This document shows, in pieces, positions 1-64,000 of a DNA stretch of 64,000 bases; within the stretch, counting starts at the first letter, position 1; each line of letters opens with the position of its first letter. Under the pieces are notes generated by a model. That model ran no database searches and was not told the DNA's origin. It worked only from the letters and a program-made list of their open reading frames with translations. The position numbers and the translations under genes were made by a program. Source of the DNA: a virus; IMG/VR virus record IMGVR_UViG_3300044769_000143; one strand, given 5' to 3'.

Positions 1-31
1 TAAAACCGGAGCGGGCGAATCCCGCTCCGGT
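1..31 (-). terminator. Rho-independent terminator after the 42..806 gene
   Basis: GC stem ACCGGAGCGGG (5-15) / CCCGCTCCGGT (21-31) with a 5-nt loop. On the minus strand it is followed by TTTTA and lies 10 nt past the stop at 42-44. Confidence 0.6.
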
Positions 32-41
32 GGTCTCTGGT

Positions 42-806
42 TTACATCTCTGCGTTGGCGGCGCTGTCGTTAGCGCCGAACTCAAAGGAGTCGTCCTCGT
101 GGACGCCGTCCGTGTGAATCTTGACCTCCTGGACCTTCAAGGCGTCGAACAGGTCCTTCAGGAAAGCCAACGTTTCCTGGGTCTTTGGCCATCCGGCCGG
201 CTGGATGTTGAACTGGTAGAAGGTCCCTTTCGGGTTCTTCTTCGTCTTCGAGGAAGTCTGGTACACGCCCGCGTACAGAGGCGCGTTACGCAGCTTGATC
301 AGGCCGTTCAGGGCCTTCGCGACTGCAATCCCCGTGCTCTTCAGGGACAGCGCCACGATTTCACGAGCGCCCTCCGGTTCAAGCACAATGACGAAGTCGT
401 AGAACTTCGTTGCGCGGGGCGGGCGGCGCTTGCCGAAGTCGTCCACCCAGAACTCCGTGCGCGGATCACCTGCCGGCACGTTGGGGTCCACGACGCCGCC
501 ACCCTCGTCGCGCGGGGCAAACTCCACCCAACGTGGTCGGCTCGCCCGCACGATTGCGAAGTCCAACGGCCCGCGGCCGTAGATACGCTGCGTCAGGCTG
601 TTGAAGATCTCACCGACCTTCAACTCCTTGATCTGTTTGCTGTGTCCTTCCTCGAGCTCGGGGCTCATCTGCTGAGCGATGCTCAGGCGGGGAATTTGGA
701 CGTCGTCCTGCTCCATGTGCTCCGTACCCTCTTGCGAGGTCGGGATGAAGCTTGGACGCTCCATCATTGCACCGGATGCTGGCACTTTTACGAGTTCTTC
801 TGCCAT
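42..806 (-). CDS. Putative ssDNA-binding/annealing protein (T7 gp2.5- or DUF669-like) with acidic C-terminal tail
   Basis: 254-aa ORF with SD GGGAGAAG before the ATG. The C-terminus is strongly acidic/aromatic (HEDDSFEFGANDSAANAEM), as in gp2.5-type phage SSBs. Family call is from motif recall only. Confidence 0.4.
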   Translation of the reverse strand: MAEELVKVPASGAMMERPSFIPTSQEGTEHMEQDDVQIPRLSIAQQMSPELEEGHSKQIKELKVGEIFNSLTQRIYGRGPLDFAIVRASRPRWVEFAPRDEGGGVVDPNVPAGDPRTEFWVDDFGKRRPPRATKFYDFVIVLEPEGAREIVALSLKSTGIAVAKALNGLIKLRNAPLYAGVYQTSSKTKKNPKGTFYQFNIQPAGWPKTQETLAFLKDLFDALKVQEVKIHTDGVHEDDSFEFGANDSAANAEM

Positions 807-862
807 TTTGCTTCTCCCTGCTTTTCACTTATTCGGGGACAGACAAGCAGTTAGTCTGGCTC

Positions 863-1348
863 CTAGGACCGCGTCAATCGCAGTCCGGGCTTGAGGTAGA
901 CCTCGACTCCATCCGGCGGCGCTTCTCCACTTTCGAGTAACGTCTTCGAGATGGCGTTTGTGGTCTGCCATGGAAGCGTCAGTAGGTTTTCGTAACCGTT
1001 CTCGATCACCCAATGACGAAACGCTTCCTTGTCCTTCACACTGGCGTACGGGTCGTATTTCGTCGAAACGAGGTACCCGTTCGTGGTGCGAACCGCGCTC
1101 AGGTCGTCCGCTTCGAACGACTCAATCAACAGTTCTTGAAGCGCCTGGATCTTCCCGTTGATGCCCTTGAGTTCTTCCTCGAGGTCATCCTTGTCGTCGC
1201 GCAGCTCTGTGTAGAGCTTTGCAAGGTCAGCGGAAGACTTGCCAGCGTACTCTGCCTTCTGGTCGACGATCTTCTTCCGGTACGGGTTGTCCACTTCGAC
1301 AAACCGCGGCAGATTTCCAAACTTCTGCAGATTCGTTTGCTTAGCCAT
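863..1348 (-). CDS. Hypothetical coiled-coil protein (possibly Gp157-like)
   Basis: 161-aa ORF with SD AGGAGAAA before the ATG. Central acidic coiled-coil segment. Sits beside the SSB-like gene. Confidence 0.55.
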   Translation of the reverse strand: MAKQTNLQKFGNLPRFVEVDNPYRKKIVDQKAEYAGKSSADLAKLYTELRDDKDDLEEELKGINGKIQALQELLIESFEADDLSAVRTTNGYLVSTKYDPYASVKDKEAFRHWVIENGYENLLTLPWQTTNAISKTLLESGEAPPDGVEVYLKPGLRLTRS

Positions 1349-1386
1349 TTTCTCCTTTCCACCGGGGCCGTAGGCGGCCGGTACAG

Positions 1387-1419
1387 TTAGAATAACACGG
1401 ACAGCCCCGGAGGTACGGG
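1387..1419 (-). promoter_or_regulatory. Class II promoter cassette (CCCGTACC box + GTGTTATTCT extended -10)
   Basis: Minus strand reads CCCGTACCTCCGGGGCTGTCCGTGTTATTCTAA, then a GC hairpin, then GGAGAAAATG at 1348. Alignable with 7 other cassettes. Confidence 0.55.
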
Positions 1420-1423
1420 ACTT

Positions 1424-1633
1424 CTAAAAGAGGCTCCCCTGACCTGCTCGCTGGAGGTCCACCGAGGTATAGTTGAGACATTTCACGCAGCGCCACTCGG
1501 CGCCATCTTTATCTATATGCACAATCACAGAATAGCATTGTCCCTTTGGGCATCTAGGTTTCTTTATTTCGGGCAAATTCCTGATCTTCAGGGAATACGG
1601 TGCGAGATAATCTATCTTTTCTACACGTCCCAC
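1424..1633 (-). CDS. Small zinc-ribbon protein
   Basis: 69-aa ORF with CPKGQC...CVKC (CxxxxC/CxxC pairs). Overlaps the primase stop, suggesting coupling. Non-ATG start, so the start is uncertain. Confidence 0.45.
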   Translation of the reverse strand: MGRVEKIDYLAPYSLKIRNLPEIKKPRCPKGQCYSVIVHIDKDGAEWRCVKCLNYTSVDLQRAGQGSLF

Positions 1634-3705
1634 AGCTTGTCACCGTCCTTATGTCCTCTACGAACATATCCACGGGCTACACCACCTGAGTCAGTTCTCA
1701 TAGTTGTGCTATGAAATTTCAAGCGTTGCATAATATCACCTATTCGCCGCGAATCCGATTTGGTTCTACGAGCTACTTCAATTCCTATGGCGTCCATCAA
1801 TGCATCACTGCTGATGTACAAACCACCTTGTCTTATATCTAAGGTCTGTGCTATTATTTCACGAATATTATCTTCCCAAGGGTCCACCTCGAAGCGTTCT
1901 TCTTGATGTTTCTCTGCTACAGACCACAAGCTTTCTTTCAAACGAATCGATTCACCCTTTTTCTCACGGACATTTGCTTCTGCCCACAACTGATCACGGA
2001 CTGTAGCAATTCCTTGAAAATCAAGTGTCGTTGTTTTCACTGGCCAGAAACGCCGAGCGCCTGTCGGGTCAGTGATGTACTGTGTATCATTCACAGTTCC
2101 TATGAAGATAAAATGCCGCGGCCGTTCAGAAGCTGTCTTGGCGTATGCTAGTCGCACAGGTCCGTCAGATTGTCGTGATAACATCGCCTTCAACTGATTG
2201 ACCTCGGCTTTGTTCCGCCCGGTCAATTCAGCAATCTCAATGATCCACTTTCCAGCGGTGTGTTCGATAATTTCCTTACCCTGCAGATCGAGACGCATTC
2301 CGTCTGAAAACCAATCCTCATTAGGACACAAGTTACGAAGTAACGTACTCTTTCCTGTTCCTTGTATGCCTTCCAGAATTACCATTTCATCGTATTTACA
2401 GCCCGGCTCACGAACGCGTCTTACGGCAGCTATCAGCATGATTCCACTAATAGCTCGCACGTAGGCATTATCCTCGACACCAGCGTAGGTAATCAACCAT
2501 TCATCTAATCGCGGGGTGCCATCCCATTCGAGGGTGTCTAGATATTCACGTACGGGATGTCGTTGGTTTTTGTAAGCGGCGTCGTACAGAACTCTTGCGT
2601 ACAGAGTTGGGGAGGGTAGGAACTTAAATTCCTTGTCAAATTGCAGATACAGATTGTTCTCAAGGTCATCGGTAAGAATCTGTTTACCTTTTCCTTGTTC
2701 AATCACGTACTTCTTTTCAGAGAATGTGTCGAATTCAAACGACAGCCTGAGCTTATCAAATCCAATTCGTATGTTTGCCACAGAATTGATAAGTGGCAGA
2801 CCACGTTTATCCGTTATCCAACTGGAAGCTTCGCCAACCCAACGGCGAAATAGCTGAATAATTTCATTTCCAAAGAACTTTCGTAGTTCAGAAATGCCTG
2901 TGTGCGGATTCCCGGCTTTATGTTTCTCGTAGGTGGAGTTAACCACCATATCAATATCAGAAGCGTCTTTGTTTCCTGTGGATCTAACGATCTCCCGGCC
3001 AATCTTGATAAGTTTATCCTTATCAATATCAGCACTAATCATGAATCCAGCCCACGCCAACCGTAGCTCATGGGTGAATTTACCACCGGCGCAATGCTTT
3101 GCAAACATCATGCCGATTGCTACAGTAGTTACGAGGTCTCTCATTTCACGAGACGTCACTTTGGCAGGGTTGGGTCCACCACCCTCTATGAATTCCAGTG
3201 GCTCTCGTCGATCACCCTTAGTCCAAATTGATGGCGGAACCATGGTTTGGAAACCTAGTGCGCCATCATTCTTCACTCCACGAATTTCGAGGAGCGTAGT
3301 ACCGTCTAGATCTGTGTATTTAGTTGTGGGAATTGGCTCATCTGTGAGGTAAAACAGATGGCTAATAGTCTTCGAGGCTCGCCCGAAGGCAAATTCTGTG
3401 GTAGGTAGGATTGATGCGGCAATCTTAATTCCCGGGCTCCAGTCAACGTCTACGTCGTGGAGATATTCGCCCGGTGCAACCTCTTGCCCGGTCAATAGAC
3501 CGACGCGGTTGCCCTCTTTGTAATCGTCGAGACTGTACGCTTTCTGTGTCCAGTTGGCTTCTTTTGGACCTTTTATATCGCCTATCTGTGGCCAAACAAC
3601 AAACTTCCAATTCCGTGATGCGTAGTCTTCGACGACCGCTTTCGCCATCCTAGATACCATCCTAGGCGACAGGCTCAAAGATTGCGTAACCTTCGGGTCT
3701 GACAC
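1621..3705 (-). CDS. Bifunctional DNA primase/polymerase-helicase (Prim-Pol N-terminus + VirE/P4-alpha-type P-loop domain)
   Basis: 694 aa. N-terminal Prim-Pol-like region (LHDVDVDW), Walker A GIQGTGKST and Walker B-like WIIEIAEL typical of VirE/D5-type phage primases. True start may be an internal Met. Visibly AT-richer than its neighbours. Confidence 0.8.
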   Translation of the reverse strand: MSDPKVTQSLSLSPRMVSRMAKAVVEDYASRNWKFVVWPQIGDIKGPKEANWTQKAYSLDDYKEGNRVGLLTGQEVAPGEYLHDVDVDWSPGIKIAASILPTTEFAFGRASKTISHLFYLTDEPIPTTKYTDLDGTTLLEIRGVKNDGALGFQTMVPPSIWTKGDRREPLEFIEGGGPNPAKVTSREMRDLVTTVAIGMMFAKHCAGGKFTHELRLAWAGFMISADIDKDKLIKIGREIVRSTGNKDASDIDMVVNSTYEKHKAGNPHTGISELRKFFGNEIIQLFRRWVGEASSWITDKRGLPLINSVANIRIGFDKLRLSFEFDTFSEKKYVIEQGKGKQILTDDLENNLYLQFDKEFKFLPSPTLYARVLYDAAYKNQRHPVREYLDTLEWDGTPRLDEWLITYAGVEDNAYVRAISGIMLIAAVRRVREPGCKYDEMVILEGIQGTGKSTLLRNLCPNEDWFSDGMRLDLQGKEIIEHTAGKWIIEIAELTGRNKAEVNQLKAMLSRQSDGPVRLAYAKTASERPRHFIFIGTVNDTQYITDPTGARRFWPVKTTTLDFQGIATVRDQLWAEANVREKKGESIRLKESLWSVAEKHQEERFEVDPWEDNIREIIAQTLDIRQGGLYISSDALMDAIGIEVARRTKSDSRRIGDIMQRLKFHSTTMRTDSGGVARGYVRRGHKDGDKLWDV

Positions 3706-3823
3706 CGAAAGCTGCGCCAGGAGGCGCAGATTGTGAAAGGAAGGATCGGCTCGAGGATGGGCCAGACGACCATCCGCCGACTCGGGGTGAAGCGTCCCTC
3801 ACCGCCGATCCAACCTAATACTC

Positions 3824-3852
3824 AGTATAGCACAGCCGGGCGGGATTGTCAA
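3824..3852 (-). promoter_or_regulatory. Class I near-consensus sigma70-type promoter for the primase operon
   Basis: Minus strand: TTGACA (3847-3852), 17-bp spacer, TGc TATACT (-10 at 3824-3829). Confidence 0.65.
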
Positions 3853-4023
3853 GGGATAGGTACCGGGTACCCGGCAAACGGCCGACCCGGTACCCGGTAC
3901 AGACGGCCGTGAGCGTATGCACGTGGCCCGCCTTGCCACGTTCGGCCGGTACCCTTACCCGGCATACGTACCCGGCCGCCTACGCGCCTGGGAGCGGCCA
4001 GGAGGCGGTTTTCCGGTTCCAGC
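3853..4023. repeat. Intergenic cluster of GGTACCCGG-type repeats and hairpins
   Basis: At least 5 copies of GTACCCGG/CCGGTAC. ACGTGGC-N7-GCCACGT hairpin. Contains a CGTATGCAC word also found at 20630, 20696 and 22363. CCGGTACCCTTACCCGG resembles 58848-58863. Confidence 0.6.
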
Positions 4024-4362
4024 TCAGGCCCAATTCTTGATGAGCTGATCCAGCTTCCGCTCGATGCGGTCCAGCTGTGTCTCGCCCTCCGGAACGCGAA
4101 GCTTCAACTTGCCGCGCTTTCGCTCGGAAGCCTGTCGCTTCTTGAGCTCCCTCTGCTCCTCTTCGATCCGGCGCTTCTCGAGCCACAGATTTGTGCTCTC
4201 CGGGTCCAGCTTCCGCGTGAAGCGGCTTTTCCCGTTGCCATCGTTCGGATTGAGGATCTTGATCTCGCCGCCGTCGGCTGCCGCGATGATGGTCATTGGC
4301 GTAGACTTTGCCATTTCCACCACCTGCTTGACTGTGTAGTACGGAATCACACGTTCGCTCAT
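4024..4362 (-). CDS. Hypothetical DNA-binding protein (excisionase/MerR-like HTH at N-terminus, basic coiled-coil tail)
   Basis: 112-aa ORF. N-terminal YYTVKQVVEMAKSTPMTI resembles Xis/MerR-type HTH. Lys/Arg/Glu-rich C-terminal half. Confidence 0.45.
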   Translation of the reverse strand: MSERVIPYYTVKQVVEMAKSTPMTIIAAADGGEIKILNPNDGNGKSRFTRKLDPESTNLWLEKRRIEEEQRELKKRQASERKRGKLKLRVPEGETQLDRIERKLDQLIKNWA

Positions 4363-4367
4363 GTTGT

Positions 4368-4613
4368 CTATCCTTTGCTAAAGGTGTTCATGTAGTCGAT
4401 GATACGCTTGTCCTCGTATCGCTCCTGGAAGAACACGAAGCCCGCATCCAGTGCATGCTGCGCTAGTTCCCGCAGCCTATCAGCATCCGGCATTTCACCT
4501 GACGCTGAGTAGTCTTCCATGATCCGTTCGACGTATACCCTCACGGCTACGTCGTCGCGAATCTCCGTCTTCGTACGCTCGACTTTTACGAGCGAAGTCT
4601 TTGGTCTTTCCAT
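4368..4613 (-). CDS. Hypothetical protein
   Basis: Start chosen at MERPKT (ATG 4611-4613) with GAGGAA SD just after the ligase stop. The longer track ORF (to 4691) would overlap the ligase. Confidence 0.5.
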   Translation of the reverse strand: MERPKTSLVKVERTKTEIRDDVAVRVYVERIMEDYSASGEMPDADRLRELAQHALDAGFVFFQERYEDKRIIDYMNTFSKG

Positions 4614-4617
4614 TTCT

Positions 4618-5427
4618 CTATTCCTCATCCAGTAAATGGTCCCAACGTGGGTGACGGTAGGAGCCATCTTCTGTTCTGCCCTGAAATTCAATCCGGAGTT
4701 GCCGCCCGATAAAGAACTTCGGGTTCATGTTAGCCGCCGCCAGCAACTCATTGTTCAAGACCTTCACCGACGTTCGGCGCAGGTCATCACCCTCGATTAC
4801 CACTCTGGAGAATGGGCCGTTCCTTCCAGGAGCGAAGCCGATGATTTCCATCACAGCGGTGTTCGACTCCTTTACTTTGATCCACTTCCCAGCCGGGCGC
4901 TTGCCGGCGTGGTATTCCGAAAGCTTGTCTTTCAGGATCAAGCCCTCGCCGCCGTTCTTCACCACCTTGTCGAACAGGTCTTTCATCTGCTCGGCAGTGC
5001 GTAGTTTCATGAACGCCGACATCTTCACGTTCGGTCCATCCACGTTTTCGAATGCTTCTGCCAGCATTTCTCGCCGGCCTTCCCACAGATGCCACATCAC
5101 ATCTGTTTTGATCGCCCATAGGATGTCAAACGCCACGAACTGGAGCTGATCCTTCTTTGTCAACTCCACGACGTTGTGGCTCTTTCCACCCGGCACGATC
5201 AGTTCGCCGTCGTACACGCCCGGATCGAGTTGTAGTATCTGCCGTTTCAGTGTATCTGGCAGCGCCCGTTCGATCCCGTAGCGTCCCCACGCGAACACGT
5301 CCCGAACAGTCACTTCCACGACCAGCCGGTGACCGTCGTACTTCTCCTCCGCCACCCACCGCCCGCTTTCGTAGTTCAGCGGTGCTTTCGGCATACCCGA
5401 TGCAAGCATCGGGCTGATGAACGCCAT
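4618..5427 (-). CDS. ATP-dependent DNA ligase
   Basis: Motif I EEKYDGHRLVV, motif IV GEGLILK and motif V KWIKVKE. Start taken at MAFISPML (ATG 5425-5427), overlapping the upstream stop (TAATG). Confidence 0.85.
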   Translation of the reverse strand: MAFISPMLASGMPKAPLNYESGRWVAEEKYDGHRLVVEVTVRDVFAWGRYGIERALPDTLKRQILQLDPGVYDGELIVPGGKSHNVVELTKKDQLQFVAFDILWAIKTDVMWHLWEGRREMLAEAFENVDGPNVKMSAFMKLRTAEQMKDLFDKVVKNGGEGLILKDKLSEYHAGKRPAGKWIKVKESNTAVMEIIGFAPGRNGPFSRVVIEGDDLRRTSVKVLNNELLAAANMNPKFFIGRQLRIEFQGRTEDGSYRHPRWDHLLDEE

Positions 5428-5795
5428 TACGCTCCCTCCGACAGGTCTTCCAACTGCGTGGCGATCCCTTCGTGGTCCGGATCGAGTGCCGGGATCTTGG
5501 GAAGCTCTATCACCCGTGACGCCGACAGAAACTCGCGCAGTTCCCGGATCCACATCAGGATCTCGTGGCCGCGCTTGCTCGCCTGAAACCGCTCGCTACG
5601 GCTTTCGAGGGAGTCTTCGTTGTCCGTGATCAACCCGCGCACGAACCGCTCGGCGCGTACCACGATCTCGTTGTAAACGACGATCTCCTTGTCGAGATCC
5701 TCGTACAGTTCCGTAACCACCTGTAGCTGGTCACGTAGGTCTTCGACGAGGTGGCGTTTGTCCGCAACCTCGAACTCATCCAGCTTGAATTCCAT
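5427..5795 (-). CDS. Hypothetical coiled-coil protein
   Basis: 122-aa acidic helical ORF. SD GGAGATAGATATG context. Confidence 0.6.
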   Translation of the reverse strand: MEFKLDEFEVADKRHLVEDLRDQLQVVTELYEDLDKEIVVYNEIVVRAERFVRGLITDNEDSLESRSERFQASKRGHEILMWIRELREFLSASRVIELPKIPALDPDHEGIATQLEDLSEGA

Positions 5796-5833
5796 ATCTA
5801 TCTCCTTAGGTGAGCCGGGCTACCCGGCCACGC

Positions 5834-5846
5834 TACAGAATACCAC
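5834..5846 (-). promoter_or_regulatory. Class II-type extended -10 (GTGGTATTCTGTA) with downstream GC hairpin
   Basis: Minus strand GGCTCCGTGGTATTCTGTA, then the GCCGGGTAGCCCGGC hairpin, then AAGGAGATAGATATG. The upstream box is truncated by the stop at 5856. Confidence 0.45.
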
Positions 5847-5855
5847 GGAGCCGGC

Positions 5856-6062
5856 CTAGAACCCGTTCCCCTCCTGCGAAGTTTCCTCGGCAATTTTCGC
5901 TGCAGCGTCTTCGAGCTGATGTTCTTCTTCTGGTGAGATTGCGAAGAACACGTAAGTTTCGCCGAAAATTTCTTGGGCAACTTCCTTGCAATCCCACAGA
6001 GACACCCGGCCGTCACGATCAACGGTTAGGTGAAAGCCGCCGTCCTCTTTCCAGTTGTTCAT
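5856..6062 (-). CDS. Hypothetical protein
   Basis: 68-aa ORF packed tightly between neighbouring genes. Confidence 0.5.
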   Translation of the reverse strand: MNNWKEDGGFHLTVDRDGRVSLWDCKEVAQEIFGETYVFFAISPEEEHQLEDAAAKIAEETSQEGNGF

Positions 6063-6063
6063 A

Positions 6064-6249
6064 TCAATCCCCTACGACCTCCTCGAGCACGACGTTTTCG
6101 AGGAGAAACTGTCTGTCCTCGATCCCACGAAGCAACTTCTCCACCGTGACGTTCATCACGTCCCCAGATGCTTCCCCGTCATTGAGCTGCTCCTCCAGCC
6201 AATCAGGGACAACCACGTCCGCCGTCAACATGATACGGATCTTTGGCAT
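6064..6249 (-). CDS. Hypothetical protein
   Basis: 61-aa acidic ORF. Its start overlaps the stop of the helicase gene. Confidence 0.5.
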   Translation of the reverse strand: MPKIRIMLTADVVVPDWLEEQLNDGEASGDVMNVTVEKLLRGIEDRQFLLENVVLEEVVGD

Positions 6250-7712
6250 TAGAACTCCTTCTTTTCCTGTACCAGGACCAGTTCCGCCTGCGCTCGCGTA
6301 ATTGCGACGTAGCGAATATTGTCCTCTTCCTGCGTCGCGCCGAACTTAGACTTGAACGACTCTTCCAGCGTGAATACTCGCCCGGTCTCGAGCCCCTTGG
6401 CCTTGTGTACCGACGAGCACATGATCACGCCCCGGCCTTCCACGTCCGAGAACAACGCGTCGATTCGGGTCTCAACAAAGTCGAGATTGGGTGCCTCCTC
6501 AAACAGGTTGCGCAGCATGTCGGCCTTGTCCACGATCTCGGTGATTTTCTCCTCGCGGCCCGCCTTGATCATGCGCTTGGTCTGCTTCTGCTCCCAGGTG
6601 TCCAGCTTCGACAGGAAGTCGGGGATGCTACGAGCGCGGAACTTCTTGATCAGCGCCTTCAGCCCGGCGCCGATGTCGCGCCCCGCGACTCTCGCACGCT
6701 TCCCGTTCTTCAGTAGGCTGATTGCCACGCTCACCAACGGCGCGTTCAGGCGGGACAGGATGAAGTCATTCTCATCGGCTTCCTCAACAAGTCGCTCGCG
6801 TGCGAGCGACCGTACAGTCCCTTCTGGGTTCGTCTCGCATGCTTCGTAATCGGGCACTAGCAGTTTCGCCATTCGTACCACGCTCTGCGGGCAACGGTAT
6901 GTCACTGTCAGCGGCAGAATGTCCGCTCCAATTTTCTCGACCAACGTGTGGAACGTGTTCGAATCAATGCCGCGGAACCCGTAGATCGCTTGGCGGTCAT
7001 CGCCCACGACTACGATACGCTCCTTGCTCAACCCGAGCGCTATCTCCAACTGCGCCGGCGACATGTCCTGCGCCTCATCCACGACAACGAGGTGGTGCGC
7101 CGGTCGAATCCAGCGGTTGCGGCACGGGAGAAAAATCATGTCGCTAAAGTCGATCCCGTTCACCGGCTTCACTGCAGCCGCGTATTCCATCGCCTTCAGC
7201 GCGTAATCCTCGATCACTTCCGGCGTGTACCCCATCTCTTCGAGGTACTCATCCGGTAGGATATCGAAATTGTACATCAGGTCCAGAAGGTCGCCGGCGA
7301 TCTCGGCGTGTGGAATGATCTCGCGGCCCTTCGTGTGCAGCTTGCTGATCAGCTTCTTGGCTGCATCAGGAACGCGCCCTCCGGTCACGGCTTCCGTCAC
7401 CGACGCGGCGCGGTCATCCAGGCGGCTGGCCAGCTGCACGCCGTTCCAGTTACGCATCACGATACCAAACCCGAGGCCGTGAAGCGTCTTCGCTCGCGCC
7501 CGCGGGTGACCGGCGATGCGCAGGCTCAGTTCCTTCTCGATTGACTTGTTGAAGGCGCACAGCATGATCGACTGATCGGGTGCACGCTTCACACCCTCGA
7601 TGATCACCGTCGTCTTGCCGGTTCCCGCTCGCGCCCGAGCGGCGAAGTTTTCGCCGTTAGGCTCTGCGAAGCGTCCAAAAATCGCTTCCTGTTGGGGAGA
7701 CCAAACTTTCAT
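6249..7712 (-). CDS. UvrD/Rep/PcrA-family SF1 DNA helicase
   Basis: Walker A AGTGKTT, motif II VVVDEAQDM, TYRCPQ, VHKAKGLE and YVAITRA motifs in canonical order. Confidence 0.85.
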   Translation of the reverse strand: MKVWSPQQEAIFGRFAEPNGENFAARARAGTGKTTVIIEGVKRAPDQSIMLCAFNKSIEKELSLRIAGHPRARAKTLHGLGFGIVMRNWNGVQLASRLDDRAASVTEAVTGGRVPDAAKKLISKLHTKGREIIPHAEIAGDLLDLMYNFDILPDEYLEEMGYTPEVIEDYALKAMEYAAAVKPVNGIDFSDMIFLPCRNRWIRPAHHLVVVDEAQDMSPAQLEIALGLSKERIVVVGDDRQAIYGFRGIDSNTFHTLVEKIGADILPLTVTYRCPQSVVRMAKLLVPDYEACETNPEGTVRSLARERLVEEADENDFILSRLNAPLVSVAISLLKNGKRARVAGRDIGAGLKALIKKFRARSIPDFLSKLDTWEQKQTKRMIKAGREEKITEIVDKADMLRNLFEEAPNLDFVETRIDALFSDVEGRGVIMCSSVHKAKGLETGRVFTLEESFKSKFGATQEEDNIRYVAITRAQAELVLVQEKKEF

Positions 7713-7754
7713 ATCTATCTACTCCTATCTAGCCGGCCGGGCGGCCGGGTACCC

Positions 7755-7789
7755 TTTAAGAATACCACAGAGCCGCCCGGAGGTACAGG
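7755..7789 (-). promoter_or_regulatory. Class II promoter cassette
   Basis: Minus strand CCTGTACCTCCGGGCGGCTCTGTGGTATTCTTAAA, then hairpin CCGGCCGCCCGGCCGG, then GGAGTAGATAGATATG (start 7712). Confidence 0.55.
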
Positions 7790-7792
7790 ACT

Positions 7793-8026
7793 TCACCGGG
7801 AATTCCGGTCCTGTTCCAGGAGCTGATCCAGCCTGTTCAGGCCAACTGCCTTAGCATCATCCGACGGAATCACCTCGAAGGTCACCTCGCGTCGCAGCAC
7901 GAGTTCGAGGAACCGCTCGGTGTCAATGATGCGCTGGATCAGGTCATGATCGAGCTCTGTGCTGCTAACCGCCGAGGTCCCATTGACGGTAATGTTTCCA
8001 AAGCTCAGCTTGAAGAGGAACTTCAT
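7793..8026 (-). CDS. Hypothetical protein
   Basis: 77-aa ORF in the operon context. Confidence 0.5.
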   Translation of the reverse strand: MKFLFKLSFGNITVNGTSAVSSTELDHDLIQRIIDTERFLELVLRREVTFEVIPSDDAKAVGLNRLDQLLEQDRNSR

Positions 8027-8036
8027 GTCACCTCCC

Positions 8037-8408
8037 TCATGAGAACATCAGCTCCCCGTAGACCGCGAACTGCACAATGCCGTCTGCGCCGTTCGCGTCT
8101 ATATCCCACTCGCCATCGCCCAAGTACTGAACAGTCGAGGTCCCTTGCGGGTAGGCGAGAAGGAATAGCTGCAGTCCCCTCACGAAGTCGAGGCCGGTGA
8201 AAATCACCTCCACGATATCGTCTTCGTCCCCGTCCTTGGGATACAGGAGGGATGCCTGCGTGACACCGCCGTCCACACCGTAGACAACATTCTGCCAGAC
8301 AAACCACTCGTAGCCTTGTTCAACGGCTGAGACCATGTGGTCTCCGACCCCGTTGACCGGCACGGTGATCTGTACTGTCATCGTGCCCTCCGTGATCGCC
8401 TTAGCCAT
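8037..8408 (-). CDS. Hypothetical protein
   Basis: Start chosen at MAKAITEG (ATG 8406-8408), overlapping the HNH stop by 8 nt. The longer track ORF overlaps HNH coding sequence. Confidence 0.55.
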   Translation of the reverse strand: MAKAITEGTMTVQITVPVNGVGDHMVSAVEQGYEWFVWQNVVYGVDGGVTQASLLYPKDGDEDDIVEVIFTGLDFVRGLQLFLLAYPQGTSTVQYLGDGEWDIDANGADGIVQFAVYGELMFS

Positions 8409-8880
8409 GTTTCTCCTTTTGCGTGAGCCAAACCCAAGTTTTTCTGTTTTGAATATCTTCAATTGTTCGTCGACCAACAGCGTATTCTATTGCTAACGCT
8501 CTTGTTGGTTTGTTACTCTTGAAGATTTCCATCACTTCAGTCTCAGTTAAAATTGCCCGACTTCGGTGATGATTTTTACCGTTTGGCATTCTGCCTTTCT
8601 CAGCAGCATCACATGTGTTTTCTTTTGCGGTTCCAAGGAACAGATGATTTGGATTCACGCAAATTCTATTATCACAGTGGTGACACACGAGTTGTCCATC
8701 CGGTATTGGACCATTTGCTAATTCCCACGAAAAACGGTGAGCCCCTACCATCTTATAGTGGGTAACTGCAAAGATTCCGTATCCTCTGGCGATTGCCCCA
8801 GGCCAGGTCCAGCATTCATCTGGACCTTTTCTGTGGACAAATCGCCAAAAGCGGATTTCTGGAGAAATCCTAGCCAACAT
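8401..8880 (-). CDS. HNH homing endonuclease (paralogue family A)
   Basis: CWTWPG...GYGIF...AHRFSWELANGPIPDGQLVCHHCDNRICVNPNHLFLGTAKEN. AT-rich island. Paralogous to 22744-23211 and 62118-62573. Confidence 0.85.
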   Translation of the reverse strand: MLARISPEIRFWRFVHRKGPDECWTWPGAIARGYGIFAVTHYKMVGAHRFSWELANGPIPDGQLVCHHCDNRICVNPNHLFLGTAKENTCDAAEKGRMPNGKNHHRSRAILTETEVMEIFKSNKPTRALAIEYAVGRRTIEDIQNRKTWVWLTQKEKHG

Positions 8881-9073
8881 TTCTTACCTCTTTGAGCCTT
8901 GCCTCCTTTTCTACTTTAGCCTTCGCCATAATTCCGGCCATGCCCAGCTTGGCGCTCTGGTTGCCAGACAGCTCGAGGACAACCATCACCTCGTCCGCCG
9001 GGCACTGGTCCTGGCGATCCCACAGGCTGAACACGAGGTTCTCGTTCACGGAAATGAAAAGCTTGACCATCAC
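8870..9073 (-). CDS. Hypothetical protein
   Basis: 67-aa ORF. Overlapping stop/start with both neighbours. Confidence 0.5.
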   Translation of the reverse strand: MMVKLFISVNENLVFSLWDRQDQCPADEVMVVLELSGNQSAKLGMAGIMAKAKVEKEARLKEVRNVG

Positions 9074-9384
9074 ACACGCTCCTTGAGAATTGTCTGTACG
9101 TCCACGATATCAAGAGTTCCGAGGTGTTCGAAACCCTTTGTTCTCCACTGATCACATAGCCAGTGGTGTGCGGTGGCCATTGTTCGGTCACCCCAGTTGT
9201 ACGGATCCCACTGCACTTCCACCCGCGAACCCGCGAGTTTCATCAAGAACAGGTAATCGTGATTGGGATCCTGTCCCCAGCCGTTGTAGTCCATCAGCCG
9301 GCGGTCGTTCATGTTTCGCGGCGTGATCACAAAGACCGCGCAGAATATCTCCGTGTGGCGGTCAAGAATTCGTAGGTAATGCAT
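9070..9384 (-). CDS. Hypothetical protein
   Basis: Start set at MHYLRIL (ATG 9382-9384), in ATGA overlap with the upstream stop, with GGAGAG SD. Confidence 0.55.
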   Translation of the reverse strand: MHYLRILDRHTEIFCAVFVITPRNMNDRRLMDYNGWGQDPNHDYLFLMKLAGSRVEVQWDPYNWGDRTMATAHHWLCDQWRTKGFEHLGTLDIVDVQTILKERV

Positions 9385-9656
9385 CACACGCTCTCCTGTT
9401 CTAGCGGGCAGTTTTGGCTTCCTGCGCATGCCCGACCGGCGATCTTGGCTTCAAGATCGGCCAGGTTTTCTTGCAGATCCGCGACCTCTTCTTCGAGGGA
9501 GGTAATCAAATCGTAGCGCCGACGGGCGATACGATCGAGGCGGTCACAGTCTTCACGCGCATCGTGAAGTTGAGCTTCGAGGAAGCCGATGCGGTTGCTG
9601 CTCGCTTCCAGTTCATCTCGAAGAATACTGAATTCGCGTTCTTCTTCACTGTTCAT
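9384..9656 (-). CDS. Hypothetical coiled-coil protein
   Basis: 90-aa Glu/Leu/Arg-rich helical ORF. Confidence 0.55.
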   Translation of the reverse strand: MNSEEEREFSILRDELEASSNRIGFLEAQLHDAREDCDRLDRIARRRYDLITSLEEEVADLQENLADLEAKIAGRACAGSQNCPLEQESV

Positions 9657-9867
9657 CGCGCGCCGCCTTCAGGGCTTCTTCACTGGACACGAACGGGCCT
9701 TCCGGGTCGCTGTCGGGCATGCATCCCGGAAAGCAGAACCAGAAGTACCATCCCGGCTCACCGTCAAAGTCGCCGTAGTCCACCATTTCCTTGGTCACAA
9801 GGAAAATTTCCAGGTTGGGGAGTGCGTGTGGGTCGCTTGCGCGTGCTGGGTCGCTGTATGCTTGCAT
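9646..9867 (-). CDS. Hypothetical protein
   Basis: 73-aa ORF with AGAGGATATACAGATG start context. Confidence 0.5.
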   Translation of the reverse strand: MQAYSDPARASDPHALPNLEIFLVTKEMVDYGDFDGEPGWYFWFCFPGCMPDSDPEGPFVSSEEALKAARDEQ

Positions 9868-9919
9868 CTGTATATCCTCTGTCTAGAATGGGACCGGCGG
9901 GTGCCGATCCCATCGGTCC

Positions 9920-10177
9920 TCACACACGGACGATCGTGTAACCGGCCTTCTTCAGGGAGTCCGCTTGTCCCTGCACGTGGAGCCCGACTCCCTTCGGGAC
10001 CTTCACGGTCTTCGGGTCATCGCTCACCGACACGCCCCACTTGCGAAGGTAGTTCACAATGGTGGCGACCTGCGCCTCACTCGGCGCGCCCTCGAACCGC
10101 ATGTGGTACGGCTTCTGTCCCGTACGGCGGCTGCGGCGAAAGGTTTCCGCGACTGCCGTGTGCTTCTTTTCTGCCAT
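9920..10177 (-). CDS. Hypothetical basic protein
   Basis: 85-aa ORF. First gene after the 10223-10234 promoter-like element. GGAGTAAAATAGATG start context. Confidence 0.55.
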   Translation of the reverse strand: MAEKKHTAVAETFRRSRRTGQKPYHMRFEGAPSEAQVATIVNYLRKWGVSVSDDPKTVKVPKGVGLHVQGQADSLKKAGYTIVRV

Positions 10178-10222
10178 CTATTTTACTCCACGGGAAAAGG
10201 GCCGGAACAGCCGGCCACAACC

Positions 10223-10234
10223 TAATACTACCAC
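10223..10234 (-). promoter_or_regulatory. Degenerate class II-type extended -10 (GTGGTAGTATTA) with GGCCGG/CCGGCC hairpin
   Basis: Minus strand CCTACGCGCGCGTGGTAGTATTA, then GGCCGGCTGTTCCGGCC, then GGAGTAAAATAGATG. Confidence 0.35.
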
Positions 10235-10291
10235 GCGCGCGTAGGAAAACGCAAGATAATCCTGAACGCTGCCGGGAAAACTCGTGTCCGG

Positions 10292-10555
10292 TCACGATCG
10301 GGCATTTGGATCACGTCCACTCACGATCGGGGCAACGTCGGCCGTACCCTCCAAGGGACTGAAGGAGTAGTCCCCTGGATACGTTTCGCCCATACGCTTA
10401 CGATGAAACTCGCAGCATGGAGTCTTCTTTTTCTTCCGCCATGCTTTGGTCATCTTCAGGTTGCTGAAGTTCATGGAATGCTGCCACCCGGCCTTCCGGG
10501 TGGCGATGCAGACCGCTTCGCTGTTGCAGGTATTGGCTCCGAACCCGCACTTCAC
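10292..10555 (-). CDS. Hypothetical Cys-rich basic protein
   Basis: 87-aa ORF with several Cys and a KKKK run. GTGA overlap with the upstream stop. Coding status is less certain. Confidence 0.35.
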   Translation of the reverse strand: MKCGFGANTCNSEAVCIATRKAGWQHSMNFSNLKMTKAWRKKKKTPCCEFHRKRMGETYPGDYSFSPLEGTADVAPIVSGRDPNARS

Positions 10556-10731
10556 TTGTCTTCCGGCACCCGACCGGTCCGCAGAAATTCCCGCTGTTCC
10601 TCGGTGAGCTTCGGCCAGATCTTCGCGACCAGGCGGCCCACAAACAACAGTTGGTGCTCTTCCTCCGTAATGGGAAGGTCCATCTTGTTAACCTTTCCCG
10701 ACACGGGTGACATCTTGGCCACTTCGGTCAT
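10552..10731 (-). CDS. Small protein, tandem paralogue 2 (EQREFLRTG motif)
   Basis: Start at MTEVAK (ATG 10729-10731), in ATGA overlap with the upstream stop, GGAG SD. Shares the L(T)xxEREFLxTG motif with 10728-10934. Confidence 0.5.
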   Translation of the reverse strand: MTEVAKMSPVSGKVNKMDLPITEEEHQLLFVGRLVAKIWPKLTEEQREFLRTGRVPEDK

Positions 10732-10934
10732 TTCTCCACCTTTCCGAAGGTCTTCTCCCACTCGACCGGGTTGATTCCGGTAATCAGGAACTCCCGCTCG
10801 CCAGCTGTCAGGTGACCCATGACGTTCTGGATCAGTTCCCCGTTCCGCCAGCGCTTGTACTGTTCGAGGGTGATGTCCAGCTCCATGGAGCACTCAGCGC
10901 CGGACAGAGGCGATTTACGTGTCACTCTCAGCAT
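10728..10934 (-). CDS. Small protein, tandem paralogue 1 (GEREFLITG motif)
   Basis: 68-aa ORF. The motif LTAGEREFLITGINPVEWEK parallels the downstream neighbour. Confidence 0.5.
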   Translation of the reverse strand: MLRVTRKSPLSGAECSMELDITLEQYKRWRNGELIQNVMGHLTAGEREFLITGINPVEWEKTFGKVEK

Positions 10935-11199
10935 TTGTCTTTCCTATCTCTACGTTGTACTGATCCCGGAGGTTATCCTGGATCTCCAGGGTGGCCCTGA
11001 ACAGCGCGTCCTGAATCATCCTGTGTACGCTCGCCGGCGGGTTCACTACGAGGAAACCCTCTTCCCCTCCCGGCCGAGCATGCACCGCGTAATGCCCTGC
11101 CCGCGCCGCGGCGATCAGATGTCGGTGTCGGTCGATCAGACGCTGAATCTCTGACAGGTCGTCGATCGTAATTCTCTTAGTGGTAGGGCTTGTCTCCAT
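10915..11199 (-). CDS. Hypothetical protein
   Basis: 94-aa ORF in the operon. Confidence 0.5.
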   Translation of the reverse strand: METSPTTKRITIDDLSEIQRLIDRHRHLIAAARAGHYAVHARPGGEEGFLVVNPPASVHRMIQDALFRATLEIQDNLRDQYNVEIGKTNAESDT

Positions 11200-11434
11200 A
11201 TCTCTCCTCGATCCAACGTTGGGTTTCCCGATGGCGAATCTTGCTTAACCGACTGATTTCTGCGAGAACCTTTCGTCGCAGGACAACCGCATCACGAAGC
11301 AGAAGTAGTGCCTCGTGCGGAAATACCATCTTCGTTTCATCTTCCGTCGCCTTTTCGAGGAGCTTGAAGATGCGGTCCTCCAAGGCCGATACCTTGGCCC
11401 GGAGGATGTTCTCGTCTTCGCCCGGTTCGCTCAT
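11177..11434 (-). CDS. Hypothetical coiled-coil protein
   Basis: 85-aa helical ORF. Confidence 0.5.
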   Translation of the reverse strand: MSEPGEDENILRAKVSALEDRIFKLLEKATEDETKMVFPHEALLLLRDAVVLRRKVLAEISRLSKIRHRETQRWIEERYGDKPYH

Positions 11435-11886
11435 TTGTACTTCCTCTCAACCGGAGTTTGAGTTGTGATCCCGTTTCTAAACCCTCGAGATCTGCAACTT
11501 TGAGAACAGTACGGTCCAGATTTGTGATTTCCGTAACGTCTCTTCACAACTATGTTGTTGATCTGTTTTCCGGTCAGTGTGAAAATTGTCCCACACATTG
11601 GACACTCAAAGTCCTGTGGCAGACTAGTAGGTCGGTGAATTTTCCAATGCTCTACGTTCTTAAGAACTTTGAAATTCTCAAGTCGGTCATCGGTTTGATC
11701 ACCGTTAATGTGATGGACGTTCTCATCCTCGAATAGGTGCCGTTCGAGGTGGACCTCCATAAGATATCTTGCGTAAGTAGTTCCTACGACTTGTCCGTCC
11801 GGATAGATCAAGTGAATCATACGCCGGCCGTCGCGTATGTCCAGGTACGGACCACGAATCTTACAGCCAGCGTATGGATTCATCAC
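11431..11886 (-). CDS. HNH endonuclease (family B) with C-terminal zinc ribbon
   Basis: VHHINGDQTDDRLENFKVL...HWKIH (H-N-H), then CPMCGT...YCSQSC. AT-rich island. Confidence 0.8.
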   Translation of the reverse strand: MMNPYAGCKIRGPYLDIRDGRRMIHLIYPDGQVVGTTYARYLMEVHLERHLFEDENVHHINGDQTDDRLENFKVLKNVEHWKIHRPTSLPQDFECPMCGTIFTLTGKQINNIVVKRRYGNHKSGPYCSQSCRSRGFRNGITTQTPVERKYK

Positions 11887-12368
11887 ACTCTCACTCGGTA
11901 CGGGAATACTTCAATTTCAGTCCGGACGTGTTCCCATCGTGCGTGCATCCGCTGGATCGTTTCCAACGGCACATTGTGAAGGTTCTGCTCGGCGAGCTCT
12001 TCCAACGTCAAAGGGTCAGGATTGCAGTGGTAGACTTTCACATTGTGATGAGTCTCGGCTGCAATTTTCACATAACTTTCAAGTTCCCAATGCTGAGAGA
12101 ACGTGTTCGCCACGCAACACGTTCCGCGCGGGTTCTGTGCCAGCCATTTCCGCGTGCGGTTCTGGTTCATCAGGTGGTAGAACCCAAGCTTCTCGGGCTC
12201 AAAGCGGTACACCCAACCATCGTTGGGCTTCGCTAGGTCAGGTTTGTAGAAAAACTCGTCCGTCTCGAACAGGGGACACTTGCTCTGCGGGTGGGCGTCA
12301 GCACCGAAGTAGTTTCGGGCGAACGTACTCTTCCCGGAGCCGGGAAGTCCTGTAATCGCTATCAACAT
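11883..12368 (-). CDS. P-loop NTPase / kinase (AAA_33- or polynucleotide-kinase-like)
   Basis: N-terminal Walker A ITGLPGSGKST. About 160 aa, the size of a small kinase. Substrate unknown. Confidence 0.55.
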   Translation of the reverse strand: MLIAITGLPGSGKSTFARNYFGADAHPQSKCPLFETDEFFYKPDLAKPNDGWVYRFEPEKLGFYHLMNQNRTRKWLAQNPRGTCCVANTFSQHWELESYVKIAAETHHNVKVYHCNPDPLTLEELAEQNLHNVPLETIQRMHARWEHVRTEIEVFPYRVRV

Positions 12369-12538
12369 ATCTTTCTAGCTCCACCGATCGCGGCGCACTG
12401 CCGTTTGCAGTACGGTCCCGTCTTCGTAAGACGATTTTTCACTTTGGTCGCCCGTTGTCTCATCTGTGCGCCTGTCAGTGTGAATTGCGTTCCACACGTG
12501 GGACAGATAAACGTCTTGGGCAACCACCGAGGCCACAT
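12362..12538 (-). CDS. 58-aa zinc-ribbon ORF homologous to the C-terminus of the 11431-11886 HNH (possible endonuclease remnant)
   Basis: My own translation: MWPRWLPKTFICPTCGTQFTLTGAQMRQRATKVKNRLTKTGPYCKRQCAAIGGARKIC. It aligns with FECPMCGTIFTLTGKQ...SGPYCSQSCRSRG. Below the track's 60-aa cutoff. Confidence 0.45.
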   Translation of the reverse strand: MWPRWLPKTFICPTCGTQFTLTGAQMRQRATKVKNRLTKTGPYCKRQCAAIGGARKIC

Positions 12539-12539
12539 T

Positions 12540-12758
12540 CTAGTTCCAGCGGTTCGAGGGAATGTAGTCGTCGAACTGCCTGTCCTCCGCCGTTTCCGGC
12601 TCCGGGATCAGTTCGTAGGTGACCGGGTTGCCGTCCGTCGTGCGCGACAGGGTCACGCACAACTGCTTGATAGCGGAAACTGTCTTGGCTTCCACGATGC
12701 GGGTCATAACCGGTCGCCCGCTCCAAAAAGAGTGAATCGTAACCTTGGCTTTCATCAT
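12540..12758 (-). CDS. Hypothetical protein
   Basis: 72-aa ORF. First gene after the cassette, with GGAGGGTTAGATAGATG start context. Confidence 0.6.
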   Translation of the reverse strand: MMKAKVTIHSFWSGRPVMTRIVEAKTVSAIKQLCVTLSRTTDGNPVTYELIPEPETAEDRQFDDYIPSNRWN

Positions 12759-12801
12759 CTATCTAACCCTCCTGAGGGGCCGCGCCACGCGGCCGGGTAC
12801 C

Positions 12802-12836
12802 TATAGAATAGCACGGAACAGCCCCGAAAGTACAGG
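12802..12836 (-). promoter_or_regulatory. Class II promoter cassette
   Basis: Minus strand CCTGTACTTTCGGGGCTGTTCCGTGCTATTCTATA, then the GGCCGCGTGGCGCGGCC hairpin, then the SD/start. Confidence 0.55.
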
Positions 12837-12892
12837 ATTTCTTTGGAGGTCCAGTCACGAACTCACTCTTTGGATCCACTTCGTGGATCCAG

Positions 12893-12923
12893 GACAAAAA
12901 GAAGAGGCCAGCTTTCGCTGGCC
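12893..12923 (-). terminator. Rho-independent terminator ending the 14372->12932 transcription unit
   Basis: GGCCAGC (12906-12912) / GCTGGCC (12917-12923) stem. On the minus strand it is followed by TCTTCTTTTTG. Lies 9 nt past the stop at 12932. Confidence 0.6.
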
Positions 12924-12931
12924 CCGTCTTC

Positions 12932-13222
12932 CTAGCGGTTCAGGAGGCTCGCTCGGTGCATGATTTCACTCTGCACCGCGACCTTCAGGTGGTGGGGACC
13001 GCCGACGCTCACCTGAGCGAGATCGATGACGCCGATCGCGCTCCACGTGTCACATGCCTGCTCTTTAGTCGCCACGAAGTGCGTCCTGTTTATCAGGTGG
13101 CTCTTCATGCGAGCGCGGAGCCGCCTCACTGCTGCGTGAAGCAGCGGGTCGGCGGTGTGCGAGCGGAGTTCGTCGTGGCTCCAGGTCAGGACGACCGCCA
13201 CGCTGCTGATGTAACAAGTCAT
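12932..13222 (-). CDS. Hypothetical protein
   Basis: 96-aa ORF. Confidence 0.5.
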   Translation of the reverse strand: MTCYISSVAVVLTWSHDELRSHTADPLLHAAVRRLRARMKSHLINRTHFVATKEQACDTWSAIGVIDLAQVSVGGPHHLKVAVQSEIMHRASLLNR

Positions 13223-13555
13223 CTAGTTATCTTTCTGGTTGAGGGTGTTGGTGAGAGAGTCGGCCAACTTCTCCGCCTCCAGTTCGAGGGCCTTCGTGAG
13301 CTTCGGAATCGCCAGAAGCGCCTCTGCTCGTAAAATTCGCGGCGCCCGAAGAGCAGACCAAGCGTTCTGCTCTTTGTCTATGATGACCAGTTCCCAGTTG
13401 CTGTCTCGCCGCTCGTAGCTCAGAGTACCGAACGGAGTGTCTACAATTGCTGGGACACCGTAGTTCCACTCCTGATACTTCTGTTGGGTAGCCTCGAGCC
13501 GTTGATTCAACTCCTCCGTGAGGCGGTGAATCCGTTCAGTAAGGGTTTCGGTCAT
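13223..13555 (-). CDS. Hypothetical protein
   Basis: 110-aa ORF directly abutting both neighbours. Confidence 0.55.
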   Translation of the reverse strand: MTETLTERIHRLTEELNQRLEATQQKYQEWNYGVPAIVDTPFGTLSYERRDSNWELVIIDKEQNAWSALRAPRILRAEALLAIPKLTKALELEAEKLADSLTNTLNQKDN

Positions 13556-13888
13556 CTAGCCCTCGATCGGGGTGAAGGTCACGGTCACGGGAAGCATCGC
13601 CCGGATTGCGTCGTAGTCGGTGATGTCGTAGAGGCGGACCAAGGTCCTCGCCGTCTCGTCGCCCTGCCACTCATGAACGAAGTAGTCAATCGGGGCCTTC
13701 GCGATAGCCTGCTCCGTGACCCAGGCTTTCTTCCCGGTCACTTCCTGCACCGCCATTGCCACGACGCACATTTCGCAGATCGAGTGGTGATCGAGGGACA
13801 TGTCATCCCACGAGGCAATCGACTTGTCCAGGTGTGCCTCGGTGACGGTGATCGTAAGCGGTTTCTTGTCGGTCATGTGTTTCCCCAT
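13556..13888 (-). CDS. Hypothetical protein
   Basis: Start chosen at MGKHMTDKK (ATG 13886-13888) after AAGGAG. An alternative ATG is at 13876. The track ORF extends to 13945. Confidence 0.5.
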   Translation of the reverse strand: MGKHMTDKKPLTITVTEAHLDKSIASWDDMSLDHHSICEMCVVAMAVQEVTGKKAWVTEQAIAKAPIDYFVHEWQGDETARTLVRLYDITDYDAIRAMLPVTVTFTPIEG

Positions 13889-13952
13889 TGGGTTATCTTT
13901 CTCCTTGTCTGTTACGAGTGGAGAGCGGCTGGCGCCGCCCTCCATTGAGTCC

Positions 13953-14372
13953 TTACAGTTCCCCGAGCGGCTCGTCTTCCGGACCGTGCCGCCAGTAGCT
14001 CACTTCCACCTTGCCGACGCCCTCCATCACCGCCAGAATCTGGCAGTACTCACCGGTCCCGGCGCTGTTCATGTCCAACAGCTTCGCGATGATTTTGTCC
14101 TCCTCGCTCAGCGGGTAGGCATCATCGATCACGTAGGTCACTTCCGGAAGCACCCGCTCCCCGTCCCGTGTCTGCAGCGTCAGGCTTCCCAGTACCGTCC
14201 CAAACTCCTTCAGGTACTCGGGGACAGCCATGCCATCCGCGTCACAGCTGGTAACCACCAGCTCATGGTCGCTCCACGTGCGCGCTACCAATGTGGCGAG
14301 TACGTCCGCCCCAGTGATGTCGGCACACAGGCCGCTGTCCTCTCCGTCCTTCATACCTGTACCGTATCGCAT
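13953..14372 (-). CDS. Hypothetical acidic protein
   Basis: 139-aa ORF. First gene after the cassette, with AGGAGGTTAGATAGATG start context. Confidence 0.6.
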   Translation of the reverse strand: MRYGTGMKDGEDSGLCADITGADVLATLVARTWSDHELVVTSCDADGMAVPEYLKEFGTVLGSLTLQTRDGERVLPEVTYVIDDAYPLSEEDKIIAKLLDMNSAGTGEYCQILAVMEGVGKVEVSYWRHGPEDEPLGEL

Positions 14373-14431
14373 CTATCTAACCTCCTGTCCCTCGGTCCAT
14401 CCGAGGGCGCCCGGCCGCGCACGGCCGGTAA

Positions 14432-14466
14432 TTAAGAATAGCACGGAGCGGCCCGTGAGGTACAGG
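14432..14466 (-). promoter_or_regulatory. Class II promoter cassette
   Basis: Minus strand CCTGTACCTCACGGGCCGCTCCGTGCTATTCTTAA, then the CCGGCCGTGCGCGGCCGG hairpin, then the SD/start at 14372. Confidence 0.55.
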
Positions 14467-14475
14467 AGCTCCCGG

Positions 14476-14649
14476 CTACTCCGCCAGAACTTCCCCGATA
14501 GATTCAAACGCAGAGCGCGCCGCGAGCCACTCGTTTTCTCGAAACACGAGATCGCCGCATTTGGCGAATGTCAGGTGAATCGCTGGAGCAGTGAAGAGTC
14601 GGCAGTGAACATGCCCGCCGAGGTGCTTGAAATACATCCGAAAGACCAT
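14476..14649 (-). CDS. Hypothetical 57-aa protein (below track cutoff)
   Basis: My own translation: MVFRMYFKHLGGHVHCRLFTAPAIHLTFAKCGDLVFRENEWLAARSAFESIGEVLAE. It fills an otherwise empty gap in the operon. Confidence 0.35.
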   Translation of the reverse strand: MVFRMYFKHLGGHVHCRLFTAPAIHLTFAKCGDLVFRENEWLAARSAFESIGEVLAE

Positions 14650-14702
14650 TGGTGTCTCCTGTCACAAAAATGGGACCGACTGGAGTCGGCCCCATCTGGT
14701 CT

Positions 14703-15119
14703 CTATTCGACCGGGTCAAGTTCCGGCTTGATCAACCGGATAATCTCCGCGATCTGTTCCTGCTTCTTCTCTTCCTCAGCGGCGAACTCCCGCTTCACCT
14801 TCGCCCTGCGCTCATCCTCGAACGCCATCTTGGCCGTCTCGATCAGCTTCTTCTGGAACTTGCCGTCGTTGTAGTCCGTGCAGTTCGTGCTGATCCCCTT
14901 CATCTTCGGGATCAGGTCGATCAGCCCGCAGCGCTCCCAGCCGAACTCCCGGATCTTGTCAAGGGCGAACGCTCGGAAGTGGAGGTTGTCCAAGTCCTTC
15001 TGCTTCTTCAGCGATCCCACGCCGCACAGAAGCATCATCACGCAGAAGTTGTACAGATCGACGCCGCCGTCCGGCCACTCGGATCGGTTGACTTCAGTGA
15101 GGTTGTAGTCGAGGCTCAT
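14703..15119 (-). CDS. Hypothetical protein
   Basis: 138-aa ORF with a Lys/Glu-rich C-terminal helix. Confidence 0.55.
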   Translation of the reverse strand: MSLDYNLTEVNRSEWPDGGVDLYNFCVMMLLCGVGSLKKQKDLDNLHFRAFALDKIREFGWERCGLIDLIPKMKGISTNCTDYNDGKFQKKLIETAKMAFEDERRAKVKREFAAEEEKKQEQIAEIIRLIKPELDPVE

Positions 15120-15121
15120 GT

Positions 15122-15316
15122 CTAGTTATCTCCTTCGTTGTTCATGGTTACGACGATCTGCTTCGTGTCCACCTTGGGCTCCATGTGCTGGAGACCGTCC
15201 ACGATCAGGTTTTCGAGGAGGGCAAAGAAACCCTCACAGTTCCACTCCTTGGCGTCCTCGCTGAGCATGTCCGGGTCCACGGTCAGCGTGATGGTGAAGA
15301 TCTTGCGCCTAGCCAC
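15122..15316 (-). CDS. Hypothetical protein
   Basis: 64-aa ORF. Confidence 0.5.
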   Translation of the reverse strand: MARRKIFTITLTVDPDMLSEDAKEWNCEGFFALLENLIVDGLQHMEPKVDTKQIVVTMNNEGDN

Positions 15317-15518
15317 CGATCCTCACCCCGTTCTTGTCGTAGTGTTGGCCTCGGCCAACACCCAGTCCGAACCCCTGGTCTCTGTGGCACGCTTCGCACA
15401 TCATGGCCCACGGACCGAAGGCTGTCTTCCCGTCCACGAACGGGTGTCCCGTTAGAGGGAGGTGACACATGTCACACTCCTTGGGCATCTCGCTCAACCA
15501 CCGCTTCACTTCAGTCAT
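15309..15518 (-). CDS. Small zinc-binding protein
   Basis: 69 aa with CDMCH...CEACH (two CxxC-type pairs). Confidence 0.5.
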   Translation of the reverse strand: MTEVKRWLSEMPKECDMCHLPLTGHPFVDGKTAFGPWAMMCEACHRDQGFGLGVGRGQHYDKNGVRIGG

Positions 15519-15521
15519 GTT

Positions 15522-15797
15522 TTACTCCTCATACCTCTCGTTGAACAACACGAGCAGCGTGTCCCACCCCAGGTCCTTCGCCGCGTACCAAATCTCATCA
15601 CCCCACGGATCTAAGAAGTAGGTATGATTGCTCTGTTTGTTCACCTGCAAGGGAATAATCTGTCCTTGCTTTTCGAGGACTTTCTTCATCTTGTAGGTGG
15701 CCCATGGTCTGGAGCTAGACCATGGTTTCACCGAATCAATCGGTACAACCTGAATCCCGTCGCGCTCGTATCCCTCGACTGTGGTTGTGTTCACCAT
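15522..15797 (-). CDS. ParB N-terminal-domain-like protein (degenerate)
   Basis: VVPIDSVKP...IIPLQVNK...WGDEIWYAAKDLGWDTL resembles the ParB/Srx fold, but the GxxR box is replaced. Confidence 0.35.
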   Translation of the reverse strand: MVNTTTVEGYERDGIQVVPIDSVKPWSSSRPWATYKMKKVLEKQGQIIPLQVNKQSNHTYFLDPWGDEIWYAAKDLGWDTLLVLFNERYEE

Positions 15798-15806
15798 TGG
15801 TGCCCT

Positions 15807-15989
15807 CTAGTCATTCCACACCTTCAGTGTTCCCAGACGCGGGTTGCTGTATTCGTAGCCACCGAACTCGTAGTCGCTGGCCCAGATTTTTCCCTCTCGA
15901 TACCAGTTGTTCCCGTCGAGGGTGAATACTGGTGGCCAGACACCTGGAGGCCATCCCAGGTCGCTCGCTTCTATGCTTCGCGCTTTCAC
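15807..15989 (-). CDS. Hypothetical Trp-rich protein
   Basis: 60-aa ORF with a GTG start. Confidence 0.45.
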   Translation of the reverse strand: MKARSIEASDLGWPPGVWPPVFTLDGNNWYREGKIWASDYEFGGYEYSNPRLGTLKVWND

Positions 15990-16105
15990 TTGATTGCCTC
16001 CTTGATCAGCTGAAGCAGCGCCATCGCCTCAGCCTGCGTCGCTTCCCCGTTGATCACCTTTGTCTGTAGCTCCCGTACGATTCTGTCGTACACCTTCTTG
16101 TCCAT
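15986..16105 (-). CDS. Hypothetical 39-aa protein
   Basis: My own translation: MDKKVYDRIVRELQTKVINGEATQAEAMALLQLIKEAIK. GAGGAGGTTAAATAGATG start context right after the cassette. GTGA overlap with the next gene. Confidence 0.4.
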   Translation of the reverse strand: MDKKVYDRIVRELQTKVINGEATQAEAMALLQLIKEAIK

Positions 16106-16147
16106 CTATTTAACCTCCTCGCGAGGGCCGGGGCGGCCCGCGCTAGG

Positions 16148-16183
16148 TATAAGAATAGCACGGAGCCCGGCCGGACGCGCAGG
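16148..16183 (-). promoter_or_regulatory. Class II promoter cassette (variant upstream box CCTGCGC)
   Basis: Minus strand CCTGCGCGTCCGGCCGGGCTCCGTGCTATTCTTATA, then the GGGCCGCCCCGGCCC hairpin, then the SD/start at 16105. Confidence 0.5.
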
Positions 16184-16188
16184 AGCTC

Positions 16189-17028
16189 CTACAGGGTCTT
16201 CAGGAAATGGCTCACGGCCATCGCCGCTGGGCGCGGAGAGATGTGCTGGTACTGATCCGCGAGCCACAGGCCGAAGTCCATGCTCGGGTTGATCAGGTCA
16301 CCAATGTGACAGTAAATGCAGATCAGCGGAACGCCGAGATCCTGGTTCAGGGTGAGTTCTTCCACATGGTATTCCCCATTGGCCTGCCGATCTCCCTCGT
16401 TGGGCTTCCAGCCAGTCTCCCCGATGATGTACCGATCGTGGCCGAGCGTGTTCATGATGTGATTGTGCTCGCGGGTTCTGGAGCCCCATGGGGAGAAGGA
16501 TGGGCGATACGGATTTCGGTACGGATGAATGTCTGCATATAGCCTCGTGGACGAGGCTATGAATCCTATGACATCCTCGACGCCCGGCCAGTTGCGCGAG
16601 CCGCCATCCACGTGATCGAACAGATCCATCGCGATGATGACCTTTGCCGCACTGCTTTCGAGGAGGACGTTGGCCATGGGGATGGCTATGCGTAGGTACT
16701 CGTCGGCAGGTATCTTATCCAGGATCCACGGTTCATTGCCGATGGTGACCCATTCCGTCTCCGGGAACGTTTCCGCGTACCATCTGGCATACCCTTCCAT
16801 GCCGGCCACGTCTGGCTCGTAAAAGGGCCATGCGAGGATCGGGATTGGCTGGAGCCCGCCGTGAAGCATGGTGCTCACGGAGGCCGCCGCGTTAGATCTG
16901 TCGCGCGACACGGGCAGGTCGAATCTTACATGCGTGAAGCCCGCTTTGGCGAACGTGGTCACCCAATGCGGCTGGGGATATGCGAGCTCCGCGCCGGGCA
17001 TTGGCCATACGAGTCCATACTGAGTCAT
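16189..17028 (-). CDS. Clan GH-A (GH5-like) TIM-barrel glycoside hydrolase
   Basis: Start at MTQYGL (ATG 17026-17028, GAGGAG SD). VTIGNEPW (acid/base NEP) and IIGETGW (nucleophile Glu) at the spacing typical of GH-A enzymes. Confidence 0.55.
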   Translation of the reverse strand: MTQYGLVWPMPGAELAYPQPHWVTTFAKAGFTHVRFDLPVSRDRSNAAASVSTMLHGGLQPIPILAWPFYEPDVAGMEGYARWYAETFPETEWVTIGNEPWILDKIPADEYLRIAIPMANVLLESSAAKVIIAMDLFDHVDGGSRNWPGVEDVIGFIASSTRLYADIHPYRNPYRPSFSPWGSRTREHNHIMNTLGHDRYIIGETGWKPNEGDRQANGEYHVEELTLNQDLGVPLICIYCHIGDLINPSMDFGLWLADQYQHISPRPAAMAVSHFLKTL

Positions 17029-17091
17029 ATGCGTCTCCTCATGAATTTCATTCTGTGCGTGGATTTCGGACCAGCTGCGCCGGTCCGAGCC

Positions 17092-17120
17092 TTGACACGG
17101 AGCCGTTTGTGTGGTATACT
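17092..17120 (+). promoter_or_regulatory. Class I near-consensus promoter on the plus strand, antisense to the HNH-like gene
   Basis: TTGACA (17092-17097), 17-bp spacer, TGg TATACT (17115-17120). Abuts the stop codon at 17121. Confidence 0.5.
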
Positions 17121-17888
17121 CTAGTGTGGCTTCTTCCAACCGGCGTAGGGATCAGTGATGAGATCATCCTCTTCGTCCGGTTCGAGGGATGGCTCAGGTG
17201 TCTGTTCAGGTTTTGATTCCAGTTTGTTCAAGACATTCATCAAGAAATTCTCTGAAACTGGTTCTTTCTCGATCCCTTCGTCATCATTGTATCGTTTGAA
17301 CGGTTGACCTTTCACATATTCGGTTCGCTTGTTGATCCCGAATTCACAGTTCGCGCCGTTCGTTCTAAAAAGTGTCTCGAATCTTTGCATCGGCATCGAG
17401 TGGAATGGGCTCACACAGAGTTCGTGTCCACAAACTGGGATTTTGGGGATCCGCTCTGATCCCAGAAGCTCTTTGCTAAAGAAATAATCAACGAGGAGAC
17501 GTCGCACCATCTTGCGTCCCACGTTCTCCGGGTCATCGTTTTTGGTGACATCGATCGTGCAATAGCCTTGCGTGATCATGCCTGTCCAGATCCAGCACCC
17601 TGGGCGACGCGTGAAGTCGATCTTCTTCAGCAACTTTGGGGTTTCGAGGAGAAGATCTAACATGGTTGGATGCAGGAGGCCGTCTTCGAGGAGGTAGTTG
17701 TACTCCTTGGCGGTTCCTTCGGGAACTGTGGAGCGAGAATCTGTGAGATGGGTACGGAGCGCTCGGCTCAATGCTAGGAGCTCGTTTATCGGTTCGTCGA
17801 ACGAGGCACGTAACGCGCGCAGCGTGTCGATCTTTCCCTCCATGTTCTTCAAATGATCCTGAATGATCGTTTCTACCTTCTCATCCAT
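17121..17888 (-). CDS. Divergent HNH-family-A-like protein (degenerate endonuclease)
   Basis: Start at MDEKVE (ATG 17886-17888, AGGAGGG SD). Retains CWIWTG...GYC and VCGHELCVSPFH, aligned to VCHHCD..CVNP.H of family A, but lacks the first catalytic His. Confidence 0.55.
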   Translation of the reverse strand: MDEKVETIIQDHLKNMEGKIDTLRALRASFDEPINELLALSRALRTHLTDSRSTVPEGTAKEYNYLLEDGLLHPTMLDLLLETPKLLKKIDFTRRPGCWIWTGMITQGYCTIDVTKNDDPENVGRKMVRRLLVDYFFSKELLGSERIPKIPVCGHELCVSPFHSMPMQRFETLFRTNGANCEFGINKRTEYVKGQPFKRYNDDEGIEKEPVSENFLMNVLNKLESKPEQTPEPSLEPDEEDDLITDPYAGWKKPH

Positions 17889-17933
17889 GTAACGTTCCCT
17901 CCTGTTTGTGTTGTTACGTACGTTTATTACCGC

Positions 17934-17960
17934 ATTATACCACATTTCCGCACGTGTCAA
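17934..17960 (-). promoter_or_regulatory. Class I promoter for the HNH-like/GH unit
   Basis: Minus strand TTGACA (17955-17960), 15-bp spacer, TGg TATAAT (17934-17939). The spacer is short but there is an extended -10. Confidence 0.5.
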
Positions 17961-17964
17961 CGCT

Positions 17965-18164
17965 GTAACGTAACGTGTGTCCGTAACCGCGTTACCTGCA
18001 CACTTCTACCAAGTTATACTACGCTACCTAGTAATTTCCGTATACTCAATACGTGCGTCTGTTTTGCTGTGAAAGTGTTGAAACACCTGTTACTGCGTTA
18101 CAGGCGTTACGTCGTTGCAAACAAAGCACTTACACTGTTACATTAACTGTTACAATCTGTTACA
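17965..18164. repeat. GTTAC/GTAAC pentamer cluster including three direct TGTTACA repeats
   Basis: GTAAC at 17965, 17970, 17983. GTTAC at 17991, 18089, 18097, 18106. TGTTACA at 18136, 18148, 18158 (12- and 10-bp spacing). Non-coding. Confidence 0.7.
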
Positions 18165-18203
18165 TAGAGAGTATCCCTCCTGGTAAAAGCTCTCGATCTG
18201 CGT

Positions 18204-18300
18204 TCCAATCACGATCTTTGTCCTCGGCAACGCCCTCTCGACCTCGCGGCGCGCTCCACGAACCTCCCTAACGAGGTTCACGACGGGTCCAATCACGATC
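18204..18300. repeat. Two copies of the TCCAATCACGATC(n)TCCTCGGCA repeat
   Basis: 18204-18216 and 18288-18300, each followed by yyyyTCCTCGGCAwyG. Related copies occur at 19566-19892. Confidence 0.7.
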
Positions 18301-18402
18301 CCCCTCCTCGGCATTGTCCTCGGGACTCAGCCCGCGTTGCGGGCAGCGTTCCCCGCGACGCGATCCGCGTTGCGCTCGTAGTGAGCTCGCGGTCGCGGAT
18401 GT

Positions 18403-18428
18403 AGAAAAGCCCGCCATCGCTGGCGGGC
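18403..18428 (-). terminator. Rho-independent terminator after the lipoprotein gene
   Basis: GCCCGCCA (18409-18416) / TGGCGGGC (18421-18428). On the minus strand it is followed by TTTTCTAC. Lies 8 nt past the stop at 18437. Confidence 0.65.
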
Positions 18429-18436
18429 CTCGTGAA

Positions 18437-18754
18437 TCACGGGATCGGGTCGATCGGGCACTTATCAGGATCCTCGACCGTGTAGTAGTCGGTCTCCCAC
18501 CAGCACTCGGTGCCGGCCGCATCGCAGTACTCCCTCTGCATCGTTCGGCACATGCTGATCCCCGGAGCGAATGGGTTGTGATCGAGGCTCAATCCGTTGA
18601 GCTCATCGATATCAAAGTCGCTCGGGTTCACCCTCGATGTCATGATCGCCGCAGGCACCGATTGGCTCGGCTTGTTCAGTGTTGGGGCGGTCGGGTGCTG
18701 CTCTGTGCATCCGGTCGCCAGAGCCAACGTCAGGTAGATCAAGATCTTCTTCAT
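18437..18754 (-). CDS. Small Cys-rich lipoprotein
   Basis: Start at MKKILIYLTLALATGC (lipobox LATG|C). The mature part has 4 further Cys. The track ORF starts 20 codons upstream. Confidence 0.65.
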   Translation of the reverse strand: MKKILIYLTLALATGCTEQHPTAPTLNKPSQSVPAAIMTSRVNPSDFDIDELNGLSLDHNPFAPGISMCRTMQREYCDAAGTECWWETDYYTVEDPDKCPIDPIP

Positions 18755-19011
18755 CGCAGTCCCTTCATCGCGTCGCGCAGTTCGTCGGGGGAAACTCGGG
18801 CGAAGTCCATCCACGTTTCCCTTCTCCAGATCTGTACCACCAGCTGCACTCCTGTCTGCATCGAGTAGAAACTGCTCGGTGGCTTCGCGACCCGGAATCT
18901 TTCGTTGGGGTATCGGTACAGAGAAAACTCGTCGGGGAACGACTCAATGGCTGTCCTCACCTCGAGGATCTCTCGGTGTTGCTTGTCCTGCCAGCTTTCG
19001 CTCATAGTCAT
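18751..19011 (-). CDS. Hypothetical protein
   Basis: 86-aa ORF with GGAGATAGATAATG start context. Confidence 0.55.
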   Translation of the reverse strand: MTMSESWQDKQHREILEVRTAIESFPDEFSLYRYPNERFRVAKPPSSFYSMQTGVQLVVQIWRRETWMDFARVSPDELRDAMKGLR

Positions 19012-19250
19012 TATCTATCTCCTTCGTGTCGGCGAGCGATTGTCGCGACTACCAGATACTTCGCGTCGTTCTTCGCTTCTACAACGATCGCTCGCGCAAT
19101 ATTTCCTGTCCGGCGGCAGAAGATCGCAATCCGTCGGTTCAACCCATAGGTCGCGAGGATTGGACTCTGCTTCTCCCACTTCCAAATCTGCAGCTCGTCC
19201 TCCGTGCAGTCTATCTGGTCCATCAGGGACAGTATCTGTCTCGGTGTCAC
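19011..19250 (-). CDS. Hypothetical protein
   Basis: 79-aa ORF with overlapping stop/start. Confidence 0.5.
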   Translation of the reverse strand: MTPRQILSLMDQIDCTEDELQIWKWEKQSPILATYGLNRRIAIFCRRTGNIARAIVVEAKNDAKYLVVATIARRHEGDR

Positions 19251-19435
19251 TGCAGCCTCATCATGGTTACGGTAGCGTCGTATCCTTCTTCACGGAAGCA
19301 GGCCGCTGCCTCCTCCGCCCTCTCCTCTGTCCAGTACGCCTTCCGGAATGCCCCTCTTCCACTCGCGTACCACACGTCCACTCGGAAGACCCGGCTCTTA
19401 TCCACTTTCCGCTCTTCCTGTCTTACCTCTTCCAT
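19247..19435 (-). CDS. Hypothetical protein
   Basis: 62-aa ORF. First gene after the cassette, with AGGAGAAATAGAATG start context. Confidence 0.5.
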   Translation of the reverse strand: MEEVRQEERKVDKSRVFRVDVWYASGRGAFRKAYWTEERAEEAAACFREEGYDATVTMMRLQ

Positions 19436-19478
19436 TCTATTTCTCCTATCTGAGGGGCGCGGCCCCGCGGCCGGCTAA

Positions 19479-19514
19479 ATATAGGATACCACAGGAGGCG
19501 GGCCGAGCGTTAGG
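19479..19514 (-). promoter_or_regulatory. Class II-type promoter cassette (variant)
   Basis: Minus strand GAGCTCCTAACGCTCGGCCCGCCTCCTGTGGTATCCTATAT, then the GGGGCCGCGCCCC hairpin, then the SD/start at 19435. Confidence 0.45.
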
Positions 19515-19565
19515 AGCTCCGCGACTATCCTCCGAGCTGCTCCCGCTCATCCTAACATCCACGGA

Positions 19566-19892
19566 TCCAATCACGATCTTCCTCGCTGGTCCCGTCCTCG
19601 TGAGCTCTACGCGGCCCCGATACGCCGGCGCCTCTTCCTTCGTCCTCCTCCCCCTCCCCCATAGACCCTCGATCCTCTTGGGTTCCAATCACGAATCCGG
19701 GCCGACTGCGGGAAGACTCATGGATGCCGGCTCCAATCACGAAACCCAGCCCGAGCGATGGCTTCAGGGACTCGCGCCGCGCGCATCGCGGCTCCAATCA
19801 CGAATCCGGGCCGAGGCACCACCATTGCTGCTTGAGTTGCGCGCAGCGCGATTCGGCAAGATTCCGCCTGAATCACGAATCCACTCACGAAC
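19566..19892. repeat. Five dispersed TCCAATCACGA(A/T)(A/C) repeats
   Basis: 19566-19578, 19684-19697, 19732-19745, 19793-19806, and degenerate 19869-19892. Copies at 19684 and 19793 share 22 identical nt (TCCAATCACGAATCCGGGCCGA). Confidence 0.7.
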
Positions 19893-20159
19893 GAGGGCCC
19901 TCGGGATGTCCTCCTGGGGAGCTCCCGGGGCGAGGCGGATCGCCTCGCTTTGCGATGCAAAGCGGATGGTTGGAGGCAAGGCGGGAGCAGGGGAGGGGCA
20001 TGTGGGGTGGCGCGGAGGGCACCAGGGATGCGCGGACATGGGGGCCCAAGACTGGGCCTCCGCTGGCGCCGGCGGACCTCGCCGCGGAGCTGCTGGGCGC
20101 CCGATCGCCCGGGACGATCCCCGCGGGATCCGCGTGGATCCGGGCCTATCTTTCGGTAG

Positions 20160-20214
20160 TGTCAACTCCTTGACACCTGTCAAGGTTTTGACACCGGGTG
20201 TCAAACATTTGACA
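20160..20214. promoter_or_regulatory. Array of six alternating TGTCAA/TTGACA half-sites (operator-like palindromes)
   Basis: Half-sites at 20160, 20170, 20178, 20188, 20199 and 20209 (8-11 bp apart). They form CCTTGACAccTGTCAAGG (20168-20185) and TTTGACACcggGTGTCAAA (20187-20205). Confidence 0.55.
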
Positions 20215-20219
20215 CGCAA

Positions 20220-20360
20220 GTGGTCTTACCACTTGCATACGCCGGAACGTTTAGTGGTCTTACCACTATACGCCGCCATGCATACGTGGTTTCAAGTGGT
20301 ATGCATACGGTCTACCGTGGTCAAACCACTGTATGCACGGTTATGCACTGGTATGCATAC
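20220..20360. repeat. GTGGT-N3-ACCAC palindromes interleaved with (T)ATGCA(T/C)AC words
   Basis: GTGGTCTTACCAC at 20220 and 20254; GTGGTCAAACCAC at 20317. At least six ATGCATAC/ATGCAC words in 20235-20360. Confidence 0.65.
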
Positions 20361-20368
20361 GTACCAGC

Positions 20369-20422
20369 CGACCACGGCGAGGCAGTCGACCACGGCGAGG
20401 CAGCCGACCACGGCGAGGCGGG
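20369..20422. repeat. Three tandem 18-bp repeats CGACCACGGCGAGGCAGy
   Basis: 20369-20386, 20387-20404 and 20405-20422 (the last copy is degenerate at its 3' end). Confidence 0.8.
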
Positions 20423-20622
20423 TACGGTCGGCCGAGCGTATACGGCCGGCTTATACGTACAGTGCTTAATCACTTTTGCTTATGGGAAAATCTCCATTTT
20501 ATTGGAGAACGACGAACGCAGGCACTGTAAGGGTAAGACAAGGGTAAACACCCCGCGTCGTTCCTAGAGGCCTTAAAACGCGTTTTAAAGGCATCGACGT
20601 GCATAGTATCGGACGACAGTAC

Positions 20623-20718
20623 GCAGAGACGTATGCACGGCGAGACGGCGAGACATAGAGACGCAGAGGACGCAGAGACATAGAGACGCAGAGACGTATG
20701 CACGGCGAGACGCAGAGA
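20623..20718. repeat. Array of about 12 contiguous nnnGAGAC octamers with a 24-bp direct repeat
   Basis: GCAGAGAC / ATAGAGAC / GGCGAGAC units. GCAGAGACGTATGCACGGCGAGAC occurs at 20623-20646 and again at 20688-20711. Confidence 0.8.
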
Positions 20719-20751
20719 AACGCCTACGCGCCGTAGGCGTAAAATAAAGTG

Positions 20752-20782
20752 TTGACAGCATACGGCCGTTTAGTGGTACCTT
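20752..20782 (+). promoter_or_regulatory. Possible rightward promoter for the 20990 block
   Basis: TTGACA (20752-20757), 19-bp spacer, GTGG TACCTT. The CCGTTTaGTGGTA segment resembles the 17092 promoter. The spacer is long and the -10 is weak. Confidence 0.25.
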
Positions 20783-20989
20783 TGTCTGGTCGACGGCGGT
20801 ACCGGGTCGGCCGGCTCTTTCAAAACTCAATACGGCGCGGCGCTAGGGACTAAACCGGCGCGCGCGCCTTGCGCCTTAGAAGCGGGTCGGCACAGCATGA
20901 CAGTCTAAGGTGTTTACGCAACGGCAGGCTAACGGCCTGCACACGTTAGCCTTGCCTCAATCACTGTGCAGATAGACAGAGGTTAGACA

Positions 20990-21577
20990 ATGGCATTCGT
21001 TGCAACTCTTCTTACGCTGGCTTACATCAAGGCCGGCGTAACGCGCATCCTTGACACTTGCGTCTCGCTCATCGGGGCAGACGGCAAGGGCGAGGCTGCA
21101 AACTATGACCGCGAACCACGTGCGTTCGTGTTGACCACGGTTGAGCCTAACGGCGAGACAACGTGGTCGGGGGACAAGTGTGGCGCGCGTGACACTGTGG
21201 TTCGTGTCTATGCCGCTGCACTGACGGACACCAAGTGGCACGTCTACATTGGTGCCAAGTGGCAAGGCGGACGGGCCGACCGTGCATGTGGCGGCGGACC
21301 TGTCGAGTGCAACTCACGCGAGGCGGCCGAGTTGCTACTTACGACAACGGTGCTAGAGCTTGCTACTGGCAAGTTCACCGGGCCGCTGTCGTCTCGCCTC
21401 CCTCGCGTGTTTCACGGTCGCAAGCTGGTCGAACGTCCAGACCAGCATGCCAAAGGTGGCAAGGCCGGCACTGTTGTTTCCAAGGTGACGGACGAGGCTA
21501 CCGCCGCCATGGTGGCGGCACTCAAAGCGGCTGAGGCGGAGAACGCGCCTAAGCCGGCCGACAAGGCGAAGGCCTAA
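20990..21577 (+). CDS. Hypothetical protein with Ala/Lys-rich C-terminal tail
   Basis: 195-aa ORF with GAGGTTAGACAATG start context. The tail AALKAAEAENAPKPADKAKA resembles histone-like basic tails. Confidence 0.55.
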   Translation: MAFVATLLTLAYIKAGVTRILDTCVSLIGADGKGEAANYDREPRAFVLTTVEPNGETTWSGDKCGARDTVVRVYAAALTDTKWHVYIGAKWQGGRADRACGGGPVECNSREAAELLLTTTVLELATGKFTGPLSSRLPRVFHGRKLVERPDQHAKGGKAGTVVSKVTDEATAAMVAALKAAEAENAPKPADKAKA

Positions 21578-21587
21578 GCAGTAGGCT

Positions 21588-21622
21588 AGGGCAGCCCGTA
21601 GCGACACGCTACGGGCTGCCCT
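21588..21622 (+). terminator. 16-bp perfect hairpin (terminator or RNA-processing structure, no U-tract)
   Basis: AGGGCAGCCCGTAGCG / CGCTACGGGCTGCCCT with a 3-nt loop, 10 nt after the stop at 21577. Confidence 0.35.
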
Positions 21623-21639
21623 ACGCTCTACCTACGCTC

Positions 21640-21885
21640 ATGCAAAGCATCACAGAAGAGCGCGCACGCGCTATTGCACAGGCCAATGTAACAGGCATCC
21701 TGACTTATGGTGCCGACTACGCTGGGACTGTGCGCGACCATTTACTACCTACGCTAGACGACGCGGGAGTCTGGCTACTGTGTGACGCTATACGTAACGT
21801 CACAAGCTACCCTGAGCACGTCCCAACCGTTGACACTATGTCAACGGAAGGCGCGCGAGACTGGGTAGATGGCTGGCTGGCTTAG
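21640..21885 (+). CDS. Hypothetical protein
   Basis: 81-aa ORF. Contains the palindrome GTTGACActaTGTCAAC at 21829-21845. Confidence 0.5.
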   Translation: MQSITEERARAIAQANVTGILTYGADYAGTVRDHLLPTLDDAGVWLLCDAIRNVTSYPEHVPTVDTMSTEGARDWVDGWLA

Positions 21886-21903
21886 ACGCTAGCCTGTAGT
21901 ACC

Positions 21904-21935
21904 AGCCGGGCGCATAGTGCGCCCGGCTTTCGTTG
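21904..21935 (+). terminator. Rho-independent terminator
   Basis: AGCCGGGCGC / GCGCCCGGCT stem, 5-nt loop, followed by TTTCGTT. Confidence 0.6.
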
Positions 21936-21949
21936 GGAGATAAACAGAC

Positions 21950-22306
21950 ATGAACGGACTGCAAGAGGCGGCTGGAATCCTGCTAGTGACGATGGCTGTT
22001 ATGCCGTTGCTGGCGTTGCTGTTGTCCTACATGGACTACCGCAGCACGACAAAGGGCCGACGCGCGCGCGAGGCTCGCATGCACGTCGAAGCACAAGAGG
22101 CACAAGAGGCGGCTACGCTGGCGGCAATGGCCCTGCACACAATGCGGACGGACAACGAATGCCGGCAGTACCTTGATGCGATTCTAAGCGGCAAGGGGCT
22201 TTCGTGGCTGGACGCATCACGCGCGCGACGCGCGCTAGATGTCAGGCTAGACGCACGGCGGGAGATACAGGCAAGGCTAGACGCGCGGCTTAAGTCGCGC
22301 GCGTAA
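21950..22306 (+). CDS. Hypothetical membrane-anchored protein
   Basis: 118 aa. N-terminal hydrophobic helix AAGILLVTMAVMPLLALLLSYM, then an Arg/Ala-rich helical region. GGGAGATAAACAGACATG start context. Confidence 0.55.
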   Translation: MNGLQEAAGILLVTMAVMPLLALLLSYMDYRSTTKGRRAREARMHVEAQEAQEAATLAAMALHTMRTDNECRQYLDAILSGKGLSWLDASRARRALDVRLDARREIQARLDARLKSRA

Positions 22307-22316
22307 GTGGTAAACA

Positions 22317-22427
22317 GTGGTTAGACTGGACATCTTACCACTGCTTACCACTTGTCGGTTGCGTATGCACAGTGGTTAGACCACTAGCCCACTGTCACCG
22401 GCCGGTGACATGTCACCCACGGGTGAC
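22317..22427. repeat. GTGGTTAGAC(CAC) / CTTACCAC words and two 16-bp GTCACC...GGTGAC palindromes
   Basis: GTGGTTAGAC at 22317; GTGGTTAGACCAC at 22372-22384; CTTACCAC twice (22334, 22344). GTCACCGGCCGGTGAC at 22394-22409; GTCACCCACGGGTGAC at 22412-22427. Confidence 0.7.
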
Positions 22428-22517
22428 ACCGCGCGGCCGGCCGGCTCCGGCGGGCCGCGGCCGCCAGCGGCGGCGGGGCGGAGCTGCCCGCGTTAGGCAT
22501 CCCATTTTAAAGAGGAT

Positions 22518-22607
22518 CGTTACACGCGCATCGCTCCAAAATTTCCCTCCGAGTATTACGCGTCCCGTTACACGAATCTCCCACCCTGGGCCGCGATTTC
22601 CGTTACA
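22518..22607. repeat. Three CGTTACA direct repeats upstream of the packaging genes
   Basis: CGTTACA at 22518, 22566 and 22601. The GTTACA core matches the TGTTACA repeats at 18136-18164. Confidence 0.55.
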
Positions 22608-22743
22608 TCTTTGTGAAATAAACCTCCTACGGAGCGTTTTAAGCGCTCCACGCCCCTAGCCCTTACCTACCTATTACCTGGGAGCGAAAGTGCCTTAAAA
22701 CGCTTCCTAAATACACGCACGCGCACGCTACGCGCACGCGCGC

Positions 22744-23211
22744 ATGTGCTATAATGGCCGTGTGCGTACCACTACCTTCGAACGTCTCCATGAACGATTC
22801 TGGCAAAAAGTAGATAAGACAGATTCTTGCTGGATTTGGACAGCTGGTAAATACACAAACGGATATGGATCTTTTGGCGTTGGTGAGAATCATTGGTATG
22901 CCCATCGTTTCTCATGGACTATTAGTAATGGTTCAATTCCAGAAGGAAAATATGTTTGTCATCACTGTGATGTTCGAGCCTGTGTAAATCCTGATCATTT
23001 ATTTCTTGGAACTGCAAAAGAAAATTATCAAGATGCCTCTAGAAAAGATAGATTATGTACAAAGAAATTTCTAACTAATGAAGAAGACTTGGAGATCTTT
23101 CAAAGTTCTTTATCAGACGAAGAACTCGCTAAAATCTATGTAGTTTCTCCTAGAGTGATTCGTAACACAAGAATACGCCTTTCTAATATTTACCCTATAT
23201 TTGGCGCTTGA
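22744..23211 (+). CDS. HNH homing endonuclease (paralogue family A) immediately upstream of the terminase genes
   Basis: CWIWTAG...GYGSF...AHRFSWTISNGSIPEGKYVCHHCDVRACVNPDHLFLGTAKEN. AT-rich island. By comparison with its paralogues the true start may be the in-frame GTG at 22762. Confidence 0.85.
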   Translation: MCYNGRVRTTTFERLHERFWQKVDKTDSCWIWTAGKYTNGYGSFGVGENHWYAHRFSWTISNGSIPEGKYVCHHCDVRACVNPDHLFLGTAKENYQDASRKDRLCTKKFLTNEEDLEIFQSSLSDEELAKIYVVSPRVIRNTRIRLSNIYPIFGA

Positions 23212-23237
23212 CACGCTCCCGGCTAGTGTGCTATAGT
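23208..23237 (+). promoter_or_regulatory. Class I promoter at the head of the late (virion) operon
   Basis: TTGACA (23208-23213, overlapping the HNH stop), 18-bp spacer, TGc TATAGT (23232-23237). Lies 35 nt upstream of the 23272 start with AGGAGGG SD. Confidence 0.6.
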
Positions 23238-23271
23238 CGGTTATTCTCTTCCGCCCAGGAGGGTAATTATC

Positions 23272-23658
23272 ATGCGCCCCGTTTACGACGACGACGATCT
23301 CCTCGATGTGCCGCCAGGATACATCTCTGGTCCCTCGAAAGCGGATCTCGTAGATTCTGCAGCGAAGTTTGCGGCAGAGATCCTGGAAGATCCCCAGTAC
23401 CTGGAGAAGCTGAAGGCGCGCGCCTTTGCAGGTGCCCTTCCGCCGGCAATCGAGCAGATGTTGTGGGCGTATAGATTTGGGAAGCCCATGGAGATGTCCA
23501 AGATCAAGCAGGGGCCGAGTGATTCGCAGCTGCTGGCGGACATGTCCCTCGAAGATCTGACCGCCTTGGCGAGGAAGAACGCGGAAGACGCGAGTCTCCT
23601 CCTCGAAGCGAAGATGCACAAGATGGGCATTGCTCCCATCCGCGGGCACTTGCAGTAA
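23272..23658 (+). CDS. Candidate small terminase subunit
   Basis: 128-aa helical ORF directly upstream of TerL. The assignment is positional only. Confidence 0.35.
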   Translation: MRPVYDDDDLLDVPPGYISGPSKADLVDSAAKFAAEILEDPQYLEKLKARAFAGALPPAIEQMLWAYRFGKPMEMSKIKQGPSDSQLLADMSLEDLTALARKNAEDASLLLEAKMHKMGIAPIRGHLQ

Positions 23659-23761
23659 GAGCTCAGGTGGATCGCGCCGTAGGTGCGGTTCATTCTGTTA
23701 CAGTGAGCGTGTGAGCGAATGCGTGAGCGGGTAGTACCTTTCTTTTCTAGCTCACACGCAT

Positions 23762-25276
23762 GTGTCAACCATTTCCTCGAAGGACTATTTAGCTAGAACT
23801 CTCTCCCAGCAGTCGGCAATTACGGCCGAGCTGCGGCGGAGGAGATATGCCCTCGATCCGGTGCTCTGGGCGCGAGAGGTTCTCGGGGATACGCTCTGGT
23901 CCCAACAGATGCGTATCATGGAGTCTGTTCGAGACCACCGCAAGACCGCCGTCCGCTCCTGCCACGAAATCGGAAAAAGTTTTATTGCTGCCGAAGTGAT
24001 TGGATGGTTCATCGCAACGCGCAGAATTGGCGATGCGTTTGTAGTGACATCTGCGCCTACGGCGAAACAGGTGGCGGCCATCTTGTGGCGCGAAATCGGC
24101 CGCGTACACGGACGTGGCGATCTTCCTGGGCGGGTGACTGCCACGGAGTGGAAAGCCGTTCCCGTGCTGCCGGATGGTCGCCCCGGTAAAGAGGAACTAG
24201 TTGGGTTCGGCCGCAAGCCAGACGACTATGACATGACAGCCTTCCAGGGGATTCATGCTCCTGAAGTGCTTGTCGTGTTTGATGAGGCGGATGGTATGCC
24301 GCCTGAGCTCTGGGAAGCGGCCGACTCGCTGATGGCGAATGACGACTCTAAGATGTTGGTCATCGGCAACCCGGATAACCCGCAGTCACAGTTCCGCGAG
24401 GTCTGTAAGCCGGGCTCCGGGTTCAACACGATTGGAGTCAGTGCATTTGATTCGCCCAACTTCACCGGTGAACCAATGCCAGAGCGCGTCCGGAAGCAGC
24501 TTATCGGACCACTCTATGTCGAGGAGAAGAGACGAAAGTGGGCTCCTCGATGGACCTGGACAGATGACGGCTCCCGGGTCGTATGCCCCGAAGGAGTCGA
24601 TCCTCTCGACACGAATCCCTACTGGCAAAGCAAGATCCTAGGACAGTTTCCCGAACGGGCGGACGCCGACGGGCTGATTCCGGAGGTGTGGATTGCACAA
24701 GCCCGAGCCAGAAATCTTCCAGCTCACGGCCCCTATCAACTTGGGGTTGATGTCGGCGGTGGTGGCGACGCCTCCACCATCGGATTACGTAACGGCGTTC
24801 AGTTTAAAATCCTGCACGAAGATCACAACCCAGACACGATGGCAACAACCGGACGGGTCGTGGACTACCTCGCCAAGACAAATAGCGACTGTGCCAAGGT
24901 AGACGTGATCGGTATCGGGCGGGGCGTGGTGGATAGAGGCCTCGAACTGGAACTGCCGTTCATCGGGATTAACGTTGGTGAAAGACCGTCAGAGCCGGAA
25001 CGGTTTGCGAACCTTCGGGCGGAATACTACTGGAAGCTCCGCGAACGGTTTGAGTCGGGCCAAATCGTCATGGAAGAAGACGATGAAGACACCGCGGCCG
25101 AACTGGTGGAGCTGAAGTACAAACGGCTCAGCAATGGAAAGATAGAAATTGAAAGCAAGCAGCAGATGAAGAATCGCGGCGTGCCGAGCCCCAATCGGGC
25201 CGAGGCCATGATGCTGGCGTTCGCCGAGCCGAAAAAGGTGGTTGGCGGAGTGCTTGCTGGAGTGTGCACATGGTAA
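23762..25276 (+). CDS. terL: Terminase large subunit
   Basis: 504 aa. Walker A-like SCHEIGKSF, Walker B VVFDEADGM, and a C-terminal nuclease-like region. Located before the portal. Confidence 0.8.
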   Translation: MSTISSKDYLARTLSQQSAITAELRRRRYALDPVLWAREVLGDTLWSQQMRIMESVRDHRKTAVRSCHEIGKSFIAAEVIGWFIATRRIGDAFVVTSAPTAKQVAAILWREIGRVHGRGDLPGRVTATEWKAVPVLPDGRPGKEELVGFGRKPDDYDMTAFQGIHAPEVLVVFDEADGMPPELWEAADSLMANDDSKMLVIGNPDNPQSQFREVCKPGSGFNTIGVSAFDSPNFTGEPMPERVRKQLIGPLYVEEKRRKWAPRWTWTDDGSRVVCPEGVDPLDTNPYWQSKILGQFPERADADGLIPEVWIAQARARNLPAHGPYQLGVDVGGGGDASTIGLRNGVQFKILHEDHNPDTMATTGRVVDYLAKTNSDCAKVDVIGIGRGVVDRGLELELPFIGINVGERPSEPERFANLRAEYYWKLRERFESGQIVMEEDDEDTAAELVELKYKRLSNGKIEIESKQQMKNRGVPSPNRAEAMMLAFAEPKKVVGGVLAGVCTW

Positions 25277-26661
25277 GGGATTCCTCCGGGGATAGCATCT
25301 CGATGGGCGCGCTGCGCGTGCTTGGCACCGTGCTGAACCGAATGGGGCTGCGCGGGCTGGGAAAAACGTTCGACGGGATGCGGGACATGACTCAGGCCCT
25401 CGGCTACAAGAAAGATCTTGGTAGCGAGGACTACGCGGCGCGTTACGCGCGCAACGGAGTGAGTAATCGGCTTGTGAACATCTTCCCCAAGGCCACCTGG
25501 GCAGCCGGTTGTGAAGTTATAGAGATAGAAGACCCGTTCAAAATCACTCCGTTTGAACAAGAAATGATCGATTTGGATGAAAAAGTCCACTTCTGGAACG
25601 CATTTCTCCGTGCGGACGTGCTTGCGGGACTTGATCGGTACAGCGTGATCGTGATTGGTGCGCCCGGTGCCATGGATGCTCCCCTACCCGATGGGGCGGG
25701 GAGTATTGATGGAATCGGGTATCTTATGCCGTACCGGGAGTCGCATGCCCGGATTCAAATCACCGTGAATGATCCCAAAAATCCGCGCTTTGGACAGGCG
25801 GAGATGTACATGATCACGCACGTGCAGGATGGAACAATTGGAACAGCCGCAAACTCCGTAGAACGTCGGGTTCACTGGAGCCGCGTGCTGCACATTGTCC
25901 ACGAACGGCTGGATAGTAACCTGTATGGTCCTCCGGACTTAGAAAACGTCTGGAATTACCTCGATGACCTGGACAAAGTCGTCGGCGGTGGGTCAGAAGC
26001 CTTCTGGAAGACCGTATATCAGGGCATGCAGCTGGACATTGATCCGGAAATGGACCTCACGCCAGAGGCCAAAGAGGACATGTCCAGACAGATTGACGAA
26101 TTTGAAGCGAACCTCCGTCGAGTCTTCAGGACCCGCGGAGTAAAAGCGACGACGCTGGGTGCGTCGGCCACGGATTTCGGGCCTCAGGCGGAGGCGATTA
26201 TAAATCTGATTTGCGCTACCAAGGGAATCCCAAAACGCATTTTTATGGGTTCCGAGCGCGGCGAACTCGCATCGGCCCAGGACAAAGCCTCCTGGGATGA
26301 CGAAATTGACGATCGGCGGGAACAGTTTGCGTGGCCGGCGGTCGTGAAGCCGTTCGTGGATCGCCTTATAGAGAAAAATTACCTCAGCAAGCCTGCTAAC
26401 CCATTTTTCGTACGTTGGCCAGAGCGCAACAAGATGACCGTGCCAGAAAAGGCTGTGGTCGCGCAGCGTCTTGCGTCTCTCAACAAGAATATGGGTGTGG
26501 CGGTTGTCGGGCCGGACGACATTCGCGACAAGATTCTTGGATGGGACAAACTGAAGGAAAACGTTCCGGTGCCGATGGATCAGGCACCGGGTCCGCCGCC
26601 CGTAAAACGTCCCAACAAGACTCAACGCAGTGAAGGTGATGTCACTGAGGTTCGGTCATGA
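25264..26661 (+). CDS. Portal protein (DUF1073-like)
   Basis: 465 aa. Position between TerL and the protease/scaffold. N-terminal YAARYARNGVSNRLVNIFPKATW resembles DUF1073-type portals. Confidence 0.7.
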   Translation: MHMVRDSSGDSISMGALRVLGTVLNRMGLRGLGKTFDGMRDMTQALGYKKDLGSEDYAARYARNGVSNRLVNIFPKATWAAGCEVIEIEDPFKITPFEQEMIDLDEKVHFWNAFLRADVLAGLDRYSVIVIGAPGAMDAPLPDGAGSIDGIGYLMPYRESHARIQITVNDPKNPRFGQAEMYMITHVQDGTIGTAANSVERRVHWSRVLHIVHERLDSNLYGPPDLENVWNYLDDLDKVVGGGSEAFWKTVYQGMQLDIDPEMDLTPEAKEDMSRQIDEFEANLRRVFRTRGVKATTLGASATDFGPQAEAIINLICATKGIPKRIFMGSERGELASAQDKASWDDEIDDRREQFAWPAVVKPFVDRLIEKNYLSKPANPFFVRWPERNKMTVPEKAVVAQRLASLNKNMGVAVVGPDDIRDKILGWDKLKENVPVPMDQAPGPPPVKRPNKTQRSEGDVTEVRS

Positions 26662-27968
26662 GCGAATATCGCACTCTTCAGTTCCGCTTTGCGACGGGAG
26701 AAATCCGCGCAGCGACTTTCGAGGGAAGGGATCACGTTGTTGTTCCCGTGGTCGCCCTTGTGGAAGGTGTATTGCACGCTGTAAACGCTAAAAACCCGGA
26801 ATTGGTCCTTGCATCGGAGTTTGGGAAGTTTCCGATGGGCTGGAACGGGGAACCGGTCGTCATGAATCATCCCCAGGCGGAAGATGGGACTATGGTTTCT
26901 GCCAATTCTCCGGAAATTCTGGAAAAATGGCAGATTGGTCGCATTTTTGGGACCCGCGTGGATGGCGACAAACTCCGTATGGACGCCTATTTGGACCTTG
27001 CACGGGTCGAAATGGTCGGCGCAAAGGCCCAGCGGCTCCTTCAGAGGCTTCAAAATGCCGAACTCGCCGAAGTGTCTGTTGGAGCTTTTATCAGCGCTGA
27101 GGGCACTCCGGGCGTTCATAAAGGGCGACCTTACTCCCGAATTTGGAGGCAAATCGTCCCGGATCATCTTGCTTTTCTAGAAGATGGGTATATTGGTGCG
27201 TGCAGCAATGAAGCTGGATGTGGCGCCGGGATTTCGCGTGCCGCAATCCACGTAGTCACTGCAGAGGGTTTCACCCTCGAAGGAGTGAACACAGTGAAGC
27301 GTACTCTGTTGGAGCGCCTGAAAGATTTGATTGCGGCAGGCGAGCAGGAAGGGGAACCGGTTGCGGAACCGGTTGCAGAGCCAGTTGCCCCGGTGGCCGC
27401 TGCCGAATGTGGCTGTGGCGGTAAGAAGGAAACCGTTGTGAGCGCGGAAAGCGCCGAAGGAGGAACAGTGCACAAGAATGCCGAGCGCATTACCGCGCTT
27501 ATCGCCAACGCCAAGACCCCATGGTCGGAGGCCGATCGTATTCACCTCGAATCGAAGTCTGACGAGCAGCTGGCGACGCTCGAAGCCTTCGGCAAGGAGC
27601 CCGAACCCACGAAGGAAGAACCGGTCGTCGCTGCCGCCAAGCCCGCAGAACTCAAGATTGAGGATCTGCCGGAAACATGGCAGCGTCTGATCCGCACCGC
27701 TGAAGCGAACGAGAAGGCCACGCGCGCCTCGCTCGTCGAGAAGCTCACCACCGCACAGGAAGCCTTCACCAAGGAAGACCTGGAAGCGATGGGCTACGAG
27801 CAGCTCCAGAAACTCGGCAAGGCTGTCCTCAAGATCGCCAACGTCGAAACGGTGGACTTCAGCGCGAACGCGGGTGCTCCTGCGTCAACCCCGAAGGATA
27901 GCGACCGTTACGCTGACGACGCGCCGGATCTCGGTGCGATGTTCCGTCCCGCTCGCAAGATTTCGTAA
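26658..27968 (+). CDS. DUF2213-like prohead protease fused to an acidic scaffold-like C-terminal region
   Basis: N-terminal about 190 aa (VPVVALVEGV...GEPVVMNHP...VPDHLAFLEDG) resemble DUF2213. The C-terminal half is Glu/Ala/Lys-rich and helical. Confidence 0.55.
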   Translation: MSEYRTLQFRFATGEIRAATFEGRDHVVVPVVALVEGVLHAVNAKNPELVLASEFGKFPMGWNGEPVVMNHPQAEDGTMVSANSPEILEKWQIGRIFGTRVDGDKLRMDAYLDLARVEMVGAKAQRLLQRLQNAELAEVSVGAFISAEGTPGVHKGRPYSRIWRQIVPDHLAFLEDGYIGACSNEAGCGAGISRAAIHVVTAEGFTLEGVNTVKRTLLERLKDLIAAGEQEGEPVAEPVAEPVAPVAAAECGCGGKKETVVSAESAEGGTVHKNAERITALIANAKTPWSEADRIHLESKSDEQLATLEAFGKEPEPTKEEPVVAAAKPAELKIEDLPETWQRLIRTAEANEKATRASLVEKLTTAQEAFTKEDLEAMGYEQLQKLGKAVLKIANVETVDFSANAGAPASTPKDSDRYADDAPDLGAMFRPARKIS

Positions 27969-27994
27969 CCAGCTTTCAAGGAGAGGAGATAGGC

Positions 27995-28408
27995 ATGTCG
28001 GCTTCCAAGGCGGTCGTCCTTCAGGGCGTCCCAACGTACAACGAGAATGGTGTAGCTAGCGAGAATGGAATCATTCCTGGGATGCTCGTCCAGGGTGTGA
28101 CCACCATCGCCAAGCACAACGTTGCTGGCGGTGTCGCTGCCCGCACGTTCGCCCTCGAACGTGATGAAATGGGTGATGCGCTGGACGTGGCGTACGTGAT
28201 TGGCGACGTTGTCAAGGTGGGATCGTTCTCACCCGGTGACGTGGTCAACGCAGTCGTCGCATCTGGTGCGAACATCGCAGCAGGTTCATTCGTCGAAAGC
28301 GCCGGCAATGGTGCTGTCCGTGTGTATGCGGCCGGTACACGCATTGGTCGCGCTGTGGAAACTCAGGCAGCTGCCCCAGCAACGCGTCTCGCGATCGAAA
28401 TCTACTAA
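27995..28408 (+). CDS. Head decoration-like protein (DUF2190-like)
   Basis: 137-aa Gly/Val/Ala-rich beta protein between the scaffold and the capsid gene. Strong SD GGAGAGGAG. Confidence 0.45.
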   Translation: MSASKAVVLQGVPTYNENGVASENGIIPGMLVQGVTTIAKHNVAGGVAARTFALERDEMGDALDVAYVIGDVVKVGSFSPGDVVNAVVASGANIAAGSFVESAGNGAVRVYAAGTRIGRAVETQAAAPATRLAIEIY

Positions 28409-28455
28409 CCAAATTCAGTCTGAACCGACTGGACTGTACAAGAAGAGGAGAAGAC

Positions 28456-29712
28456 ATGAATGCAGTCGTAGAGACTGGCCGCGAGTTCTGGGGCGCTTCC
28501 GACGGCAAGTGGGCCGGCGAGCAGATGCTCAAGGCTCTCGAAGCTGGTCGCCCATTGGCAGCCAAGGAGCTTCGCGTCGCTTCTACTCTCCGCAAGGATG
28601 AGTGGAAGGTGTTCGACGAGGCTCTCGTCGAGGAAGTTCACTTGCGTCTCCGTGGTGTCGCCGATCTGTACGGGGCGGGCCTCACGAAGAGCATCAGTGG
28701 CGGACTCGGAAAGACGGTCTACGAGTACGAGAAGATGTCCGACATGACGCCTGCCATCGTGTCGATGGACGGCAACGTGCGTTCGGACAACGATCGCGTG
28801 GACTTCAGCCGGGCTGGCATTCCGCTGCCCATCACCCACAAGGACTTCAACCTCAACCTGCGGACGCTTCAGGCCTCCCGCAGCGGCGGTGAAGGCCTCG
28901 ATACCGTTCAACTTCGTGTCTGCGGGCGTCTCATTGCTGAGAAGCTCGAAGACATGCTGTTCAACGGTTCTACCAAGATCTACCAGGGCCTTCCGATCTA
29001 CGGGTACACGACGTTCCCGCAGCGGAACAAGCTCGCCTTCGGTACGGGCGGCGCGTGGTCCTCGGGTAGCAAGACCGGTGAGCAGAAGCTCAACGACGTC
29101 CTTGCGATGATCGCTGCCGCCAACGCCGATCGTATGTACGGACCGTTTGTCCTGTACATCCCGGCGACGGACGCAGTGGCCCTCAACCAGGACTTCAAGA
29201 CAGCTTCCGACAAGTCGGTTCTGTCCCGCCTCCTGGAGATTCCGGAACTCTCCTCGATCCGCACGAGCGACGTTCTCGCTGCGGACAACCTGCTTCTCGT
29301 CCAAATGACGGCGGACAACGTCCAGCTGCTCGTTGGAGAGCCACTGCAGAACATTCAGTGGGACATCAACGGCGGGTTCACCATCGCGTTCAAGAGCTTC
29401 ACGATCCAGGTACCGCTGATTCGTGCTGACGCCGCCGGCCGTTCCGGTATCGTTCACATGAACGTCACCGGCACGTTGCTTCGTGACTCTGGCGATGAGA
29501 TTCGCGCAGCGGTTTCGGACCGCAACCTGAACGAGCCCACGATCGAGGTGGACAAGGCTGGTGTGGTCCGGGCGATTATCGCCAACGACGACACTCTGCC
29601 GGAGAAGCCGGATCAGGGTCTGCCGGGTGACGGGCGTGAGCGTCGTCCGCGGGTGGACAACGAACTTCCGGAGACTCCGGAGCCGAAGAAGACTGGCGAC
29701 GCGAAGAAGTAG
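28456..29712 (+). CDS. Major capsid protein (HK97 fold, encapsulin/DUF2184-like) with disordered C-terminal extension
   Basis: 418 aa. Encapsulin-like N-terminal region (LRKDEWKVFDEALVEE...). Canonical position. Last about 40 aa are Pro/Glu/Lys-rich. Confidence 0.7.
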   Translation: MNAVVETGREFWGASDGKWAGEQMLKALEAGRPLAAKELRVASTLRKDEWKVFDEALVEEVHLRLRGVADLYGAGLTKSISGGLGKTVYEYEKMSDMTPAIVSMDGNVRSDNDRVDFSRAGIPLPITHKDFNLNLRTLQASRSGGEGLDTVQLRVCGRLIAEKLEDMLFNGSTKIYQGLPIYGYTTFPQRNKLAFGTGGAWSSGSKTGEQKLNDVLAMIAAANADRMYGPFVLYIPATDAVALNQDFKTASDKSVLSRLLEIPELSSIRTSDVLAADNLLLVQMTADNVQLLVGEPLQNIQWDINGGFTIAFKSFTIQVPLIRADAAGRSGIVHMNVTGTLLRDSGDEIRAAVSDRNLNEPTIEVDKAGVVRAIIANDDTLPEKPDQGLPGDGRERRPRVDNELPETPEPKKTGDAKK

Positions 29713-29719
29713 GTAAATC

Positions 29720-30235
29720 ATGGACTTTGACGCGACAGTCGGCGGGCCAGACTCCACTAGTTTCGTAACCGTTGAAGAGGCGGATGCATACTTCACGGCA
29801 CACCCGTTTGGAGAAAACTGGTTCGAACTTGATGAGTCGCAGAAAGAGTCCTATCTCATGATGGCTACGCGAACGCTGTCGGCGCAATGCTGGACGGGTC
29901 AGGCGAGTTCGCCTGACCAAGCGCTCGCGTGGCCGCGCACGGGGATGTTGGGTACCAATGGGTACCCAATTCCTTCGGACATTATTCCGAGGGAAATCAA
30001 GTACATGACGTACGAGCTGGCTTTTCGCACCTACTCTGAAGGATCAACTGGTTCTTCGAGTACCGGTGATCAGGGACTCAAGCGAGTGAAGGCTGGTTCA
30101 GTCGAGGTAGAATACTTCAGCCCGGGGAGCATGGAAGGGGCATTCAGTCTCGTACCTTCAGATATCAAGGCGTACGGAAGTGCTTCTTGGTTCTGCACGT
30201 CACCGGGTCAGTTTGCTGAATTCGTGGTAATCTAA
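29720..30235 (+). CDS. Head-tail connector/adaptor (gp6-like)
   Basis: 171 aa. The N-terminal FVTVEEADAYF motif is typical of gp6-like connectors. Position after the MCP. Confidence 0.5.
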   Translation: MDFDATVGGPDSTSFVTVEEADAYFTAHPFGENWFELDESQKESYLMMATRTLSAQCWTGQASSPDQALAWPRTGMLGTNGYPIPSDIIPREIKYMTYELAFRTYSEGSTGSSSTGDQGLKRVKAGSVEVEYFSPGSMEGAFSLVPSDIKAYGSASWFCTSPGQFAEFVVI

Positions 30236-30642
30236 TGGCTGGACTATCTGACGTTCTTCGTAACGGTGTAAAGACGATTTACGGTGTTACGAAGACCGCA
30301 CAGACCAAGATTACTCTACATCGTTGGCAGGGGCAGGGTTACGACGGAGCGCCGAACTATGCGGCTCCTTTGACACTGACAGCGATCGTTGAATACAAAC
30401 AAGAAGCCCGGCAGTCGAATACCGGCCAGCTCAGGACTTCTCGCGCGTATATCATCATTTTATCTCCGCTTTCTGCTTTGGGTGCTGCGGAACGTTCGGA
30501 ACCAATAGATGAAAGAGATTTGATCACACTTCCGAACATGACTACGGGGCCGATCATTGAAACATACGGTGTGATTGACGCCAAGACTCAGTTGCCGTAC
30601 TGCCACGAAATTTGGATGGGAGATCGTAGAGGAGATAATTAG
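30235..30642 (+). CDS. Head completion protein candidate
   Basis: 135-aa ORF coupled by ATG/TAA overlap. The assignment is positional only. Confidence 0.35.
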   Translation: MAGLSDVLRNGVKTIYGVTKTAQTKITLHRWQGQGYDGAPNYAAPLTLTAIVEYKQEARQSNTGQLRTSRAYIIILSPLSALGAAERSEPIDERDLITLPNMTTGPIIETYGVIDAKTQLPYCHEIWMGDRRGDN

Positions 30643-31346
30643 TGAAGCTGCTATCCATCCTGACAGTTACAAAGGCTGAACCGTATGCTGAGTATTTCCT
30701 GAAAAGGATGCAGCAGTTAGCAGTGGCGTCGAACGCTGAACTTGTAATTGCAGGTGATGGAACAGAGGCGATAAATCAACTCAAGCGGTCCGGGTTTGGT
30801 GACGAAGACGTACTTGTTTCGGTGAAGTCCGACGGCTATATCGAAAGCGTGTTGGACGCGGCGGTTCGGTGCTGTAGTGGTAAATATATTCTTAGATTAG
30901 ATGATGACGAAGCTGTTTCTCCGGAGATGTTCAGATGGATAGTCAATCAAAACTTCACGGAAGCGGATCACTGGAAGTTCGCACGGGCTCATTTGTGGCA
31001 CCACGCAAGCTTGTATATCACAAATGGACCCCTGTGGCCGGATCACCAGACACGATTGAGCGTAAGGAAGAAGTCTGGGGGGCGGACGAGTATACATGCA
31101 GGAAGCCCCTTTGGTGGCGGACGTCTGGCTCCGGTAGTTCTTGAGCATTGGAAGTTCCTCGTAAAATCGAGGGAGGAACGACGGGCGATAGCAAATAGAT
31201 ACGATTCTCATGGCATGGGGCTTGGAACGCAGGGTATGCTTTGGTTTAACATACCTGAAGAATCATATGTGAAGATGGAATTGAAAGATATATCTGAAGC
31301 GGCTCTCCAGGCGGTAATTGACGCCGAACAGTGGGTGGAAGCGTGA
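30642..31346 (+). CDS. GT-A-fold (family 2-like) glycosyltransferase
   Basis: 234 aa. GTG start overlapping the upstream TAG, GAGGAG SD. N-terminal Rossmann-like LSILTVTK... and a DxD-type LRLDDDE motif. Confidence 0.55.
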   Translation: MKLLSILTVTKAEPYAEYFLKRMQQLAVASNAELVIAGDGTEAINQLKRSGFGDEDVLVSVKSDGYIESVLDAAVRCCSGKYILRLDDDEAVSPEMFRWIVNQNFTEADHWKFARAHLWHHASLYITNGPLWPDHQTRLSVRKKSGGRTSIHAGSPFGGGRLAPVVLEHWKFLVKSREERRAIANRYDSHGMGLGTQGMLWFNIPEESYVKMELKDISEAALQAVIDAEQWVEA

Positions 31347-31912
31347 ATATTGACCAAGCCTTCGCCTCTGTGAAAAGAACAATGGAGCAATGGCCGAATG
31401 AAATTCGTCCGTTTACTCAGTTTCTTGCAGAAAAGAAGCCGGAGAATATTTTAGAAATTGGTGTAAGAAACGGCGGGACTGCTTCTTTGTGGTGCCATGT
31501 TGCTTCAGGATTAGTGGTTGGGGTTGATTGGGATCAACGTGATAGTTTGGGACATTCCAATACTATTCAACTTTCGAACGCTATGCTGTCGGATTACCCA
31601 AATTATAGATTTGTCTTTGGTGATTCGCACTCGGAAAGTACACGGAAACTCATTGAAAGTTTGGTACCAGAAGTAGATTTCCTGTTCATTGACGGGGACC
31701 ATAGCTACGAGGGCGTAAAGAAAGATTTTGAGATGTACAGTCCGCTGGTTAAATCAGGCGGGTTGATTGCTTTTCACGATATTGTAGATACAGACCTCAT
31801 TCGTAGCGCAGGGCACGGAGTTCATATTTTCTGGCGTCAGCTTAAGGGTAAGAAGACAGAATTCTGCATTAACGGTGCTTGGGGCGGAATCGGCGTTTTG
31901 GAGACTGAATGA
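31331..31912 (+). CDS. Class I SAM-dependent methyltransferase (CmcI/Methyltransf_24-like)
   Basis: Motif I ILEIGVRNGGTA, FIDGDHSYEGV and GGLIAFHD. The start is either GTG 31331 or GTG 31343 (GTGA overlap with the upstream stop). Confidence 0.7.
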   Translation: MGGSVNIDQAFASVKRTMEQWPNEIRPFTQFLAEKKPENILEIGVRNGGTASLWCHVASGLVVGVDWDQRDSLGHSNTIQLSNAMLSDYPNYRFVFGDSHSESTRKLIESLVPEVDFLFIDGDHSYEGVKKDFEMYSPLVKSGGLIAFHDIVDTDLIRSAGHGVHIFWRQLKGKKTEFCINGAWGGIGVLETE

Positions 31913-32697
31913 TCCAGATTCCTCACTTGGAAACGGACATTACTACTGCCTGCCAGCTCTCCTGCGTGGCGTGCAACCATCACGTTCCCCTGTGGCGGAA
32001 AGTTGGACCTAAGCACGCTTCTGTTGAGCAGGTGAAGCGGGATCTGAACCACCTCACTACTATACTACACGCGCACGTGTGGGGAGCGTTGGGTGGGGAG
32101 CCTACCCTGAACCCCGACCTCGTAAATATTCTACAGATTGCTCGTCACAGCGGTATTGCTGACAAGCTCGAGGTGTGGACCAATGGTCTCCTACTCCCTC
32201 GAATGAGCGAAGCGTTCTGGCGTAGCTTTGATGTGCTAGTCCTGTCAATCTATCCAGGTAAGCACACCGAAGAAAGTCTCAAGTGGATCATGACAAAGTG
32301 CGCCACTTCGGGCGTGAAGTTTTCACCCCGTGATGAGACAAAGAATCCAAACTTCCGCACGCTACTCGAGAAGGTTCCCACAGGCTACGAAGAGACAAAG
32401 CGAAAATATGCTGGTTGTTTCTTTCGGCAGTTTTCGCGTGTTGCGAACTGGGGATACTTTTATACATGTTGCTGTGCTCCCCATATGTCTACGCTCGTGC
32501 AGGGAAAAGCGGAAAATCCGGACGGGATTAAAATAGAAGGACTGACTGAAGAAGCGCTGTATGCGTATCTGGCAGACCCAGAGCCGCTTTCAGCATGTAC
32601 AACTTGCGCCGGTCGGGATACTGCGATCAGTATTCCCTGGCGAGAGGAGCGGGATCCAATTAAATGGTTGCGCGCGAGCGCCGGGAGCGTGGCATGA
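31909..32697 (+). CDS. Radical SAM enzyme with Cys-rich C-terminal region
   Basis: CQLSCVAC (CX3CX2C) at residues 15-22 and a GGEPTL SAM-binding motif. C-terminal CCCAP and CTTC clusters. ATGA overlaps at both ends. Confidence 0.7.
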   Translation: MIQIPHLETDITTACQLSCVACNHHVPLWRKVGPKHASVEQVKRDLNHLTTILHAHVWGALGGEPTLNPDLVNILQIARHSGIADKLEVWTNGLLLPRMSEAFWRSFDVLVLSIYPGKHTEESLKWIMTKCATSGVKFSPRDETKNPNFRTLLEKVPTGYEETKRKYAGCFFRQFSRVANWGYFYTCCCAPHMSTLVQGKAENPDGIKIEGLTEEALYAYLADPEPLSACTTCAGRDTAISIPWREERDPIKWLRASAGSVA

Positions 32698-34817
32698 AAG
32701 TATTTCTGAAGACTCAGTATCAGCTCAGCATAGCGATGGACCGCATTGTATCGAACTTGATTCGTTACAAGTCCAGCAAAGTGACGATTGTCAACTCCCC
32801 AGAAGAATCAGATCTGGCTGTTCTGCACGTAATTGGATATGAAGAGACTGCGCAGAGCATCCGTCGACTCACGGCGCTTGGTAAGAAATACGCAATGATT
32901 CAGTATTGCCTGCGTTCTACTGAGGCACAGAGCGCGCAGGAGTGGATTCCATTGTGGACAGAAGCGGCCTTTGTTTGGTCGTACTACGATTTGCCGAAAC
33001 TGTGCAAGGAAGAGGGTCTGGAGTTCCCGGACACACCGTTCTTGTTTGCACCACTTGGTGTCGATACACAGGTGTTTTCCCAGGGACTTAGTCTTGCCAA
33101 GTATCCACACAAGGTTCTCACAACGGGAACAGTCGCGCCAAGTGAGTGCATCGATCTTGTAAATGCGGCGTGTGCTCAGGTAGACACTCGAATGGGTGCC
33201 CACATGCACGTGGGAATCCTGACAGAAACTACCGAAGAATTCAACGGCTCAATTGTCCACTACGAGCATGAAATACCCGATAACAGACTCGCCCAGCTTT
33301 ACCGACAGACAGAATATGTATGCGGACTACGTCGAGTCGAGGGGTTCGAACTCCCAGCAGCAGAGGGACTTCTTTGTGGGACAATTCCTATTCTTTTTGA
33401 CAAGCCTCACTATCGGGATTGGTTTGGCGACTTTGGTGCTTTGTTCATCAAAGAAGGCACTGATGACGAAATCATTCAGAGTCTTGTAGAAATTTTCCAG
33501 AAGCCAAAATCACATTGGCCGCCGAGAGACATCGAGGGTGCCAAGAAGCAGTTCGATTGGCAGCACATTTGTGAAACGTTCTGGGAATTTGCTAACGAAT
33601 TGGTTCCTGTTGATGCATCAACGTCAAATGTCCAGGTTAGTAAGTCCACGCGTCGACTTCTCTGGATTGGTGATGCTGTTGTTTCTACTGGTTTTGCGAA
33701 GTGTACACACCACATCCTCGAAACTGTCCGGCACGAGTGGGATACCTATGTTCTTGGGTTGAACTATTTCGGTGACCCACATCAGTACCCGTATCCGATT
33801 TTCCCCTGTATTCGTGGCACACGAGGTGACATTTTTGGTCTCTCTCGTATTAAATCACTTATAGATTCAATTCGCCCTGAACTTGTGATAGTACAGAATG
33901 ATCCATGGAACTTTCCAGAGTACATGAAAGCCATTGGAAACGTGCCCACCGTTGGTGTTGTTGCGGTAGATGGCAAAAATTGTCGTGGAGAAGGACTAAA
34001 TGGTCTTCTTCATGCGATTTTCTGGACAGACTTTGGCGCGAAAGAGGCAGCACTCGGTGGCTACCGTGGATCGTCTACGGTAATTCCGCTAGGAGTAGAT
34101 AGAGAGATTTTCAAGCCTATCCGTAAAGAACTTGCCCGTCAATCCATGGGTTTGCCCCAGAAGCAGTCAAAAGGTTTTATTGTTGGAAATATCAACCGAA
34201 ATCAGGCTCGGAAACGGCTGGACCTGACGATTCAGTACTTCTGCGAGTGGGTCAAGACCTATCGGGTTGACGACGCATATCTGTATCTGCACATTGCCCC
34301 TACTGCTGATGTAGGGTACGACGCTTCACAGTTGATGCGGTATTACGGATTGACAGGTCGCCTGATTCTCGCGGAACCTGATCCAGGGTTTGGCATTGCC
34401 GAGACGGCGCTCCCGTTTGTCTATAACAGTTTCGATGTCCAGGTCACGACTACTCAGGGCGAAGGCTTTGGACTGACCACCCTCGAAGGTATGGCCTGCG
34501 GTATTCCGCAAATTCTTCCTAACTGGTCAGCACTTGGTGATTTGTTTTCTGATAGCTGTAATATGGTTTCTTGCCCCACTACAGCTTGCACGCCGAACAA
34601 TATCAATGCGGTTGGCGGTGTGCCGGATAAAGATGAATTCATTGGGGCTTTGAACAGTTTGTACAGCAACGAACAGTACCGATCGAATCGTAGTGAACAG
34701 GTGCTTCAGAAAGCTTCTGAGGCGCGATTCGTTTGGAAGAGCGTTGGAGACAAATACATCGAAGCTCTTGAGAATGTTTTTGCGCCGAAAGTGATGGTGA
34801 GTTCAAATGGCCTTTAG
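32694..34817 (+). CDS. Fusion of two GT-B (GT4-like) glycosyltransferase modules
   Basis: 707 aa from MKVFLKT. The first module has RVEGFELPAAEGLLCGTIPI. The second has QGEGFGLTTLEGMACGIPQI (EX7E-type GT4 signatures). Confidence 0.7.
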   Translation: MKVFLKTQYQLSIAMDRIVSNLIRYKSSKVTIVNSPEESDLAVLHVIGYEETAQSIRRLTALGKKYAMIQYCLRSTEAQSAQEWIPLWTEAAFVWSYYDLPKLCKEEGLEFPDTPFLFAPLGVDTQVFSQGLSLAKYPHKVLTTGTVAPSECIDLVNAACAQVDTRMGAHMHVGILTETTEEFNGSIVHYEHEIPDNRLAQLYRQTEYVCGLRRVEGFELPAAEGLLCGTIPILFDKPHYRDWFGDFGALFIKEGTDDEIIQSLVEIFQKPKSHWPPRDIEGAKKQFDWQHICETFWEFANELVPVDASTSNVQVSKSTRRLLWIGDAVVSTGFAKCTHHILETVRHEWDTYVLGLNYFGDPHQYPYPIFPCIRGTRGDIFGLSRIKSLIDSIRPELVIVQNDPWNFPEYMKAIGNVPTVGVVAVDGKNCRGEGLNGLLHAIFWTDFGAKEAALGGYRGSSTVIPLGVDREIFKPIRKELARQSMGLPQKQSKGFIVGNINRNQARKRLDLTIQYFCEWVKTYRVDDAYLYLHIAPTADVGYDASQLMRYYGLTGRLILAEPDPGFGIAETALPFVYNSFDVQVTTTQGEGFGLTTLEGMACGIPQILPNWSALGDLFSDSCNMVSCPTTACTPNNINAVGGVPDKDEFIGALNSLYSNEQYRSNRSEQVLQKASEARFVWKSVGDKYIEALENVFAPKVMVSSNGL

Positions 34818-35232
34818 AGTTACCATCAAGGGCGTTGAACAAATGAAGGGTCGTCTCAACCTTATGGGCTTAAAATTGGAGGGAAACCTTCAGAATGCTC
34901 TGATGGAAGAGATGAAGACAGAACAGGAAGAAGTAATTCGTAGAATTCCAAAAGACACACGTGCTTTGTCACAGTCTACGGAACTGTTCGAGGGAGTAAG
35001 AAAAGGTAGTCCTAATCGGAAGGGCATAGTTGCCGCCACGATTACTGTTGGTAATGACCTAACAAATCCGAAAACAGGTCGTAGAACAGCCGATTATGCA
35101 ATTCAGGTGCATGAAGATTTGGAAGCACACCATAATGAGGGGCAAGCGAAATTTCTTGAGAGTACGCTCAAGGAAGCTGCTCCGTATATGGCTGATCGTG
35201 TAATTCGGCGGTTGGATAAGAAGCTAGGCTAA
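34807..35232 (+). CDS. HK97 gp10-like head-tail joining protein
   Basis: 141 aa. YAIQVHEDLEAHHNEGQAKFLE is characteristic of the gp10 family. Confidence 0.55.
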   Translation: MAFRVTIKGVEQMKGRLNLMGLKLEGNLQNALMEEMKTEQEEVIRRIPKDTRALSQSTELFEGVRKGSPNRKGIVAATITVGNDLTNPKTGRRTADYAIQVHEDLEAHHNEGQAKFLESTLKEAAPYMADRVIRRLDKKLG

Positions 35233-35233
35233 T

Positions 35234-35644
35234 ATGTCATCCACCGATTATCTAAAGATATTCGCACAGCGGCCCTTTGAATTGGGCCTGGATGACAATC
35301 ACCGTATCCGAATTGTGTTCAATATTCGGGTAGAAAAAGTACCATCGGATACGTTCGCCCAGGAAATTCTGTCCATGCTTGTTACGGCTGGTGTTGGGAC
35401 TCTGGGAACTAACCTGTTTCTAAGTTCCTCTGTGACCTTGCCGACTGGTGACGGTCCATATCTGTCGGTCATCGAGACCCCAGGGAGGGAGGGCTCCTAC
35501 ATTCAGAACCAAGGTGCTCCTGCGTATGATCATCCTTCTGCTCAAATTGTTTGTAGAGCGAGGGCCAGGGGTCCTGCCTTTGCCATGGCGACTGCAGCGT
35601 ACAACGCTCTCAAAGGCGTTGTGAATCAAACTGTCACCTTTTAG
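35234..35644 (+). CDS. Tail terminator/completion protein candidate
   Basis: 136-aa ORF immediately before the tail tube gene. The assignment is positional only. Confidence 0.35.
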   Translation: MSSTDYLKIFAQRPFELGLDDNHRIRIVFNIRVEKVPSDTFAQEILSMLVTAGVGTLGTNLFLSSSVTLPTGDGPYLSVIETPGREGSYIQNQGAPAYDHPSAQIVCRARARGPAFAMATAAYNALKGVVNQTVTF

Positions 35645-35652
35645 GAGGTAAC

Positions 35653-36210
35653 ATGTCCGAGGGAATGTCGGCACAGGGAACACTCATCGCGGTCAGTCAT
35701 GACCCCAAGTGGCCCATTATCAACCCGAGCGGTGGGGTTGCTGCGTTCACAAATATCGGCGAGTTGCGCGAGATCACCGCTCCGGCGCTCACGCGTAACA
35801 CGATCGAACTGACGAACCACAACAACGCAGACGACGAATACATTGTTGGTATTCGCCGTCACGGGGACATGACGTTCAACGTCAACTTCGTGCCTCGTAA
35901 TTCTACCATCGATCACCTGACGGGCCTTCAGCAGAAGTGGTTCACAGGTAGTCGTAACATCTACAAGCTGACCTATCCCGACGGAACGGCGTGGATGTTC
36001 AGCGGGTTCATCACGAACTTCGGTGTATCGGCCCCGGTCGATGATCGTCTGTCGGCTGACGTGACGATTCGACCCACCGGAAGGCACGACTGGATCGTTG
36101 GCACGCCAAATCCGCCAACCCTTCTCGATTTCGAGTCGATGACGTCCTTGTCTCCGGACAAGGACAAGGACAGGGACCTCGGTGAGCGGTCCCGTCCGAT
36201 TGCGCCGTAA
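35653..36210 (+). CDS. Major tail (tube) protein with disordered C-terminal extension
   Basis: 185 aa with AGGAGG SD. Position before the chaperones and TMP; TP901-1/lambda-V-like pattern. The last about 36 aa are Pro/Ser/Asp/Lys-rich. Confidence 0.6.
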   Translation: MSEGMSAQGTLIAVSHDPKWPIINPSGGVAAFTNIGELREITAPALTRNTIELTNHNNADDEYIVGIRRHGDMTFNVNFVPRNSTIDHLTGLQQKWFTGSRNIYKLTYPDGTAWMFSGFITNFGVSAPVDDRLSADVTIRPTGRHDWIVGTPNPPTLLDFESMTSLSPDKDKDRDLGERSRPIAP

Positions 36211-36285
36211 GTAGTTCGTTGGCTGAGTGCGGGGAGGGGAACGGTGATTCCCCTCCCTCGAAAGGAACAGGATAGGGAGAATACA

Positions 36286-36663
36286 ATGAGCGAGAATGGC
36301 AAGCGTTACCTGACTGCAGAACAGATCCTCGAGATGGACGATCTCAACACGATGGACGTTGAGGTCCCTGAGTGGCCGGTCGACGGCGAACCGGGCGTTA
36401 TTCGCCTCAAGACATTGACTGCACGGGAAGCCCTCACTTTCCAGAAGCAGATGCAAACATCCGCAAAGGCACGCGAAGATGCGATGGTCGCAATCGTGGT
36501 GCTCTCCGCTGTGGATGGTGGTGGAAACCGCCTTTTCAATTCCAAGCAGGTTGAGTTGCTGCGAGACAAGAGTGTGAAGGTATTCACTCGTCTTCAGACT
36601 GCCGCCATGGAGTTGAATGGATTCTCCACGCCGAAGAAGGATGAAGAACTAAAAAACGTCTAG
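36286..36663 (+). CDS. Tail assembly chaperone (gpG-like)
   Basis: Start at MSENGKRY (GGGAGA SD). Acidic about 125-aa protein upstream of the TMP, ending just after the slippery heptamer. Confidence 0.65.
   Translation: MSENGKRYLTAEQILEMDDLNTMDVEVPEWPVDGEPGVIRLKTLTAREALTFQKQMQTSAKAREDAMVAIVVLSAVDGGGNRLFNSKQVELLRDKSVKVFTRLQTAAMELNGFSTPKKDEELKNV
36651..36657 (+). other. -1 programmed ribosomal frameshift site A_AAA_AAC
   Basis: The zero frame reads CTA AAA AAC GTC TAG. The -1 frame reads straight into 36675-37019 (CGT CTA GCG CGT GGA ACC ATG...) with no stop. Confidence 0.7.
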
Positions 36664-36674
36664 CGCGTGGAACC

Positions 36675-37019
36675 ATGCGTAGGTTCGCCTACGATTTGGC
36701 TCTGCGCCTTGGGCGCGTAAACGTCGACGAAATGCTCGACGAAATATCGTGGAATCAGTTCGAGGAGTGGATGGTGTATGATAGTCTTACACCATTCACT
36801 TCTGACCGTGACGAATATCGATTCGCAAGTATTGTTTCGATGTTGGCAAACATAAACCGTGATTCAAAGAAGCAAAAAGATCCCTGGCCAATAGATCAGT
36901 TTGTATTACGGTTTGGTGATATGCCAGAAGCAGCTTCGTTGAAGAAAAAGCAGACTGCTGAAGAACAAAAGCGAATTGGTAGGGAGTATTTCCTAATGTT
37001 TGGTGGGGGCGGGGAATAA
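36675..37019 (+). CDS. gpT-like frameshift extension of the tail assembly chaperone (DUF4035-like)
   Basis: EISWNQFEEWMVY...FASIVSMLANI resembles DUF4035. Probably expressed as a G-T fusion (36286..36657 joined to 36657..37019), not from its own ATG. Confidence 0.6.
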   Translation: MRRFAYDLALRLGRVNVDEMLDEISWNQFEEWMVYDSLTPFTSDRDEYRFASIVSMLANINRDSKKQKDPWPIDQFVLRFGDMPEAASLKKKQTAEEQKRIGREYFLMFGGGGE

Positions 37020-40000
37020 ATGGGTACTATTGTCCTAGGAACACTCCAGTTTGTCAATCAGGCTTCGCCACAGATTATGGCTGTGGCGAACTCGTTGGAT
37101 ACACTTGGAGCTGCAGCTCGTAGTCTTGGGATGCAGTTGATTGTCTTAGGAGGTACTCTTTACCGTTCTCTAACTGTTCCTTTGATGGGACTTGTTAAAA
37201 TCGGGATAGATTTTGAACATCAGTTTGCCAATGTTGTCAAGACAGTTCAGGGCTTTGGCTATGTAGATGCTTTTGGTAAACTGAATATTCAGGCGAAGGC
37301 ATTTCAGGATCAACTTCGTGAGATGGCAACAAGATTGCCATTTACGCACAAGCAGCTCACAGAGATTGCAGCATTTGGCGGACAGTTCGGCGTACATAAG
37401 CGGGATCTAGCAGATTTTACCGAAACAGTTGCCAAACTTGGTACTACGATTGATGGCATCGAAGTTGAGACTGCTGCAAAAGCTCTGGCCCAGATCAAGA
37501 ACATTACAGGTGATGCTTCCAAAGGCTACGGAAAACTAGCGGCAACTCTCGTCGATCTTGGCAACAAGGGTATCTCTACCGAGGGTACTATCCTCGAAAT
37601 TACCCGACGTATGTCAGGTGCTGGTGCAGTTGCTAAGATGTCTTCGTCTCAGATGTTTGGTTGGTCAGCTGCAGTTGCAAATCTTGGTCATCGTTCAGAG
37701 CTTGGCGGTAATGCGATTGCAAATACCATCCTGAAAGTTTCGCGTTCTGTTGCAGAGGGTGGAGATAAACTTGCTGCACTTGCCAGAATTTCAGGAAAAT
37801 CTGCAAAACAGTTTGCAGAAGATTGGGGTAAAGATGCATCAGCTGCATTGAATCAGTTGCTTACCAGAATTTCCACGATGTCGAAGACTAAAATCCCTTC
37901 GGCAATTTCAGAATTGTTCGGTACATCCGTTCGTCAGAATCAGGTGTTGTTGACTCTTGTCAACACGATGGATGATTTGAACAAGACTCTTGGAGATTCA
38001 GAAACTGCCTATAAAAAAGGCACAGCAATGGAGGACGAGTTTGCGAAGAAGGCAATAACCCTCCAGAATCAGTTAGCAGTTTTGCAGAATCGTGTACGTG
38101 ATGTAGCAATTACGATAGCACAGCCTTTCATGGATGCGCTTCGTGGTGTTATTATTTGGTTGGACCCATTCTTTAAGCATATCGAAAGTCTTGCGAAAAG
38201 TTTTTCTGAATTAGATAAAAGTGCACAACGGATTATTGTAACATTTGCAGTACTTGGCGGAGTTGGAATTCCAACTCTAATAATTGCTGTTGGTGGACTT
38301 TTGTGGGTTTTCGGTTCACTTGTTGGAATTCTTGCTCAGGTTGGCATAGCAATTGCAACTATTGGAGGTTCAGCAGCTACAGCTTCTCTTCTAGGCTGGC
38401 TTACTGCATCTTCTGCTGCGATTGGTGCTTTTGTAGTGAGTGCTTCGACTCTTGTAGGTGTGGTTTTGTTGGTTATAGGAACATTGTACGCTCTTACAAA
38501 AGCTAGAGACGCTGCTTTTGATAGTTGGGTTGCTCCACAAATTATACAGATGGCTCAGGATTTTGGAGTTCTTTCTAAAGAAGTAAAGACGTTTGCATCT
38601 GCTGAAGAAGAAGCGGCATATAAATCAGAACAATTGGGTTTGGCGTATTATGGTCTTCGGCAGAAAGTTATTGATTTTGGTGTGGAGCAGGGTATCATTG
38701 GTGATAAAACTCAGGACATGATCACCAATTGGGATTCGTTGTATTCCAAGTTTGGTAGTGTTTCAAAAATCCTAGATATACTTAGAAGGCAATTTATTGA
38801 CTTCTCCAAGGATGTAGCTCCTCCTGACTGGTTAATGATGATATTGACTGGAGGAGCTGGGGCATGGACTCTCAATGCTATAATGAATGCAAATACGAGA
38901 CGTAACTATGTTCCACCTGCTGGAGCTAATATTGCTCCAAAGGGCTTCAGACTTCCGGCTGAAGATGAAAAAGAACTTGGCGCTTTAATTCCATTTCCAG
39001 AAACAATAGGCCGTCTTCCAAGAATGGGTTTTGGAGGAATGGCCTATAGTGATGTATTTAGCAAGGTCAATAAGGACTTAGCTCTAACAAATCTGTTGAT
39101 GTCTAAGAATCAGGTTATTCAGAGTGACCTGAATGCCATGTTGTTGGAGGAAACTCCATATGAAAGAATGGCAAAAGATGCAAAAGCTGCTTCTGAAGCA
39201 GCTAGAAAAGAGGCTGAAGCTTTAAAGAAGTTGATGGAAAATTTCGAGTTCTATCAGGATATGCACAAAATGATTGGACTTGAAGATTACATGAAGTTCA
39301 ATCGAATGACCATTGCTCTTCAGGATCTTACTTCAAAAGGAATTAAGCCGGGCGCAGCATTCTTTAGAGAATACGGCGATACTGCTGTTAAAGCGGCTGA
39401 TTATATCACAGCAACTGGTGGAACAATTTCTAAAGAAATGAAAGGCATTATTGCTGGATCTGAAGAAAATATAAAGAAACTGAATGAAATATTTTTGGAG
39501 ATGGCAGATCCGAAAAAGTTTAGCACAAAACTTCAGGAATTCGGACTTAGCATATATGAATTCAAACAGGAATTGGATGATCTTCAGTTCGAGCAGTGGG
39601 TTGAACGTCAGACTAACGCAACAGTTCAAGCAATTGCAAAGTGGGAACATGGCTTAAAGGATCTGAAAGAAAAGGTAGATATTAAGCCATCAAATGTTTC
39701 AATTGAATTGTGGGAAAGATACGTAGCTACATTAAATCAGATAGAAGTTGGAAAACTTGCGCGTATTGTCCGCGAGTCGGACGAACTGCGTAAGGTGTAT
39801 GTTCTCTTCTCTAAGCTTCCTGGTGGCGGGTTTGGAATCAAAGCTATTGAAGATTTCTTGAACTTGATGGGTGGTGGTAAGGCGAAAGGTGGGGAAGATG
39901 ATCCTACAAAGAAAATACAGACTGGTATAGAAAAAGTTCACAAACTTGTTAAAGATACTGCTCAGGCATTTAGTAAGCTCAAGAGTATTATGGGAGATAC

Positions 40001-41963
40001 TTGGAATCAGGACTCTCTCATTGCATATATTGCTGAACTTGCTAATGTTGCCAATGTAGCTGGTGAGATTGGGGAACAGTTCGAGGTAAGTTTGAAATTG
40101 TTCAAGGATGCTATATCGGAAGCGGGAGAAAATAAAGGAAAGGATCCAGCTTCTGCGATTGCTGCTGCGATAGGAATGGTCATGGCTGCTGTTCAGGCAT
40201 ATGCGTTATTGCAAACAGCCACAGATAAAGCGAGTAAAGCCCAGCGTGTTCTTGGTGGTGCGATGGCTGGAGCAATGCTTGGCGCCTCGATTGGTGGACG
40301 TGCTGGTATCTACGGAGCAATTGCTGGTTTCGTAGTTGGTGCATTTGTTGGTGCGTTCCGAAAGGTACCGTGGGCTGAAATCGGTCAGCGAGTTGGACAC
40401 GACTTTGGCGTTGCGATTTCTGATTCTCTAGCCAAGACAATTAAAGCTGACGCTGATAAGATATTTGGAGGAGATTGGCAATCAGCTGCAATTTACCACC
40501 TGAAAGAGATTATTGACGCGGCTGGCGGAATTAACAATATAAACTTCGATCAATTGCTCCGAAATCTTCGTGACGCCTTTGTCATGTTGGATCAGGGGCG
40601 AATGACTGCTGGGCAAGTACAGAAGATTCTTGATGATACGTTTGATCAGTTCTTAGCAGAGGGAACTGATGCTCTTGGCTTTGTTAGTACAAAACTTCTA
40701 GAAATTGTTGATCTGTCCCTTAGATTTGGAATTGAATCTAAAAAGATCAAGGAGTTCTTCAAGGCACAGGGTGACAGTCTCATTGATGCCATAAACGTTA
40801 TGGGCAAAATGATGCCCAAACAAGATGCCTGGATGGCTCTTGGTGACACGATTGATTCGGCGAGAAAGGCTATCGAGGAACTGAATAAGACTCCACTCGG
40901 AGAACGTGATGCCGATTGGACGAAGGACATGGCAAAGGAGACAGAGAAGCTCAACAAGGCACTTGCTGAACAGCAGGTGGAAGCTGCTGGTGCCGCGACC
41001 CAGATGGAAAATCTTGGTCTCACAATTGCCGGTACGTTCTTTGCCGCGATCGCCGCCGGCAGGACGTTTAATCAGGCGATGCGTGACGCCAAGGATGGCC
41101 TCGATAGCTTCTTTGGAGCGATGAAAGCTCTTGGCCTTTCATCCAGTGACCCTCTATTAAAGCTCCTCGAAATTCAGTGGAAGGTCCAGCAGGCGATTCC
41201 GAATACTATCGCTGGAGTTGACGCCCTCGGTCAGAGCATCGTTGGCTTGTTCAACATGAAGCTTCTGACGCCGGACATTTTCTCCTCAATTCAGAAGACG
41301 GCGTATGATGCGTACGTAGCGATTCAGGGTCAGGTTGCTGCAGTTGGTGGCACGACGAGGGATGCACTTATCCCGATGCAGGCGTACCTGCAGCAGGCTG
41401 CGAAAGCTGCCAAGGATCTGAATATCCCGCTCGACGAAACTACTCAGATGATGATCGACCAGTCGATTGAACTGGGTATCTGGAAAGAACTTGGCCCGTC
41501 GGCGATGGAGGCACTGACCTCTGCATTGAATACGCTGATTACCCGGTTGGACGTTCTGATTACGCAGTTGATAGATATGCCGGAAGCACCTAATCCGTTT
41601 AGAAATTGGACCGTGCCGCCGGTTCCTGATCCGGAAAATCCGAATGCGCCGATGCCTCCAGGCGGAAATCGCAAGGGGCCACCTGAAGAATTTGCTGGCG
41701 GAACAATCGGTAGTGGTAGTTGGTTCGGTAATTTCGGCGCTGGAACAAATGCTATCCTGCACGGTAGTGAAGCAGTAATCACTCCCGGTCAGGCGGTGCC
41801 ATTCGCAGCGAGTATTCTCGGACAGGACATGTTCGCCGGTTCGAGTGCGTCTTCTGGCGGTCCAATTCCCGTAACGCTTCTGGTGAAGAATCACCGGGTG
41901 CTCACTGAGGTTGTCCTCGAAGATGCGGACAGCTTCCTCGCGTCACGGGGTGTCCGTCGGTGA
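37020..41963 (+). CDS. Tape measure protein
   Basis: 1647 aa, helical with hydrophobic Gly/Ala-rich segments. Position after the G/GT chaperones. The first four fifths are visibly AT-richer than the last fifth. Confidence 0.85.
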   Translation: MGTIVLGTLQFVNQASPQIMAVANSLDTLGAAARSLGMQLIVLGGTLYRSLTVPLMGLVKIGIDFEHQFANVVKTVQGFGYVDAFGKLNIQAKAFQDQLREMATRLPFTHKQLTEIAAFGGQFGVHKRDLADFTETVAKLGTTIDGIEVETAAKALAQIKNITGDASKGYGKLAATLVDLGNKGISTEGTILEITRRMSGAGAVAKMSSSQMFGWSAAVANLGHRSELGGNAIANTILKVSRSVAEGGDKLAALARISGKSAKQFAEDWGKDASAALNQLLTRISTMSKTKIPSAISELFGTSVRQNQVLLTLVNTMDDLNKTLGDSETAYKKGTAMEDEFAKKAITLQNQLAVLQNRVRDVAITIAQPFMDALRGVIIWLDPFFKHIESLAKSFSELDKSAQRIIVTFAVLGGVGIPTLIIAVGGLLWVFGSLVGILAQVGIAIATIGGSAATASLLGWLTASSAAIGAFVVSASTLVGVVLLVIGTLYALTKARDAAFDSWVAPQIIQMAQDFGVLSKEVKTFASAEEEAAYKSEQLGLAYYGLRQKVIDFGVEQGIIGDKTQDMITNWDSLYSKFGSVSKILDILRRQFIDFSKDVAPPDWLMMILTGGAGAWTLNAIMNANTRRNYVPPAGANIAPKGFRLPAEDEKELGALIPFPETIGRLPRMGFGGMAYSDVFSKVNKDLALTNLLMSKNQVIQSDLNAMLLEETPYERMAKDAKAASEAARKEAEALKKLMENFEFYQDMHKMIGLEDYMKFNRMTIALQDLTSKGIKPGAAFFREYGDTAVKAADYITATGGTISKEMKGIIAGSEENIKKLNEIFLEMADPKKFSTKLQEFGLSIYEFKQELDDLQFEQWVERQTNATVQAIAKWEHGLKDLKEKVDIKPSNVSIELWERYVATLNQIEVGKLARIVRESDELRKVYVLFSKLPGGGFGIKAIEDFLNLMGGGKAKGGEDDPTKKIQTGIEKVHKLVKDTAQAFSKLKSIMGDTWNQDSLIAYIAELANVANVAGEIGEQFEVSLKLFKDAISEAGENKGKDPASAIAAAIGMVMAAVQAYALLQTATDKASKAQRVLGGAMAGAMLGASIGGRAGIYGAIAGFVVGAFVGAFRKVPWAEIGQRVGHDFGVAISDSLAKTIKADADKIFGGDWQSAAIYHLKEIIDAAGGINNINFDQLLRNLRDAFVMLDQGRMTAGQVQKILDDTFDQFLAEGTDALGFVSTKLLEIVDLSLRFGIESKKIKEFFKAQGDSLIDAINVMGKMMPKQDAWMALGDTIDSARKAIEELNKTPLGERDADWTKDMAKETEKLNKALAEQQVEAAGAATQMENLGLTIAGTFFAAIAAGRTFNQAMRDAKDGLDSFFGAMKALGLSSSDPLLKLLEIQWKVQQAIPNTIAGVDALGQSIVGLFNMKLLTPDIFSSIQKTAYDAYVAIQGQVAAVGGTTRDALIPMQAYLQQAAKAAKDLNIPLDETTQMMIDQSIELGIWKELGPSAMEALTSALNTLITRLDVLITQLIDMPEAPNPFRNWTVPPVPDPENPNAPMPPGGNRKGPPEEFAGGTIGSGSWFGNFGAGTNAILHGSEAVITPGQAVPFAASILGQDMFAGSSASSGGPIPVTLLVKNHRVLTEVVLEDADSFLASRGVRR

Positions 41964-43756
41964 GCAACGTAGTAATGACCATCAATGGGGTGGACATGTC
42001 GGATGTTCTTCTCCGGCGTGGCGCATGGTCGTTAAATAAACGATGGTCAGTGGAGACGTTCAAATTCACCGTTCGTAACTATATCTTTGGACCTACCGCG
42101 TACCGTGTGCCGATTGGTGCTGATGTAGTATTGCACTATCGTGGTGACTTGATGTTTGGTGGACAGGTTCAAAGTATCGAGGAGTACCGTGCTGGCGATG
42201 AAGGTCCTATCTTTATAGATGTCAATTGTATCTGCTACGACCTTATTGCACATCAGGTAATTCTCACAGGAGAAACAGCTCCGGGAACTGTCCATGATAT
42301 TGCGTATCAGTTCTTTTTGAAACATCTAGCGCCGAAAGGTTGTACGTGGATCGGTCCAGGGCCGGGGTTTCCGTCGCCAACAATCCCCAAGATGACGTTT
42401 ATTCGCGCGTCACTTGGTGAGATTTTCAACAGGATGACCAAGCTCTCGAATCTTCCGTGGCGTATCAACGGCGATAAATGGTTTGCTTTTGTAGGAACAA
42501 CGCTGCCGCTTCCGATGGATCCGATGAGAACTGATCATTTTCTTGCAGGAGTAAAGATAGATCAGGAATACCACGAATACGGCTTGCGGCTCATTATGCA
42601 AACGGGCGGTACGGGTGAAGCGAAGCACTCGGAAACTCACACGGCTAATGGGGTAAAGAAATATTTCCAGGTAAATGTCGAACCGCGGCCTGATGAAGTA
42701 AAGGAAGAGGAAGGCGTTGAAACTACGACCACATATATTCCAACGCAATTTCAGCTTAATGGTGTAGATACACCATTCAATGGAAGTCCGTGGAACTGGG
42801 ACCGAACAGAGCACATTGCGTGGACAAGTGGCACGGCTCCTGTTGCTGGTACTACGCTGAAGTTCTCATTTGATATTTCCTTTCCGGCGGTAGTTCGCGT
42901 CTGGACTCCTTCGCTTTTACTTGCCGACGGACAAATGAATGCAGCTACTCGGATAGATAAACTCCTCGACGTGAGCCACTTAACGGATGTAGCTGAAACG
43001 GCTGCGTGGGGCAATATAGAAATAGTTCGTGCTGGACTTACTCCTCGGAAGCTTAAAGGTTCGACGACAATCCGGGGTCACTACCCGTACTTAACGGGAC
43101 GATTGGCACTTCCGGAACACAACGTTGATGCAAACTTTTTGCTAGAAAACGTAGCTATTCGTGATAGTGATGGCGACCCAAATATCTTCGAGCATTTAAT
43201 TTATGATCTCGAGTTTATCGAGGGAGACCGTGCTGGGAGACAATGGGAAGACCTCTTTACTGAGATGGGTGGTCGCGGTACTCAGGGCGGTAGCGTTGAG
43301 ATCCGCGGCACGGGTGGTGCAGTTAACCCATCGACTCCTGGCGGGTCTGGCGGAACTGGAGGCGGAGGCGGCGGTGTGGGACTCCCGGCCGGATTTACGT
43401 TCCAACTCGGTGGAGATAACAACGAATACGTTGTTTTAGATACGACGTTCCGGGATATCCCTGAATTGTTGCCAAATATGTTCGGCGGTCCGGATATGGG
43501 CACCACCTGGACTTTCAAAGCATTTGCGTATATCCTAGGCTCTGCAGGACCAATCGTAGAAATAGAATTGTACGCCGGTTCACGAATTGCTATTGGCACG
43601 ATTACCACCACAGGAATACTGACACAAGGTCCGTGGGGTTCATTTGACCAGCCGGTAACAGTTCCTGGAGCAGCAACCGGATTGTTATGCCGCGCGCGTG
43701 TGGTCACGGGTACAGCTAATGTCGTGATTGGTCACTGCATTCTTTACAAAGGGTAG
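41960..43756 (+). CDS. Minor tail protein (distal-tail/Dit-like candidate) with Gly-rich linker
   Basis: 598-aa ORF overlapping the TMP stop. Contains PGGSGGTGGGGGG. The assignment is positional. Confidence 0.4.
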   Translation: MSNVVMTINGVDMSDVLLRRGAWSLNKRWSVETFKFTVRNYIFGPTAYRVPIGADVVLHYRGDLMFGGQVQSIEEYRAGDEGPIFIDVNCICYDLIAHQVILTGETAPGTVHDIAYQFFLKHLAPKGCTWIGPGPGFPSPTIPKMTFIRASLGEIFNRMTKLSNLPWRINGDKWFAFVGTTLPLPMDPMRTDHFLAGVKIDQEYHEYGLRLIMQTGGTGEAKHSETHTANGVKKYFQVNVEPRPDEVKEEEGVETTTTYIPTQFQLNGVDTPFNGSPWNWDRTEHIAWTSGTAPVAGTTLKFSFDISFPAVVRVWTPSLLLADGQMNAATRIDKLLDVSHLTDVAETAAWGNIEIVRAGLTPRKLKGSTTIRGHYPYLTGRLALPEHNVDANFLLENVAIRDSDGDPNIFEHLIYDLEFIEGDRAGRQWEDLFTEMGGRGTQGGSVEIRGTGGAVNPSTPGGSGGTGGGGGGVGLPAGFTFQLGGDNNEYVVLDTTFRDIPELLPNMFGGPDMGTTWTFKAFAYILGSAGPIVEIELYAGSRIAIGTITTTGILTQGPWGSFDQPVTVPGAATGLLCRARVVTGTANVVIGHCILYKG

Positions 43757-43758
43757 CT

Positions 43759-46700
43759 ATGAATCGTAAGAATATCGGATTCATCCTGTGGGCAATCACT
43801 TTACTGATGCTGTGGGTTATCCTCACCTCGAAGGCCCACGGACAGGTAGTCACTGGAACAGGCCTCTCGATTGGTACTCCGCCGACTCCGCCAGGAAGTA
43901 GTTCACCGGTTCGCATTGTTGGTATTCCAGGAACTACAAACGGAGTTCTCGACGTAAACGGTACGGGAGATCTTGTTCGTAGATTTGCTGTCAAACTTGA
44001 CCTTCCGGCGTCTATTGCGTATGAGGACGAAGGAAACACGTTCTCCGCGACGCAAACGATTAGCGGCGCGTTTGATTTGGTTGTAGGCACGGGCGGAATT
44101 CGAGGACCTGCTGGAACTGGTGTCAGAATTGACAATACTGGAAATACTGGTGTTTGGGTGGCGCAGTTCGCTAACACCGCGATCACGCTGAGCCAGCCGA
44201 CTGCAATCACCGGTGATAGTAGTGTAACCGGCACATGGGTTGTGACCGGGCTATCGACACTATCTGGTGGATTCACAGCAGGTGCTGCAAGTCAGGTCAA
44301 TAGCACACTTGGTGTGACTGGTCTTTCTACACTCACAGGTGGTTTCACGGCAGGAGCAGCCTCGACCGTAAATAGCACTCTTGGAGTCACTGGCCTGACC
44401 ACGCTCGCTAAGGTGAAGACAACTGGAATCTACGCCGTTGCTGCACCGCTCTTGTTTCGTGATTCGACAGATGCGACAACCGTTATGTCGATGGCCGATA
44501 CGGGTCTCGGAATTACCGGCACGCTTGGCGTGTCAGGACTTTCGACATTGACCGGTGGTTTCAATTCCAATGCGGCATCGGCCGTGAACAGCACGCTCAA
44601 TATCACCGGATTGACGACAGCTGCTAAGATTCGCACGACGGGCGTGTATGGCGTGGCGTCGCCGTTCAATATCTTCGCTACCGATGGTGTGACTCCGCGC
44701 GTACAGGTGGCCGATAACGGTCCACTGGTGCTGACCGATACCGGAACTGATGCTTACATCCGGTACGCGGCGAGCGGAAACACGACAGGTCAGCGACAGT
44801 GGCGCGCGGGAAACATCACCGGCAACTTTGTTATCGGCGGCGGTGATGATGCGGCCACCACATGGTCGACTCTCGCTCGTGGCACCGAAACAGATGGAAT
44901 CGCTAACGGATGGTTCTGGGGAGAGGCTGTTACCAATGTCGATCCGCTGCTGTCGTACGAGACATCGCTTGGTAATGACATCTATAAGTACCTGAGCCTG
45001 AGTGCGGCCGAGCTGCGCGTGGGTACAATCGTGGCGCAGGATTACATCGCCACCATTGGCGGGCGCGTGATGGTTGGCCCCACCACGCAGTTGACCGAGG
45101 ATCTGACCGATAGCGCCACGCAAATCTTTGTCAAGCATAACGAGATGGCGAGCGGTGACCGCGTATATATGGAAGGTGGTGGTAAGGTCGAATTCATGGC
45201 TGTGACCAGCGGCCCCACCGATATGAGCGGCGGCGGCACCGTGTCGTCAATCGTGCGCACCGGGGTCGCGGGCGGCGTGACTACCGCGACGATGCCGACG
45301 CATGTCGCTGGCGATATTCTTGTTCTTATCTCATTGCGAATTGGTTCGAATTCGCCTCCAACGGCTGGCACGTCGACAGGTGGAGGAACGTGGCTCAATG
45401 TGTGTAGCGGAGGTAGTGATTCTACATCGTACCGCGTGGCGTATCTCGTGGCGACAAGCGCGGCCGAAACCACTGGTACATGGTCAGGCGCCACCCATCT
45501 TTTTGTGATGGTATATCAGGGGCTGACGTCGCCCTACTTCGGAGCGTGTGCGTCGACGGGAATAGCGGGCGGCTCGGTGGCCACGTTGACGTATCCAGCT
45601 CTGACGTTGACCGACGCGGATGGCTCCTCGTTTATCTTGCGGGCCGGCACGGTCAACAACGCTACCAACGTGGAGACATTGCCTCCCACTGGCAGCTACT
45701 CACTCGTTCTGGATCTTGACGACACGCGAGACTCGGCGCTGTGGACCTCAACTAGCGGGCAGACAACGGTGGTGCAGGATAATGTCACGACCAACGCCGT
45801 CAGCGCGACGCGCGGTCTGAGTCTGGAATTGCTGGGCACGATTACTTCTGGCAGCCCAACGGGTGCCGGTCCCTTCCGCTACGACGTGACTCGAAACCTC
45901 GATGGCTCCAGCATCAATTTTTGGTACAAGGGTGACGCCATCTTCAACACTGGAACGACGGGCGATGGGTTCTGGGACATCTACTCAATTCAGAGCGTGA
46001 AGGGTGGTAGTGAACGTGGTCCGACGCAGTGTGCGAATGTTCGTACGTCAGCGACGTATAACGCATGGTCACCTCGTTTTTGTTCGGGAAATCTTTACGG
46101 GCTGTACGGCAATCCTGCGAGCAATGTGTATGGTACCGCGTTCGGTGACTATACCGATGTGTGGGGCCAAATTGATACAGTCAACGGGTTTCGATTCTTC
46201 GAGGGAAGTACCAACCAGAAACTGCGAATTGATCCGTCCGGCTACGTCTTGATTGGTACGGCTGGTTCTGGGCAGGGTAATACGTTTATCGACAATTCTG
46301 CGGTCAAACTGCGACTCGGCACGGTGGAACATGCCGTGCTCAGTGCGAGCGGGTTGCTCCTCGGTACGATTGGCGCTGGCGAGGAAAACGCACTTGTGAC
46401 ATCGACATCATTCGCTATACGTAATGGTACGACCAAGCGGGCAGAGTTGACCGGTGGTGCGTTTCGTTTCTATGACAGTGCGGGAACGAACTACACTGCT
46501 GAATTTGCAGATACCTCTGCGACCATGGGGTACCGCCATCTGGCCCCGACGACCAATTACCCGAATACGTATGTCACGGCGGCCGGTCTTGAAATCGCCC
46601 ACGGCACGACCAAGCGTATGGATCTTGTTGGCAATGTGTTGAAGATTTATCGATCCGATGGCGTTACGGCGGCGATCACGCTCGACGCTGCTAATGGCGC

Positions 46701-48222
46701 GACGTTCGTTGGAGAGGGCGGCGGGGTCACCAACATCAACGGCGGCAATATCCAGACGAGCACGATTACAGCAACCCAGATTGCGGCGGGCGCGATCACG
46801 GCCGACGATCTAGCGGTCGGATTAAGCAGTGACAATCTGATTATGAATGGCAATTTTGAGGAAACCTACGCGGGATGGCGGTGTGTTGAATCGGCCGGGA
46901 TTGCGTGTCAGGCCGGTGGGGTGACCACGGCGGGCGGCTGGCACATCAGCACATCGGGCGTGGAAGGCGCGTACACGGCGGTCGTCGCCTATACGCCGAC
47001 GCCCGGGATCGGCATGGCGATCGGATCGCGGGCGGTGCCCATTGATGATCGATCGACGTACTTTGTGCGGCTGTCGGTCTATTCGTCGGTCGCCAGCGCC
47101 ACCGGGCTCTACGTCCGCATGAACGAAGCCGACGCGACCATCCCCACGCCCATGTGGCTGGGCAATGGCGGGTACAGCGGTGTCACGAATCGGACCGGGC
47201 TTAAAGACCTGATCGGTAACGGGAGCCATCCGGGCGGCTACGTGACCCACGAATTGCTGTACACGCCGACGGCGGGAACCAAATTCGCGTCGCTCGCGGT
47301 CTACAACTGGACGTGTGTCTCGGGCGGCGGCACGTGCGGGTACATGCTCCTCGATGGCGTGCAGATGATCAAGAAGACCGGCAACCTGTCGGCGCTGTCG
47401 GCGAGCATGGGTACGATCGACATTCTCACTGGAGGTCATGTTAAATCAGGTACCGCGCTGCCTTCCGGGTCAGGCGATGGGTTTTGGTTGGGCCGCGATA
47501 GTGATACTCTCTCCAAATTCTACATTGGTAATTGGAATGGCTCGACAGGAAACTATCTGTACTGGAATGGCTCCGGGTTGTCGATGGTGGGCAATCTCTC
47601 AAGTCCCGGTTATTGGTCGCTTGGACAAACGTCTGGATTGAATTTCGTGCAGACCGATGCCAACTTCTCTATCGCGAGAGGCGTAAGTTTCGGCACGTCT
47701 GGGGCGTGGGGCAGTCTTTTTTCCATCAAGCAAACAGGTTATCCAGAAATCTACATGCAAGGAGGTGGAGGCGGTAGAGCTATCGTTGACGGCCCAGCGG
47801 TCGCGATTCTGCAAGGGAGCACGGCCATCGTGCGGACGCCAACTGGTGTGACCAGCACCGCGATTGAAGTGCAGGCTACCGACATCAAGATTGGCGTTAC
47901 GGGGTCAGGGATCGCTACTACCATGAGCCCGTATTTCGATGGGCAGGTCACGCTGGGCACGAGCGCGAAGCGCTACAAGACGATCAACATGGACCTTCCG
48001 AACAACCCCACGCCCAAATTCGTGCTCGTGAACAAGGGCTGCGGCACGAGCGGTGGCAGCGGGTGCGGGGGTGACGAAGATTCGGCGGTCGGCTATTACT
48101 TCGCGCTGGGCAGCGTGACACCCGTCAATATCCACATGCGGAAGTGGGACAACAGTGGATCGTGTTACATCAGCGTGGTGACGGGCCTCGTTTTCTATAC
48201 CACTTGTCCTACACCACCGTAA
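43759..48222 (+). CDS. Giant tail fibre / central fibre protein
   Basis: 1487 aa. Hydrophobic N-terminus, about 23-aa VNSTLGVTGLSTLTGGFTAGAAS repeats (nt about 44224-44660), and a Gly/Thr/Ser-rich beta-type composition. Confidence 0.55.
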   Translation: MNRKNIGFILWAITLLMLWVILTSKAHGQVVTGTGLSIGTPPTPPGSSSPVRIVGIPGTTNGVLDVNGTGDLVRRFAVKLDLPASIAYEDEGNTFSATQTISGAFDLVVGTGGIRGPAGTGVRIDNTGNTGVWVAQFANTAITLSQPTAITGDSSVTGTWVVTGLSTLSGGFTAGAASQVNSTLGVTGLSTLTGGFTAGAASTVNSTLGVTGLTTLAKVKTTGIYAVAAPLLFRDSTDATTVMSMADTGLGITGTLGVSGLSTLTGGFNSNAASAVNSTLNITGLTTAAKIRTTGVYGVASPFNIFATDGVTPRVQVADNGPLVLTDTGTDAYIRYAASGNTTGQRQWRAGNITGNFVIGGGDDAATTWSTLARGTETDGIANGWFWGEAVTNVDPLLSYETSLGNDIYKYLSLSAAELRVGTIVAQDYIATIGGRVMVGPTTQLTEDLTDSATQIFVKHNEMASGDRVYMEGGGKVEFMAVTSGPTDMSGGGTVSSIVRTGVAGGVTTATMPTHVAGDILVLISLRIGSNSPPTAGTSTGGGTWLNVCSGGSDSTSYRVAYLVATSAAETTGTWSGATHLFVMVYQGLTSPYFGACASTGIAGGSVATLTYPALTLTDADGSSFILRAGTVNNATNVETLPPTGSYSLVLDLDDTRDSALWTSTSGQTTVVQDNVTTNAVSATRGLSLELLGTITSGSPTGAGPFRYDVTRNLDGSSINFWYKGDAIFNTGTTGDGFWDIYSIQSVKGGSERGPTQCANVRTSATYNAWSPRFCSGNLYGLYGNPASNVYGTAFGDYTDVWGQIDTVNGFRFFEGSTNQKLRIDPSGYVLIGTAGSGQGNTFIDNSAVKLRLGTVEHAVLSASGLLLGTIGAGEENALVTSTSFAIRNGTTKRAELTGGAFRFYDSAGTNYTAEFADTSATMGYRHLAPTTNYPNTYVTAAGLEIAHGTTKRMDLVGNVLKIYRSDGVTAAITLDAANGATFVGEGGGVTNINGGNIQTSTITATQIAAGAITADDLAVGLSSDNLIMNGNFEETYAGWRCVESAGIACQAGGVTTAGGWHISTSGVEGAYTAVVAYTPTPGIGMAIGSRAVPIDDRSTYFVRLSVYSSVASATGLYVRMNEADATIPTPMWLGNGGYSGVTNRTGLKDLIGNGSHPGGYVTHELLYTPTAGTKFASLAVYNWTCVSGGGTCGYMLLDGVQMIKKTGNLSALSASMGTIDILTGGHVKSGTALPSGSGDGFWLGRDSDTLSKFYIGNWNGSTGNYLYWNGSGLSMVGNLSSPGYWSLGQTSGLNFVQTDANFSIARGVSFGTSGAWGSLFSIKQTGYPEIYMQGGGGGRAIVDGPAVAILQGSTAIVRTPTGVTSTAIEVQATDIKIGVTGSGIATTMSPYFDGQVTLGTSAKRYKTINMDLPNNPTPKFVLVNKGCGTSGGSGCGGDEDSAVGYYFALGSVTPVNIHMRKWDNSGSCYISVVTGLVFYTTCPTPP

Positions 48223-48232
48223 GGAGTTACAT

Positions 48233-48754
48233 ATGCGACAGAATTTGGTATTGATGTTCGTATTTTTCTTGCCAAGTGTGGCAACAGCACAGTTGACGTA
48301 CGAGCAGCGCGCGGCGTACGCGAAGGATCCGTTGTGGATCGACCGGGTTGGGGTGGCTGCGCAACAGCAAGCCGTGATTGCGCAGGGCGAGAACCCCGCG
48401 ACGTGTTGCCAGCAGTCCGCACAGGAAGCACTGGCTCCCGGCGCGAGTACGCTGTGCTCCCTGAAGATCGAGCCAGGGTCACCGACAGCGCCGACTTATC
48501 TGCAGCTGTCATCAACAGAGCGCCACAATGCCCGCGCCCGGTTGGCGGCCAACGTGATGCAGAACACCGCCATGTGGGCGCCCCGGTTCGCGGCTCAGAT
48601 CGCATCTGATTCCTGTGTGGCCCCGCCGTTCACCGATGCCGCTCTGCAGGCGTACCTGACGCGGGCATGGGATCTGTGGGCGCTGACGCCAGAGCAAGCC
48701 GCGACACCAGTTGCTCCTCCTCCACCACCAGCACCAACCATCATTAAGGAGTAG
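48233..48754 (+). CDS. Secreted protein (signal peptide)
   Basis: MRQNLVLMFVFFLPSVATAQ| signal-like N-terminus. Pro-rich C-terminus. AAGGAG SD. Confidence 0.5.
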   Translation: MRQNLVLMFVFFLPSVATAQLTYEQRAAYAKDPLWIDRVGVAAQQQAVIAQGENPATCCQQSAQEALAPGASTLCSLKIEPGSPTAPTYLQLSSTERHNARARLAANVMQNTAMWAPRFAAQIASDSCVAPPFTDAALQAYLTRAWDLWALTPEQAATPVAPPPPPAPTIIKE

Positions 48755-48756
48755 TT

Positions 48757-49125
48757 GTGACCAGAACACGACAGGCAGTACTCATGCTCGCACTGGCGGT
48801 GACGCCAGTATTTGTAGGACTTGCACAAACCCCGACAGGAGCACCTCAGGTGGAACAGCCAACGCTTTCGAATGAACTGCGCCTAGAGCGCGAGAATCTG
48901 CTCCTCACGGCCCGCGTTAATGAGCTTGAGGGACAAATCGCGCAGCTCAAAGCACAGGTCATCAACGACCGCATCGCCAAGGCCGCGCCGACGCTGATCC
49001 AGAAGTTGCAGGCTGCTGCTCCCGAGTGGGATATCAATCCCAACACCCTCGAATTCACAAAGAAGCAAGCAGTGCTCCCGACTCCAAACGGAACGCCGGC
49101 AGCAGCTCCAACTCCGAGGCCGTAG
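48757..49125 (+). CDS. Signal-peptide/anchor plus coiled-coil protein
   Basis: MTRTRQAVLMLALAVTPVFVGLAQ, then heptad-like LRLERENLLLTARVNELEGQIAQLKAQV. i-spanin-like architecture, unproven. Confidence 0.4.
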   Translation: MTRTRQAVLMLALAVTPVFVGLAQTPTGAPQVEQPTLSNELRLERENLLLTARVNELEGQIAQLKAQVINDRIAKAAPTLIQKLQAAAPEWDINPNTLEFTKKQAVLPTPNGTPAAAPTPRP

Positions 49126-49132
49126 GTGAGAC

Positions 49133-50938
49133 ATGTTCGATCCTAACACGCTGTACGTATCGCTCAAGGCCGACAACGGCAAGTTCCTAGCTGCTGAAAA
49201 CGGCGGCGGGAATGAAGGTGAGATGGATGGCGAAAATCCGAAAGGTCTCGCCGTAGCCAATCGTGAGAAGCCGGGCTGGGAAGGTGATTGGCAAACCTTC
49301 GCCGTAATTCCTGCCGGCGGTGATCAATACGGACTGCGTGTTACGGCTGATGGTGTGAGCCGTTTCGCCTGTTGCGAAGGTGAAGGTCAAACAGGCATTG
49401 TAGTATTTAATCGGCCAGATCTTGGTGCGTGGGAAAAGTTCAAGGTATGGCAGCGGCCCGAAGGTGTGAGCTTCGAGGCCGTCTGCCGACCTGGATTCTT
49501 TATCAAGGCGTTTCCGGACGGCAAGGTCACCCTCGAACAGCCGATGGTGGGAAACGAAAACGGAGAAATGGTGCCGAGCCCTACTCCGGGCGGGTACGAA
49601 ACTTACAGCCCCGTAGTCGTGTACGGTTCTATGGGTGGCAGCGTAGGTTCGGATTCTCTTTCCTTGCCTGTGCGCCGGACCAACGAGGGCTGGAAAGACG
49701 CTACTGGTTTTCGTAGCATCGTACTCTGCTCATTCTTCCCGGCGCTGTATTTCGAGAAGCATGATCCTGCCCACGTCGATTACGTGCTGGACTTAATGGC
49801 AGAAAACGGAATCAACGGAATTCGTGGCTTCTGTTACGTGGGTGGCGCAACGGGTTGGGGAACTCATCTGGGCGACGGGTGGCGCGGCCGTGAGGTACTC
49901 ACAACAGGGATGACACGAAACGGTGAGCGGCTAGAAGCGTGGCCCGATGCACGTGATGTAGTGATTCGTCTAGGTCAGAAGCTCAAGGCGCGGAACATGT
50001 GTTGGGATGTCACCGCTGGTGACCTGCAGACGGCCGACAGCGAGGAAACACCGTACCGTCTCTCCGCAGAGGCACTAGAGTCCGCAGGCCTCCTCGATGT
50101 CGTGTGTCTCGCAGAAGTGAACGAAGGTTGGCAGAACAGCCGAAAAGGGAATGACCCGACACACTTTGCGGGATTGGTTAGTTCATTCGCTGTGCGCGGA
50201 ATTCCTTGGGGTACGTCGGCTCATCCACCTGATTCAACTGGTCCCGGCTACACGCGGAAACAGATGGAATACATGCAACGCAGTTCTTCAGTGGGTTGCT
50301 ACCATGTCTCCACGGGCACGGTGGATCAGGTTAGGCACACGTTCAATATCCGTCATGATGAGGAAGGCATTGGGTTCCGTATGCCCCTCGCCTCGACTGA
50401 GCACCGTGGTCCAGGTCCGGATGTTTCCAGTGGCGCAGTGAACAATGTAGATTGGGTAGCGTTTGTTGGTGTCATGACCGTGCTATCCGGTCAACTGTTT
50501 GTGCTGCATGTTTCGCAGGGTATTCGTGATCTGCCTACCGATCATGGTTGGCCGGCGTATGCTCCCTACATGGAGCGCACCACGAGGCTGTGCCGCTTGA
50601 TCCCGAGAGGCGCAGTAACGGGTATCGGTCACGGTGGGCGGGGCGGTACGGATCCCGAAAGTATTGGTGCCAGCACCCGTTCGGACGGTGCGTTCTACGG
50701 TGATAAGCCGGATGCGACGGATCAGTTCGAACGGATTGACTCAGCGGCTTATGGCACAGGCGAAGTCGCTGCGTTGTTCTATGGTGGTCACGGTCATCGC
50801 CGCGCTAAGATGGACAAGGTTTCAGGTACGTTTTACAACGCGAAAGGCGAGGCAGCTTTCGGTCCAGGTACCTTCGAGGGGAATATGGACTTCGGGGACT
50901 GCGGAGCCGGGCTGTTGTTCGTTGGGCGTCGCGCGTAA
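49133..50938 (+). CDS. Beta-trefoil-like N-terminal domain + clan GH-A-like glycosidase (depolymerase or lysin candidate)
   Basis: 601 aa. N-terminal repeats of the FL.AENGGG / W(E)xF(K)V type (fascin/ricin-like). Later LAEVNEGW and ASTEHRG are candidate acid/base and nucleophile Glu. Confidence 0.4.
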   Translation: MFDPNTLYVSLKADNGKFLAAENGGGNEGEMDGENPKGLAVANREKPGWEGDWQTFAVIPAGGDQYGLRVTADGVSRFACCEGEGQTGIVVFNRPDLGAWEKFKVWQRPEGVSFEAVCRPGFFIKAFPDGKVTLEQPMVGNENGEMVPSPTPGGYETYSPVVVYGSMGGSVGSDSLSLPVRRTNEGWKDATGFRSIVLCSFFPALYFEKHDPAHVDYVLDLMAENGINGIRGFCYVGGATGWGTHLGDGWRGREVLTTGMTRNGERLEAWPDARDVVIRLGQKLKARNMCWDVTAGDLQTADSEETPYRLSAEALESAGLLDVVCLAEVNEGWQNSRKGNDPTHFAGLVSSFAVRGIPWGTSAHPPDSTGPGYTRKQMEYMQRSSSVGCYHVSTGTVDQVRHTFNIRHDEEGIGFRMPLASTEHRGPGPDVSSGAVNNVDWVAFVGVMTVLSGQLFVLHVSQGIRDLPTDHGWPAYAPYMERTTRLCRLIPRGAVTGIGHGGRGGTDPESIGASTRSDGAFYGDKPDATDQFERIDSAAYGTGEVAALFYGGHGHRRAKMDKVSGTFYNAKGEAAFGPGTFEGNMDFGDCGAGLLFVGRRA

Positions 50939-50947
50939 GGAGATACC

Positions 50948-51298
50948 ATGCCAGCAGGGAAGCACAATATCTACATCGAACAAGGTGCCACGTGGTCACT
51001 TCCCCTGCGGTGGCAGGATGCTGATGAGATTCCCATAGATCTCACCGGCTTCACGGCCAGAATGCACATCAGGAAGAAAATCACGGACCCCGCGTACGAG
51101 ATCGAACTGACAACAGAAGACGGTGGTATCACCCTCGGAGGCGTTGATGGCACAATCAACTTGTTCATTGGCGCCGCCGATACCTCCCTGATTGATATCA
51201 AAACCGGCGCGTACGATCTGGAACTAGTTTCTCCAGGTGGCGTTGTTACCAGACTCCTGGAAGGAGCAGTCACAGTCAGTTTTGAGGTGACTCGATGA
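50948..51298 (+). CDS. Ig-like (BppU-type) tail accessory protein
   Basis: 116 aa. The DLTG...ARMHIRK...YDLEL...RLLEG.VTV pattern is common in small Ig-like phage fibre-associated proteins. Confidence 0.4.
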   Translation: MPAGKHNIYIEQGATWSLPLRWQDADEIPIDLTGFTARMHIRKKITDPAYEIELTTEDGGITLGGVDGTINLFIGAADTSLIDIKTGAYDLELVSPGGVVTRLLEGAVTVSFEVTR

Positions 51299-51552
51299 AT
51301 GACGATACCTTTGTTATCGTTGAAAACGATCCGCCAATTTCTGTCACGGTCGAGGGACAGGAAATGGTGGTTGTGGTCGCGGAAGCACAAGAACCGACGA
51401 TCATTAAAATTGGTGAAGGGGGTCCGTCAGTAGACCCAAACATGTTCTTCCAAGTGTTGCTGTACCTGTCGGAGCTGGACAACGAAACGAAGAAGCATAC
51501 GGCCCGAACGAACCTCGGGCTGGAAACTGTTGACGGTGGCGTTTTCACGTAA
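51295..51552 (+). CDS. Small fibre-associated protein
   Basis: 85 aa in ATGA overlap. Has the C-terminal ARTNLGLETVDGG motif seen at fibre N-termini. Confidence 0.4.
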   Translation: MNDDTFVIVENDPPISVTVEGQEMVVVVAEAQEPTIIKIGEGGPSVDPNMFFQVLLYLSELDNETKKHTARTNLGLETVDGGVFT

Positions 51553-51561
51553 GGAGTATCA

Positions 51562-52017
51562 ATGGCAACTCGTATTCAGCTTCGGCGTGGCCTGAAATCG
51601 GCCCTTCCCTCGACTCTTCTGCTGGCTGGCGAGCCGCTCTTTTCAACGGATCGCGGCACGTTGCACGTTGCAACCGATGCAACGACCAAGATCCCGCTTG
51701 TCCCCTGCATCGATGATCTCGCCACACTCGCCGCGATCACCGGTGCGGCTGATTTTCTGATTGTCCACGATGCAGATGGCACGGGACAAAAAGAGAAGAA
51801 GATTCTCTTTGACAACTTCAAGGCTGCGCTGAACATTCCTGTTGGTTCAGCCGACGAGAAAGTTGCCGTAGTTTCTGGTGGCACAGCCGGGTATATCTGG
51901 GGAACTGACGGCACGAATGGTGTCCTTCGCATGGGTGCCACCCTTGAATGGACCAAGGACGCCGGCAACGCATTCGTCACTCTCAACGTTGGTATCGTTG
52001 ACGGAGGCACGTTCTAA
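51562..52017 (+). CDS. Tail fibre protein with Mtd_N/hyaluronidase-type N-terminal motif
   Basis: IQLRRGLKSALPSTLLLAGEPLFSTDRGTLHVATD matches the IQLRRG...L.GEP..TD.G.L..G.G motif. Confidence 0.5.
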   Translation: MATRIQLRRGLKSALPSTLLLAGEPLFSTDRGTLHVATDATTKIPLVPCIDDLATLAAITGAADFLIVHDADGTGQKEKKILFDNFKAALNIPVGSADEKVAVVSGGTAGYIWGTDGTNGVLRMGATLEWTKDAGNAFVTLNVGIVDGGTF

Positions 52018-52019
52018 TC

Positions 52020-52250
52020 ATGCCACCACCGGTCATGCAGCAGAAGAGATCGGCGACGCCGGGTGCTGCTCCGACCGTCGCTGATTTACTCCCTGGACAG
52101 CTTGCCGTCAACACGAATGACGGCACGCTGTTCATGGAGCGCAACTCAGGTACGCCCCAAATCGTCACAATCGGGCGGCCAATCACGATCTCTGCATCTA
52201 GTCCCAGTGGTGGGCAAGACGGAGACATTTGGATTCAGTATACACCCTAG
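52020..52250 (+). CDS. Small fibre-N-terminus-like protein
   Basis: 76 aa. LLPGQLAVNTNDGTLFMERN is the same motif class as 51562-52017. Confidence 0.4.
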   Translation: MPPPVMQQKRSATPGAAPTVADLLPGQLAVNTNDGTLFMERNSGTPQIVTIGRPITISASSPSGGQDGDIWIQYTP

Positions 52251-52259
52251 GAGAGACAC

Positions 52260-52673
52260 ATGGCTGGTTTCATCTTCAATGCTGGTGCTGATGGTCTGTC
52301 CTCTGAGGGATCAATTGATTGGATTGCTAATACAATCAAGATTCGTCCCGTAGCGACCGCGGCTGGTGTGCCTAGCAAGGACGCCAACTTCATGTCCAGT
52401 ATTGGTGTCACGGGTTACGATGTGACCGTGGCCTCCAAGTCCAAGGTCAGGAATGACACCCTCGACCAGATCGTGTACAGTTTTGCGAGTTTTTCATTCG
52501 TGGCAGTTCTGGCCGGCGTGGGTGAAATCAATCGAGCGGTTATCTTCAAATCAGTTACGAACGACGCGGATAGTATCCCAATCGCAGTCGTAGACATTAC
52601 GCCTACAACGCCGAACGGGGCAAACATCAACGTGACAGTTTCCGCGAGCGGCGCGTTCGCTTCGCAGCAGTAA
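52260..52673 (+). CDS. Hypothetical tail-locus protein
   Basis: 137-aa ORF with AGGAGAG SD. Confidence 0.5.
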   Translation: MAGFIFNAGADGLSSEGSIDWIANTIKIRPVATAAGVPSKDANFMSSIGVTGYDVTVASKSKVRNDTLDQIVYSFASFSFVAVLAGVGEINRAVIFKSVTNDADSIPIAVVDITPTTPNGANINVTVSASGAFASQQ

Positions 52674-52674
52674 C

Positions 52675-54081
52675 ATGCCACACACTTTCGGGAATCAGAC
52701 GACACTCGTTACCTCGTCGGCAACAACCATTACGTCGGCCGAGTACACGCCGACGGCTGGCTCGACGCTTGTTGTCTTGATGATATTCGTGGGTGGCTCT
52801 GTTGATCGTGCTGGTACGTTTACGAGCCTTCCAACGTATGCTGGCTTCAGGATGCGGCAAGCATCCAGTACAATGGCACCGGGTACACAGGAAGCCAGTA
52901 TCGAAGTCTGGTACCTCTGCGGCGGAATACTTCCCGCCAGCGGCGCATTTGTCATTCCCAATCCTGGTGCGCTTTCCGTATCGTATATCGCCGCATCCGC
53001 GATAGCTGACACAGGATTTGCGTCCGCGCTGGATAACGCTGGTGGTGGAGCTAGTGGCGGTGCGACGAATCCCACCATGAATGCCAATGCGACCACCACG
53101 AATACGCTGACGTTTGCTGTTGTTGTCGACAATGATGACGCGTGGGCACCCACTGGTCAGACAGGAACATCCATTGTTTCTCAAGACATGGGTGCATACG
53201 GTATTGCTGCACAATATCATCCTCGTAGTGCGTCGGGCGTCGCTGCAATTGGCTGGACGTTTGGAACAGTCGCCGCATATGCGACCATCCATTTCGTTGC
53301 CAAGGAAGTAACGTTTCCGGGCGATCATCTCTACGGAGGTGCTACAACGCTGGTGACGGCTGCAACGAGCCCCATTACGTCAGCCACGTATACCCCACCT
53401 TCGGGTGCGACCGCTGTTGTCCTGATGATGATTGTTGCAGGCGCAACAGATCGTGCGGGTGGCGCCCCTACGTATGGTGGCGTCACGATGACGCAGGCCA
53501 ATACCACACAGAAAGCTGCTGCATCTCCCGAGGCGAGCGTGGAAGTGTGGTACGTCTGCGGGGAGGCTACGCCGTCTTCAGGAACCTTTGTCATTCCCAA
53601 TACGGGAACACGCTCAATATCGTACGTGGGGTCGTGCTGTAAAACGGGAGCGGGGTTTACTTCCGCTTTTGACGTAGCGATTGGCAGTAACGGAACCAGT
53701 ACGACTCCGAGCGCGACCAGCATGACCACCACCACGAATGGCAGCATTGTTTTTGCCGCCGCTGCTAGTGGCATGCAGACATGGGCACCGATTGGCTATG
53801 CAGGTGCACCCATTTTTGACGTCGATCTCGGAGCAATTGGCGGTGGTGGCCAGTACGTGTTCAAGACCACAGCGGGCAATCAAACAATGTCGTGGTCCCA
53901 GGGTACATCTGATGATTGGGGCGCGGTCGCTGTTGCGTTCAAGCCTGTAGCCATTTCTGCTTTGGAAGCATCCCTGTCTCTAGCCACTGCAACATGGGAT
54001 GTTCCTGCCATGACTGCCAGTCTCCCCGGTGGCGTGAACGTCAATCCTCTGCTGTTAGCTCATCGTCGGAGAAGGATATAA
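52675..54081 (+). CDS. Tail-locus protein made of two tandem homologous domains of about 215 aa
   Basis: TTLVTSSATTITSAEYTPTAGSTLVVLMIFVGGSVDRAG... (aa 9-) is repeated as TTLVTAATSPITSATYTPPSGATAVVLMMIVAGATDRAG... (aa 224-). Confidence 0.55.
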   Translation: MPHTFGNQTTLVTSSATTITSAEYTPTAGSTLVVLMIFVGGSVDRAGTFTSLPTYAGFRMRQASSTMAPGTQEASIEVWYLCGGILPASGAFVIPNPGALSVSYIAASAIADTGFASALDNAGGGASGGATNPTMNANATTTNTLTFAVVVDNDDAWAPTGQTGTSIVSQDMGAYGIAAQYHPRSASGVAAIGWTFGTVAAYATIHFVAKEVTFPGDHLYGGATTLVTAATSPITSATYTPPSGATAVVLMMIVAGATDRAGGAPTYGGVTMTQANTTQKAAASPEASVEVWYVCGEATPSSGTFVIPNTGTRSISYVGSCCKTGAGFTSAFDVAIGSNGTSTTPSATSMTTTTNGSIVFAAAASGMQTWAPIGYAGAPIFDVDLGAIGGGGQYVFKTTAGNQTMSWSQGTSDDWGAVAVAFKPVAISALEASLSLATATWDVPAMTASLPGGVNVNPLLLAHRRRRI

Positions 54082-54082
54082 T

Positions 54083-55726
54083 ATGCGATACCTGCGACAG
54101 AGTACGCTCAAGGTAATCCAGGTTGGTCCCTTCCTCGATGCCACCGATGGTGTAACAGCAAAGACAGCACTCACCGTCACGGTACAAGTGTCGAAAGACG
54201 GTGCAGCATTCGCAGCTCGCAACAGTGCGACAGCGATCACGCACGACGCCGATGGCTTCTATCGAGTGGAACTTAGTGCAACTGATACAGATACAGCTGG
54301 TCCGCTCGTTATCAAATCATTTGTTGCTACTGCTGCCCCGGTCTGGCACGAATTTGCAATTCTGTCTCAGTCGAGGTATGATCTGGCGATCTTGGGATCA
54401 GGTATCCAGCCGGTCAATCTCGTGCAGATCGACGGACTCGCGACGACAGGCAATAACGCGACGCTGAATCTCAAGCAATTGACCGTGATCAATGACGCGG
54501 GCACGGCCATTCTGGCGATGAGTTCTGGTGGCAACGGATCCGGGTTGGAGTTGAACGGCAGTGGATCTGGGCGCGGATTGCGTGCAACGGGCGGTACCAC
54601 AGGCAATGGCATTGAAGGCGCTGGCGGTGGTCTGGGCAAGGGGTTGCTCTGCACGGGTGGTGCGACCGGACACGGGGCAGAATTTCTTGGGGGATCCTCC
54701 TCTGGTAGTGGCATACAGGCACGGGCGACAAACATTGGATCCGGGATCTACGCCCAAGGGGCGTCGAACAATAGCGGCTTCTACGGCGTTGGATCGGGAA
54801 CGGGATCCGGCCTGACGGTGGAATCCACCGGAGCTGGCGCTGGTCTGCGGTCCTTTTCGTCAACCGGTCACGGCATGCATGTATCCGGGGGTGGCGCGAG
54901 TGAGGGGCTGTTGTGTGCAGGTGGCGCGACCGGTAATGGGGCTGAATTCTCAGGCGGCGCGACATCAGGCCACGGAATTTTGACACGAGCAGGTGGTGGT
55001 ACGGGCGCTGGCATGAGTGCGCAGGGTGGCAATACCGGACCCGGTGTGGAAATCACCGGCGGTGCCATTGCGAATGGATTACAGATCACCGGTGGCGTGA
55101 CAAGCGGTGATGGTATTTGGGTACTAGGAACCGGATCGACGGGTACAGGTATGCGTTTGCAGGCGCAGGGAAACGGGCACGGCTTGGCATTGACTGGCGC
55201 TGGCACGGGGTCAGGACTGAGCGTACAGGGCGGGGCGACCGGCCATGGTGCGCAATTCACGGGTGGTGCGTCATCCGGCAGCGGTCTGGCATGTACAGGC
55301 GGCCCTACCAGTGATGGGCTGCACGTGCAGGGCGGTACGAACGGGACCGGGGCCACGTTTGCCGGCGGCGGTGGAGCGAGCACCACCGGGTTGTACGTGT
55401 TCGGCACCGGCTCGGGTTCGGGGATCTGGGCAGAATCGACCGGCTCTGGGAACGGCATCAAGGGTACGTCGGGGACCGGCAAGGCCCTCGGCGACGCCAT
55501 CGTCGATAGCATCCTGACGCGCGCCAGCATCGCCGAACCCGCCGCCGTGCCGAGCTACCCGCTGTCACTGGGATCCGCGCTCGGCTGGATCGGCGCACTG
55601 TCCCGCAACAAGATTCTTCAGACCTCGACCACGCAGTCCGTTCGTAATGACGCGGACAGCGCAACTATCGCCACGGCAACTCACACTGTTGCAGGCGGAA
55701 CCCACACTCGAGGGGAGTTCAGCTAA
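54083..55726 (+). CDS. Glycine-rich solenoid-type fibre protein
   Basis: 547 aa. About 30 consecutive 9-11-residue units of the GG.TG.G.E type between aa about 140 and 470. Confidence 0.5.
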   Translation: MRYLRQSTLKVIQVGPFLDATDGVTAKTALTVTVQVSKDGAAFAARNSATAITHDADGFYRVELSATDTDTAGPLVIKSFVATAAPVWHEFAILSQSRYDLAILGSGIQPVNLVQIDGLATTGNNATLNLKQLTVINDAGTAILAMSSGGNGSGLELNGSGSGRGLRATGGTTGNGIEGAGGGLGKGLLCTGGATGHGAEFLGGSSSGSGIQARATNIGSGIYAQGASNNSGFYGVGSGTGSGLTVESTGAGAGLRSFSSTGHGMHVSGGGASEGLLCAGGATGNGAEFSGGATSGHGILTRAGGGTGAGMSAQGGNTGPGVEITGGAIANGLQITGGVTSGDGIWVLGTGSTGTGMRLQAQGNGHGLALTGAGTGSGLSVQGGATGHGAQFTGGASSGSGLACTGGPTSDGLHVQGGTNGTGATFAGGGGASTTGLYVFGTGSGSGIWAESTGSGNGIKGTSGTGKALGDAIVDSILTRASIAEPAAVPSYPLSLGSALGWIGALSRNKILQTSTTQSVRNDADSATIATATHTVAGGTHTRGEFS

Positions 55727-57393
55727 TGGCGATCAACGGGAACACGAAGTGGGAGATCCGCACGACGGGCGCCGATACCAACGGCGGCGGGATCTTTCAT
55801 TCGGGCATGAACGTGCAGTTGACCGCAACGTCTGCACAAACAGCGAGTCCCGTGGTGAGTTGTCCTTCGTATACGTTTGTGTCGACCGACGTCGATCAGT
55901 GGTTGTTCATCTACAAGGGCACGATCTGGGTCACGGGCCTGTATCGGATCGCCAGCGTGACCGGGGGAAATGCCACACTCGATGCCGCCGTCGGCAAGGT
56001 GCTGCTGTACACCAACGACGGTGTAAGCCTGGACTTCTCCGGGTATAACACGGTTGCGGGGTGTGCGAATACCGATAGTCCGACCGCGGGCGAGTGGAAT
56101 ATCGACTACACCCAGCGCGACACGCCGCAATGGACCGGCAGCAATCTAACTGTCGATGCCACAACCACGACCGATGTAATTCCCGATGGCGTGACGCCAG
56201 GACAAAATCACATTGGTAGTGTGATCCGTGTGTCAGGAGGGTCGCTGACCGCCGGACATTATCAGATTCTCTCTATTCAAGGGAGCCCTACGCGCTGGCG
56301 GTTGGATCGCGCAGCGGGCGCGACCAGCGCTTCGGGAAGCGCGTGGGCACTTGGTGGCGCGCTGGCGTCGCTCGGCAAGTGCGGCGAGTTGAATATCCTG
56401 CAGGGCGCGCTCACCGGCACGACGATCTGGATCAAGGCCGGTACGTACAACATCAGCAGCGCCACCGCGAATGTGGCCGGGGGGTGCTGGTCGAATACGT
56501 TGAGCGGGCCACGGTTCCAAGGCTACGAACTTGTTCGAGGGGATAGGACTGGTGTCCGTCCGTTGCTCAAGGCCAGCGGCAGCATTGCGACGTTCACCAT
56601 GATTACGTCGGGTAGCACGTCGCGCGACACGTACATCGAGAACATCGACTTCGACGGCACCAGTTACACGTCCAGTCGTGGGCTCAATGTCTTCCGCGCC
56701 TACATCGCCGATTGTGCGTTCTACAGTTTTCGCAACAACGGGATCAACATGGCGAGCGGGCACGCGATCAACTGCTACGCCGAGGACTGCGCGACGCAGT
56801 ACGCGTTCGTGTGCTCGGCTGGCGTGATGTACGGCTGCGTCGCCAAAAACTGTCTGAATCTGGCCGGGTATAGTGGCGTCGCACGGTTCATCAACTGCAT
56901 TGCATGGGGCTGCGGACGCGGATTCGAACTTGCGACAGGGGCTGCGATCATCAACTGCATCGCGTACGCCACGCCGTCGGGTGGCAACGGCATCGTGGCG
57001 ATTGGCTCGGGGCTCGTGATCAACACGATCCTCATGGAGAACACAGGCGTGGGTATTTCGGACAACAGCGGCTATTCCAACCGTAAGGGCCTGCTGATCC
57101 GTAATTGCGCGTTCTACAACAACACAGGCGGGGAAGGTGTGAAGGGCGACCGACAGGCCGAGAATATCACGCTCACGGCGAATCCGTTTGTGAGCCCGAC
57201 CACGGGCAACTTCGCGCTCAACGAGACGGCAGGCGGTGGTGCGGCGCTGCGGGCGCTGGGGTATCCTGCCGCGTTCCCCAGCATCAGCACGGCCCACAGC
57301 ATCAGCATTGGCGCGGCCGAGCCCGTCGATCCCACCAACGCCGAGATCGCCGCCGCCGTCTGGACGTACGCGGATCGTGAACTGACGGCCTGA
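55726..57393 (+). CDS. Right-handed beta-helix (pectate-lyase-like) tailspike/depolymerase candidate
   Basis: 555 aa. Periodic NCYAEDC / NCIAWGC / NCIAYA / RNCAFYNN units typical of PbH1 repeats. Confidence 0.55.
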   Translation: MAINGNTKWEIRTTGADTNGGGIFHSGMNVQLTATSAQTASPVVSCPSYTFVSTDVDQWLFIYKGTIWVTGLYRIASVTGGNATLDAAVGKVLLYTNDGVSLDFSGYNTVAGCANTDSPTAGEWNIDYTQRDTPQWTGSNLTVDATTTTDVIPDGVTPGQNHIGSVIRVSGGSLTAGHYQILSIQGSPTRWRLDRAAGATSASGSAWALGGALASLGKCGELNILQGALTGTTIWIKAGTYNISSATANVAGGCWSNTLSGPRFQGYELVRGDRTGVRPLLKASGSIATFTMITSGSTSRDTYIENIDFDGTSYTSSRGLNVFRAYIADCAFYSFRNNGINMASGHAINCYAEDCATQYAFVCSAGVMYGCVAKNCLNLAGYSGVARFINCIAWGCGRGFELATGAAIINCIAYATPSGGNGIVAIGSGLVINTILMENTGVGISDNSGYSNRKGLLIRNCAFYNNTGGEGVKGDRQAENITLTANPFVSPTTGNFALNETAGGGAALRALGYPAAFPSISTAHSISIGAAEPVDPTNAEIAAAVWTYADRELTA

Positions 57394-57394
57394 C

Positions 57395-57958
57395 ATGGAT
57401 ACAGCTGCTAATATTGCTGCAGCGGTTTGGGAATACCCAACACGTACGCTTTCTCCGGGAACAGCAGGAACACCTGCAACACGTGCCGAAGCAATAGCAG
57501 CTGCTGTCTGGACATATTCTTCTCGAACAGCAACAGGTGGTGAACCAGCTGGTCCGGTAATCACCCCAGCAATTTCCACGTGGGTCACGAACTCACTTGT
57601 TGCTGTTCCGGATGCAGCAACTGCAACGCTCAACCTTGCATTATCTACGTGGGTCGTTCAAAATCTCACGGCCAGTTTACCAGCCGGAGCCGATGATATA
57701 ATCCTGCGCAGCCAGCAGGGCATTCCGCTCTTCTGGCTACGCGGCGGGATTATCAGTGAGGAAGATCTGCTCACTGACCCAGAAGTCCTAGACTTCCTGC
57801 TTGGCCTGTACGCTGGTCCCCTCGAAGCAGTCGCAGTCACCCCACTCAGCGTGAATGTTAGTGGCACGTGGAAGGAAGCAGTTGCCTACGTACGAGTAGC
57901 TGGTGCTTGGAAGTCCGCAACGATTAGTACAAAGGTAGGTGGAGTGTGGAAGAGCTAG
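57395..57958 (+). CDS. Tail fibre-associated protein with IAAAVW.Y..R.L repeats
   Basis: 187 aa. Two N-terminal copies of a motif also present at the C-terminus of the preceding ORF. Confidence 0.45.
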   Translation: MDTAANIAAAVWEYPTRTLSPGTAGTPATRAEAIAAAVWTYSSRTATGGEPAGPVITPAISTWVTNSLVAVPDAATATLNLALSTWVVQNLTASLPAGADDIILRSQQGIPLFWLRGGIISEEDLLTDPEVLDFLLGLYAGPLEAVAVTPLSVNVSGTWKEAVAYVRVAGAWKSATISTKVGGVWKS

Positions 57959-58269
57959 AACTGGCAGAACCCATTATCATTCCAGAAGTTAGAACAAGCA
58001 AATTTCGTGTGATTACATTAAGTCTGGAACTAGCAAAACCCGATGGTTCAGCAGCTGCGCTAATTCGTATCATTTTAGCAGACAATAACAACAAACAGAT
58101 TCAGCACAATTATCATGGAATAGATGCGGAAATATTGATTCAATGGATAAACACCGCCAATTTCAGTAATCAGAGTTTACACAAACGAATGTTACAAAAA
58201 TTATCTGCTGAAGGAGTTCTACCGGCAGGAGAAGTGACTGGTTTTCCGGATCCGCCGATTACTGGCTAA
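57946..58269 (+). CDS. Hypothetical protein
   Basis: 107-aa AT-rich ORF with GTG start after GGTGGAG. Confidence 0.45.
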   Translation: MEELELAEPIIIPEVRTSKFRVITLSLELAKPDGSAAALIRIILADNNNKQIQHNYHGIDAEILIQWINTANFSNQSLHKRMLQKLSAEGVLPAGEVTGFPDPPITG

Positions 58270-58270
58270 A

Positions 58271-58669
58271 ATGATAATCTTCCGTACTGTGTTTGGTACG
58301 ATTTGGTTATTACTAGCGAGCTCCTGTCTTCCGCCGGTGACGCAGGCACAACTGTTCGCCATTCAGCTTATCACGACAACAGATCGTGTGGTTGATGCAG
58401 CAATTGCTTCTAATCATCGGGTGGATCAGGCAGCACTAGCAACACAAGCAGCACGGTCAATTGCAGAACTATTATCACACAGATATCCGAATGCTAAACA
58501 GTTAGGCATTGCTGTTGCTATCGTAGATATATCACTAACTGGTCTTGCTAATGGCCCAGGAATGCATACATCAGTACGGGAAGCACAATCCGCTCTGCTC
58601 ACATTGCGTATGGAAATGGCCCGCCGTCGGTGGATCATATTTCCTAATGTGGGTAATCGGGTTTATTAG
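58271..58669 (+). CDS. Secreted/anchored hypothetical protein
   Basis: 132 aa. N-terminal hydrophobic segment FGTIWLLLASSCLPPVTQAQ. Confidence 0.5.
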   Translation: MIIFRTVFGTIWLLLASSCLPPVTQAQLFAIQLITTTDRVVDAAIASNHRVDQAALATQAARSIAELLSHRYPNAKQLGIAVAIVDISLTGLANGPGMHTSVREAQSALLTLRMEMARRRWIIFPNVGNRVY

Positions 58670-58672
58670 GCC

Positions 58673-58709
58673 CCTCTAGCATTTGGTTCCGGGGGGATGC
58701 TAGAGGTTT
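58673..58709 (+). terminator. Terminator hairpin 1 at the end of the late operon
   Basis: CCTCTAGCAT / ATGCTAGAGG (10 bp), 14-nt loop, followed by TTTG. Confidence 0.5.
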
Positions 58710-58750
58710 GGGTCCGGTTGGTTACTCATGGGCCGACCGGACCCCTTTTA
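58710..58750 (+). terminator. Terminator hairpin 2
   Basis: GGGTCCGGT / ACCGGACCC, followed by CTTTTA. Confidence 0.5.
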
Positions 58751-58916
58751 CTCCTGCCGGCACGCTACCGGCTACCGGCTACCGGCCACGGTTGGCCGGT
58801 AACGTATGCGGCAGCCCCTACAGACGACAAACGGCGGCAGCCCCTACCCGGTACCCTACCGGGCGGCCGGGTGCCGTAAAACGGCCCGCCAGGGGCCAGT
58901 ATCCCAAGGAGGACAA

Positions 58917-59048
58917 ATGGTGTTGAGCGCTCAGTTGCTACTCGTCATCGTGTCAATGGTACTAGCGATTGTTTCGTTCTTTGACAACCGCTATCCGGTA
59001 CTGAATATCGCCGTGTTCCTGCTCGCACTCGCACTGATCGTGCGATAG
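58917..59048 (+). CDS. 43-aa two-helix membrane protein (holin-like candidate)
   Basis: MVLSAQLLLVIVSMVLAIVSFFDNRYPVLNIAVFLLALALIVR. Strong SD AAGGAGG 5 nt upstream. The track ORF starts further upstream in a non-coding repeat region. Confidence 0.5.
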   Translation: MVLSAQLLLVIVSMVLAIVSFFDNRYPVLNIAVFLLALALIVR

Positions 59049-59053
59049 GGTGA

Positions 59054-59073
59054 AGGCCGGTGACGACCGGCCT
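59054..59073. terminator. Hairpin between convergent genes
   Basis: AGGCCGGT / ACCGGCCT, 4-nt loop, between the stops at 59048 (+) and 59079 (-). No U-tract. Confidence 0.4.
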
Positions 59074-59078
59074 CCCTC

Positions 59079-59288
59079 CTAGTTTGTCGGTCCTACCCAT
59101 ACCTGCATCGTGCCGCCGCAGTACGAACAGTCGTCCCACGGGTTATCAGTACACTTACACTCGGGATCAACTTTGCCGCATGTCTTGCACCTCTCCACGC
59201 CGTACCCTCCACACGCTGTGCATCCTGTCCAGTGACCTTCGGCAATTACCATCGTCGGCGGCGGTTCTGGCGAGGTTGGATTAATCAC
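59079..59288 (-). CDS. Small DnaJ-type zinc-finger-like Cys-rich protein
   Basis: 69 aa with CTACGGYG, CKTCGK and CSYCGG (CxxCxG repeats). Confidence 0.5.
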   Translation of the reverse strand: MINPTSPEPPPTMVIAEGHWTGCTACGGYGVERCKTCGKVDPECKCTDNPWDDCSYCGGTMQVWVGPTN

Positions 59289-59496
59289 TCGATACCTTCT
59301 TTGCGAACACGTTGATATCCAGTGTTACCAGCTTGTCCATGTTGTTATTCCTCCGGAATTGGGCTATCTCCTCGAACGTCTGCGCTAGCCCACGCAGAAT
59401 CGCTTCCTGGTACGTGTTCGCCTCGATCACATCACTGTGTTCGTGCGTTCCACCTTCAGGCGTGTTGATAATCACTTGATACTGATACTTAGACAC
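59281..59496 (-). CDS. Hypothetical protein
   Basis: 71-aa ORF abutting the SNF2 stop. Confidence 0.5.
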   Translation of the reverse strand: MSKYQYQVIINTPEGGTHEHSDVIEANTYQEAILRGLAQTFEEIAQFRRNNNMDKLVTLDINVFAKKVSSD

Positions 59497-61056
59497 TCAC
59501 CCTCCCAGTTCAGATAGCCACGCGGCCGATGTCATCTGGGCTACCTCATTCTTTGCAGCTAGCCGCTTCACAATACTGAAGTCGATCGTTCGCTGTCCCT
59601 TCGGGCCAACGGCGATGACATCGAAATAGTTCACAGGGTGCATCTGGCCGGGCCTATGAACTCTATCCTCGGACTGCAGCCGTGTAATCAGCCTCCAGTA
59701 GTTGCTGATGTACAACACGGTACTCGCAGAAACTAACGTCAACCCCATACCGCCAGAAGCGGGATTTCCTATCACCGCCACCGGTCCTTTTGGAGCCGTT
59801 CGAGGGTCTAAGAGCTGGATAGCTGCTTGGCGCTCCTTCTCAGACTGGCCGCCCGCGATACGTCCCACTTCTACGTCCGGTAGTAGCAACCGGAACGCGT
59901 CGATCAGGTCGAGGATTTCCTTGGTAAACCGGCTCCAAATCACACACTTGAAATTGGGATCTTCGGCTAACCTATCCCGGTACCAGTCAATCACCGCCAT
60001 ACGCTTCTCGTCGCCAACCGTTTGGTTAGACTCGACGTGCTCACTGCTTTCTACTAGCTCGCCGTTCGCGTCGAGCTTTTGGCCAGCCACGCCTCCCAGA
60101 TAACCTGACGTGATCTGCTGCAGGCGGATCGCCCTCACCGCGGCGTGTGTTGAGACACTGGCCTCGTTCGACCCAAGCCACGCTATGAAGTCGTTTTCCA
60201 TGTCCTTGTACAGTTTCCAGGTCTTCGGGTCGAGGGTGACCTGGATATTAACCGACGGGATCTTCGGCGGCAGGTCCAAACACTGTTCCTTCAGCCGCCG
60301 TATAACGAACGGCGCCATTTTCGCCTGTATCTGATCGACAAACCGCCACGACAAGATCTGCCGCCCTTGCCACCCACCTTTCACCGCGTAAATCGCATCG
60401 AACTGATGCTTGTTTTTGCACGCGAGTATGTCCGGGTTCATGATATACGCTTGGCTGAATAGGTCTCCGAGACCTTCAGTCAACGGCGTGCCGTTCAGCA
60501 GAACCACCCGGCCACAGTTCTTACGCAGAATACGGATAGCCTTAGTCTGCTGCGCGCTGTGATTCTTGACGTACGAGCTTTCATCCACTACTAATAGCGT
60601 CTTCGGCCCGACAACCTTACCCATCTTGGCAAGGTTCTCTTCATTACGCAGGAACTCGTAGTTCGTAACGACTACCCGGAGCCGGTTTTCATCTTCCGTG
60701 GTTTTCCAAATACGTATCTTGTTCCGGAACTCCGCTACCTGTAACGGAAAGTCGGGCCACACGTGCTTCGCCCATTCACCCAGAACCGGATCAAACCACA
60801 CGCTCCGCACGGCGCTTGGACACGCAATCACTACCCGGTTGATCGTGCCCTGGATAAACATTGTCTGCGCCGCGTCAATCACCGTCTTTGTTTTACCCAG
60901 CCCCATCTCATCGGCTAGTAACAGGTACGGTGTGACGATCAGTTTGTACACGCCATCTATCTGATGAACGTACGGCGGGAACGGCGCGTTCTTTGTCAGA
61001 TATTCTGTTAACTGCGCTTTGTAAATCGTCTCCCTTTCAGCGATTGAACTTGCCAT
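59497..61056 (-). CDS. SNF2/Rad54-family helicase
   Basis: Motif I LADEMGLGKT, motif II LVVDESSYVKN, motif VI SEDRVHRPGQ. Confidence 0.85.
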   Translation of the reverse strand: MASSIAERETIYKAQLTEYLTKNAPFPPYVHQIDGVYKLIVTPYLLLADEMGLGKTKTVIDAAQTMFIQGTINRVVIACPSAVRSVWFDPVLGEWAKHVWPDFPLQVAEFRNKIRIWKTTEDENRLRVVVTNYEFLRNEENLAKMGKVVGPKTLLVVDESSYVKNHSAQQTKAIRILRKNCGRVVLLNGTPLTEGLGDLFSQAYIMNPDILACKNKHQFDAIYAVKGGWQGRQILSWRFVDQIQAKMAPFVIRRLKEQCLDLPPKIPSVNIQVTLDPKTWKLYKDMENDFIAWLGSNEASVSTHAAVRAIRLQQITSGYLGGVAGQKLDANGELVESSEHVESNQTVGDEKRMAVIDWYRDRLAEDPNFKCVIWSRFTKEILDLIDAFRLLLPDVEVGRIAGGQSEKERQAAIQLLDPRTAPKGPVAVIGNPASGGMGLTLVSASTVLYISNYWRLITRLQSEDRVHRPGQMHPVNYFDVIAVGPKGQRTIDFSIVKRLAAKNEVAQMTSAAWLSELGG

Positions 61057-61143
61057 GATGACTCGGCCCTTCCCACCCTACTTTGGTTTCGAGGGTTGCA
61101 TAATACTTGAGAGTAGTCTCGCTAACGTGATCTTCGCCCTTAA

Positions 61144-61172
61144 CTAAAAAGATCCGCCGTATCAGGCGGATC
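61144..61172 (-). terminator. Rho-independent terminator candidate after the exonuclease gene
   Basis: GATCCGCC / GGCGGATC, 6-nt loop. On the minus strand it is followed by TTTTTAG. Confidence 0.45.
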
Positions 61173-61210
61173 AGGGTCGCAATGGGTTTCATAACCCCTC
61201 CTGTGATAAC

Positions 61211-61247
61211 CCGTGGTACCCTAGCCCACTAACTTAGGGTACCACGG
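61211..61247. repeat. 13-bp perfect inverted repeat CCGTGGTACCCTA-N11-TAGGGTACCACGG
   Basis: Arms at 61211-61223 and 61235-61247, 8 nt past the exonuclease stop. Carries the GGTACCC word common in this phage's regulatory regions. Confidence 0.65.
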
Positions 61248-61254
61248 ATAAAGC

Positions 61255-62121
61255 CTAGAACGGTTGGACCTCCCCGGTCGCTTCCGGTGGAGCACTCGGC
61301 AGCTTTCCCTCGAGCGCGTCGCGAACTATGCGCTTGACGTCAGCTGAAAAATCCCCGTTAAGCATCCACTTGAGGTAGCCGGGGTCGGAATCCATCCGTT
61401 GACCCTTGAGCTTCCCGAAGTTGAAACACGCTCGCCCGTTGATGAACCGGAATTTACCGGAGTCATCAATTTGACACGGGTCGCGCGGAAACAGCAGTTC
61501 ACCGAGTTCAGTGACAGTTTGCGGTAGGTTTGGCTGACGAAGCATTCCCTGTAAGGCGAGCTCCGTGCCGCGTACATCCGCCATAGCGTCGTGGGCGTTT
61601 TCCATTTTCCGCCCACCCCAGTGTTCTACGGCATCCGACAGAGTCCTTGGTTCGAGGATCTGCCATAGACGGAGACCGCAAATAACACTGGCCTTGCTGT
61701 AGTCGAAGGCCATCTCGCAGCGAGCGAACTCTTCCTTGATGAGAGGAAGATCGAATCGTTTGAGATTATAGCCAGCGAAGTCGGCACCGACGAATGTGGT
61801 GAACAATGGCTTCGCCACTTCGCAGAACCGTGGGATTGGACGCCACTTTGGACAGGCTTCAGACGGGTGCTTGTCGGCGTTGTGTCCGCACCGAGCGCAG
61901 CCCGCTGTGATTAGCTCGTCCGTGTAGCCTCTTTCCTCGAAGAACGGTTGTCTCGGGATTGAAACTTCTGGGTTGATGTACGTGTAATGCTCTTCCTCAG
62001 TACCATCAAGGTTGTAAACCTTCAAGGCGATTTGGAAAACCCGATCCTTCATCGGATTTGATCCAGTAGCTTCGAGGTCAAACAAAACTAACGGACGCTC
62101 TAATCTCAGACCAAGACTCAT
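61255..62121 (-). CDS. DEDDh (DnaQ-like) 3'-5' exonuclease
   Basis: ExoI VLFDLEATG, ExoIII HDAMADV. Has a Cys/His-containing insertion (CARCGH...H). Confidence 0.7.
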   Translation of the reverse strand: MSLGLRLERPLVLFDLEATGSNPMKDRVFQIALKVYNLDGTEEEHYTYINPEVSIPRQPFFEERGYTDELITAGCARCGHNADKHPSEACPKWRPIPRFCEVAKPLFTTFVGADFAGYNLKRFDLPLIKEEFARCEMAFDYSKASVICGLRLWQILEPRTLSDAVEHWGGRKMENAHDAMADVRGTELALQGMLRQPNLPQTVTELGELLFPRDPCQIDDSGKFRFINGRACFNFGKLKGQRMDSDPGYLKWMLNGDFSADVKRIVRDALEGKLPSAPPEATGEVQPF

Positions 62122-62573
62122 GTTTCACCTTTTGTTAGCCAACCCCAACATTTTCCAGACCAAATGTTGCGAATTGTTTGAGTGGTGACAAGATAAGAAT
62201 CTGCAAGTTCTCTTGTAGATTCTTTACTCTTGAAAATTTCAATCACTTCCTTTTCAGTTAAAGCTGCTGAACGTTGATTTTCGCCACGAGGTGTTCTACC
62301 TTTACGAATTGCATCATGAAAATTGTCTTTGGCTGTTCCAAGAAACAAATGATCAGGATTCACACAAATTGGTATATCACATGTGTGACAAACGTATTGA
62401 CCATTTGGAATTGGACCATTTACCAATTTCCATGAAAAGCGATGGGCACCTTCGTAATTAAATTGCCCATATCCATAATGGTAAAGACATCCTGTCCACA
62501 ACCAACATTCAGTTGGCCCTTTCTTATCAACGTGTTTCCAAAATCGAACCTCTGGTGGGATTAATTTTCTCAC
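62118..62573 (-). CDS. HNH homing endonuclease (paralogue family A)
   Basis: CWLWTG...GYGQF...AHRFSWKLVNGPIPNGQYVCHTCDIPICVNPDHLFLGTAKDN. AT-rich island. Confidence 0.85.
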   Translation of the reverse strand: MRKLIPPEVRFWKHVDKKGPTECWLWTGCLYHYGYGQFNYEGAHRFSWKLVNGPIPNGQYVCHTCDIPICVNPDHLFLGTAKDNFHDAIRKGRTPRGENQRSAALTEKEVIEIFKSKESTRELADSYLVTTQTIRNIWSGKCWGWLTKGET

Positions 62574-62809
62574 TATTCTACCTTCTTTATATCAATACAT
62601 CGAAGACCATCTCCACCATGGCCGTCTGCTACAGGTTCAAAATCCAATACACAACCTTCTTGAAGAAGGTCAAATGTGCCAGGAACGGAGAAGTTCTTGG
62701 CATGCATGAACCGCGTTCGTCCGTCAGTGTCCCGTATGAAACCGAATCCCTTGTTAGGGAGGAGACGAATCACAGTTCCTTTCATTCTTTTGGTGTTATC
62801 CGTGTTCAT
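62573..62809 (-). CDS. Cold-shock-domain protein
   Basis: KGTVIRLLPNKGFGFIRD... (RNP1-like KGFGFI). Start uncertain (62809, 62785 or 62824). Confidence 0.7.
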   Translation of the reverse strand: MNTDNTKRMKGTVIRLLPNKGFGFIRDTDGRTRFMHAKNFSVPGTFDLLQEGCVLDFEPVADGHGGDGLRCIDIKKVE

Positions 62810-63227
62810 CCTCGAGCCTCTCAATTTCAGACTGAATGTACCAGAGGGCCTTCCGGAGGTCTGTAAGTGTGTGATCTGATTTCTTTCCAGCTCGGCAGAT
62901 GTACTTTGTCGCGTTTCCCAAACGATAGTTCAGGCCCCACGCATCGCACACCTTGATATGTTCGTACGGATTTTCACCGCCACCGTAGTGGGCAGGGTGA
63001 TTCACCATTTCGAGATCTTGACGCTGCTCGGCGAACGCTTTGTCTGCATCCTTACCGAAGTAAACAGTTGCTGTGAAGATCTTCTGTTCGAACTTCTCAC
63101 ACTTGCAATCAAGTCGATTGCATTCTCCAGAACGGTTGGGGAAATTGTGGTCACGCTTTGGGTGACCACAGATGCAGAGACGTGCTTCATCTACCAGTGC
63201 TTCTAGTTCATTCCGCGGATCACTCAT
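62796..63227 (-). CDS. DUF3310-family protein with N-terminal zinc-finger region
   Basis: HPAHYGGGENPYEHIKV...NATKYICRAGKK...DLRKALWYIQ matches the DUF3310 pattern. N-terminal CICGH...CNRLDCKC. Confidence 0.6.
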   Translation of the reverse strand: MSDPRNELEALVDEARLCICGHPKRDHNFPNRSGECNRLDCKCEKFEQKIFTATVYFGKDADKAFAEQRQDLEMVNHPAHYGGGENPYEHIKVCDAWGLNYRLGNATKYICRAGKKSDHTLTDLRKALWYIQSEIERLEDEHG

Positions 63228-64000
63228 TCATTTCATCCTTCGCAGGAGCCACTCGCGGCCCGCAATAGTCCAGTCACACACCTGTGCATCGTAGAGAACG
63301 TCAAACGCTTCCTTTGGGAAACCTTGACGATACATTTGGTGTGCCCACATCATTCTGTGGCACATCGCGCCCCACTCGCTATCACAAGTGAAGAACTGCC
63401 GACTCGGCGGCCGATTCACATACGCTTCACTATCCGCACACGCAAGCACGTTGTGAATCTGCACGTCTACATCTTCCGGCATACGGATCGTGCCGGTTTG
63501 ATACCCACGCCATTTCTCATCCACGATCGGCAGACATTTGTTGTACTGCTCTTCGTAGGCGTGGTAATTCACCGAAATCTGTGTGTACTTACCAACCTGA
63601 AAGCCGGTCTTCACCGCCACGTATTCGAGGAGGAATCCGAAGTGAACAGCGTTCGCTCCGTACGTTCCCCAAATTATGTCGTTAGACCTACAGAACACAG
63701 TCATGTTCAGCTTGGACCACACCGGGTCAATCTGGAATGTGGCTACCAGATTGCACGGAACAGCCTTTCCCTTCCGGCCCAGGTCTACCTTGGGATCCCA
63801 CATCTGCAGAACACACTGTCGGTCGATTGGATCAGCCTTCAGCTGCTGAATGATCTGCGCGATCTGGTTCCGGCCGAAGTGTTCTCTCCAGCGGTACCCG
63901 TAGGCATCGTGGAGAATTTGTCCATCGTCGGAATAATTCAGCATGTTCTTGGCGTAGCGGGCGGGACCTCCCACGTCCCGCCTGCCGTCCAACATCCACA
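63228..64000 (-). CDS. Thymidylate synthase (ThyA)-family enzyme, divergent, 5' end probably beyond the window
   Basis: Aligns to ThyA at YGYRWR, DPIDRQCVLQMW, AVPCNLVATFQ (catalytic Cys), CRSNDIIWG..GANAV and YHAY. About 55 N-terminal residues expected from ThyA are missing, and the frame is open to the edge. Has a C-terminal extension of about 90 aa. Confidence 0.65.
   Translation of the reverse strand, partial: WMLDGRRDVGGPARYAKNMLNYSDDGQILHDAYGYRWREHFGRNQIAQIIQQLKADPIDRQCVLQMWDPKVDLGRKGKAVPCNLVATFQIDPVWSKLNMTVFCRSNDIIWGTYGANAVHFGFLLEYVAVKTGFQVGKYTQISVNYHAYEEQYNKCLPIVDEKWRGYQTGTIRMPEDVDVQIHNVLACADSEAYVNRPPSRQFFTCDSEWGAMCHRMMWAHQMYRQGFPKEAFDVLYDAQVCDWTIAGREWLLRRMK

Follow-up and report, generated by a model that had tools for sequence, protein, structure and literature searches.

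A probable early control region, conserved and modular, with host-repeat-like units at the divergence point of an uncultured soil phage genome

The genome of an uncultured phage from soil is transcribed as two opposing halves, and between them lies a non-coding interval of ~1.55 kb (19436–20989 of the 64,000-nucleotide stretch of DNA that was analyzed, here called the window). This interval is conserved and modular and is best read as a control region; protein genes, RNA genes and genome ends find no support as its content. From its sequence and its conservation we infer that early promoters and several families of protein-binding repeats sit in it, and it probably also contains a replication origin. 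The explanation that we consider best, and hold with moderate confidence, is thus an early control region that would also carry a bidirectional origin. The unusual part of the region is the mimicry of a host repeat.

Results

Extent and non-coding status of the region

The features of the region and its two bounding genes are as follows.

19247–19435, minus strand: first leftward gene, which bounds the interval on the left
19436–19545, minus strand: putative leftward early promoter block and leader, with an extended -10, a GC hairpin and the RBS AGGAG before the ATG at 19435
19483–19493, minus strand: extended -10 TGTGGTATCCT, candidate PL promoter
19562–19899, plus strand: six host-repeat-like units GGnTCC(A/G)(A/C)TCACGAATC in the same orientation, the last two overlapping as TCACGAATCCACTCACGAACGAG
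19643–19660, plus strand: homopyrimidine tract TCCTCCTCCCCCTCCCCC following GCCGGCGCCTC; no other pyrimidine run in the 64-kb window reaches 18 nt
19946–19964, no strand: palindrome CGCTTTGC-GAT-GCAAAGCG
19965–20158, no strand: lineage-specific, G+C-rich spacer domain that includes a G4-type motif (19983–20019)
20159–20215, no strand: three operator-like palindromes (G)TGTCAA-N4-TTGACA(C), at 20160–20175, 20178–20193 and 20199–20214
20219–20362, no strand: AGTGGT-N3-ACCACT palindromes (20219, 20253, 20316) interleaved with GTATGCA(C/T) words
20365–20422, plus strand: left tandem array, 3.1 copies of the 18-bp unit CAGCCGACCACGGCGAGG (TRF score 103 for 20365–20419)
20426–20622, no strand: conserved central block with GC palindromes, an AT-rich patch (20450–20510), two copies of AAGGGTAA, CCTTAAAACGCGTTTTAAAGG and a conserved 40-mer
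20623–20718, plus strand: right tandem array of octamers GAGACGCA/GAGACGGC/GAGACATA punctuated by GTATGCAC; eight GAGAC, all on the plus strand
20722–20782, plus strand: hairpin CGCCTACG-cgc-CGTAGGCG (20722–20740), then TTGACA (20752) and TAGTGGT; candidate rightward promoter
20785–20989, plus strand: structured 5' leader of the rightward operon, comprising a hairpin, single-stranded GCUCUUUCAAAAC, a second hairpin, more hairpins and AGATAGA-GAGG before the ATG at 20990
20990–21577, plus strand: first rightward gene, which bounds the interval on the right

The interval is the largest non-coding gap of the phage genome, which has a circular map of ~74.5 kb. The first-pass annotation had placed it at 19515–20989; the right end stands, and the left end moves outward to 19436, directly next to the first leftward gene. 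Repeat density is maximal here (0.54 of the bases fall in 9-mers repeated within 400 bp, vs a window mean of 0.106). All nine of the repeat elements that had been described are in the sequence at about the positions given to them, and the repeats are far above chance. The gene calls read around the circular map contain no phage RNA polymerase, and their Pfam annotations contain no integrase. The phage is probably a virulent siphophage dependent on host RNA polymerase, with a host that probably belongs to the Xanthomonadales.

The same gap, 1.2–1.8 kb long and with the same module order, is present in five further diverged metagenome lineages (L031, L044, L055, L096 and L032/L101). Most modules are 93–100% identical to L096 (97% for the module of host-repeat-like units), compared with only 72–77% for the flanking genes. 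Searches of the region against 50,697 GenBank phage records with BLAST in near and distant modes gave no match, and neither did IMG/VR scans with a conserved 23-mer and 19-mer. Mismatches between the window and L044 are spread evenly over the three codon phases in the region (177/174/177) and unevenly in the flanking genes (43/33/99 and 8/5/22), and the many indels of the region account for 347 gap columns in the alignment. The long ORFs of the region vary in position, frame and length among relatives. Given substitutions that lack codon periodicity and ORFs that are not shared with relatives, we regard the region as non-coding, and the earlier rejection of its long ORFs (e.g., 19348–20469, 373 aa) was right.

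Ten flanking proteins returned nothing from Pfam and PHROGs, lenient E-values included. AlphaFold models of two of the flanking proteins (195 aa, pLDDT 72; 62 aa, pLDDT 83) have no significant PDB fold match, and no DNA-binding fold was detected in either. An HNH presence/absence polymorphism among L021–L030, suggested by differing called genes, was rejected: these contigs are at least 99.99% identical, and the differences are therefore attributed to the gene callers.

Units shared with a Xanthomonadales heptad element

The six units at the left of the region all lie on the plus strand: four are exact copies of CCAATCACGA (19567, 19685, 19733 and 19794), and the other two are the variants TGAATCACGA (19869) and CCACTCACGA (19881). 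When one mismatch is allowed, CCAATCACGA has 20 matches in the window, vs 5.5 ± 2.4 expected. Every relative has 5–7 copies of the unit, in which the cores are conserved and the spacers have diverged.

The same-orientation copies of GGnTCCAATCACGAATCC match one arm of a heptad repeat element that is interspersed in Xanthomonadales genomes, and the exact phage core was found in the heptad arrays of 19–20 such genomes. This element is of the REP/BIME type, and its arrays, of the form (CGAATCC/CGAATCA/CCAATCA)n-CGGCC, are located in intergenic DNA; the phage sequence CCAATCA-CGAATCC-(C/G)GGCC is identical to their terminal heptads. Host copies are usually longer arrays and often inverted pairs able to form hairpins, whereas the phage units are single arms only, in one orientation and 40–140 bp apart. 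Host arrays are often positioned 3–13 nt upstream of a start codon, and hence within DNA that is transcribed. Rfam returned only unrelated tRNAs at the host repeat loci, with no family covering the heptad element, and a literature search for the heptad sequence found nothing. A reading of CGAATCCGGGCCGAGGCACCA as a tRNA 3' end was discarded, as neither ARAGORN nor Rfam found a tRNA there and the real source is the host heptad repeat.

One tentative reading, on balance unlikely, is that the phage copied a single arm of the host repeat (...CCAATCA-CGAATCC-CGGCC) and that the 5–7 direct copies capture or titrate the host protein that recognizes it. The main copies would then stand upstream of the first early promoter, with a further one or two behind the terminator of the leftward early operon, and the captured factor (e.g., a topoisomerase or nucleoid protein) would be loaded on the incoming genome near the origin and the early promoters.

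The homopyrimidine tract in this module has a counterpart in L031, L044, L055 and L096, where a (CCTCCC)n tract follows CGCCGGCGCCTC. A sigma54-like GGCAC-N6-TTGC at 19817–19835 lacks conservation in L031, and we take it to be a chance occurrence for this reason.

Palindromic sites and the G+C-rich domain

The palindrome at 19946–19964 recurs in the form CTTTGC-N3-5-(G)CAAAG once or twice in L031, L044 and L096. The G+C-rich spacer domain that follows is shared with L096 at 100% identity, can be aligned only in part with L044 and L031, and is missing in L055. The GC skew reaches +0.43 at about 19936–20035, and the predicted fold energy of the domain is no better than that of shuffled sequences. 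Its G-quadruplex motif (19983–20019) was dropped as a conserved element, being present in the window and not conserved in relatives. Likewise, the G-rich stretch and the TCTCCA/TGGAGA hairpin of the first-pass annotation both exist, but are lineage-specific and have no conservation in relatives.

The three TGTCAA-N4-TTGACA palindromes (0.00 expected) are spaced 18 and 21 bp from center to center. They make up what had been described as a phased TTGACA/TGTCAA array, with the correction that the spacer is fixed as N4 and the phasing is not looser. Their place is taken by GTGTCGG-N4-CCGACAC in L031 and L055, and by a different inverted repeat in L044. The word GTGTCGG is also an iteron half in the distant relative L014.

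GTGGT-N3-ACCAC occurs at 20220, 20254 and 20317, with one copy outside the region at 22372 (four vs 0.04 expected in the window), and 8 of the 13 GTATGCAY words in the window (2.6 expected) are inside the region. Both families (AGTGGT-N3-ACCACT and GTATGCA(C/T)) are conserved in all relatives. They are found again at 22363–22386, and the GTATGCAC word is found also at 3915, these sites being other intergenic regions. Three palindromic, operator-like families appear to be common to the region and to other intergenic regions of the same phage. The multi-operator content proposed in the first-pass annotation is supported by conservation, by a promoter block and leader at each edge, and by palindrome families shared with two other intergenic regions. 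In a lambdoid repressor/operator switch, the palindromic operators overlap the divergent promoters and a repressor gene is adjacent. Here palindromes are present, at 540–700 bp from either promoter block, and neither a repressor-like protein nor one with an HTH could be detected nearby.

Promoter-like blocks and leaders at the two edges

At the left edge, the sequence CTCC-TGTG(G/C)TATCCTATA(T/C)TTAGCC, about 45 nt before the start codon, is invariant in five lineages, and the hairpin of the leader is maintained across relatives though its sequence differs. The motif TGTG(G/C)TAT of this block also occurs in consensus sigma70-type promoters at 3829 (minus strand), 17115 (plus) and 23232 (plus). 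The extended -10 at 19483–19493 is therefore a good candidate for a conserved leftward early promoter.

At the right edge, the 20722–20782 block is 94% identical to L096. TTGAC(A/G/T) and TA(G/T)T(G/T)G are conserved in L031, L032 and L044, and L055 has the consensus TGTGCTATTCT at this place. In the window itself the spacing of the rightward -35 and -10 hexamers is poor and a promoter scan gave no match, so the block is best described as a putative promoter.

The rightward leader (20785–20992) folds better than all of 200 shuffled sequences (z = -3.1). A conserved stretch with a hairpin, in which four base pairs are compensated, is present in six relatives, and a hairpin directly before CUCUUU is present in four. 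The arrangement resembles a nut-type antitermination site, which consists of boxA, a spacer and the boxB hairpin (PMC2724277). As compared with the lambda and rrn sites, the single-stranded GCUCUUU(C/G)AAAAC of the leader matches seven of the nine bases of rrn boxA UGCUCUUUA and stands between two conserved hairpins, the second being the one with compensated pairs. It differs in that the boxA match is partial, there is one such site in the window, and an N-like protein was not identified. The first hairpin and CUCUUU could equally be a leader attenuator.

The central module as a candidate origin

The central module consists of two tandem arrays on either side of the conserved block. The left array is only 44% identical to L096, vs 83–93% for its flanks, and its position is occupied by other units in relatives (GCTGGGTCGA × 5.5 in L096, CCGAGCCG × 4 in L044 and GCCCGGTGCTGGAGTG × 6.5 in L032). 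The right array contains 9.5 repeats of 8 bp at 20642–20718, and relatives have related but different units at this position (GGAGACGGACAG in L044, GTGGAGACGGAC in L096, and GTGGAG(C/T) in L031 and L032). Direct repeats of the kind found in iteron origins are therefore present at the same two places in all relatives, with lineage-specific units, and the block between them is conserved (93% identical to L096, 77% to L044, and recognizable in L032 and L101).

Within this block, the two copies of AAGGGTAA start at 20529 and 20540, and the palindrome CCTTAAAACGCGTTTTAAAGG lies at 20571–20591. The AT-rich patch (66% A+T) is the least stable duplex of the region and falls in the 99th percentile of the window (over 40–60 bp), although it is only about 60 bp long and is not the window's stability minimum. 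The block also contains a micro-ORF of 15–27 codons (MGKSP...), whose start is kept in three lineages and which has no RBS and variable ends.

The arrays have periods of 8–20 bp and 3–10 copies, and the two flank the least stable DNA of the region. The cumulative GC-skew minimum (about 20 kb) and maximum (about 57–58 kb) fall where the two arms of the 74.5-kb circle diverge and converge, a skew that is fully confounded with transcription direction. Sites for host initiation proteins are not enriched: the DnaA box TTATNCACA has one match at up to one mismatch in the region (0.56 expected), and GTATGCAC matches it at only seven of nine positions; the IHF consensus WATCARNNNNTTR has no site in the region.

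The Prim-Pol/VapE primase-helicase gene of this phage (1621–3705) is 16 kb from the region, and the repeat patch that adjoins it (3706–4023) is an alternative origin site. An initiator gene adjacent to the iterons was found only in L014, where 18 iterons and an AT-rich block lie directly upstream of the orthologous gene (42% identity); blastn-short between the L014 iteron region and the window gave chance-level words only. In L014, L009, L007/8 and L005 the gene is located 1.5–5.5 kb upstream of TerL, on the TerL strand. In the two whose upstream DNA was read (L014 and L008), the divergent junction has this gene as its first on the right.

Judged by its anatomy, its position and the analogy to L014, the array/AT-rich/array module is most likely an origin, this being the best available reading for it. 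The origin role suggested in the first-pass annotation thus keeps its place, with the 16-kb distance of the initiator gene and the lack of DnaA and IHF sites in the region counting against it. A further point against is that the left array has been replaced between close relatives whose surroundings are 83–93% identical. This is awkward for a site matched to an initiator, and would fit fast-evolving structural repeats or cassette exchange equally well.

A distinctly less probable explanation, though the strongest competitor, is that the region serves transcriptional control only. The repeats would then be operators or decoys for phage and host regulators that time the switch from leftward early to rightward expression, and the origin would be elsewhere, for example at 3706–4023, where the repeat patch (GGTACCCGG × 5) is directly upstream of the primase-helicase gene. 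The recurrence of GTGGT-N3-ACCAC in 22307–22743, and of GTATGCAC both there and near a consensus promoter at 3706–4023, is in keeping with this, as is the exchange of palindrome specificity at a fixed place (TGTCAA, GTGTCGG or CTTACACGGT), which is reminiscent of the operators of immunity regions. However, operators do not typically take the form of 3–10 head-to-tail units of 8–20 bp on either side of an AT-rich block, a location at the skew minimum suits an origin, and the neighborhood, as described above, has no detectable repressor.

DNA ends, RNA genes and proteins

That the region is a packaging site with physical termini, or a T5-like injection stop at which a protein on the repeats pauses entry after the early genes, is improbable. 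Its anatomy does resemble the iss untranslated repeat regions of T5, which have leftward pre-early genes as neighbors and surpass the adjacent ORFs in conservation (bioRxiv 10.1101/866236). In T5, another repeat region is split by an HNH gene, and the untranslated region lies inside the left terminal repeat, next to the physical end; its eight DnaA boxes are paired and set in large inverted repeats (bioRxiv 10.1101/866236). The two systems share more than 1 kb of non-coding DNA with dense, ordered direct repeats, inverted repeats, palindromes and a 9-copy short tandem array, conservation above that of neighboring ORFs, small leftward early genes alongside, and further repeat regions nearby, one of them broken by or abutting an HNH gene (here 22307–22743, which abuts the HNH gene and TerS). 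Unlike T5, the present phage has no evident long terminal repeat or fixed end and no paired DnaA boxes; its map is circular, the region is at the divergence of two arms, and the phage proteins examined have no homology to T5.

One 56-kb Logan contig ends at 19563, but nine others from separate samples and assemblies read through at 100% identity, and the 74,022-bp near-complete contig breaks at window position 9123. The ends of relatives' contigs are scattered inside the region, as from assembly breaks in repeats, and TerS, 2.3 kb downstream, has a different repeat region immediately in front of it. With at least nine independent assemblies and the near-complete 74-kb contig reading straight through, the termini or packaging role of the first-pass annotation is left without support.

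Still less probable is that the region contains RNA genes, such as a small RNA made from the central block or a protein-sponge RNA in which CCAAUCACGAAUCC or its complement is repeated. The units are all in one orientation, the related host arrays often lie in transcribed DNA, and the central block, which is highly conserved, has at its end a hairpin and then the T-rich AAAACGCGTTTTAAAGG. Against this, Rfam has no match in the region at E<=1, tRNA and tmRNA are lacking, such RNAs have no evident promoter, and only the cores are conserved, not their pairing partners. The repeat module, G-rich domain and central block have folds on both strands (z from -0.4 to -1.7) no better than shuffles. The Rfam and fold scans that had been proposed therefore argue against RNA genes, with only the mRNA leader at 20785–20992 folding better than shuffles.

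Finally, a protein product (the 373-aa ORF, called by some pipelines, or small acidic minus-strand proteins of ~80 aa, in whose open frames 6 of 6 repeat copies read ...RDW) can be dismissed as highly improbable: apart from the substitution and indel patterns, the copy spacings (118, 48, 61 and 87 bp) do not keep to a single frame, GC2 is 0.57–0.65 vs about 0.4 in real genes, and equivalent frames in relatives, including the RDW peptide frames, are open for only 11–186 codons with starts and ends that are not conserved.

Discussion

Iteron-type origins beside primase-helicase or Rep initiators are known from SaPI ori, phage P4 ori/crr, lambda ori and iteron plasmids. As in these, two sets of short direct repeats here flank an AT-rich stretch, the repeat sequences are lineage-specific, the module is inside a larger non-coding region with other repeat families, and the phage encodes a Prim-Pol/VapE (D5-like) primase-helicase. 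The differences are that the initiator gene is not adjacent, the two arrays are unlike each other, close relatives have a replacement for the left array, and DnaA boxes are lacking. In lactococcal phage c2, a 22-kb cos phage of a Gram-positive host, the divergent early/late control region of ~0.6 kb is also non-coding and holds both promoters and the origin, without a comparable repeat load. The PLE non-coding region contains four repeat types, and its segment with repeats 3 and 4 is an iteron origin (PMC7145576).

If the region is an early control region with an origin, divergent early promoters with leaders would occupy both edges: PL at ~19483–19493 leftward, and the promoter-like block at 20752–20782 with its structured leader of ~200 nt rightward. 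The interior would be a series of docking sites for DNA-binding proteins, comprising the direct-repeat array derived from the host repeat and the three palindromic families. The origin would most likely be at 20365–20718, from which replication of the circular genome would proceed both ways, in each arm in the direction of its transcription.

An origin in the central module would give this uncultured clade a defined replicon, consisting of the origin and the Prim-Pol/VapE primase-helicase, with both transcription arms running away from the origin. Such a replicon would be useful for annotating metagenomic phages without cultured relatives. The tandem arrays turn over fast inside non-coding DNA that is otherwise near-identical, and so make a tractable case for the study of iteron evolution. 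The exact match between phage and host repeats provides a host prediction without recourse to CRISPR spacers or tRNAs, and points to an uncharacterized host repeat-binding factor that the phage appears to exploit, and, if the proposed capture is true, the phage would have built a control element through mimicry of host REP-like DNA.

Genome organization

The window holds most of a phage genome, and contigs overlapping both of its ends close the map to a circle of ~74,507 bp. Two gene arms diverge from a gene-free gap of 1554 bp (19436-20989, here the main region):

19435 round the circle to 59281, leftward arm
20990-59284, rightward arm
1621-3705, leftward, Prim-Pol/VapE primase-helicase
19247-19435, minus strand, first leftward gene
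20990-21577, plus strand, first rightward gene
23762-25276, rightward, terminase large subunit (TerL)
25264-26661, rightward, portal
28456-29712, rightward, capsid-like gene
37020-41963, rightward, tape measure
Leftward: UvrD helicase, ligase, SNF2 helicase, exonuclease and a thymidylate-synthase-like gene

The nearest cultured phages are only 26-41% identical in portal or terminase, and the main region has no nucleotide match among GenBank phages or in IMG/VR. No phage RNA polymerase was found in the gene calls of the window and circular map, and three consensus promoters of the form TTGACA-N17/18-TGTG(C/G)TATAnT are present (3829, minus; 17115 and 23232, plus), so the phage relies on a host polymerase of the sigma70 type. 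One of these, a perfect plus-strand TTGACA-N17-TGTGGTATACT (17092-17120), lies in a gap between two leftward genes and faces against both.

Elsewhere, the thymidylate-synthase-like gene adjoins an HMUDK_hel (hydroxymethyl-dUMP kinase-like) gene (63228-63995 and beyond; 5992-7829 in contig L036), which together with an oxidoreductase and glycosyltransferases at other places suggests hypermodified thymidine in the phage DNA. Contigs of several assemblies stop at one point (~55447-55451), within tail-fibre-like genes that follow an Mtd_N-like ORF (51562-52017), which may be a hypervariable receptor-binding region.

A conserved non-coding region

The first-pass annotation had described a repeat-packed stretch without coding potential, and both points hold. 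All of its listed repeats are present, and nowhere else in the window is repeat density as high (0.54 in the main region vs a mean of 0.106). Found and expected counts are 3 and 0.00 for TGTCAA-N4-TTGACA, 4 and 0.04 for GTGGT-N3-ACCAC, 13 and 2.6 for GTATGCAY, and 20 and 5.5 for CCAATCACGA at up to one mismatch.

Through homologues of the two flanking proteins, the gap was traced in five more lineages. Among the loci compared (L-numbers), the gap measures 1452 bp in L031, 1795 bp in L044, 1169 bp in L055 and ~1.45 kb in L096, and is partial in L032 and L101. When the window is aligned with L044, mismatches by codon position are 43/33/99 and 8/5/22 in the flanking genes, with the expected third-position excess, while the main region has 177/174/177 by phase, that is, no codon periodicity, plus 347 gap columns. 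Its long ORFs vary between lineages in place, strand and length. Six of six CCAATCACGA copies do read RDW in open minus-strand frames, but relatives' frames are open for only 11-186 codons and their ends are not conserved, and coding was rejected; copy spacings of 118, 48, 61 and 87 bp do not fit one frame. A 21-codon ORF (MGKSPFYWRTT..., 20482-20547) in the AT-rich block, conserved over its first 10-11 codons in L044 and L032, lacks a ribosome-binding site, varies in its ends, and is probably a by-product of DNA-level conservation.

Relative to L096, the flanking genes have 72-77% DNA identity. Identity is 97% in the direct-repeat module, 100% in the G+C-rich domain, 93% in the TGTCAA palindromes, 93% in the central block, and 94% in the hairpin and rightward promoter block; it is 44% in the left tandem array, which is replaced, and 74% in the right one. 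Alignment with L044, a more distant relative, picks out these blocks again, and there the units of both arrays differ. Thus, the modules are either constrained in sequence or exchanged as cassettes, and the arrays keep their position but not their sequence.

Putative promoters and leaders at the edges

At the left edge, CTCC-TGTG(G/C)TATCCTATA(T/C)TTAGCC occurs ~45 nt before the leftward start codon in five lineages, followed by a GC hairpin that persists although its sequence differs, and then by the ribosome-binding site. Judged by sequence, the motif is a putative extended -10 promoter of the type of the consensus promoters elsewhere. The highly conserved first leftward protein (62 aa, beta-beta-alpha-beta, pLDDT 83, 29 invariant residues) has no significant structural match; its likeness to the small phage host-takeover proteins T7 Gp2 and T4 Dmd is weak and non-significant.

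At the right edge, TTGAC(A/G/T) and TA(G/T)T(G/T)G are kept among relatives. L055 has a consensus TGTGCTATTCT at the same place; the window's own hexamer spacing is poor. The leader (20785-20992) folds with z = -3.1 (none of 200 shuffles as good), and in six relatives consists of a hairpin, a single-stranded GCUCUUU(C/G)AAAAC and a second hairpin with four compensated pairs. The single-stranded stretch, which matches the rrn boxA at 7 of 9 bases (PMC2724277), may be a nut-like site, or an attenuator with the first hairpin. RNA genes, also proposed at first, found no backing: the main region has no Rfam match, and folding gave no signal outside this leader.

The direct-repeat module and a host element

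The direct-repeat unit, GGnTCC(A/G)(A/C)TCACGAATC, occurs in 5-7 copies per lineage, in a single orientation with diverged spacers, and the last two copies overlap in every lineage. One or two extra CCAATCACGA units are found past the terminator that ends the leftward early operon (18205 and 18289 in the window; also in L044, L048 and L055). Here they belong to a third non-coding patch (17889-18436) with a run of GTTAC/CTGTTACA repeats and a minus-strand intrinsic terminator at ~18400-18425; some pipelines also predict a 54-aa ORF in it, a doubtful call.

When one genome per bacterial species was scanned with CCAATCACGAATCCNGGCC, 35 loci emerged, 19-20 of them in Xanthomonadales (Luteimonas, Pseudoxanthomonas, Lysobacter, Xanthomonas, Aquimonas, Dokdonella and Rhodanobacter). 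In that order it forms the end of intergenic tandem heptad arrays, (CGAATCC/CGAATCA/CCAATCA)n-CGGCC, which often occur as REP- or MITE-like inverted pairs 6-150 bp apart, and often 3-13 nt ahead of a start codon. Because it matches these array ends, the phage unit corresponds to one arm of a host interspersed repeat. From this match, the predicted host clade of the phage is Xanthomonadales, and a host factor may bind the phage repeats. The heptad element has no Rfam family, a literature search returned no paper covering it, and it is apparently undescribed so far.

Palindromic sites

Three palindrome families follow in order: CTTTGC-N3-GCAAAG, (G)TGTCAA-N4-TTGACA(C) in three copies, and AGTGGT-N3-ACCACT in three copies, the last interleaved with GTATGCA(C/T) words. 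At the TGTCAA position, L031 and L055 have GTGTCGG-N4-CCGACAC and L044 another inverted repeat, a specificity swap like those of phage immunity regions. No DNA-binding protein was identified near the main region.

The AGTGGT palindrome recurs at intergenic 22307-22743, and the word GTATGCAC both there and, beside a consensus promoter, at 3706-4023; binders of these sites would therefore act at several control regions. The 22307-22743 patch, repeat-dense and non-coding like the main region and immediately ahead of an HNH gene (22744-23211) and TerS (23272-23658), also shares GTGGT..ACCAC half-sites and GCCTTAAAACGC with the main region, and has in addition a GC-rich tandem repeat, three copies of CGTTACA and a pair of TGTCAC-N6-GTGACA palindromes. 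The HNH gene is flanked by the promoter-like elements TGTGCTATAAT and TGTGCTATAGT. The 3706-4023 patch, upstream of the primase-helicase gene, has five GGTACCCGG-type units, its consensus promoter is the minus-strand TTGACA-N17-TGTGCTATACT, and it is a candidate alternative origin or operator site.

Possible origin, termini and proposed function

On either side of the conserved central block lies a tandem array, one of 3.1 x 18 bp and one of 9.5 x 8 bp. Within the block, 20450-20510 is 66% A+T, and no other DNA of the region is less stable (99th percentile in the window). Iteron origins classically have this array/AT-rich/array layout. Cumulative GC skew is lowest at ~20 kb and peaks at ~57-58 kb, where the arms diverge and converge, a pattern inseparable from the gene-orientation effect. 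With an origin at this place, replication would follow the direction of transcription throughout the genome. The main region contains no consensus DnaA or IHF sites.

In the distant relative L014, 18 copies of GTGTCGG-N4-ACGACTGA in 520 bp, an AT-rich block and two TAGTGGT words (3390-4420) immediately precede the orthologous primase-helicase gene (42% identity). Several relatives have this gene on the TerL strand, a few kb upstream of TerL itself; in L014 and L008, for which the upstream DNA was read, it heads the genes to the right of the divergent junction. In the window clade it has moved to 1621-3705, with its own repeat patch, and the origin could have moved along with it. We regard an origin in the main region as a tentative assignment, somewhat short of an even chance.

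Genome termini or a packaging site fare worse: the closest published look-alike is the untranslated iss repeat region of T5, but the main region has neither the terminal-repeat position nor the paired DnaA boxes that define it (bioRxiv 10.1101/866236). Nine other contigs, drawn from separate samples or assemblies, span the main region at 100% identity, the break of a 74,022-bp contig falls instead at window 9123, and relatives' contig ends inside the region are scattered.

Of the four roles initially offered, multi-operator control is supported by conservation and an origin is the best reading of the central module; termini or packaging and RNA genes are not supported. Most likely, the main region functions as an early control region, in which divergent promoters, operator-like sites, an array derived from a host repeat and a replication origin would come together; for this picture as a whole, we consider the case evenly balanced.

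What the first reader, a model, noticed from the sequence alone, without database searches (positions are those of the whole stretch)
30642..34817. Four-gene glycosyltransferase / methyltransferase / radical-SAM cassette spliced into the virion structural operon
Four translationally coupled genes are inserted between the head-completion genes (29720-30642) and the gp10-like and tail genes (34807 onward). The junction overlaps are TAGTG, GTGA, ATGA and ATGA, and the last gene's stop overlaps the next start. The products are as follows.
- A GT-A-fold glycosyltransferase (LRLDDDE).
- A class I SAM methyltransferase (ILEIGVRNGGTA, FIDGDHSYEGV).
- A radical SAM enzyme (CQLSCVAC, GGEPTL).
- A 707-aa fusion of two GT4-like GT-B modules (EGFELPAAEGLLCG and EGFGLTTLEGMACGIP).

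The block is AT-richer than its flanks, which is consistent with horizontal acquisition. Because it is embedded in the late operon, it should be expressed with the virion proteins. Phage-encoded glycosyltransferases in structural operons that glycosylate capsid and tail proteins have been shown for some mycobacteriophages. I know of no described system that combines three GT modules with a methyltransferase and a radical SAM enzyme. Alternative roles are late remodelling of host envelope glycans, synthesis of an unusual methylated or deoxy sugar, or DNA hypermodification together with the ThyA-like enzyme (63228-) and the kinase (11883-12368).
Basis: partly seen in the sequence, partly recalled or inferred. 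Interest (0 to 1): 0.8.

Follow-up and report, generated by a model that had tools for sequence, protein, structure and literature searches.

The report
Phage glycan cassette with radical-SAM enzyme
An uncultured tailed phage carries, between its neck and tail genes, a co-translated set of three sugar-transferase modules, a methyltransferase and a radical-SAM enzyme related to sugar dehydrogenases/epimerases; it most likely builds an unusual glycan on the virus particle, and no deposited phage genome has this enzyme.

Summary
Four overlapping genes lie at 30642-34817 between the head-tail adaptor genes and the tail genes.

**Fold and family calls all hold:**
- GT-A glycosyltransferase.
- CmcI / rhamnosyl-O-methyltransferase-type methyltransferase.
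- Radical SAM enzyme.
- A 707-aa fusion of two EX7E GT-B modules.

**New findings:**
- The radical SAM enzyme is a twitch-domain enzyme. Its closest solved relative is SpeY, a sugar dehydrogenase (E=1e-22, TM 0.78).
- Its family has more than 330 metagenomic members and none in 50,697 deposited phage genomes.
- It always travels with the GT-A partner (22 of 22 informative loci). The methyltransferase and GT4 module come and go, and the fusion is two genes in many relatives.
- In this capsid lineage the neck-tail junction is a hypervariable sugar-enzyme island. Relatives carry aminotransferase, acetyltransferase, C-methyltransferase, GT11 or GT2 genes there. Two relatives have no island.

- Low GC is not specific to the cassette.
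- "3 GT + methyltransferase" is already described in cluster O mycobacteriophages.

**Best reading (0.55):** virion-protein glycosylation, with the attached sugar epimerised or oxidised by the radical SAM enzyme. DNA and host-envelope targets are not excluded. The target itself is inferred, not shown. This is a new variant of a known kind.

The parts
30642..31346 (+). GT-A-fold glycosyltransferase (234 aa) with an invariant RLDDDE (DXD) motif. It is the obligate partner of the radical SAM enzyme.
   Evidence: Pfam GT2 hit is weak (E=1.2e-3, below cut-off). The AlphaFold model has pLDDT 94.6. All top Foldseek PDB hits are GT-A/GT2 enzymes: K4CP, TarP, SpsA, WrtF and SunS, at E about 5e-7 and TMq 0.4-0.58. 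D87, D88, D89 and E90 are invariant in 24 homologs. It is present next to the radical SAM gene in 22 of 22 informative loci.
31343..31912 (+). Class I SAM methyltransferase of the Methyltransf_24 / rhamnosyl-O-methyltransferase-CmcI family (189 aa from GTG 31343; an alternative GTG lies at 31331). Accessory element.
   Evidence: Pfam PF13578 E=3e-15 and PF04989 E=4.7e-9, both above cut-off. Closest PDB chains are O-methyltransferases 2gpy and 6g7d, at E about 5e-5. It is absent from the closest relative L007. It is replaced by other methyltransferase families in L022 and L142 and fused to GT-A in L014. It has the lowest GC of the cassette, 0.442.
31909..32697 (+). Twitch-domain radical SAM enzyme (262 aa), a homolog of the sugar dehydrogenase SpeY. 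It has the CX3CX2C cluster (C15/C19/C22) and candidate auxiliary-cluster cysteines C170/C187/C230/C233, plus family-specific C188/C189.
   Evidence: phmmer against PDB: 7wzv, E=1.1e-22 over residues 7-236. The model has pLDDT 89.2. Foldseek finds SpeY (7wzx/7x0b/7wzv) at E about 6e-22, TMq 0.78, followed by BtrN. Invariant residues are listed. More than 330 homologs share 57-78% identity. No deposited phage genome has it.
32694..33680 (+). N-terminal module of the 707-aa fusion. It is a short GT-B/GT4-like glycosyltransferase with an invariant EX7E motif (EGFELPAAE). In many relatives it is a separate gene of about 290 aa.
   Evidence: A profile of 22 homologs matches the donor-binding domain of MshA (7qsg) at E=1.6e-9. 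phrog_4356 glycosyltransferase, E=1.6e-9. E216, E219 and E224 are invariant. It is present in 20 of 23 informative radical SAM loci. It has no tblastn match in deposited phages.
33681..34817 (+). C-terminal module of the fusion. It is a full GT4 (GT-B) glycosyltransferase with the EX7E motif EGFGLTTLE. Accessory element.
   Evidence: Pfam Glycos_transf_1 E=2.8e-12, Glyco_trans_1_4 E=7e-10 and GT4-conflict E=7e-9. phrog_2170, E=4e-32. PDB 3oy2, chlorovirus NY-2A B736L, E=7e-14 over residues 338-700. 31% identity to Synechococcus phage S-CBS4 gp014. Found in 17 of 22 informative loci.
29720..30642 (+). Upstream boundary: head-tail adaptor Ad1 (29720-30235) and an unknown 135-aa neck protein (30235-30642).
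   Evidence: phrog_477, E=3e-34, and Pfam DnaT_2, E=2e-29. Orthologs flank the island in relatives.
34807..35644 (+). Downstream boundary: gp10/Neck1-like tail-completion protein (34807-35232) and tail terminator (35234-35644).
   Evidence: Weak hits to phrog_5 (7e-4) and PF12691 (3e-4). Orthologs in relatives carry HK97-gp10_like and Phage_tail_terminator_6 hits.

Best explanation
The block is one allele of a hypervariable glycan-biosynthesis island. In this lineage of uncultured siphoviruses the island sits at the neck-tail junction of the late structural operon.

The enzymes are soluble and translationally coupled to the virion genes. They most likely build a short, unusual glycan on virion proteins (capsid, tail tube or neck) in the cytoplasm during assembly.

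**Proposed order of steps.**
1. The GT-A enzyme transfers a common host nucleotide-sugar onto the acceptor.
2. The twitch radical SAM enzyme abstracts a hydrogen from a carbinol carbon of that attached sugar. It then either epimerises it (favoured) or oxidises it to a keto-sugar. This yields a sugar the host does not supply, so the phage needs no nucleotide-sugar pathway of its own.
3. The short EX7E glycosyltransferase and the GT4 module extend the glycan.
4. The CmcI-type methyltransferase O-methylates a sugar hydroxyl.

**Shown.** Gene structure, folds and families, conserved catalytic motifs, the obligatory GT-A/radical SAM pairing, the alternative fusions, the position of the island and its variability.

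**Inferred.** The acceptor (virion protein), the order of steps, epimerase versus dehydrogenase, and the biological role. By analogy with mycobacteriophages, that role could be shielding or antigenic and receptor-interaction diversification of the particle.
For: **Gene structure.** Gene overlaps were read directly. There are no above-chance transcription signals inside or around the block.

**Folds.** GT-A; twitch radical SAM closest to SpeY and then BtrN, both sugar/cyclitol dehydrogenases; GT4 modules with EX7E; CmcI / rhamnosyl O-methyltransferase family.

**Solubility.** All four proteins lack hydrophobic segments (maximum KD19 of 1.25 or less).

**Functional linkage.**
- GT-A is adjacent to the radical SAM gene in 22 of 22 informative loci, and the N-half GT in 20 of 23.
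- Rosetta-stone fusions occur: GT-A+MT and N-half+GT4.

**Position.** Of about 25 distinct contexts, 21 place the cassette between the capsid/adaptor genes and the tail genes. These include a different structural chassis (PF05065 capsid with a Phage_tail_2 tube). Two more lie elsewhere in the head module (L009, L017).

**Variability.** In MCP relatives the same junction carries other sugar-tailoring sets: a DegT aminotransferase (5e-108) with a hexapeptide acetyltransferase, an NDP-hexose C-methyltransferase (1e-44), GT11, GT2, FkbM methyltransferases, a nucleotidyltransferase and a PhyH dioxygenase. L081 and L090 carry nothing there.

**No own sugar pathway.** No nucleotide-sugar synthesis gene and no integrase were found in the window.

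**Precedents.**
- Cluster O mycobacteriophage O-MT + 3 GTs lie within the structural operon, are absent from virions, and modify capsid and tail tube (PMC4351075, PMC11600133).
- PBCV-1 A064R (GT-A + GT + 2-O-methyltransferase) builds the capsid glycan (PMC9614988).

**Epimerase lean.** C188 and C189 are invariant and lie next to the auxiliary-cluster ligand C187, where SpeY has Pro-Gln. HygY, a twitch epimerase, becomes a dehydrogenase when one cysteine is mutated (title of Besandre 2021, cited in PMC10991966).
Against: - No direct evidence identifies the acceptor.
- No conserved acceptor gene or sequence feature co-varies with the cassette. The C-terminal extensions of capsid and tube seen here are absent from L008 and L010.
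- In two contexts (L019, L022) the radical SAM cassette lies beside primase, SNF2 and dNTP-pyrophosphohydrolase genes rather than at the neck junction.
- The window encodes a very diverged thymidylate-synthase-family protein that could be a pyrimidine hydroxymethylase.
- Gene position predicts the target only weakly.
- Identity to SpeY is only 25%, so substrate and chemistry are extrapolated.
- Pfam scores for the GT2 and Radical_SAM domains are below the curated cut-offs.
- The epimerase-versus-dehydrogenase call rests on two cysteines whose position in the active site I could not inspect.
Confidence: 0.55

Rival explanations
1. DNA hypermodification. The glycosyltransferases, methyltransferase and radical SAM enzyme decorate a hydroxymethylated pyrimidine in phage DNA after replication, with the base supplied by the diverged ThyA-like enzyme. 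The modification would protect the genome from host nucleases.
For: - The ThyA-like protein (63228-63995) is highly diverged. It lacks about 80 N-terminal residues and scores almost as well against CMP 5-hydroxymethylase (5b6d, 2e-8) as against thymidylate synthase (5e-10).
- A P-loop kinase lies at 11883-12368.
- In L019 and L022 the cassette sits next to primase, SNF2 and dATP/dGTP diphosphohydrolase genes.
- Phage GTs that put diverse glycans on DNA are documented (Pyle 2024, cited in PMC12619734).
Against: - In the window the cassette lies about 28 kb from the ThyA-like gene, on the opposite strand, and is translationally coupled to neck and tail genes.
- 21 of about 25 contexts are at the head-tail junction.
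- None of the 16 viral contigs with ThyA-like homologs is a cassette-bearing contig. This is weak evidence because the method has limited reach.
- Allelic islands at the same junction carry GT11, DegT, acetyltransferase and C-methyltransferase genes, which are typical of protein or polysaccharide glycans.
- phrog_5131 labels the ThyA-like protein a thymidylate synthase (4e-74).
- No aGPT-Pplase-like or other known DNA-hypermodification enzyme was found in the window.
Confidence: 0.12
2. Remodelling of a host envelope glycan late in infection. The target would be teichoic acid, LPS or capsule precursors on the cytoplasmic face. The effect would be to mask receptors, so that progeny are not lost on debris or so that superinfection is blocked.
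For: - Structural neighbours of the GT-A enzyme include the prophage-encoded wall-teichoic-acid glycosyltransferase TarP and the polysaccharide polymerases K4CP and RmlT.
- Soluble cytoplasmic GTs can act on lipid-linked precursors.
- Hypervariability like that of O-antigen loci would also fit an arms race at the cell surface.
Against: - No integrase or lysogeny functions were found in the window. Serotype-converting GTs are typically lysogeny-expressed morons.
- The cassette has no membrane protein, flippase or polymerase.
- It is embedded by overlapping codons in the late virion operon rather than carried as an autonomous moron.
- It transfers between phages with different chassis but stays at the capsid-tail boundary.
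Confidence: 0.13
3. Synthesis of a free glycosylated small molecule or modified nucleotide-sugar, for example an aminoglycoside-like or signalling metabolite, rather than modification of a macromolecule.
For: The closest characterised relatives of the radical SAM enzyme (SpeY, BtrN and, by title, HygY) all act in aminoglycoside/aminocyclitol pathways. A Foldseek hit of the GT-A model is AvpGT, bound to the nucleoside Ara-A.
Against: - The cassette has no cyclitol synthase, aminotransferase or exporter.
- The rSAM family was found in only one contig of the 185,579-species genome collection, and that contig looks phage-like. This argues against a metabolic pathway borrowed from cells.
- Placement in the structural operon has no rationale under this model.
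Confidence: 0.08

Closest known systems
Cluster O mycobacteriophage (Corndog) gp35-38: an O-methyltransferase plus three glycosyltransferases that modify capsid and tail-tube subunits (PMC4351075; PMC11600133, citing Freeman et al. 2023, PMID 37329881)
   Same: It is a phage-encoded methyltransferase plus three GT modules embedded in the virion structural operon. The enzymes are not virion components. It is the functional model for glycosylation of structural proteins.
   Different: - Corndog's genes lie between portal and protease, not at the neck-tail junction.
- Corndog has no radical SAM enzyme.
- There is no detectable sequence relationship. tblastn of the MT, GT-A, N-half GT and radical SAM proteins found no actinobacteriophage hit.
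- Virion glycosylation is demonstrated there and only inferred here.
Chlorovirus capsid glycosylation enzymes: PBCV-1 A064R (GT-A rhamnosyltransferase + second rhamnosyltransferase + 2-O-methyltransferase), A061L, and NY-2A B736L (PMC9614988)
   Same: A virus-encoded, soluble, multi-domain GT/GT/MT machinery builds a methylated glycan on the major capsid protein. The C-terminal GT4 module here is a sequence homolog of B736L (3oy2, E=7e-14).
   Different: It belongs to a eukaryotic giant virus, the genes are expressed early and are not in a structural operon, and there is no radical SAM enzyme. Homology is limited to the GT4 module.
Twitch radical SAM carbohydrate enzymes: SpeY (spectinomycin, PDB 7wzv/7wzx/7x0b), BtrN (4m7t) and HygY (epimerase)
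   Same: The core has the same fold over its full length, followed by a C-terminal single auxiliary-cluster (twitch) domain. The CX3CX2C motif and four auxiliary cysteines are shared with SpeY.
   Different: - Identity to SpeY is 25%.
- The phage protein is 262 aa, against 322 aa for SpeY.
- It has two extra invariant cysteines (C188, C189).
- It is encoded by phages next to glycosyltransferases, not in an actinomycete aminoglycoside cluster.
- Its substrate is unknown.
Synechococcus siphovirus S-CBS4 gp014-gp016 (GT4, 'galactosyl transferase', SAM methyltransferase, located between portal and protease)
   Same: It is a GT/GT/MT trio inside the structural module of an environmental siphovirus. 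gp014 is 31% identical to the C-terminal GT4 module.
   Different: It has no radical SAM enzyme. Its gp015 and gp016 are not detectably homologous to the GT-A and MT here. It sits at a different junction, and its function is untested.

Membership tests
Radical SAM superfamily | CX3CX2C motif binding the SAM-cleaving [4Fe-4S] cluster | tested here: met
   C15-X3-C19-X2-C22 is invariant in 23 homologs and aligns with the SpeY motif.
Radical SAM superfamily | Score above the Pfam PF04055 gathering threshold | tested here: not met
   25.3 bits against a cut-off of 29.5. This is outweighed by E=1e-22 to a solved radical SAM enzyme and by the invariant GGEP SAM-binding motif.
Twitch-domain radical SAM carbohydrate dehydrogenases/epimerases (SpeY, BtrN, HygY) | C-terminal domain with cysteines for a single auxiliary [4Fe-4S] cluster, and whole-length fold similarity | tested here: met
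   C170, C187, C230 and C233 are invariant and align with SpeY cysteines. Foldseek finds SpeY at E about 6e-22, TMq 0.78, and BtrN at 2.7e-7. Actual cluster binding cannot be tested here.
Twitch-domain radical SAM carbohydrate dehydrogenases/epimerases (SpeY, BtrN, HygY) | H-atom abstraction from a sugar or cyclitol carbinol carbon, leading to oxidation or epimerisation | not testable with these tools
   This needs anaerobic reconstitution with a candidate glycosylated substrate. It is inferred only from homology and from the obligatory pairing with a glycosyltransferase.
GT-A fold glycosyltransferases (GT2-like) | Single Rossmann-like GT-A fold with a DXD metal/nucleotide-sugar motif | tested here: met
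   The model has pLDDT 94.6. All top PDB matches are GT-A enzymes. D87-D88-D89-E90 are invariant. The Pfam GT2 score of 19.2 is below the 23.3 cut-off.
GT4 / GT-B glycosyltransferases | Glycos_transf_1 donor domain with the EX7E motif; two Rossmann domains | tested here: met
   C-module: PF00534 scores 47 bits, above 26.4; it matches 3oy2 over 363 residues; the motif is EGFGLTTLE.
GT4 / GT-B glycosyltransferases | The same features, for the N-terminal module (about 290 aa when free-standing) | tested here: inconclusive
   The donor domain and invariant EX7E are present: the profile matches MshA 7qsg at 1.6e-9 over positions 113-284. Only about 110 residues precede it, so a complete acceptor Rossmann domain is not demonstrated.
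Rhamnosyl O-methyltransferase / CmcI family (PF04989, Methyltransf_24) | Class I SAM methyltransferase fold matching the family above threshold | tested here: met
   PF13578 scores 57.4 bits (cut-off 26.3) and PF04989 scores 36.7 bits (cut-off 23.2). The NCBIfam rhamnosyl O-MT equivalog is not reached (22.6 against 400), so substrate specificity is not assigned.
Mycobacteriophage-type virion glycosylation system | Glycans covalently attached to capsid or tail subunits, dependent on the phage GTs | not testable with these tools
   This requires virion glycoproteomics. Only position and analogy support it here.
Mycobacteriophage-type virion glycosylation system | Sequence homology to the Corndog/Che8 enzymes | tested here: not met
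   tblastn of each module against 50,697 phage genomes gave no mycobacteriophage hit. The cassette is analogous to that system, not a member by descent.
Phage DNA hypermodification (hydroxymethylpyrimidine glycosylation) | A pyrimidine hydroxymethylase plus DNA glycosyltransferases encoded together with nucleotide-metabolism genes | tested here: inconclusive
   The ThyA-like protein is ambiguous. In the window the cassette is not adjacent to it. Two of about 25 related contexts are in replication modules. No co-occurrence was found on viral contigs.

The most novel reading that the evidence does not exclude
A phage-encoded twitch radical SAM enzyme edits a sugar after it has been attached to a virion protein, by epimerisation or oxidation. 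It would act as the invariant partner of a GT-A transferase.

This would be the first radical SAM step in any viral glycosylation pathway. It would also be a way for a small phage to display a rare sugar without carrying a nucleotide-sugar pathway. The cassette would be one allele of an O-antigen-like, hypervariable 'virion serotype' island at the neck-tail junction of a widespread uncultured siphovirus lineage.
Probability: 0.35. Interest if true: 0.78.

Novelty: new variant of a known kind. Interest (0 to 1): 0.6.

Why it matters
**What is already known.** Phage virion glycosylation has been demonstrated only in a few mycobacteriophages, where it dampens antibody recognition.

**What is new here.** A large uncultured siphovirus lineage keeps a hypervariable sugar-enzyme island at a fixed place in its structural operon. 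One recurrent allele contains a radical SAM enzyme of the carbohydrate dehydrogenase/epimerase type that no deposited phage genome carries.

**What would follow if the target is the virion.**
- Particle glycosylation would be common in environmental phages.
- It would diversify like bacterial O-antigens.
- It could use radical chemistry to make rare sugars in place.

**Wider relevance.** This bears on phage-host recognition, phage stability and immunogenicity in therapy. It also offers a compact, self-contained GT + radical SAM pair for glyco-engineering. The family of more than 330 members gives radical SAM enzymology a new, well-conserved subfamily with an obvious partner enzyme to help find its substrate.

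Tried and rejected
**Searches that found nothing.**
- Megablast of 26-40 kb against 50,697 phage genomes gave no match. tblastn of the GT-A and N-half GT also gave no match. The radical SAM protein gave only a 29% N-terminal hit to a cyanomyovirus maturase.
- PDB codes 7WZV, 7WZX and 7X0B were not found in the paper library. SpeY was identified only through the Foldseek entry title.
- The SpeY, HygY and Freeman 2023 papers are not held. Their content is therefore cited only through titles and citing papers.
- The GTDB genome scan for the radical SAM gene found one locus only, a phage-like 36.7-kb contig binned with a Saccharibacteria MAG. This gives no reliable host and no cellular gene-cluster context.

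**Ideas rejected.**
- The horizontal-transfer argument from GC content is rejected, because the neck, tail-chaperone and tape-measure genes are equally AT-rich.
- 'The cassette always lies in the structural operon' is rejected as absolute. L019 and L022 are exceptions.
- 'The GT-A partner always comes with the radical SAM enzyme' holds in one direction only. GT-A homologs occur without a radical SAM gene in L087, L091-93, L095 and L100.
- I looked for a conserved acceptor signature in the C-terminal extensions of capsid and tube. They are present in the window and L007 but absent from L008 and L010, so this was not pursued.

**Inconclusive or chance-level results.**
- The ThyA co-occurrence test on viral contigs is inconclusive because the pattern-based search is short-ranged.
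- The promoter/terminator scan gave counts at chance level.

**Not done.** The representative-library HMM search was not run, because it returns no context or names.

Full report
**1. Observation**

Reading the junctions base by base gave these results:
- The stop of the 135-aa neck gene (TAG, 30640-42) overlaps the GTG start at 30642.
- The GT-A stop (TGA, 31344-46) overlaps a GTG at 31343.
- The methyltransferase stop (TGA, 31910-12) overlaps the ATG at 31909.
- The radical SAM stop (TGA, 32695-97) overlaps the ATG at 32694.
- The next gene starts at 34807, 11 nt before the stop at 34815-17.

Homologs of the last protein begin MKV..., so the 707-aa form is the correct one.

- Major capsid protein (DUF6260 / HK97-like), 28456-29712.
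- Head-tail adaptor Ad1, 29720-30235.
- An unknown 135-aa protein.
- After the cassette: a gp10/Neck1-like protein, tail terminator, tail tube, chaperones and tape measure.

The compositional claim holds only against the upstream flank. The cassette genes are 44-53% GC. However, g135, g141, T, the tape measure and the next tail gene are 45-50% as well.

**2. What the proteins are**

*GT-A enzyme.* Sequence alone supports it only weakly: Pfam GT2 E=1e-3 (below cut-off), and a 24-sequence profile gives a best PDB E of 0.03. A confident model (pLDDT 94.6) matches only GT-A/GT2 enzymes: K4CP, TarP, SpsA, WrtF and SunS. The RLDDDE motif is invariant.

*Methyltransferase.* It is a clear member of Methyltransf_24 and the rhamnosyl-O-methyltransferase/CmcI family. 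It does not reach the rhamnosyl O-MT equivalog score.

*Radical SAM enzyme.*
- Its near-full-length relative in the PDB is 7wzv (E=1e-22). The Foldseek entry title identifies that structure as 'Twitch Radical SAM Dehydrogenase SpeY'. The match has TMq 0.78, and BtrN comes next.
- Besides the CX3CX2C triad, C170, C187, C230 and C233 are invariant and align with SpeY cysteines. They are therefore the likely auxiliary-cluster ligands.
- C188 and C189 are invariant in the phage family but are Pro-Gln in SpeY.

*The 707-aa protein.* It has two EX7E modules.
- The C-module is a standard GT4. It is homologous to chlorovirus B736L and to S-CBS4 gp014.
- The N-module matches the donor domain of MshA through a profile (E=1.6e-9). 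Only about 110 residues precede that domain.

All four proteins are soluble.

**3. Comparative anatomy**

*Distribution of the radical SAM family.*
- It has more than 330 members at 57-78% identity. Almost all are about 262 aa, and many sit on contigs of 55-75 kb.
- It is absent from 50,697 deposited phage genomes.
- It occurs in one contig only of the 185,579-species genome collection, and that contig looks phage-like.

*Cassette composition.* I examined about 30 distinct loci.

| Module | Loci with the module | Notes |
|---|---|---|
| GT-A partner | 22 of 22 informative | Always accompanies the radical SAM gene |
| N-half-type GT | 20 of 23 informative | |
| Methyltransf_24 MT | about 15 of 24 | Absent from the closest relative L007. 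Replaced by Methyltransf_9/23 types in L022 and L142. Duplicated in L140. |
| GT4 | 17 of 22 | |

*Fusions.* They differ between phages: GT-A+MT proteins of 412-434 aa and N-half+GT4 proteins of about 717 aa. These fusions argue that the enzymes act in one pathway.

*Conservation.* The radical SAM enzyme is the most conserved protein of the region. In L008 it is 67% identical, against 31% for the capsid protein.

**4. Position**

- In 21 of about 25 distinct contexts the cassette lies between the capsid/adaptor genes and the tail genes. One of these is a phage with a different capsid family (PF05065) and a different tube family (Phage_tail_2).
- Two further contexts lie elsewhere in the head module (L009, L017).
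- Two contexts (L019, L022) lie beside Pam3_Gp34-like, primase, SNF2 and dATP/dGTP-diphosphohydrolase genes.

A capsid-profile scan of IMG/VR found 498 relatives, and I fetched the best 80. Only 5 of the 80 have the radical SAM cassette within the stretch fetched. About 31 have some homolog of GT4, the N-half GT or GT-A downstream of the capsid gene.

At the same g135|g141 junction, relatives carry the following:
- GT4 alone; GT4 + GT-A + GT11 + up to three methyltransferases.
- N-half + GT4 preceded by a DegT-type sugar aminotransferase (5e-108) and a hexapeptide acetyltransferase.
- A GT2 + NDP-hexose C-methyltransferase + GT4 set.
- A nucleotidyltransferase-methyltransferase fusion.
- A PhyH dioxygenase.

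L081 and L090 have no glycosyltransferase there. Their junction holds only two small ORFs, a gp10-like gene and a muramidase.

The junction is therefore an accessory, hypervariable glycan-enzyme island. The window's cassette is one allele of it.

**5. Mechanism**

The island alleles are made of enzymes that build or tailor sugars, so a glycan product is well supported.

The radical SAM enzyme's solved relatives abstract hydrogen from carbinol carbons of glycosides or cyclitols. Its invariable association with a GT-A transferase suggests that it edits the sugar which that transferase installs or uses.

The window has no nucleotide-sugar pathway gene. Editing the sugar after transfer would therefore give the phage a rare sugar at low genomic cost.

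I favour epimerisation over net oxidation, for two reasons:
- No aminotransferase or reductase is present in this allele to use a keto-sugar.
- The family has two extra invariant cysteines. HygY, a twitch epimerase, uses a single cysteine, and losing it unmasks dehydrogenase activity (paper title cited in PMC10991966).

This point is inference.

The acceptor is also inferred. Several things point to virion proteins:
- The overlapping codons with neck and tail genes.
- The absence of above-chance internal transcription signals.
- The persistence of the position across different structural chassis.
- The soluble enzymes and the absence of lysogeny functions.
- The Corndog and chlorovirus precedents (PMC4351075, PMC11600133, PMC9614988).

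**6. Rivals**

*DNA hypermodification.* Three observations keep it alive:
- The two replication-module contexts.
- A very diverged thymidylate-synthase-family protein (63228-63995). It scores nearly as well against CMP hydroxymethylase as against TS and lacks the N-terminal ~80 residues.
- A P-loop kinase at 11883-12368.

Against it, the window shows no adjacency between these genes and the cassette. No co-occurrence appeared on viral contigs (weak evidence), and the allelic enzyme sets look like protein or polysaccharide glycan pathways.

*Host-envelope remodelling.* It fits the GT-A neighbours (TarP) and the hypervariability. It does not fit the late-operon coupling, the lack of membrane components or the lack of lysogeny genes.

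*A free small-molecule product.* This is the least likely reading.

**7. Comparison and novelty**

'Methyltransferase + three GTs in a phage structural operon' is already described for cluster O mycobacteriophages and was later shown to modify capsid and tube.

Three things are new:
- A twitch radical SAM carbohydrate-type enzyme as the conserved core of a phage glycosylation cassette. It was found in no deposited phage and in no paper retrieved.
- Its obligatory GT-A partner and the short EX7E GT, neither of which has a homolog in deposited phages.
- The recognition that the neck-tail junction of this abundant uncultured lineage is an O-antigen-like variable island.

The cassette is analogous to the mycobacteriophage system, not homologous to it. 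I rate it a new variant of a known kind, with interest 0.6. The main uncertainty is the target of the glycan, which only experiments can settle.

Noticed in passing
window 63228-63995 (-): The thymidylate-synthase-family protein is very diverged. Its best PDB match to TS is only 5e-10, and CMP 5-hydroxymethylase MilA scores 2e-8. It lacks the N-terminal ~80 residues of TS and has PCN where TS has PCH. It could be a pyrimidine hydroxymethylase rather than a true ThyA. It lies next to a DUF3310 protein (62796-63227), an HNH endonuclease and an exonuclease.
   Followed up: partly
window 42-806 (-) and 863-1348 (-); L019 3281-4069; L022 859-1785: A Pam3_Gp34-like protein (PF23977, 2.5e-33) and a 'minor head protein'-like ORF (phrog_13900) sit beside the VapE primase. 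In two other phages (L019, L022) the radical SAM cassette is inserted next to the homologous Pam3_Gp34-like gene. This may be a second preferred insertion site.
   Followed up: partly
window 51562-52017 (+): This tail-region ORF has an Mtd_N (major tropism determinant N-terminal) domain (E=7e-8). No reverse transcriptase was seen among the scanned ORFs, so a diversity-generating retroelement is not evident.
   Followed up: no
window 8401-8880 (-), 22744-23211 (+), 62118-62573 (-): Three HNH homing-type endonuclease genes are scattered through the genome. One lies immediately upstream of the terminase.
   Followed up: no
window 23208-23240 (+): This is the only strong sigma-70-like site in 23-42.5 kb (TTGACA-18-TATAGT, 11 of 12 matches, with an extended-10 TG). 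It lies about 520 bp upstream of the large terminase gene and overlaps a terminator-like hairpin. It may be the start of the late operon that includes the cassette.
   Followed up: no
window 28456-29712 and 35653-36210: The capsid protein has a ~80-residue C-terminal tail beyond the DUF6260 domain, and the tail tube protein has a ~35-residue tail beyond the TTP_12 domain. Mycobacteriophage glycans attach to the C-termini of exactly these two proteins. However, the extensions are missing in cassette-bearing relatives L008 and L010.
   Followed up: partly
window 37020-41963: The tape-measure gene is the most AT-rich part of the window, down to 39% GC with GC3 of 0.39. The capsid and tube genes have GC3 of 0.71-0.77. 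Codon composition therefore varies strongly within one operon, which makes GC a poor marker of horizontal transfer here.
   Followed up: yes
L010 6708-7004 / L011 3791-4087: In one relative a 98-aa protein with a Pfam BubE hit (PF20137) is inserted between the methyltransferase and the radical SAM gene.
   Followed up: no
L012 (CAYWVZ010000008.1, 36.7 kb): The only hit in the 185,579-species genome collection is a contig binned into a 'Candidatus Saccharibacteria' MAG. Across the 16.8-kb stretch fetched it shows phage structural genes (portal to tape measure), which suggests a mis-binned phage contig or a possible host clue.
   Followed up: no
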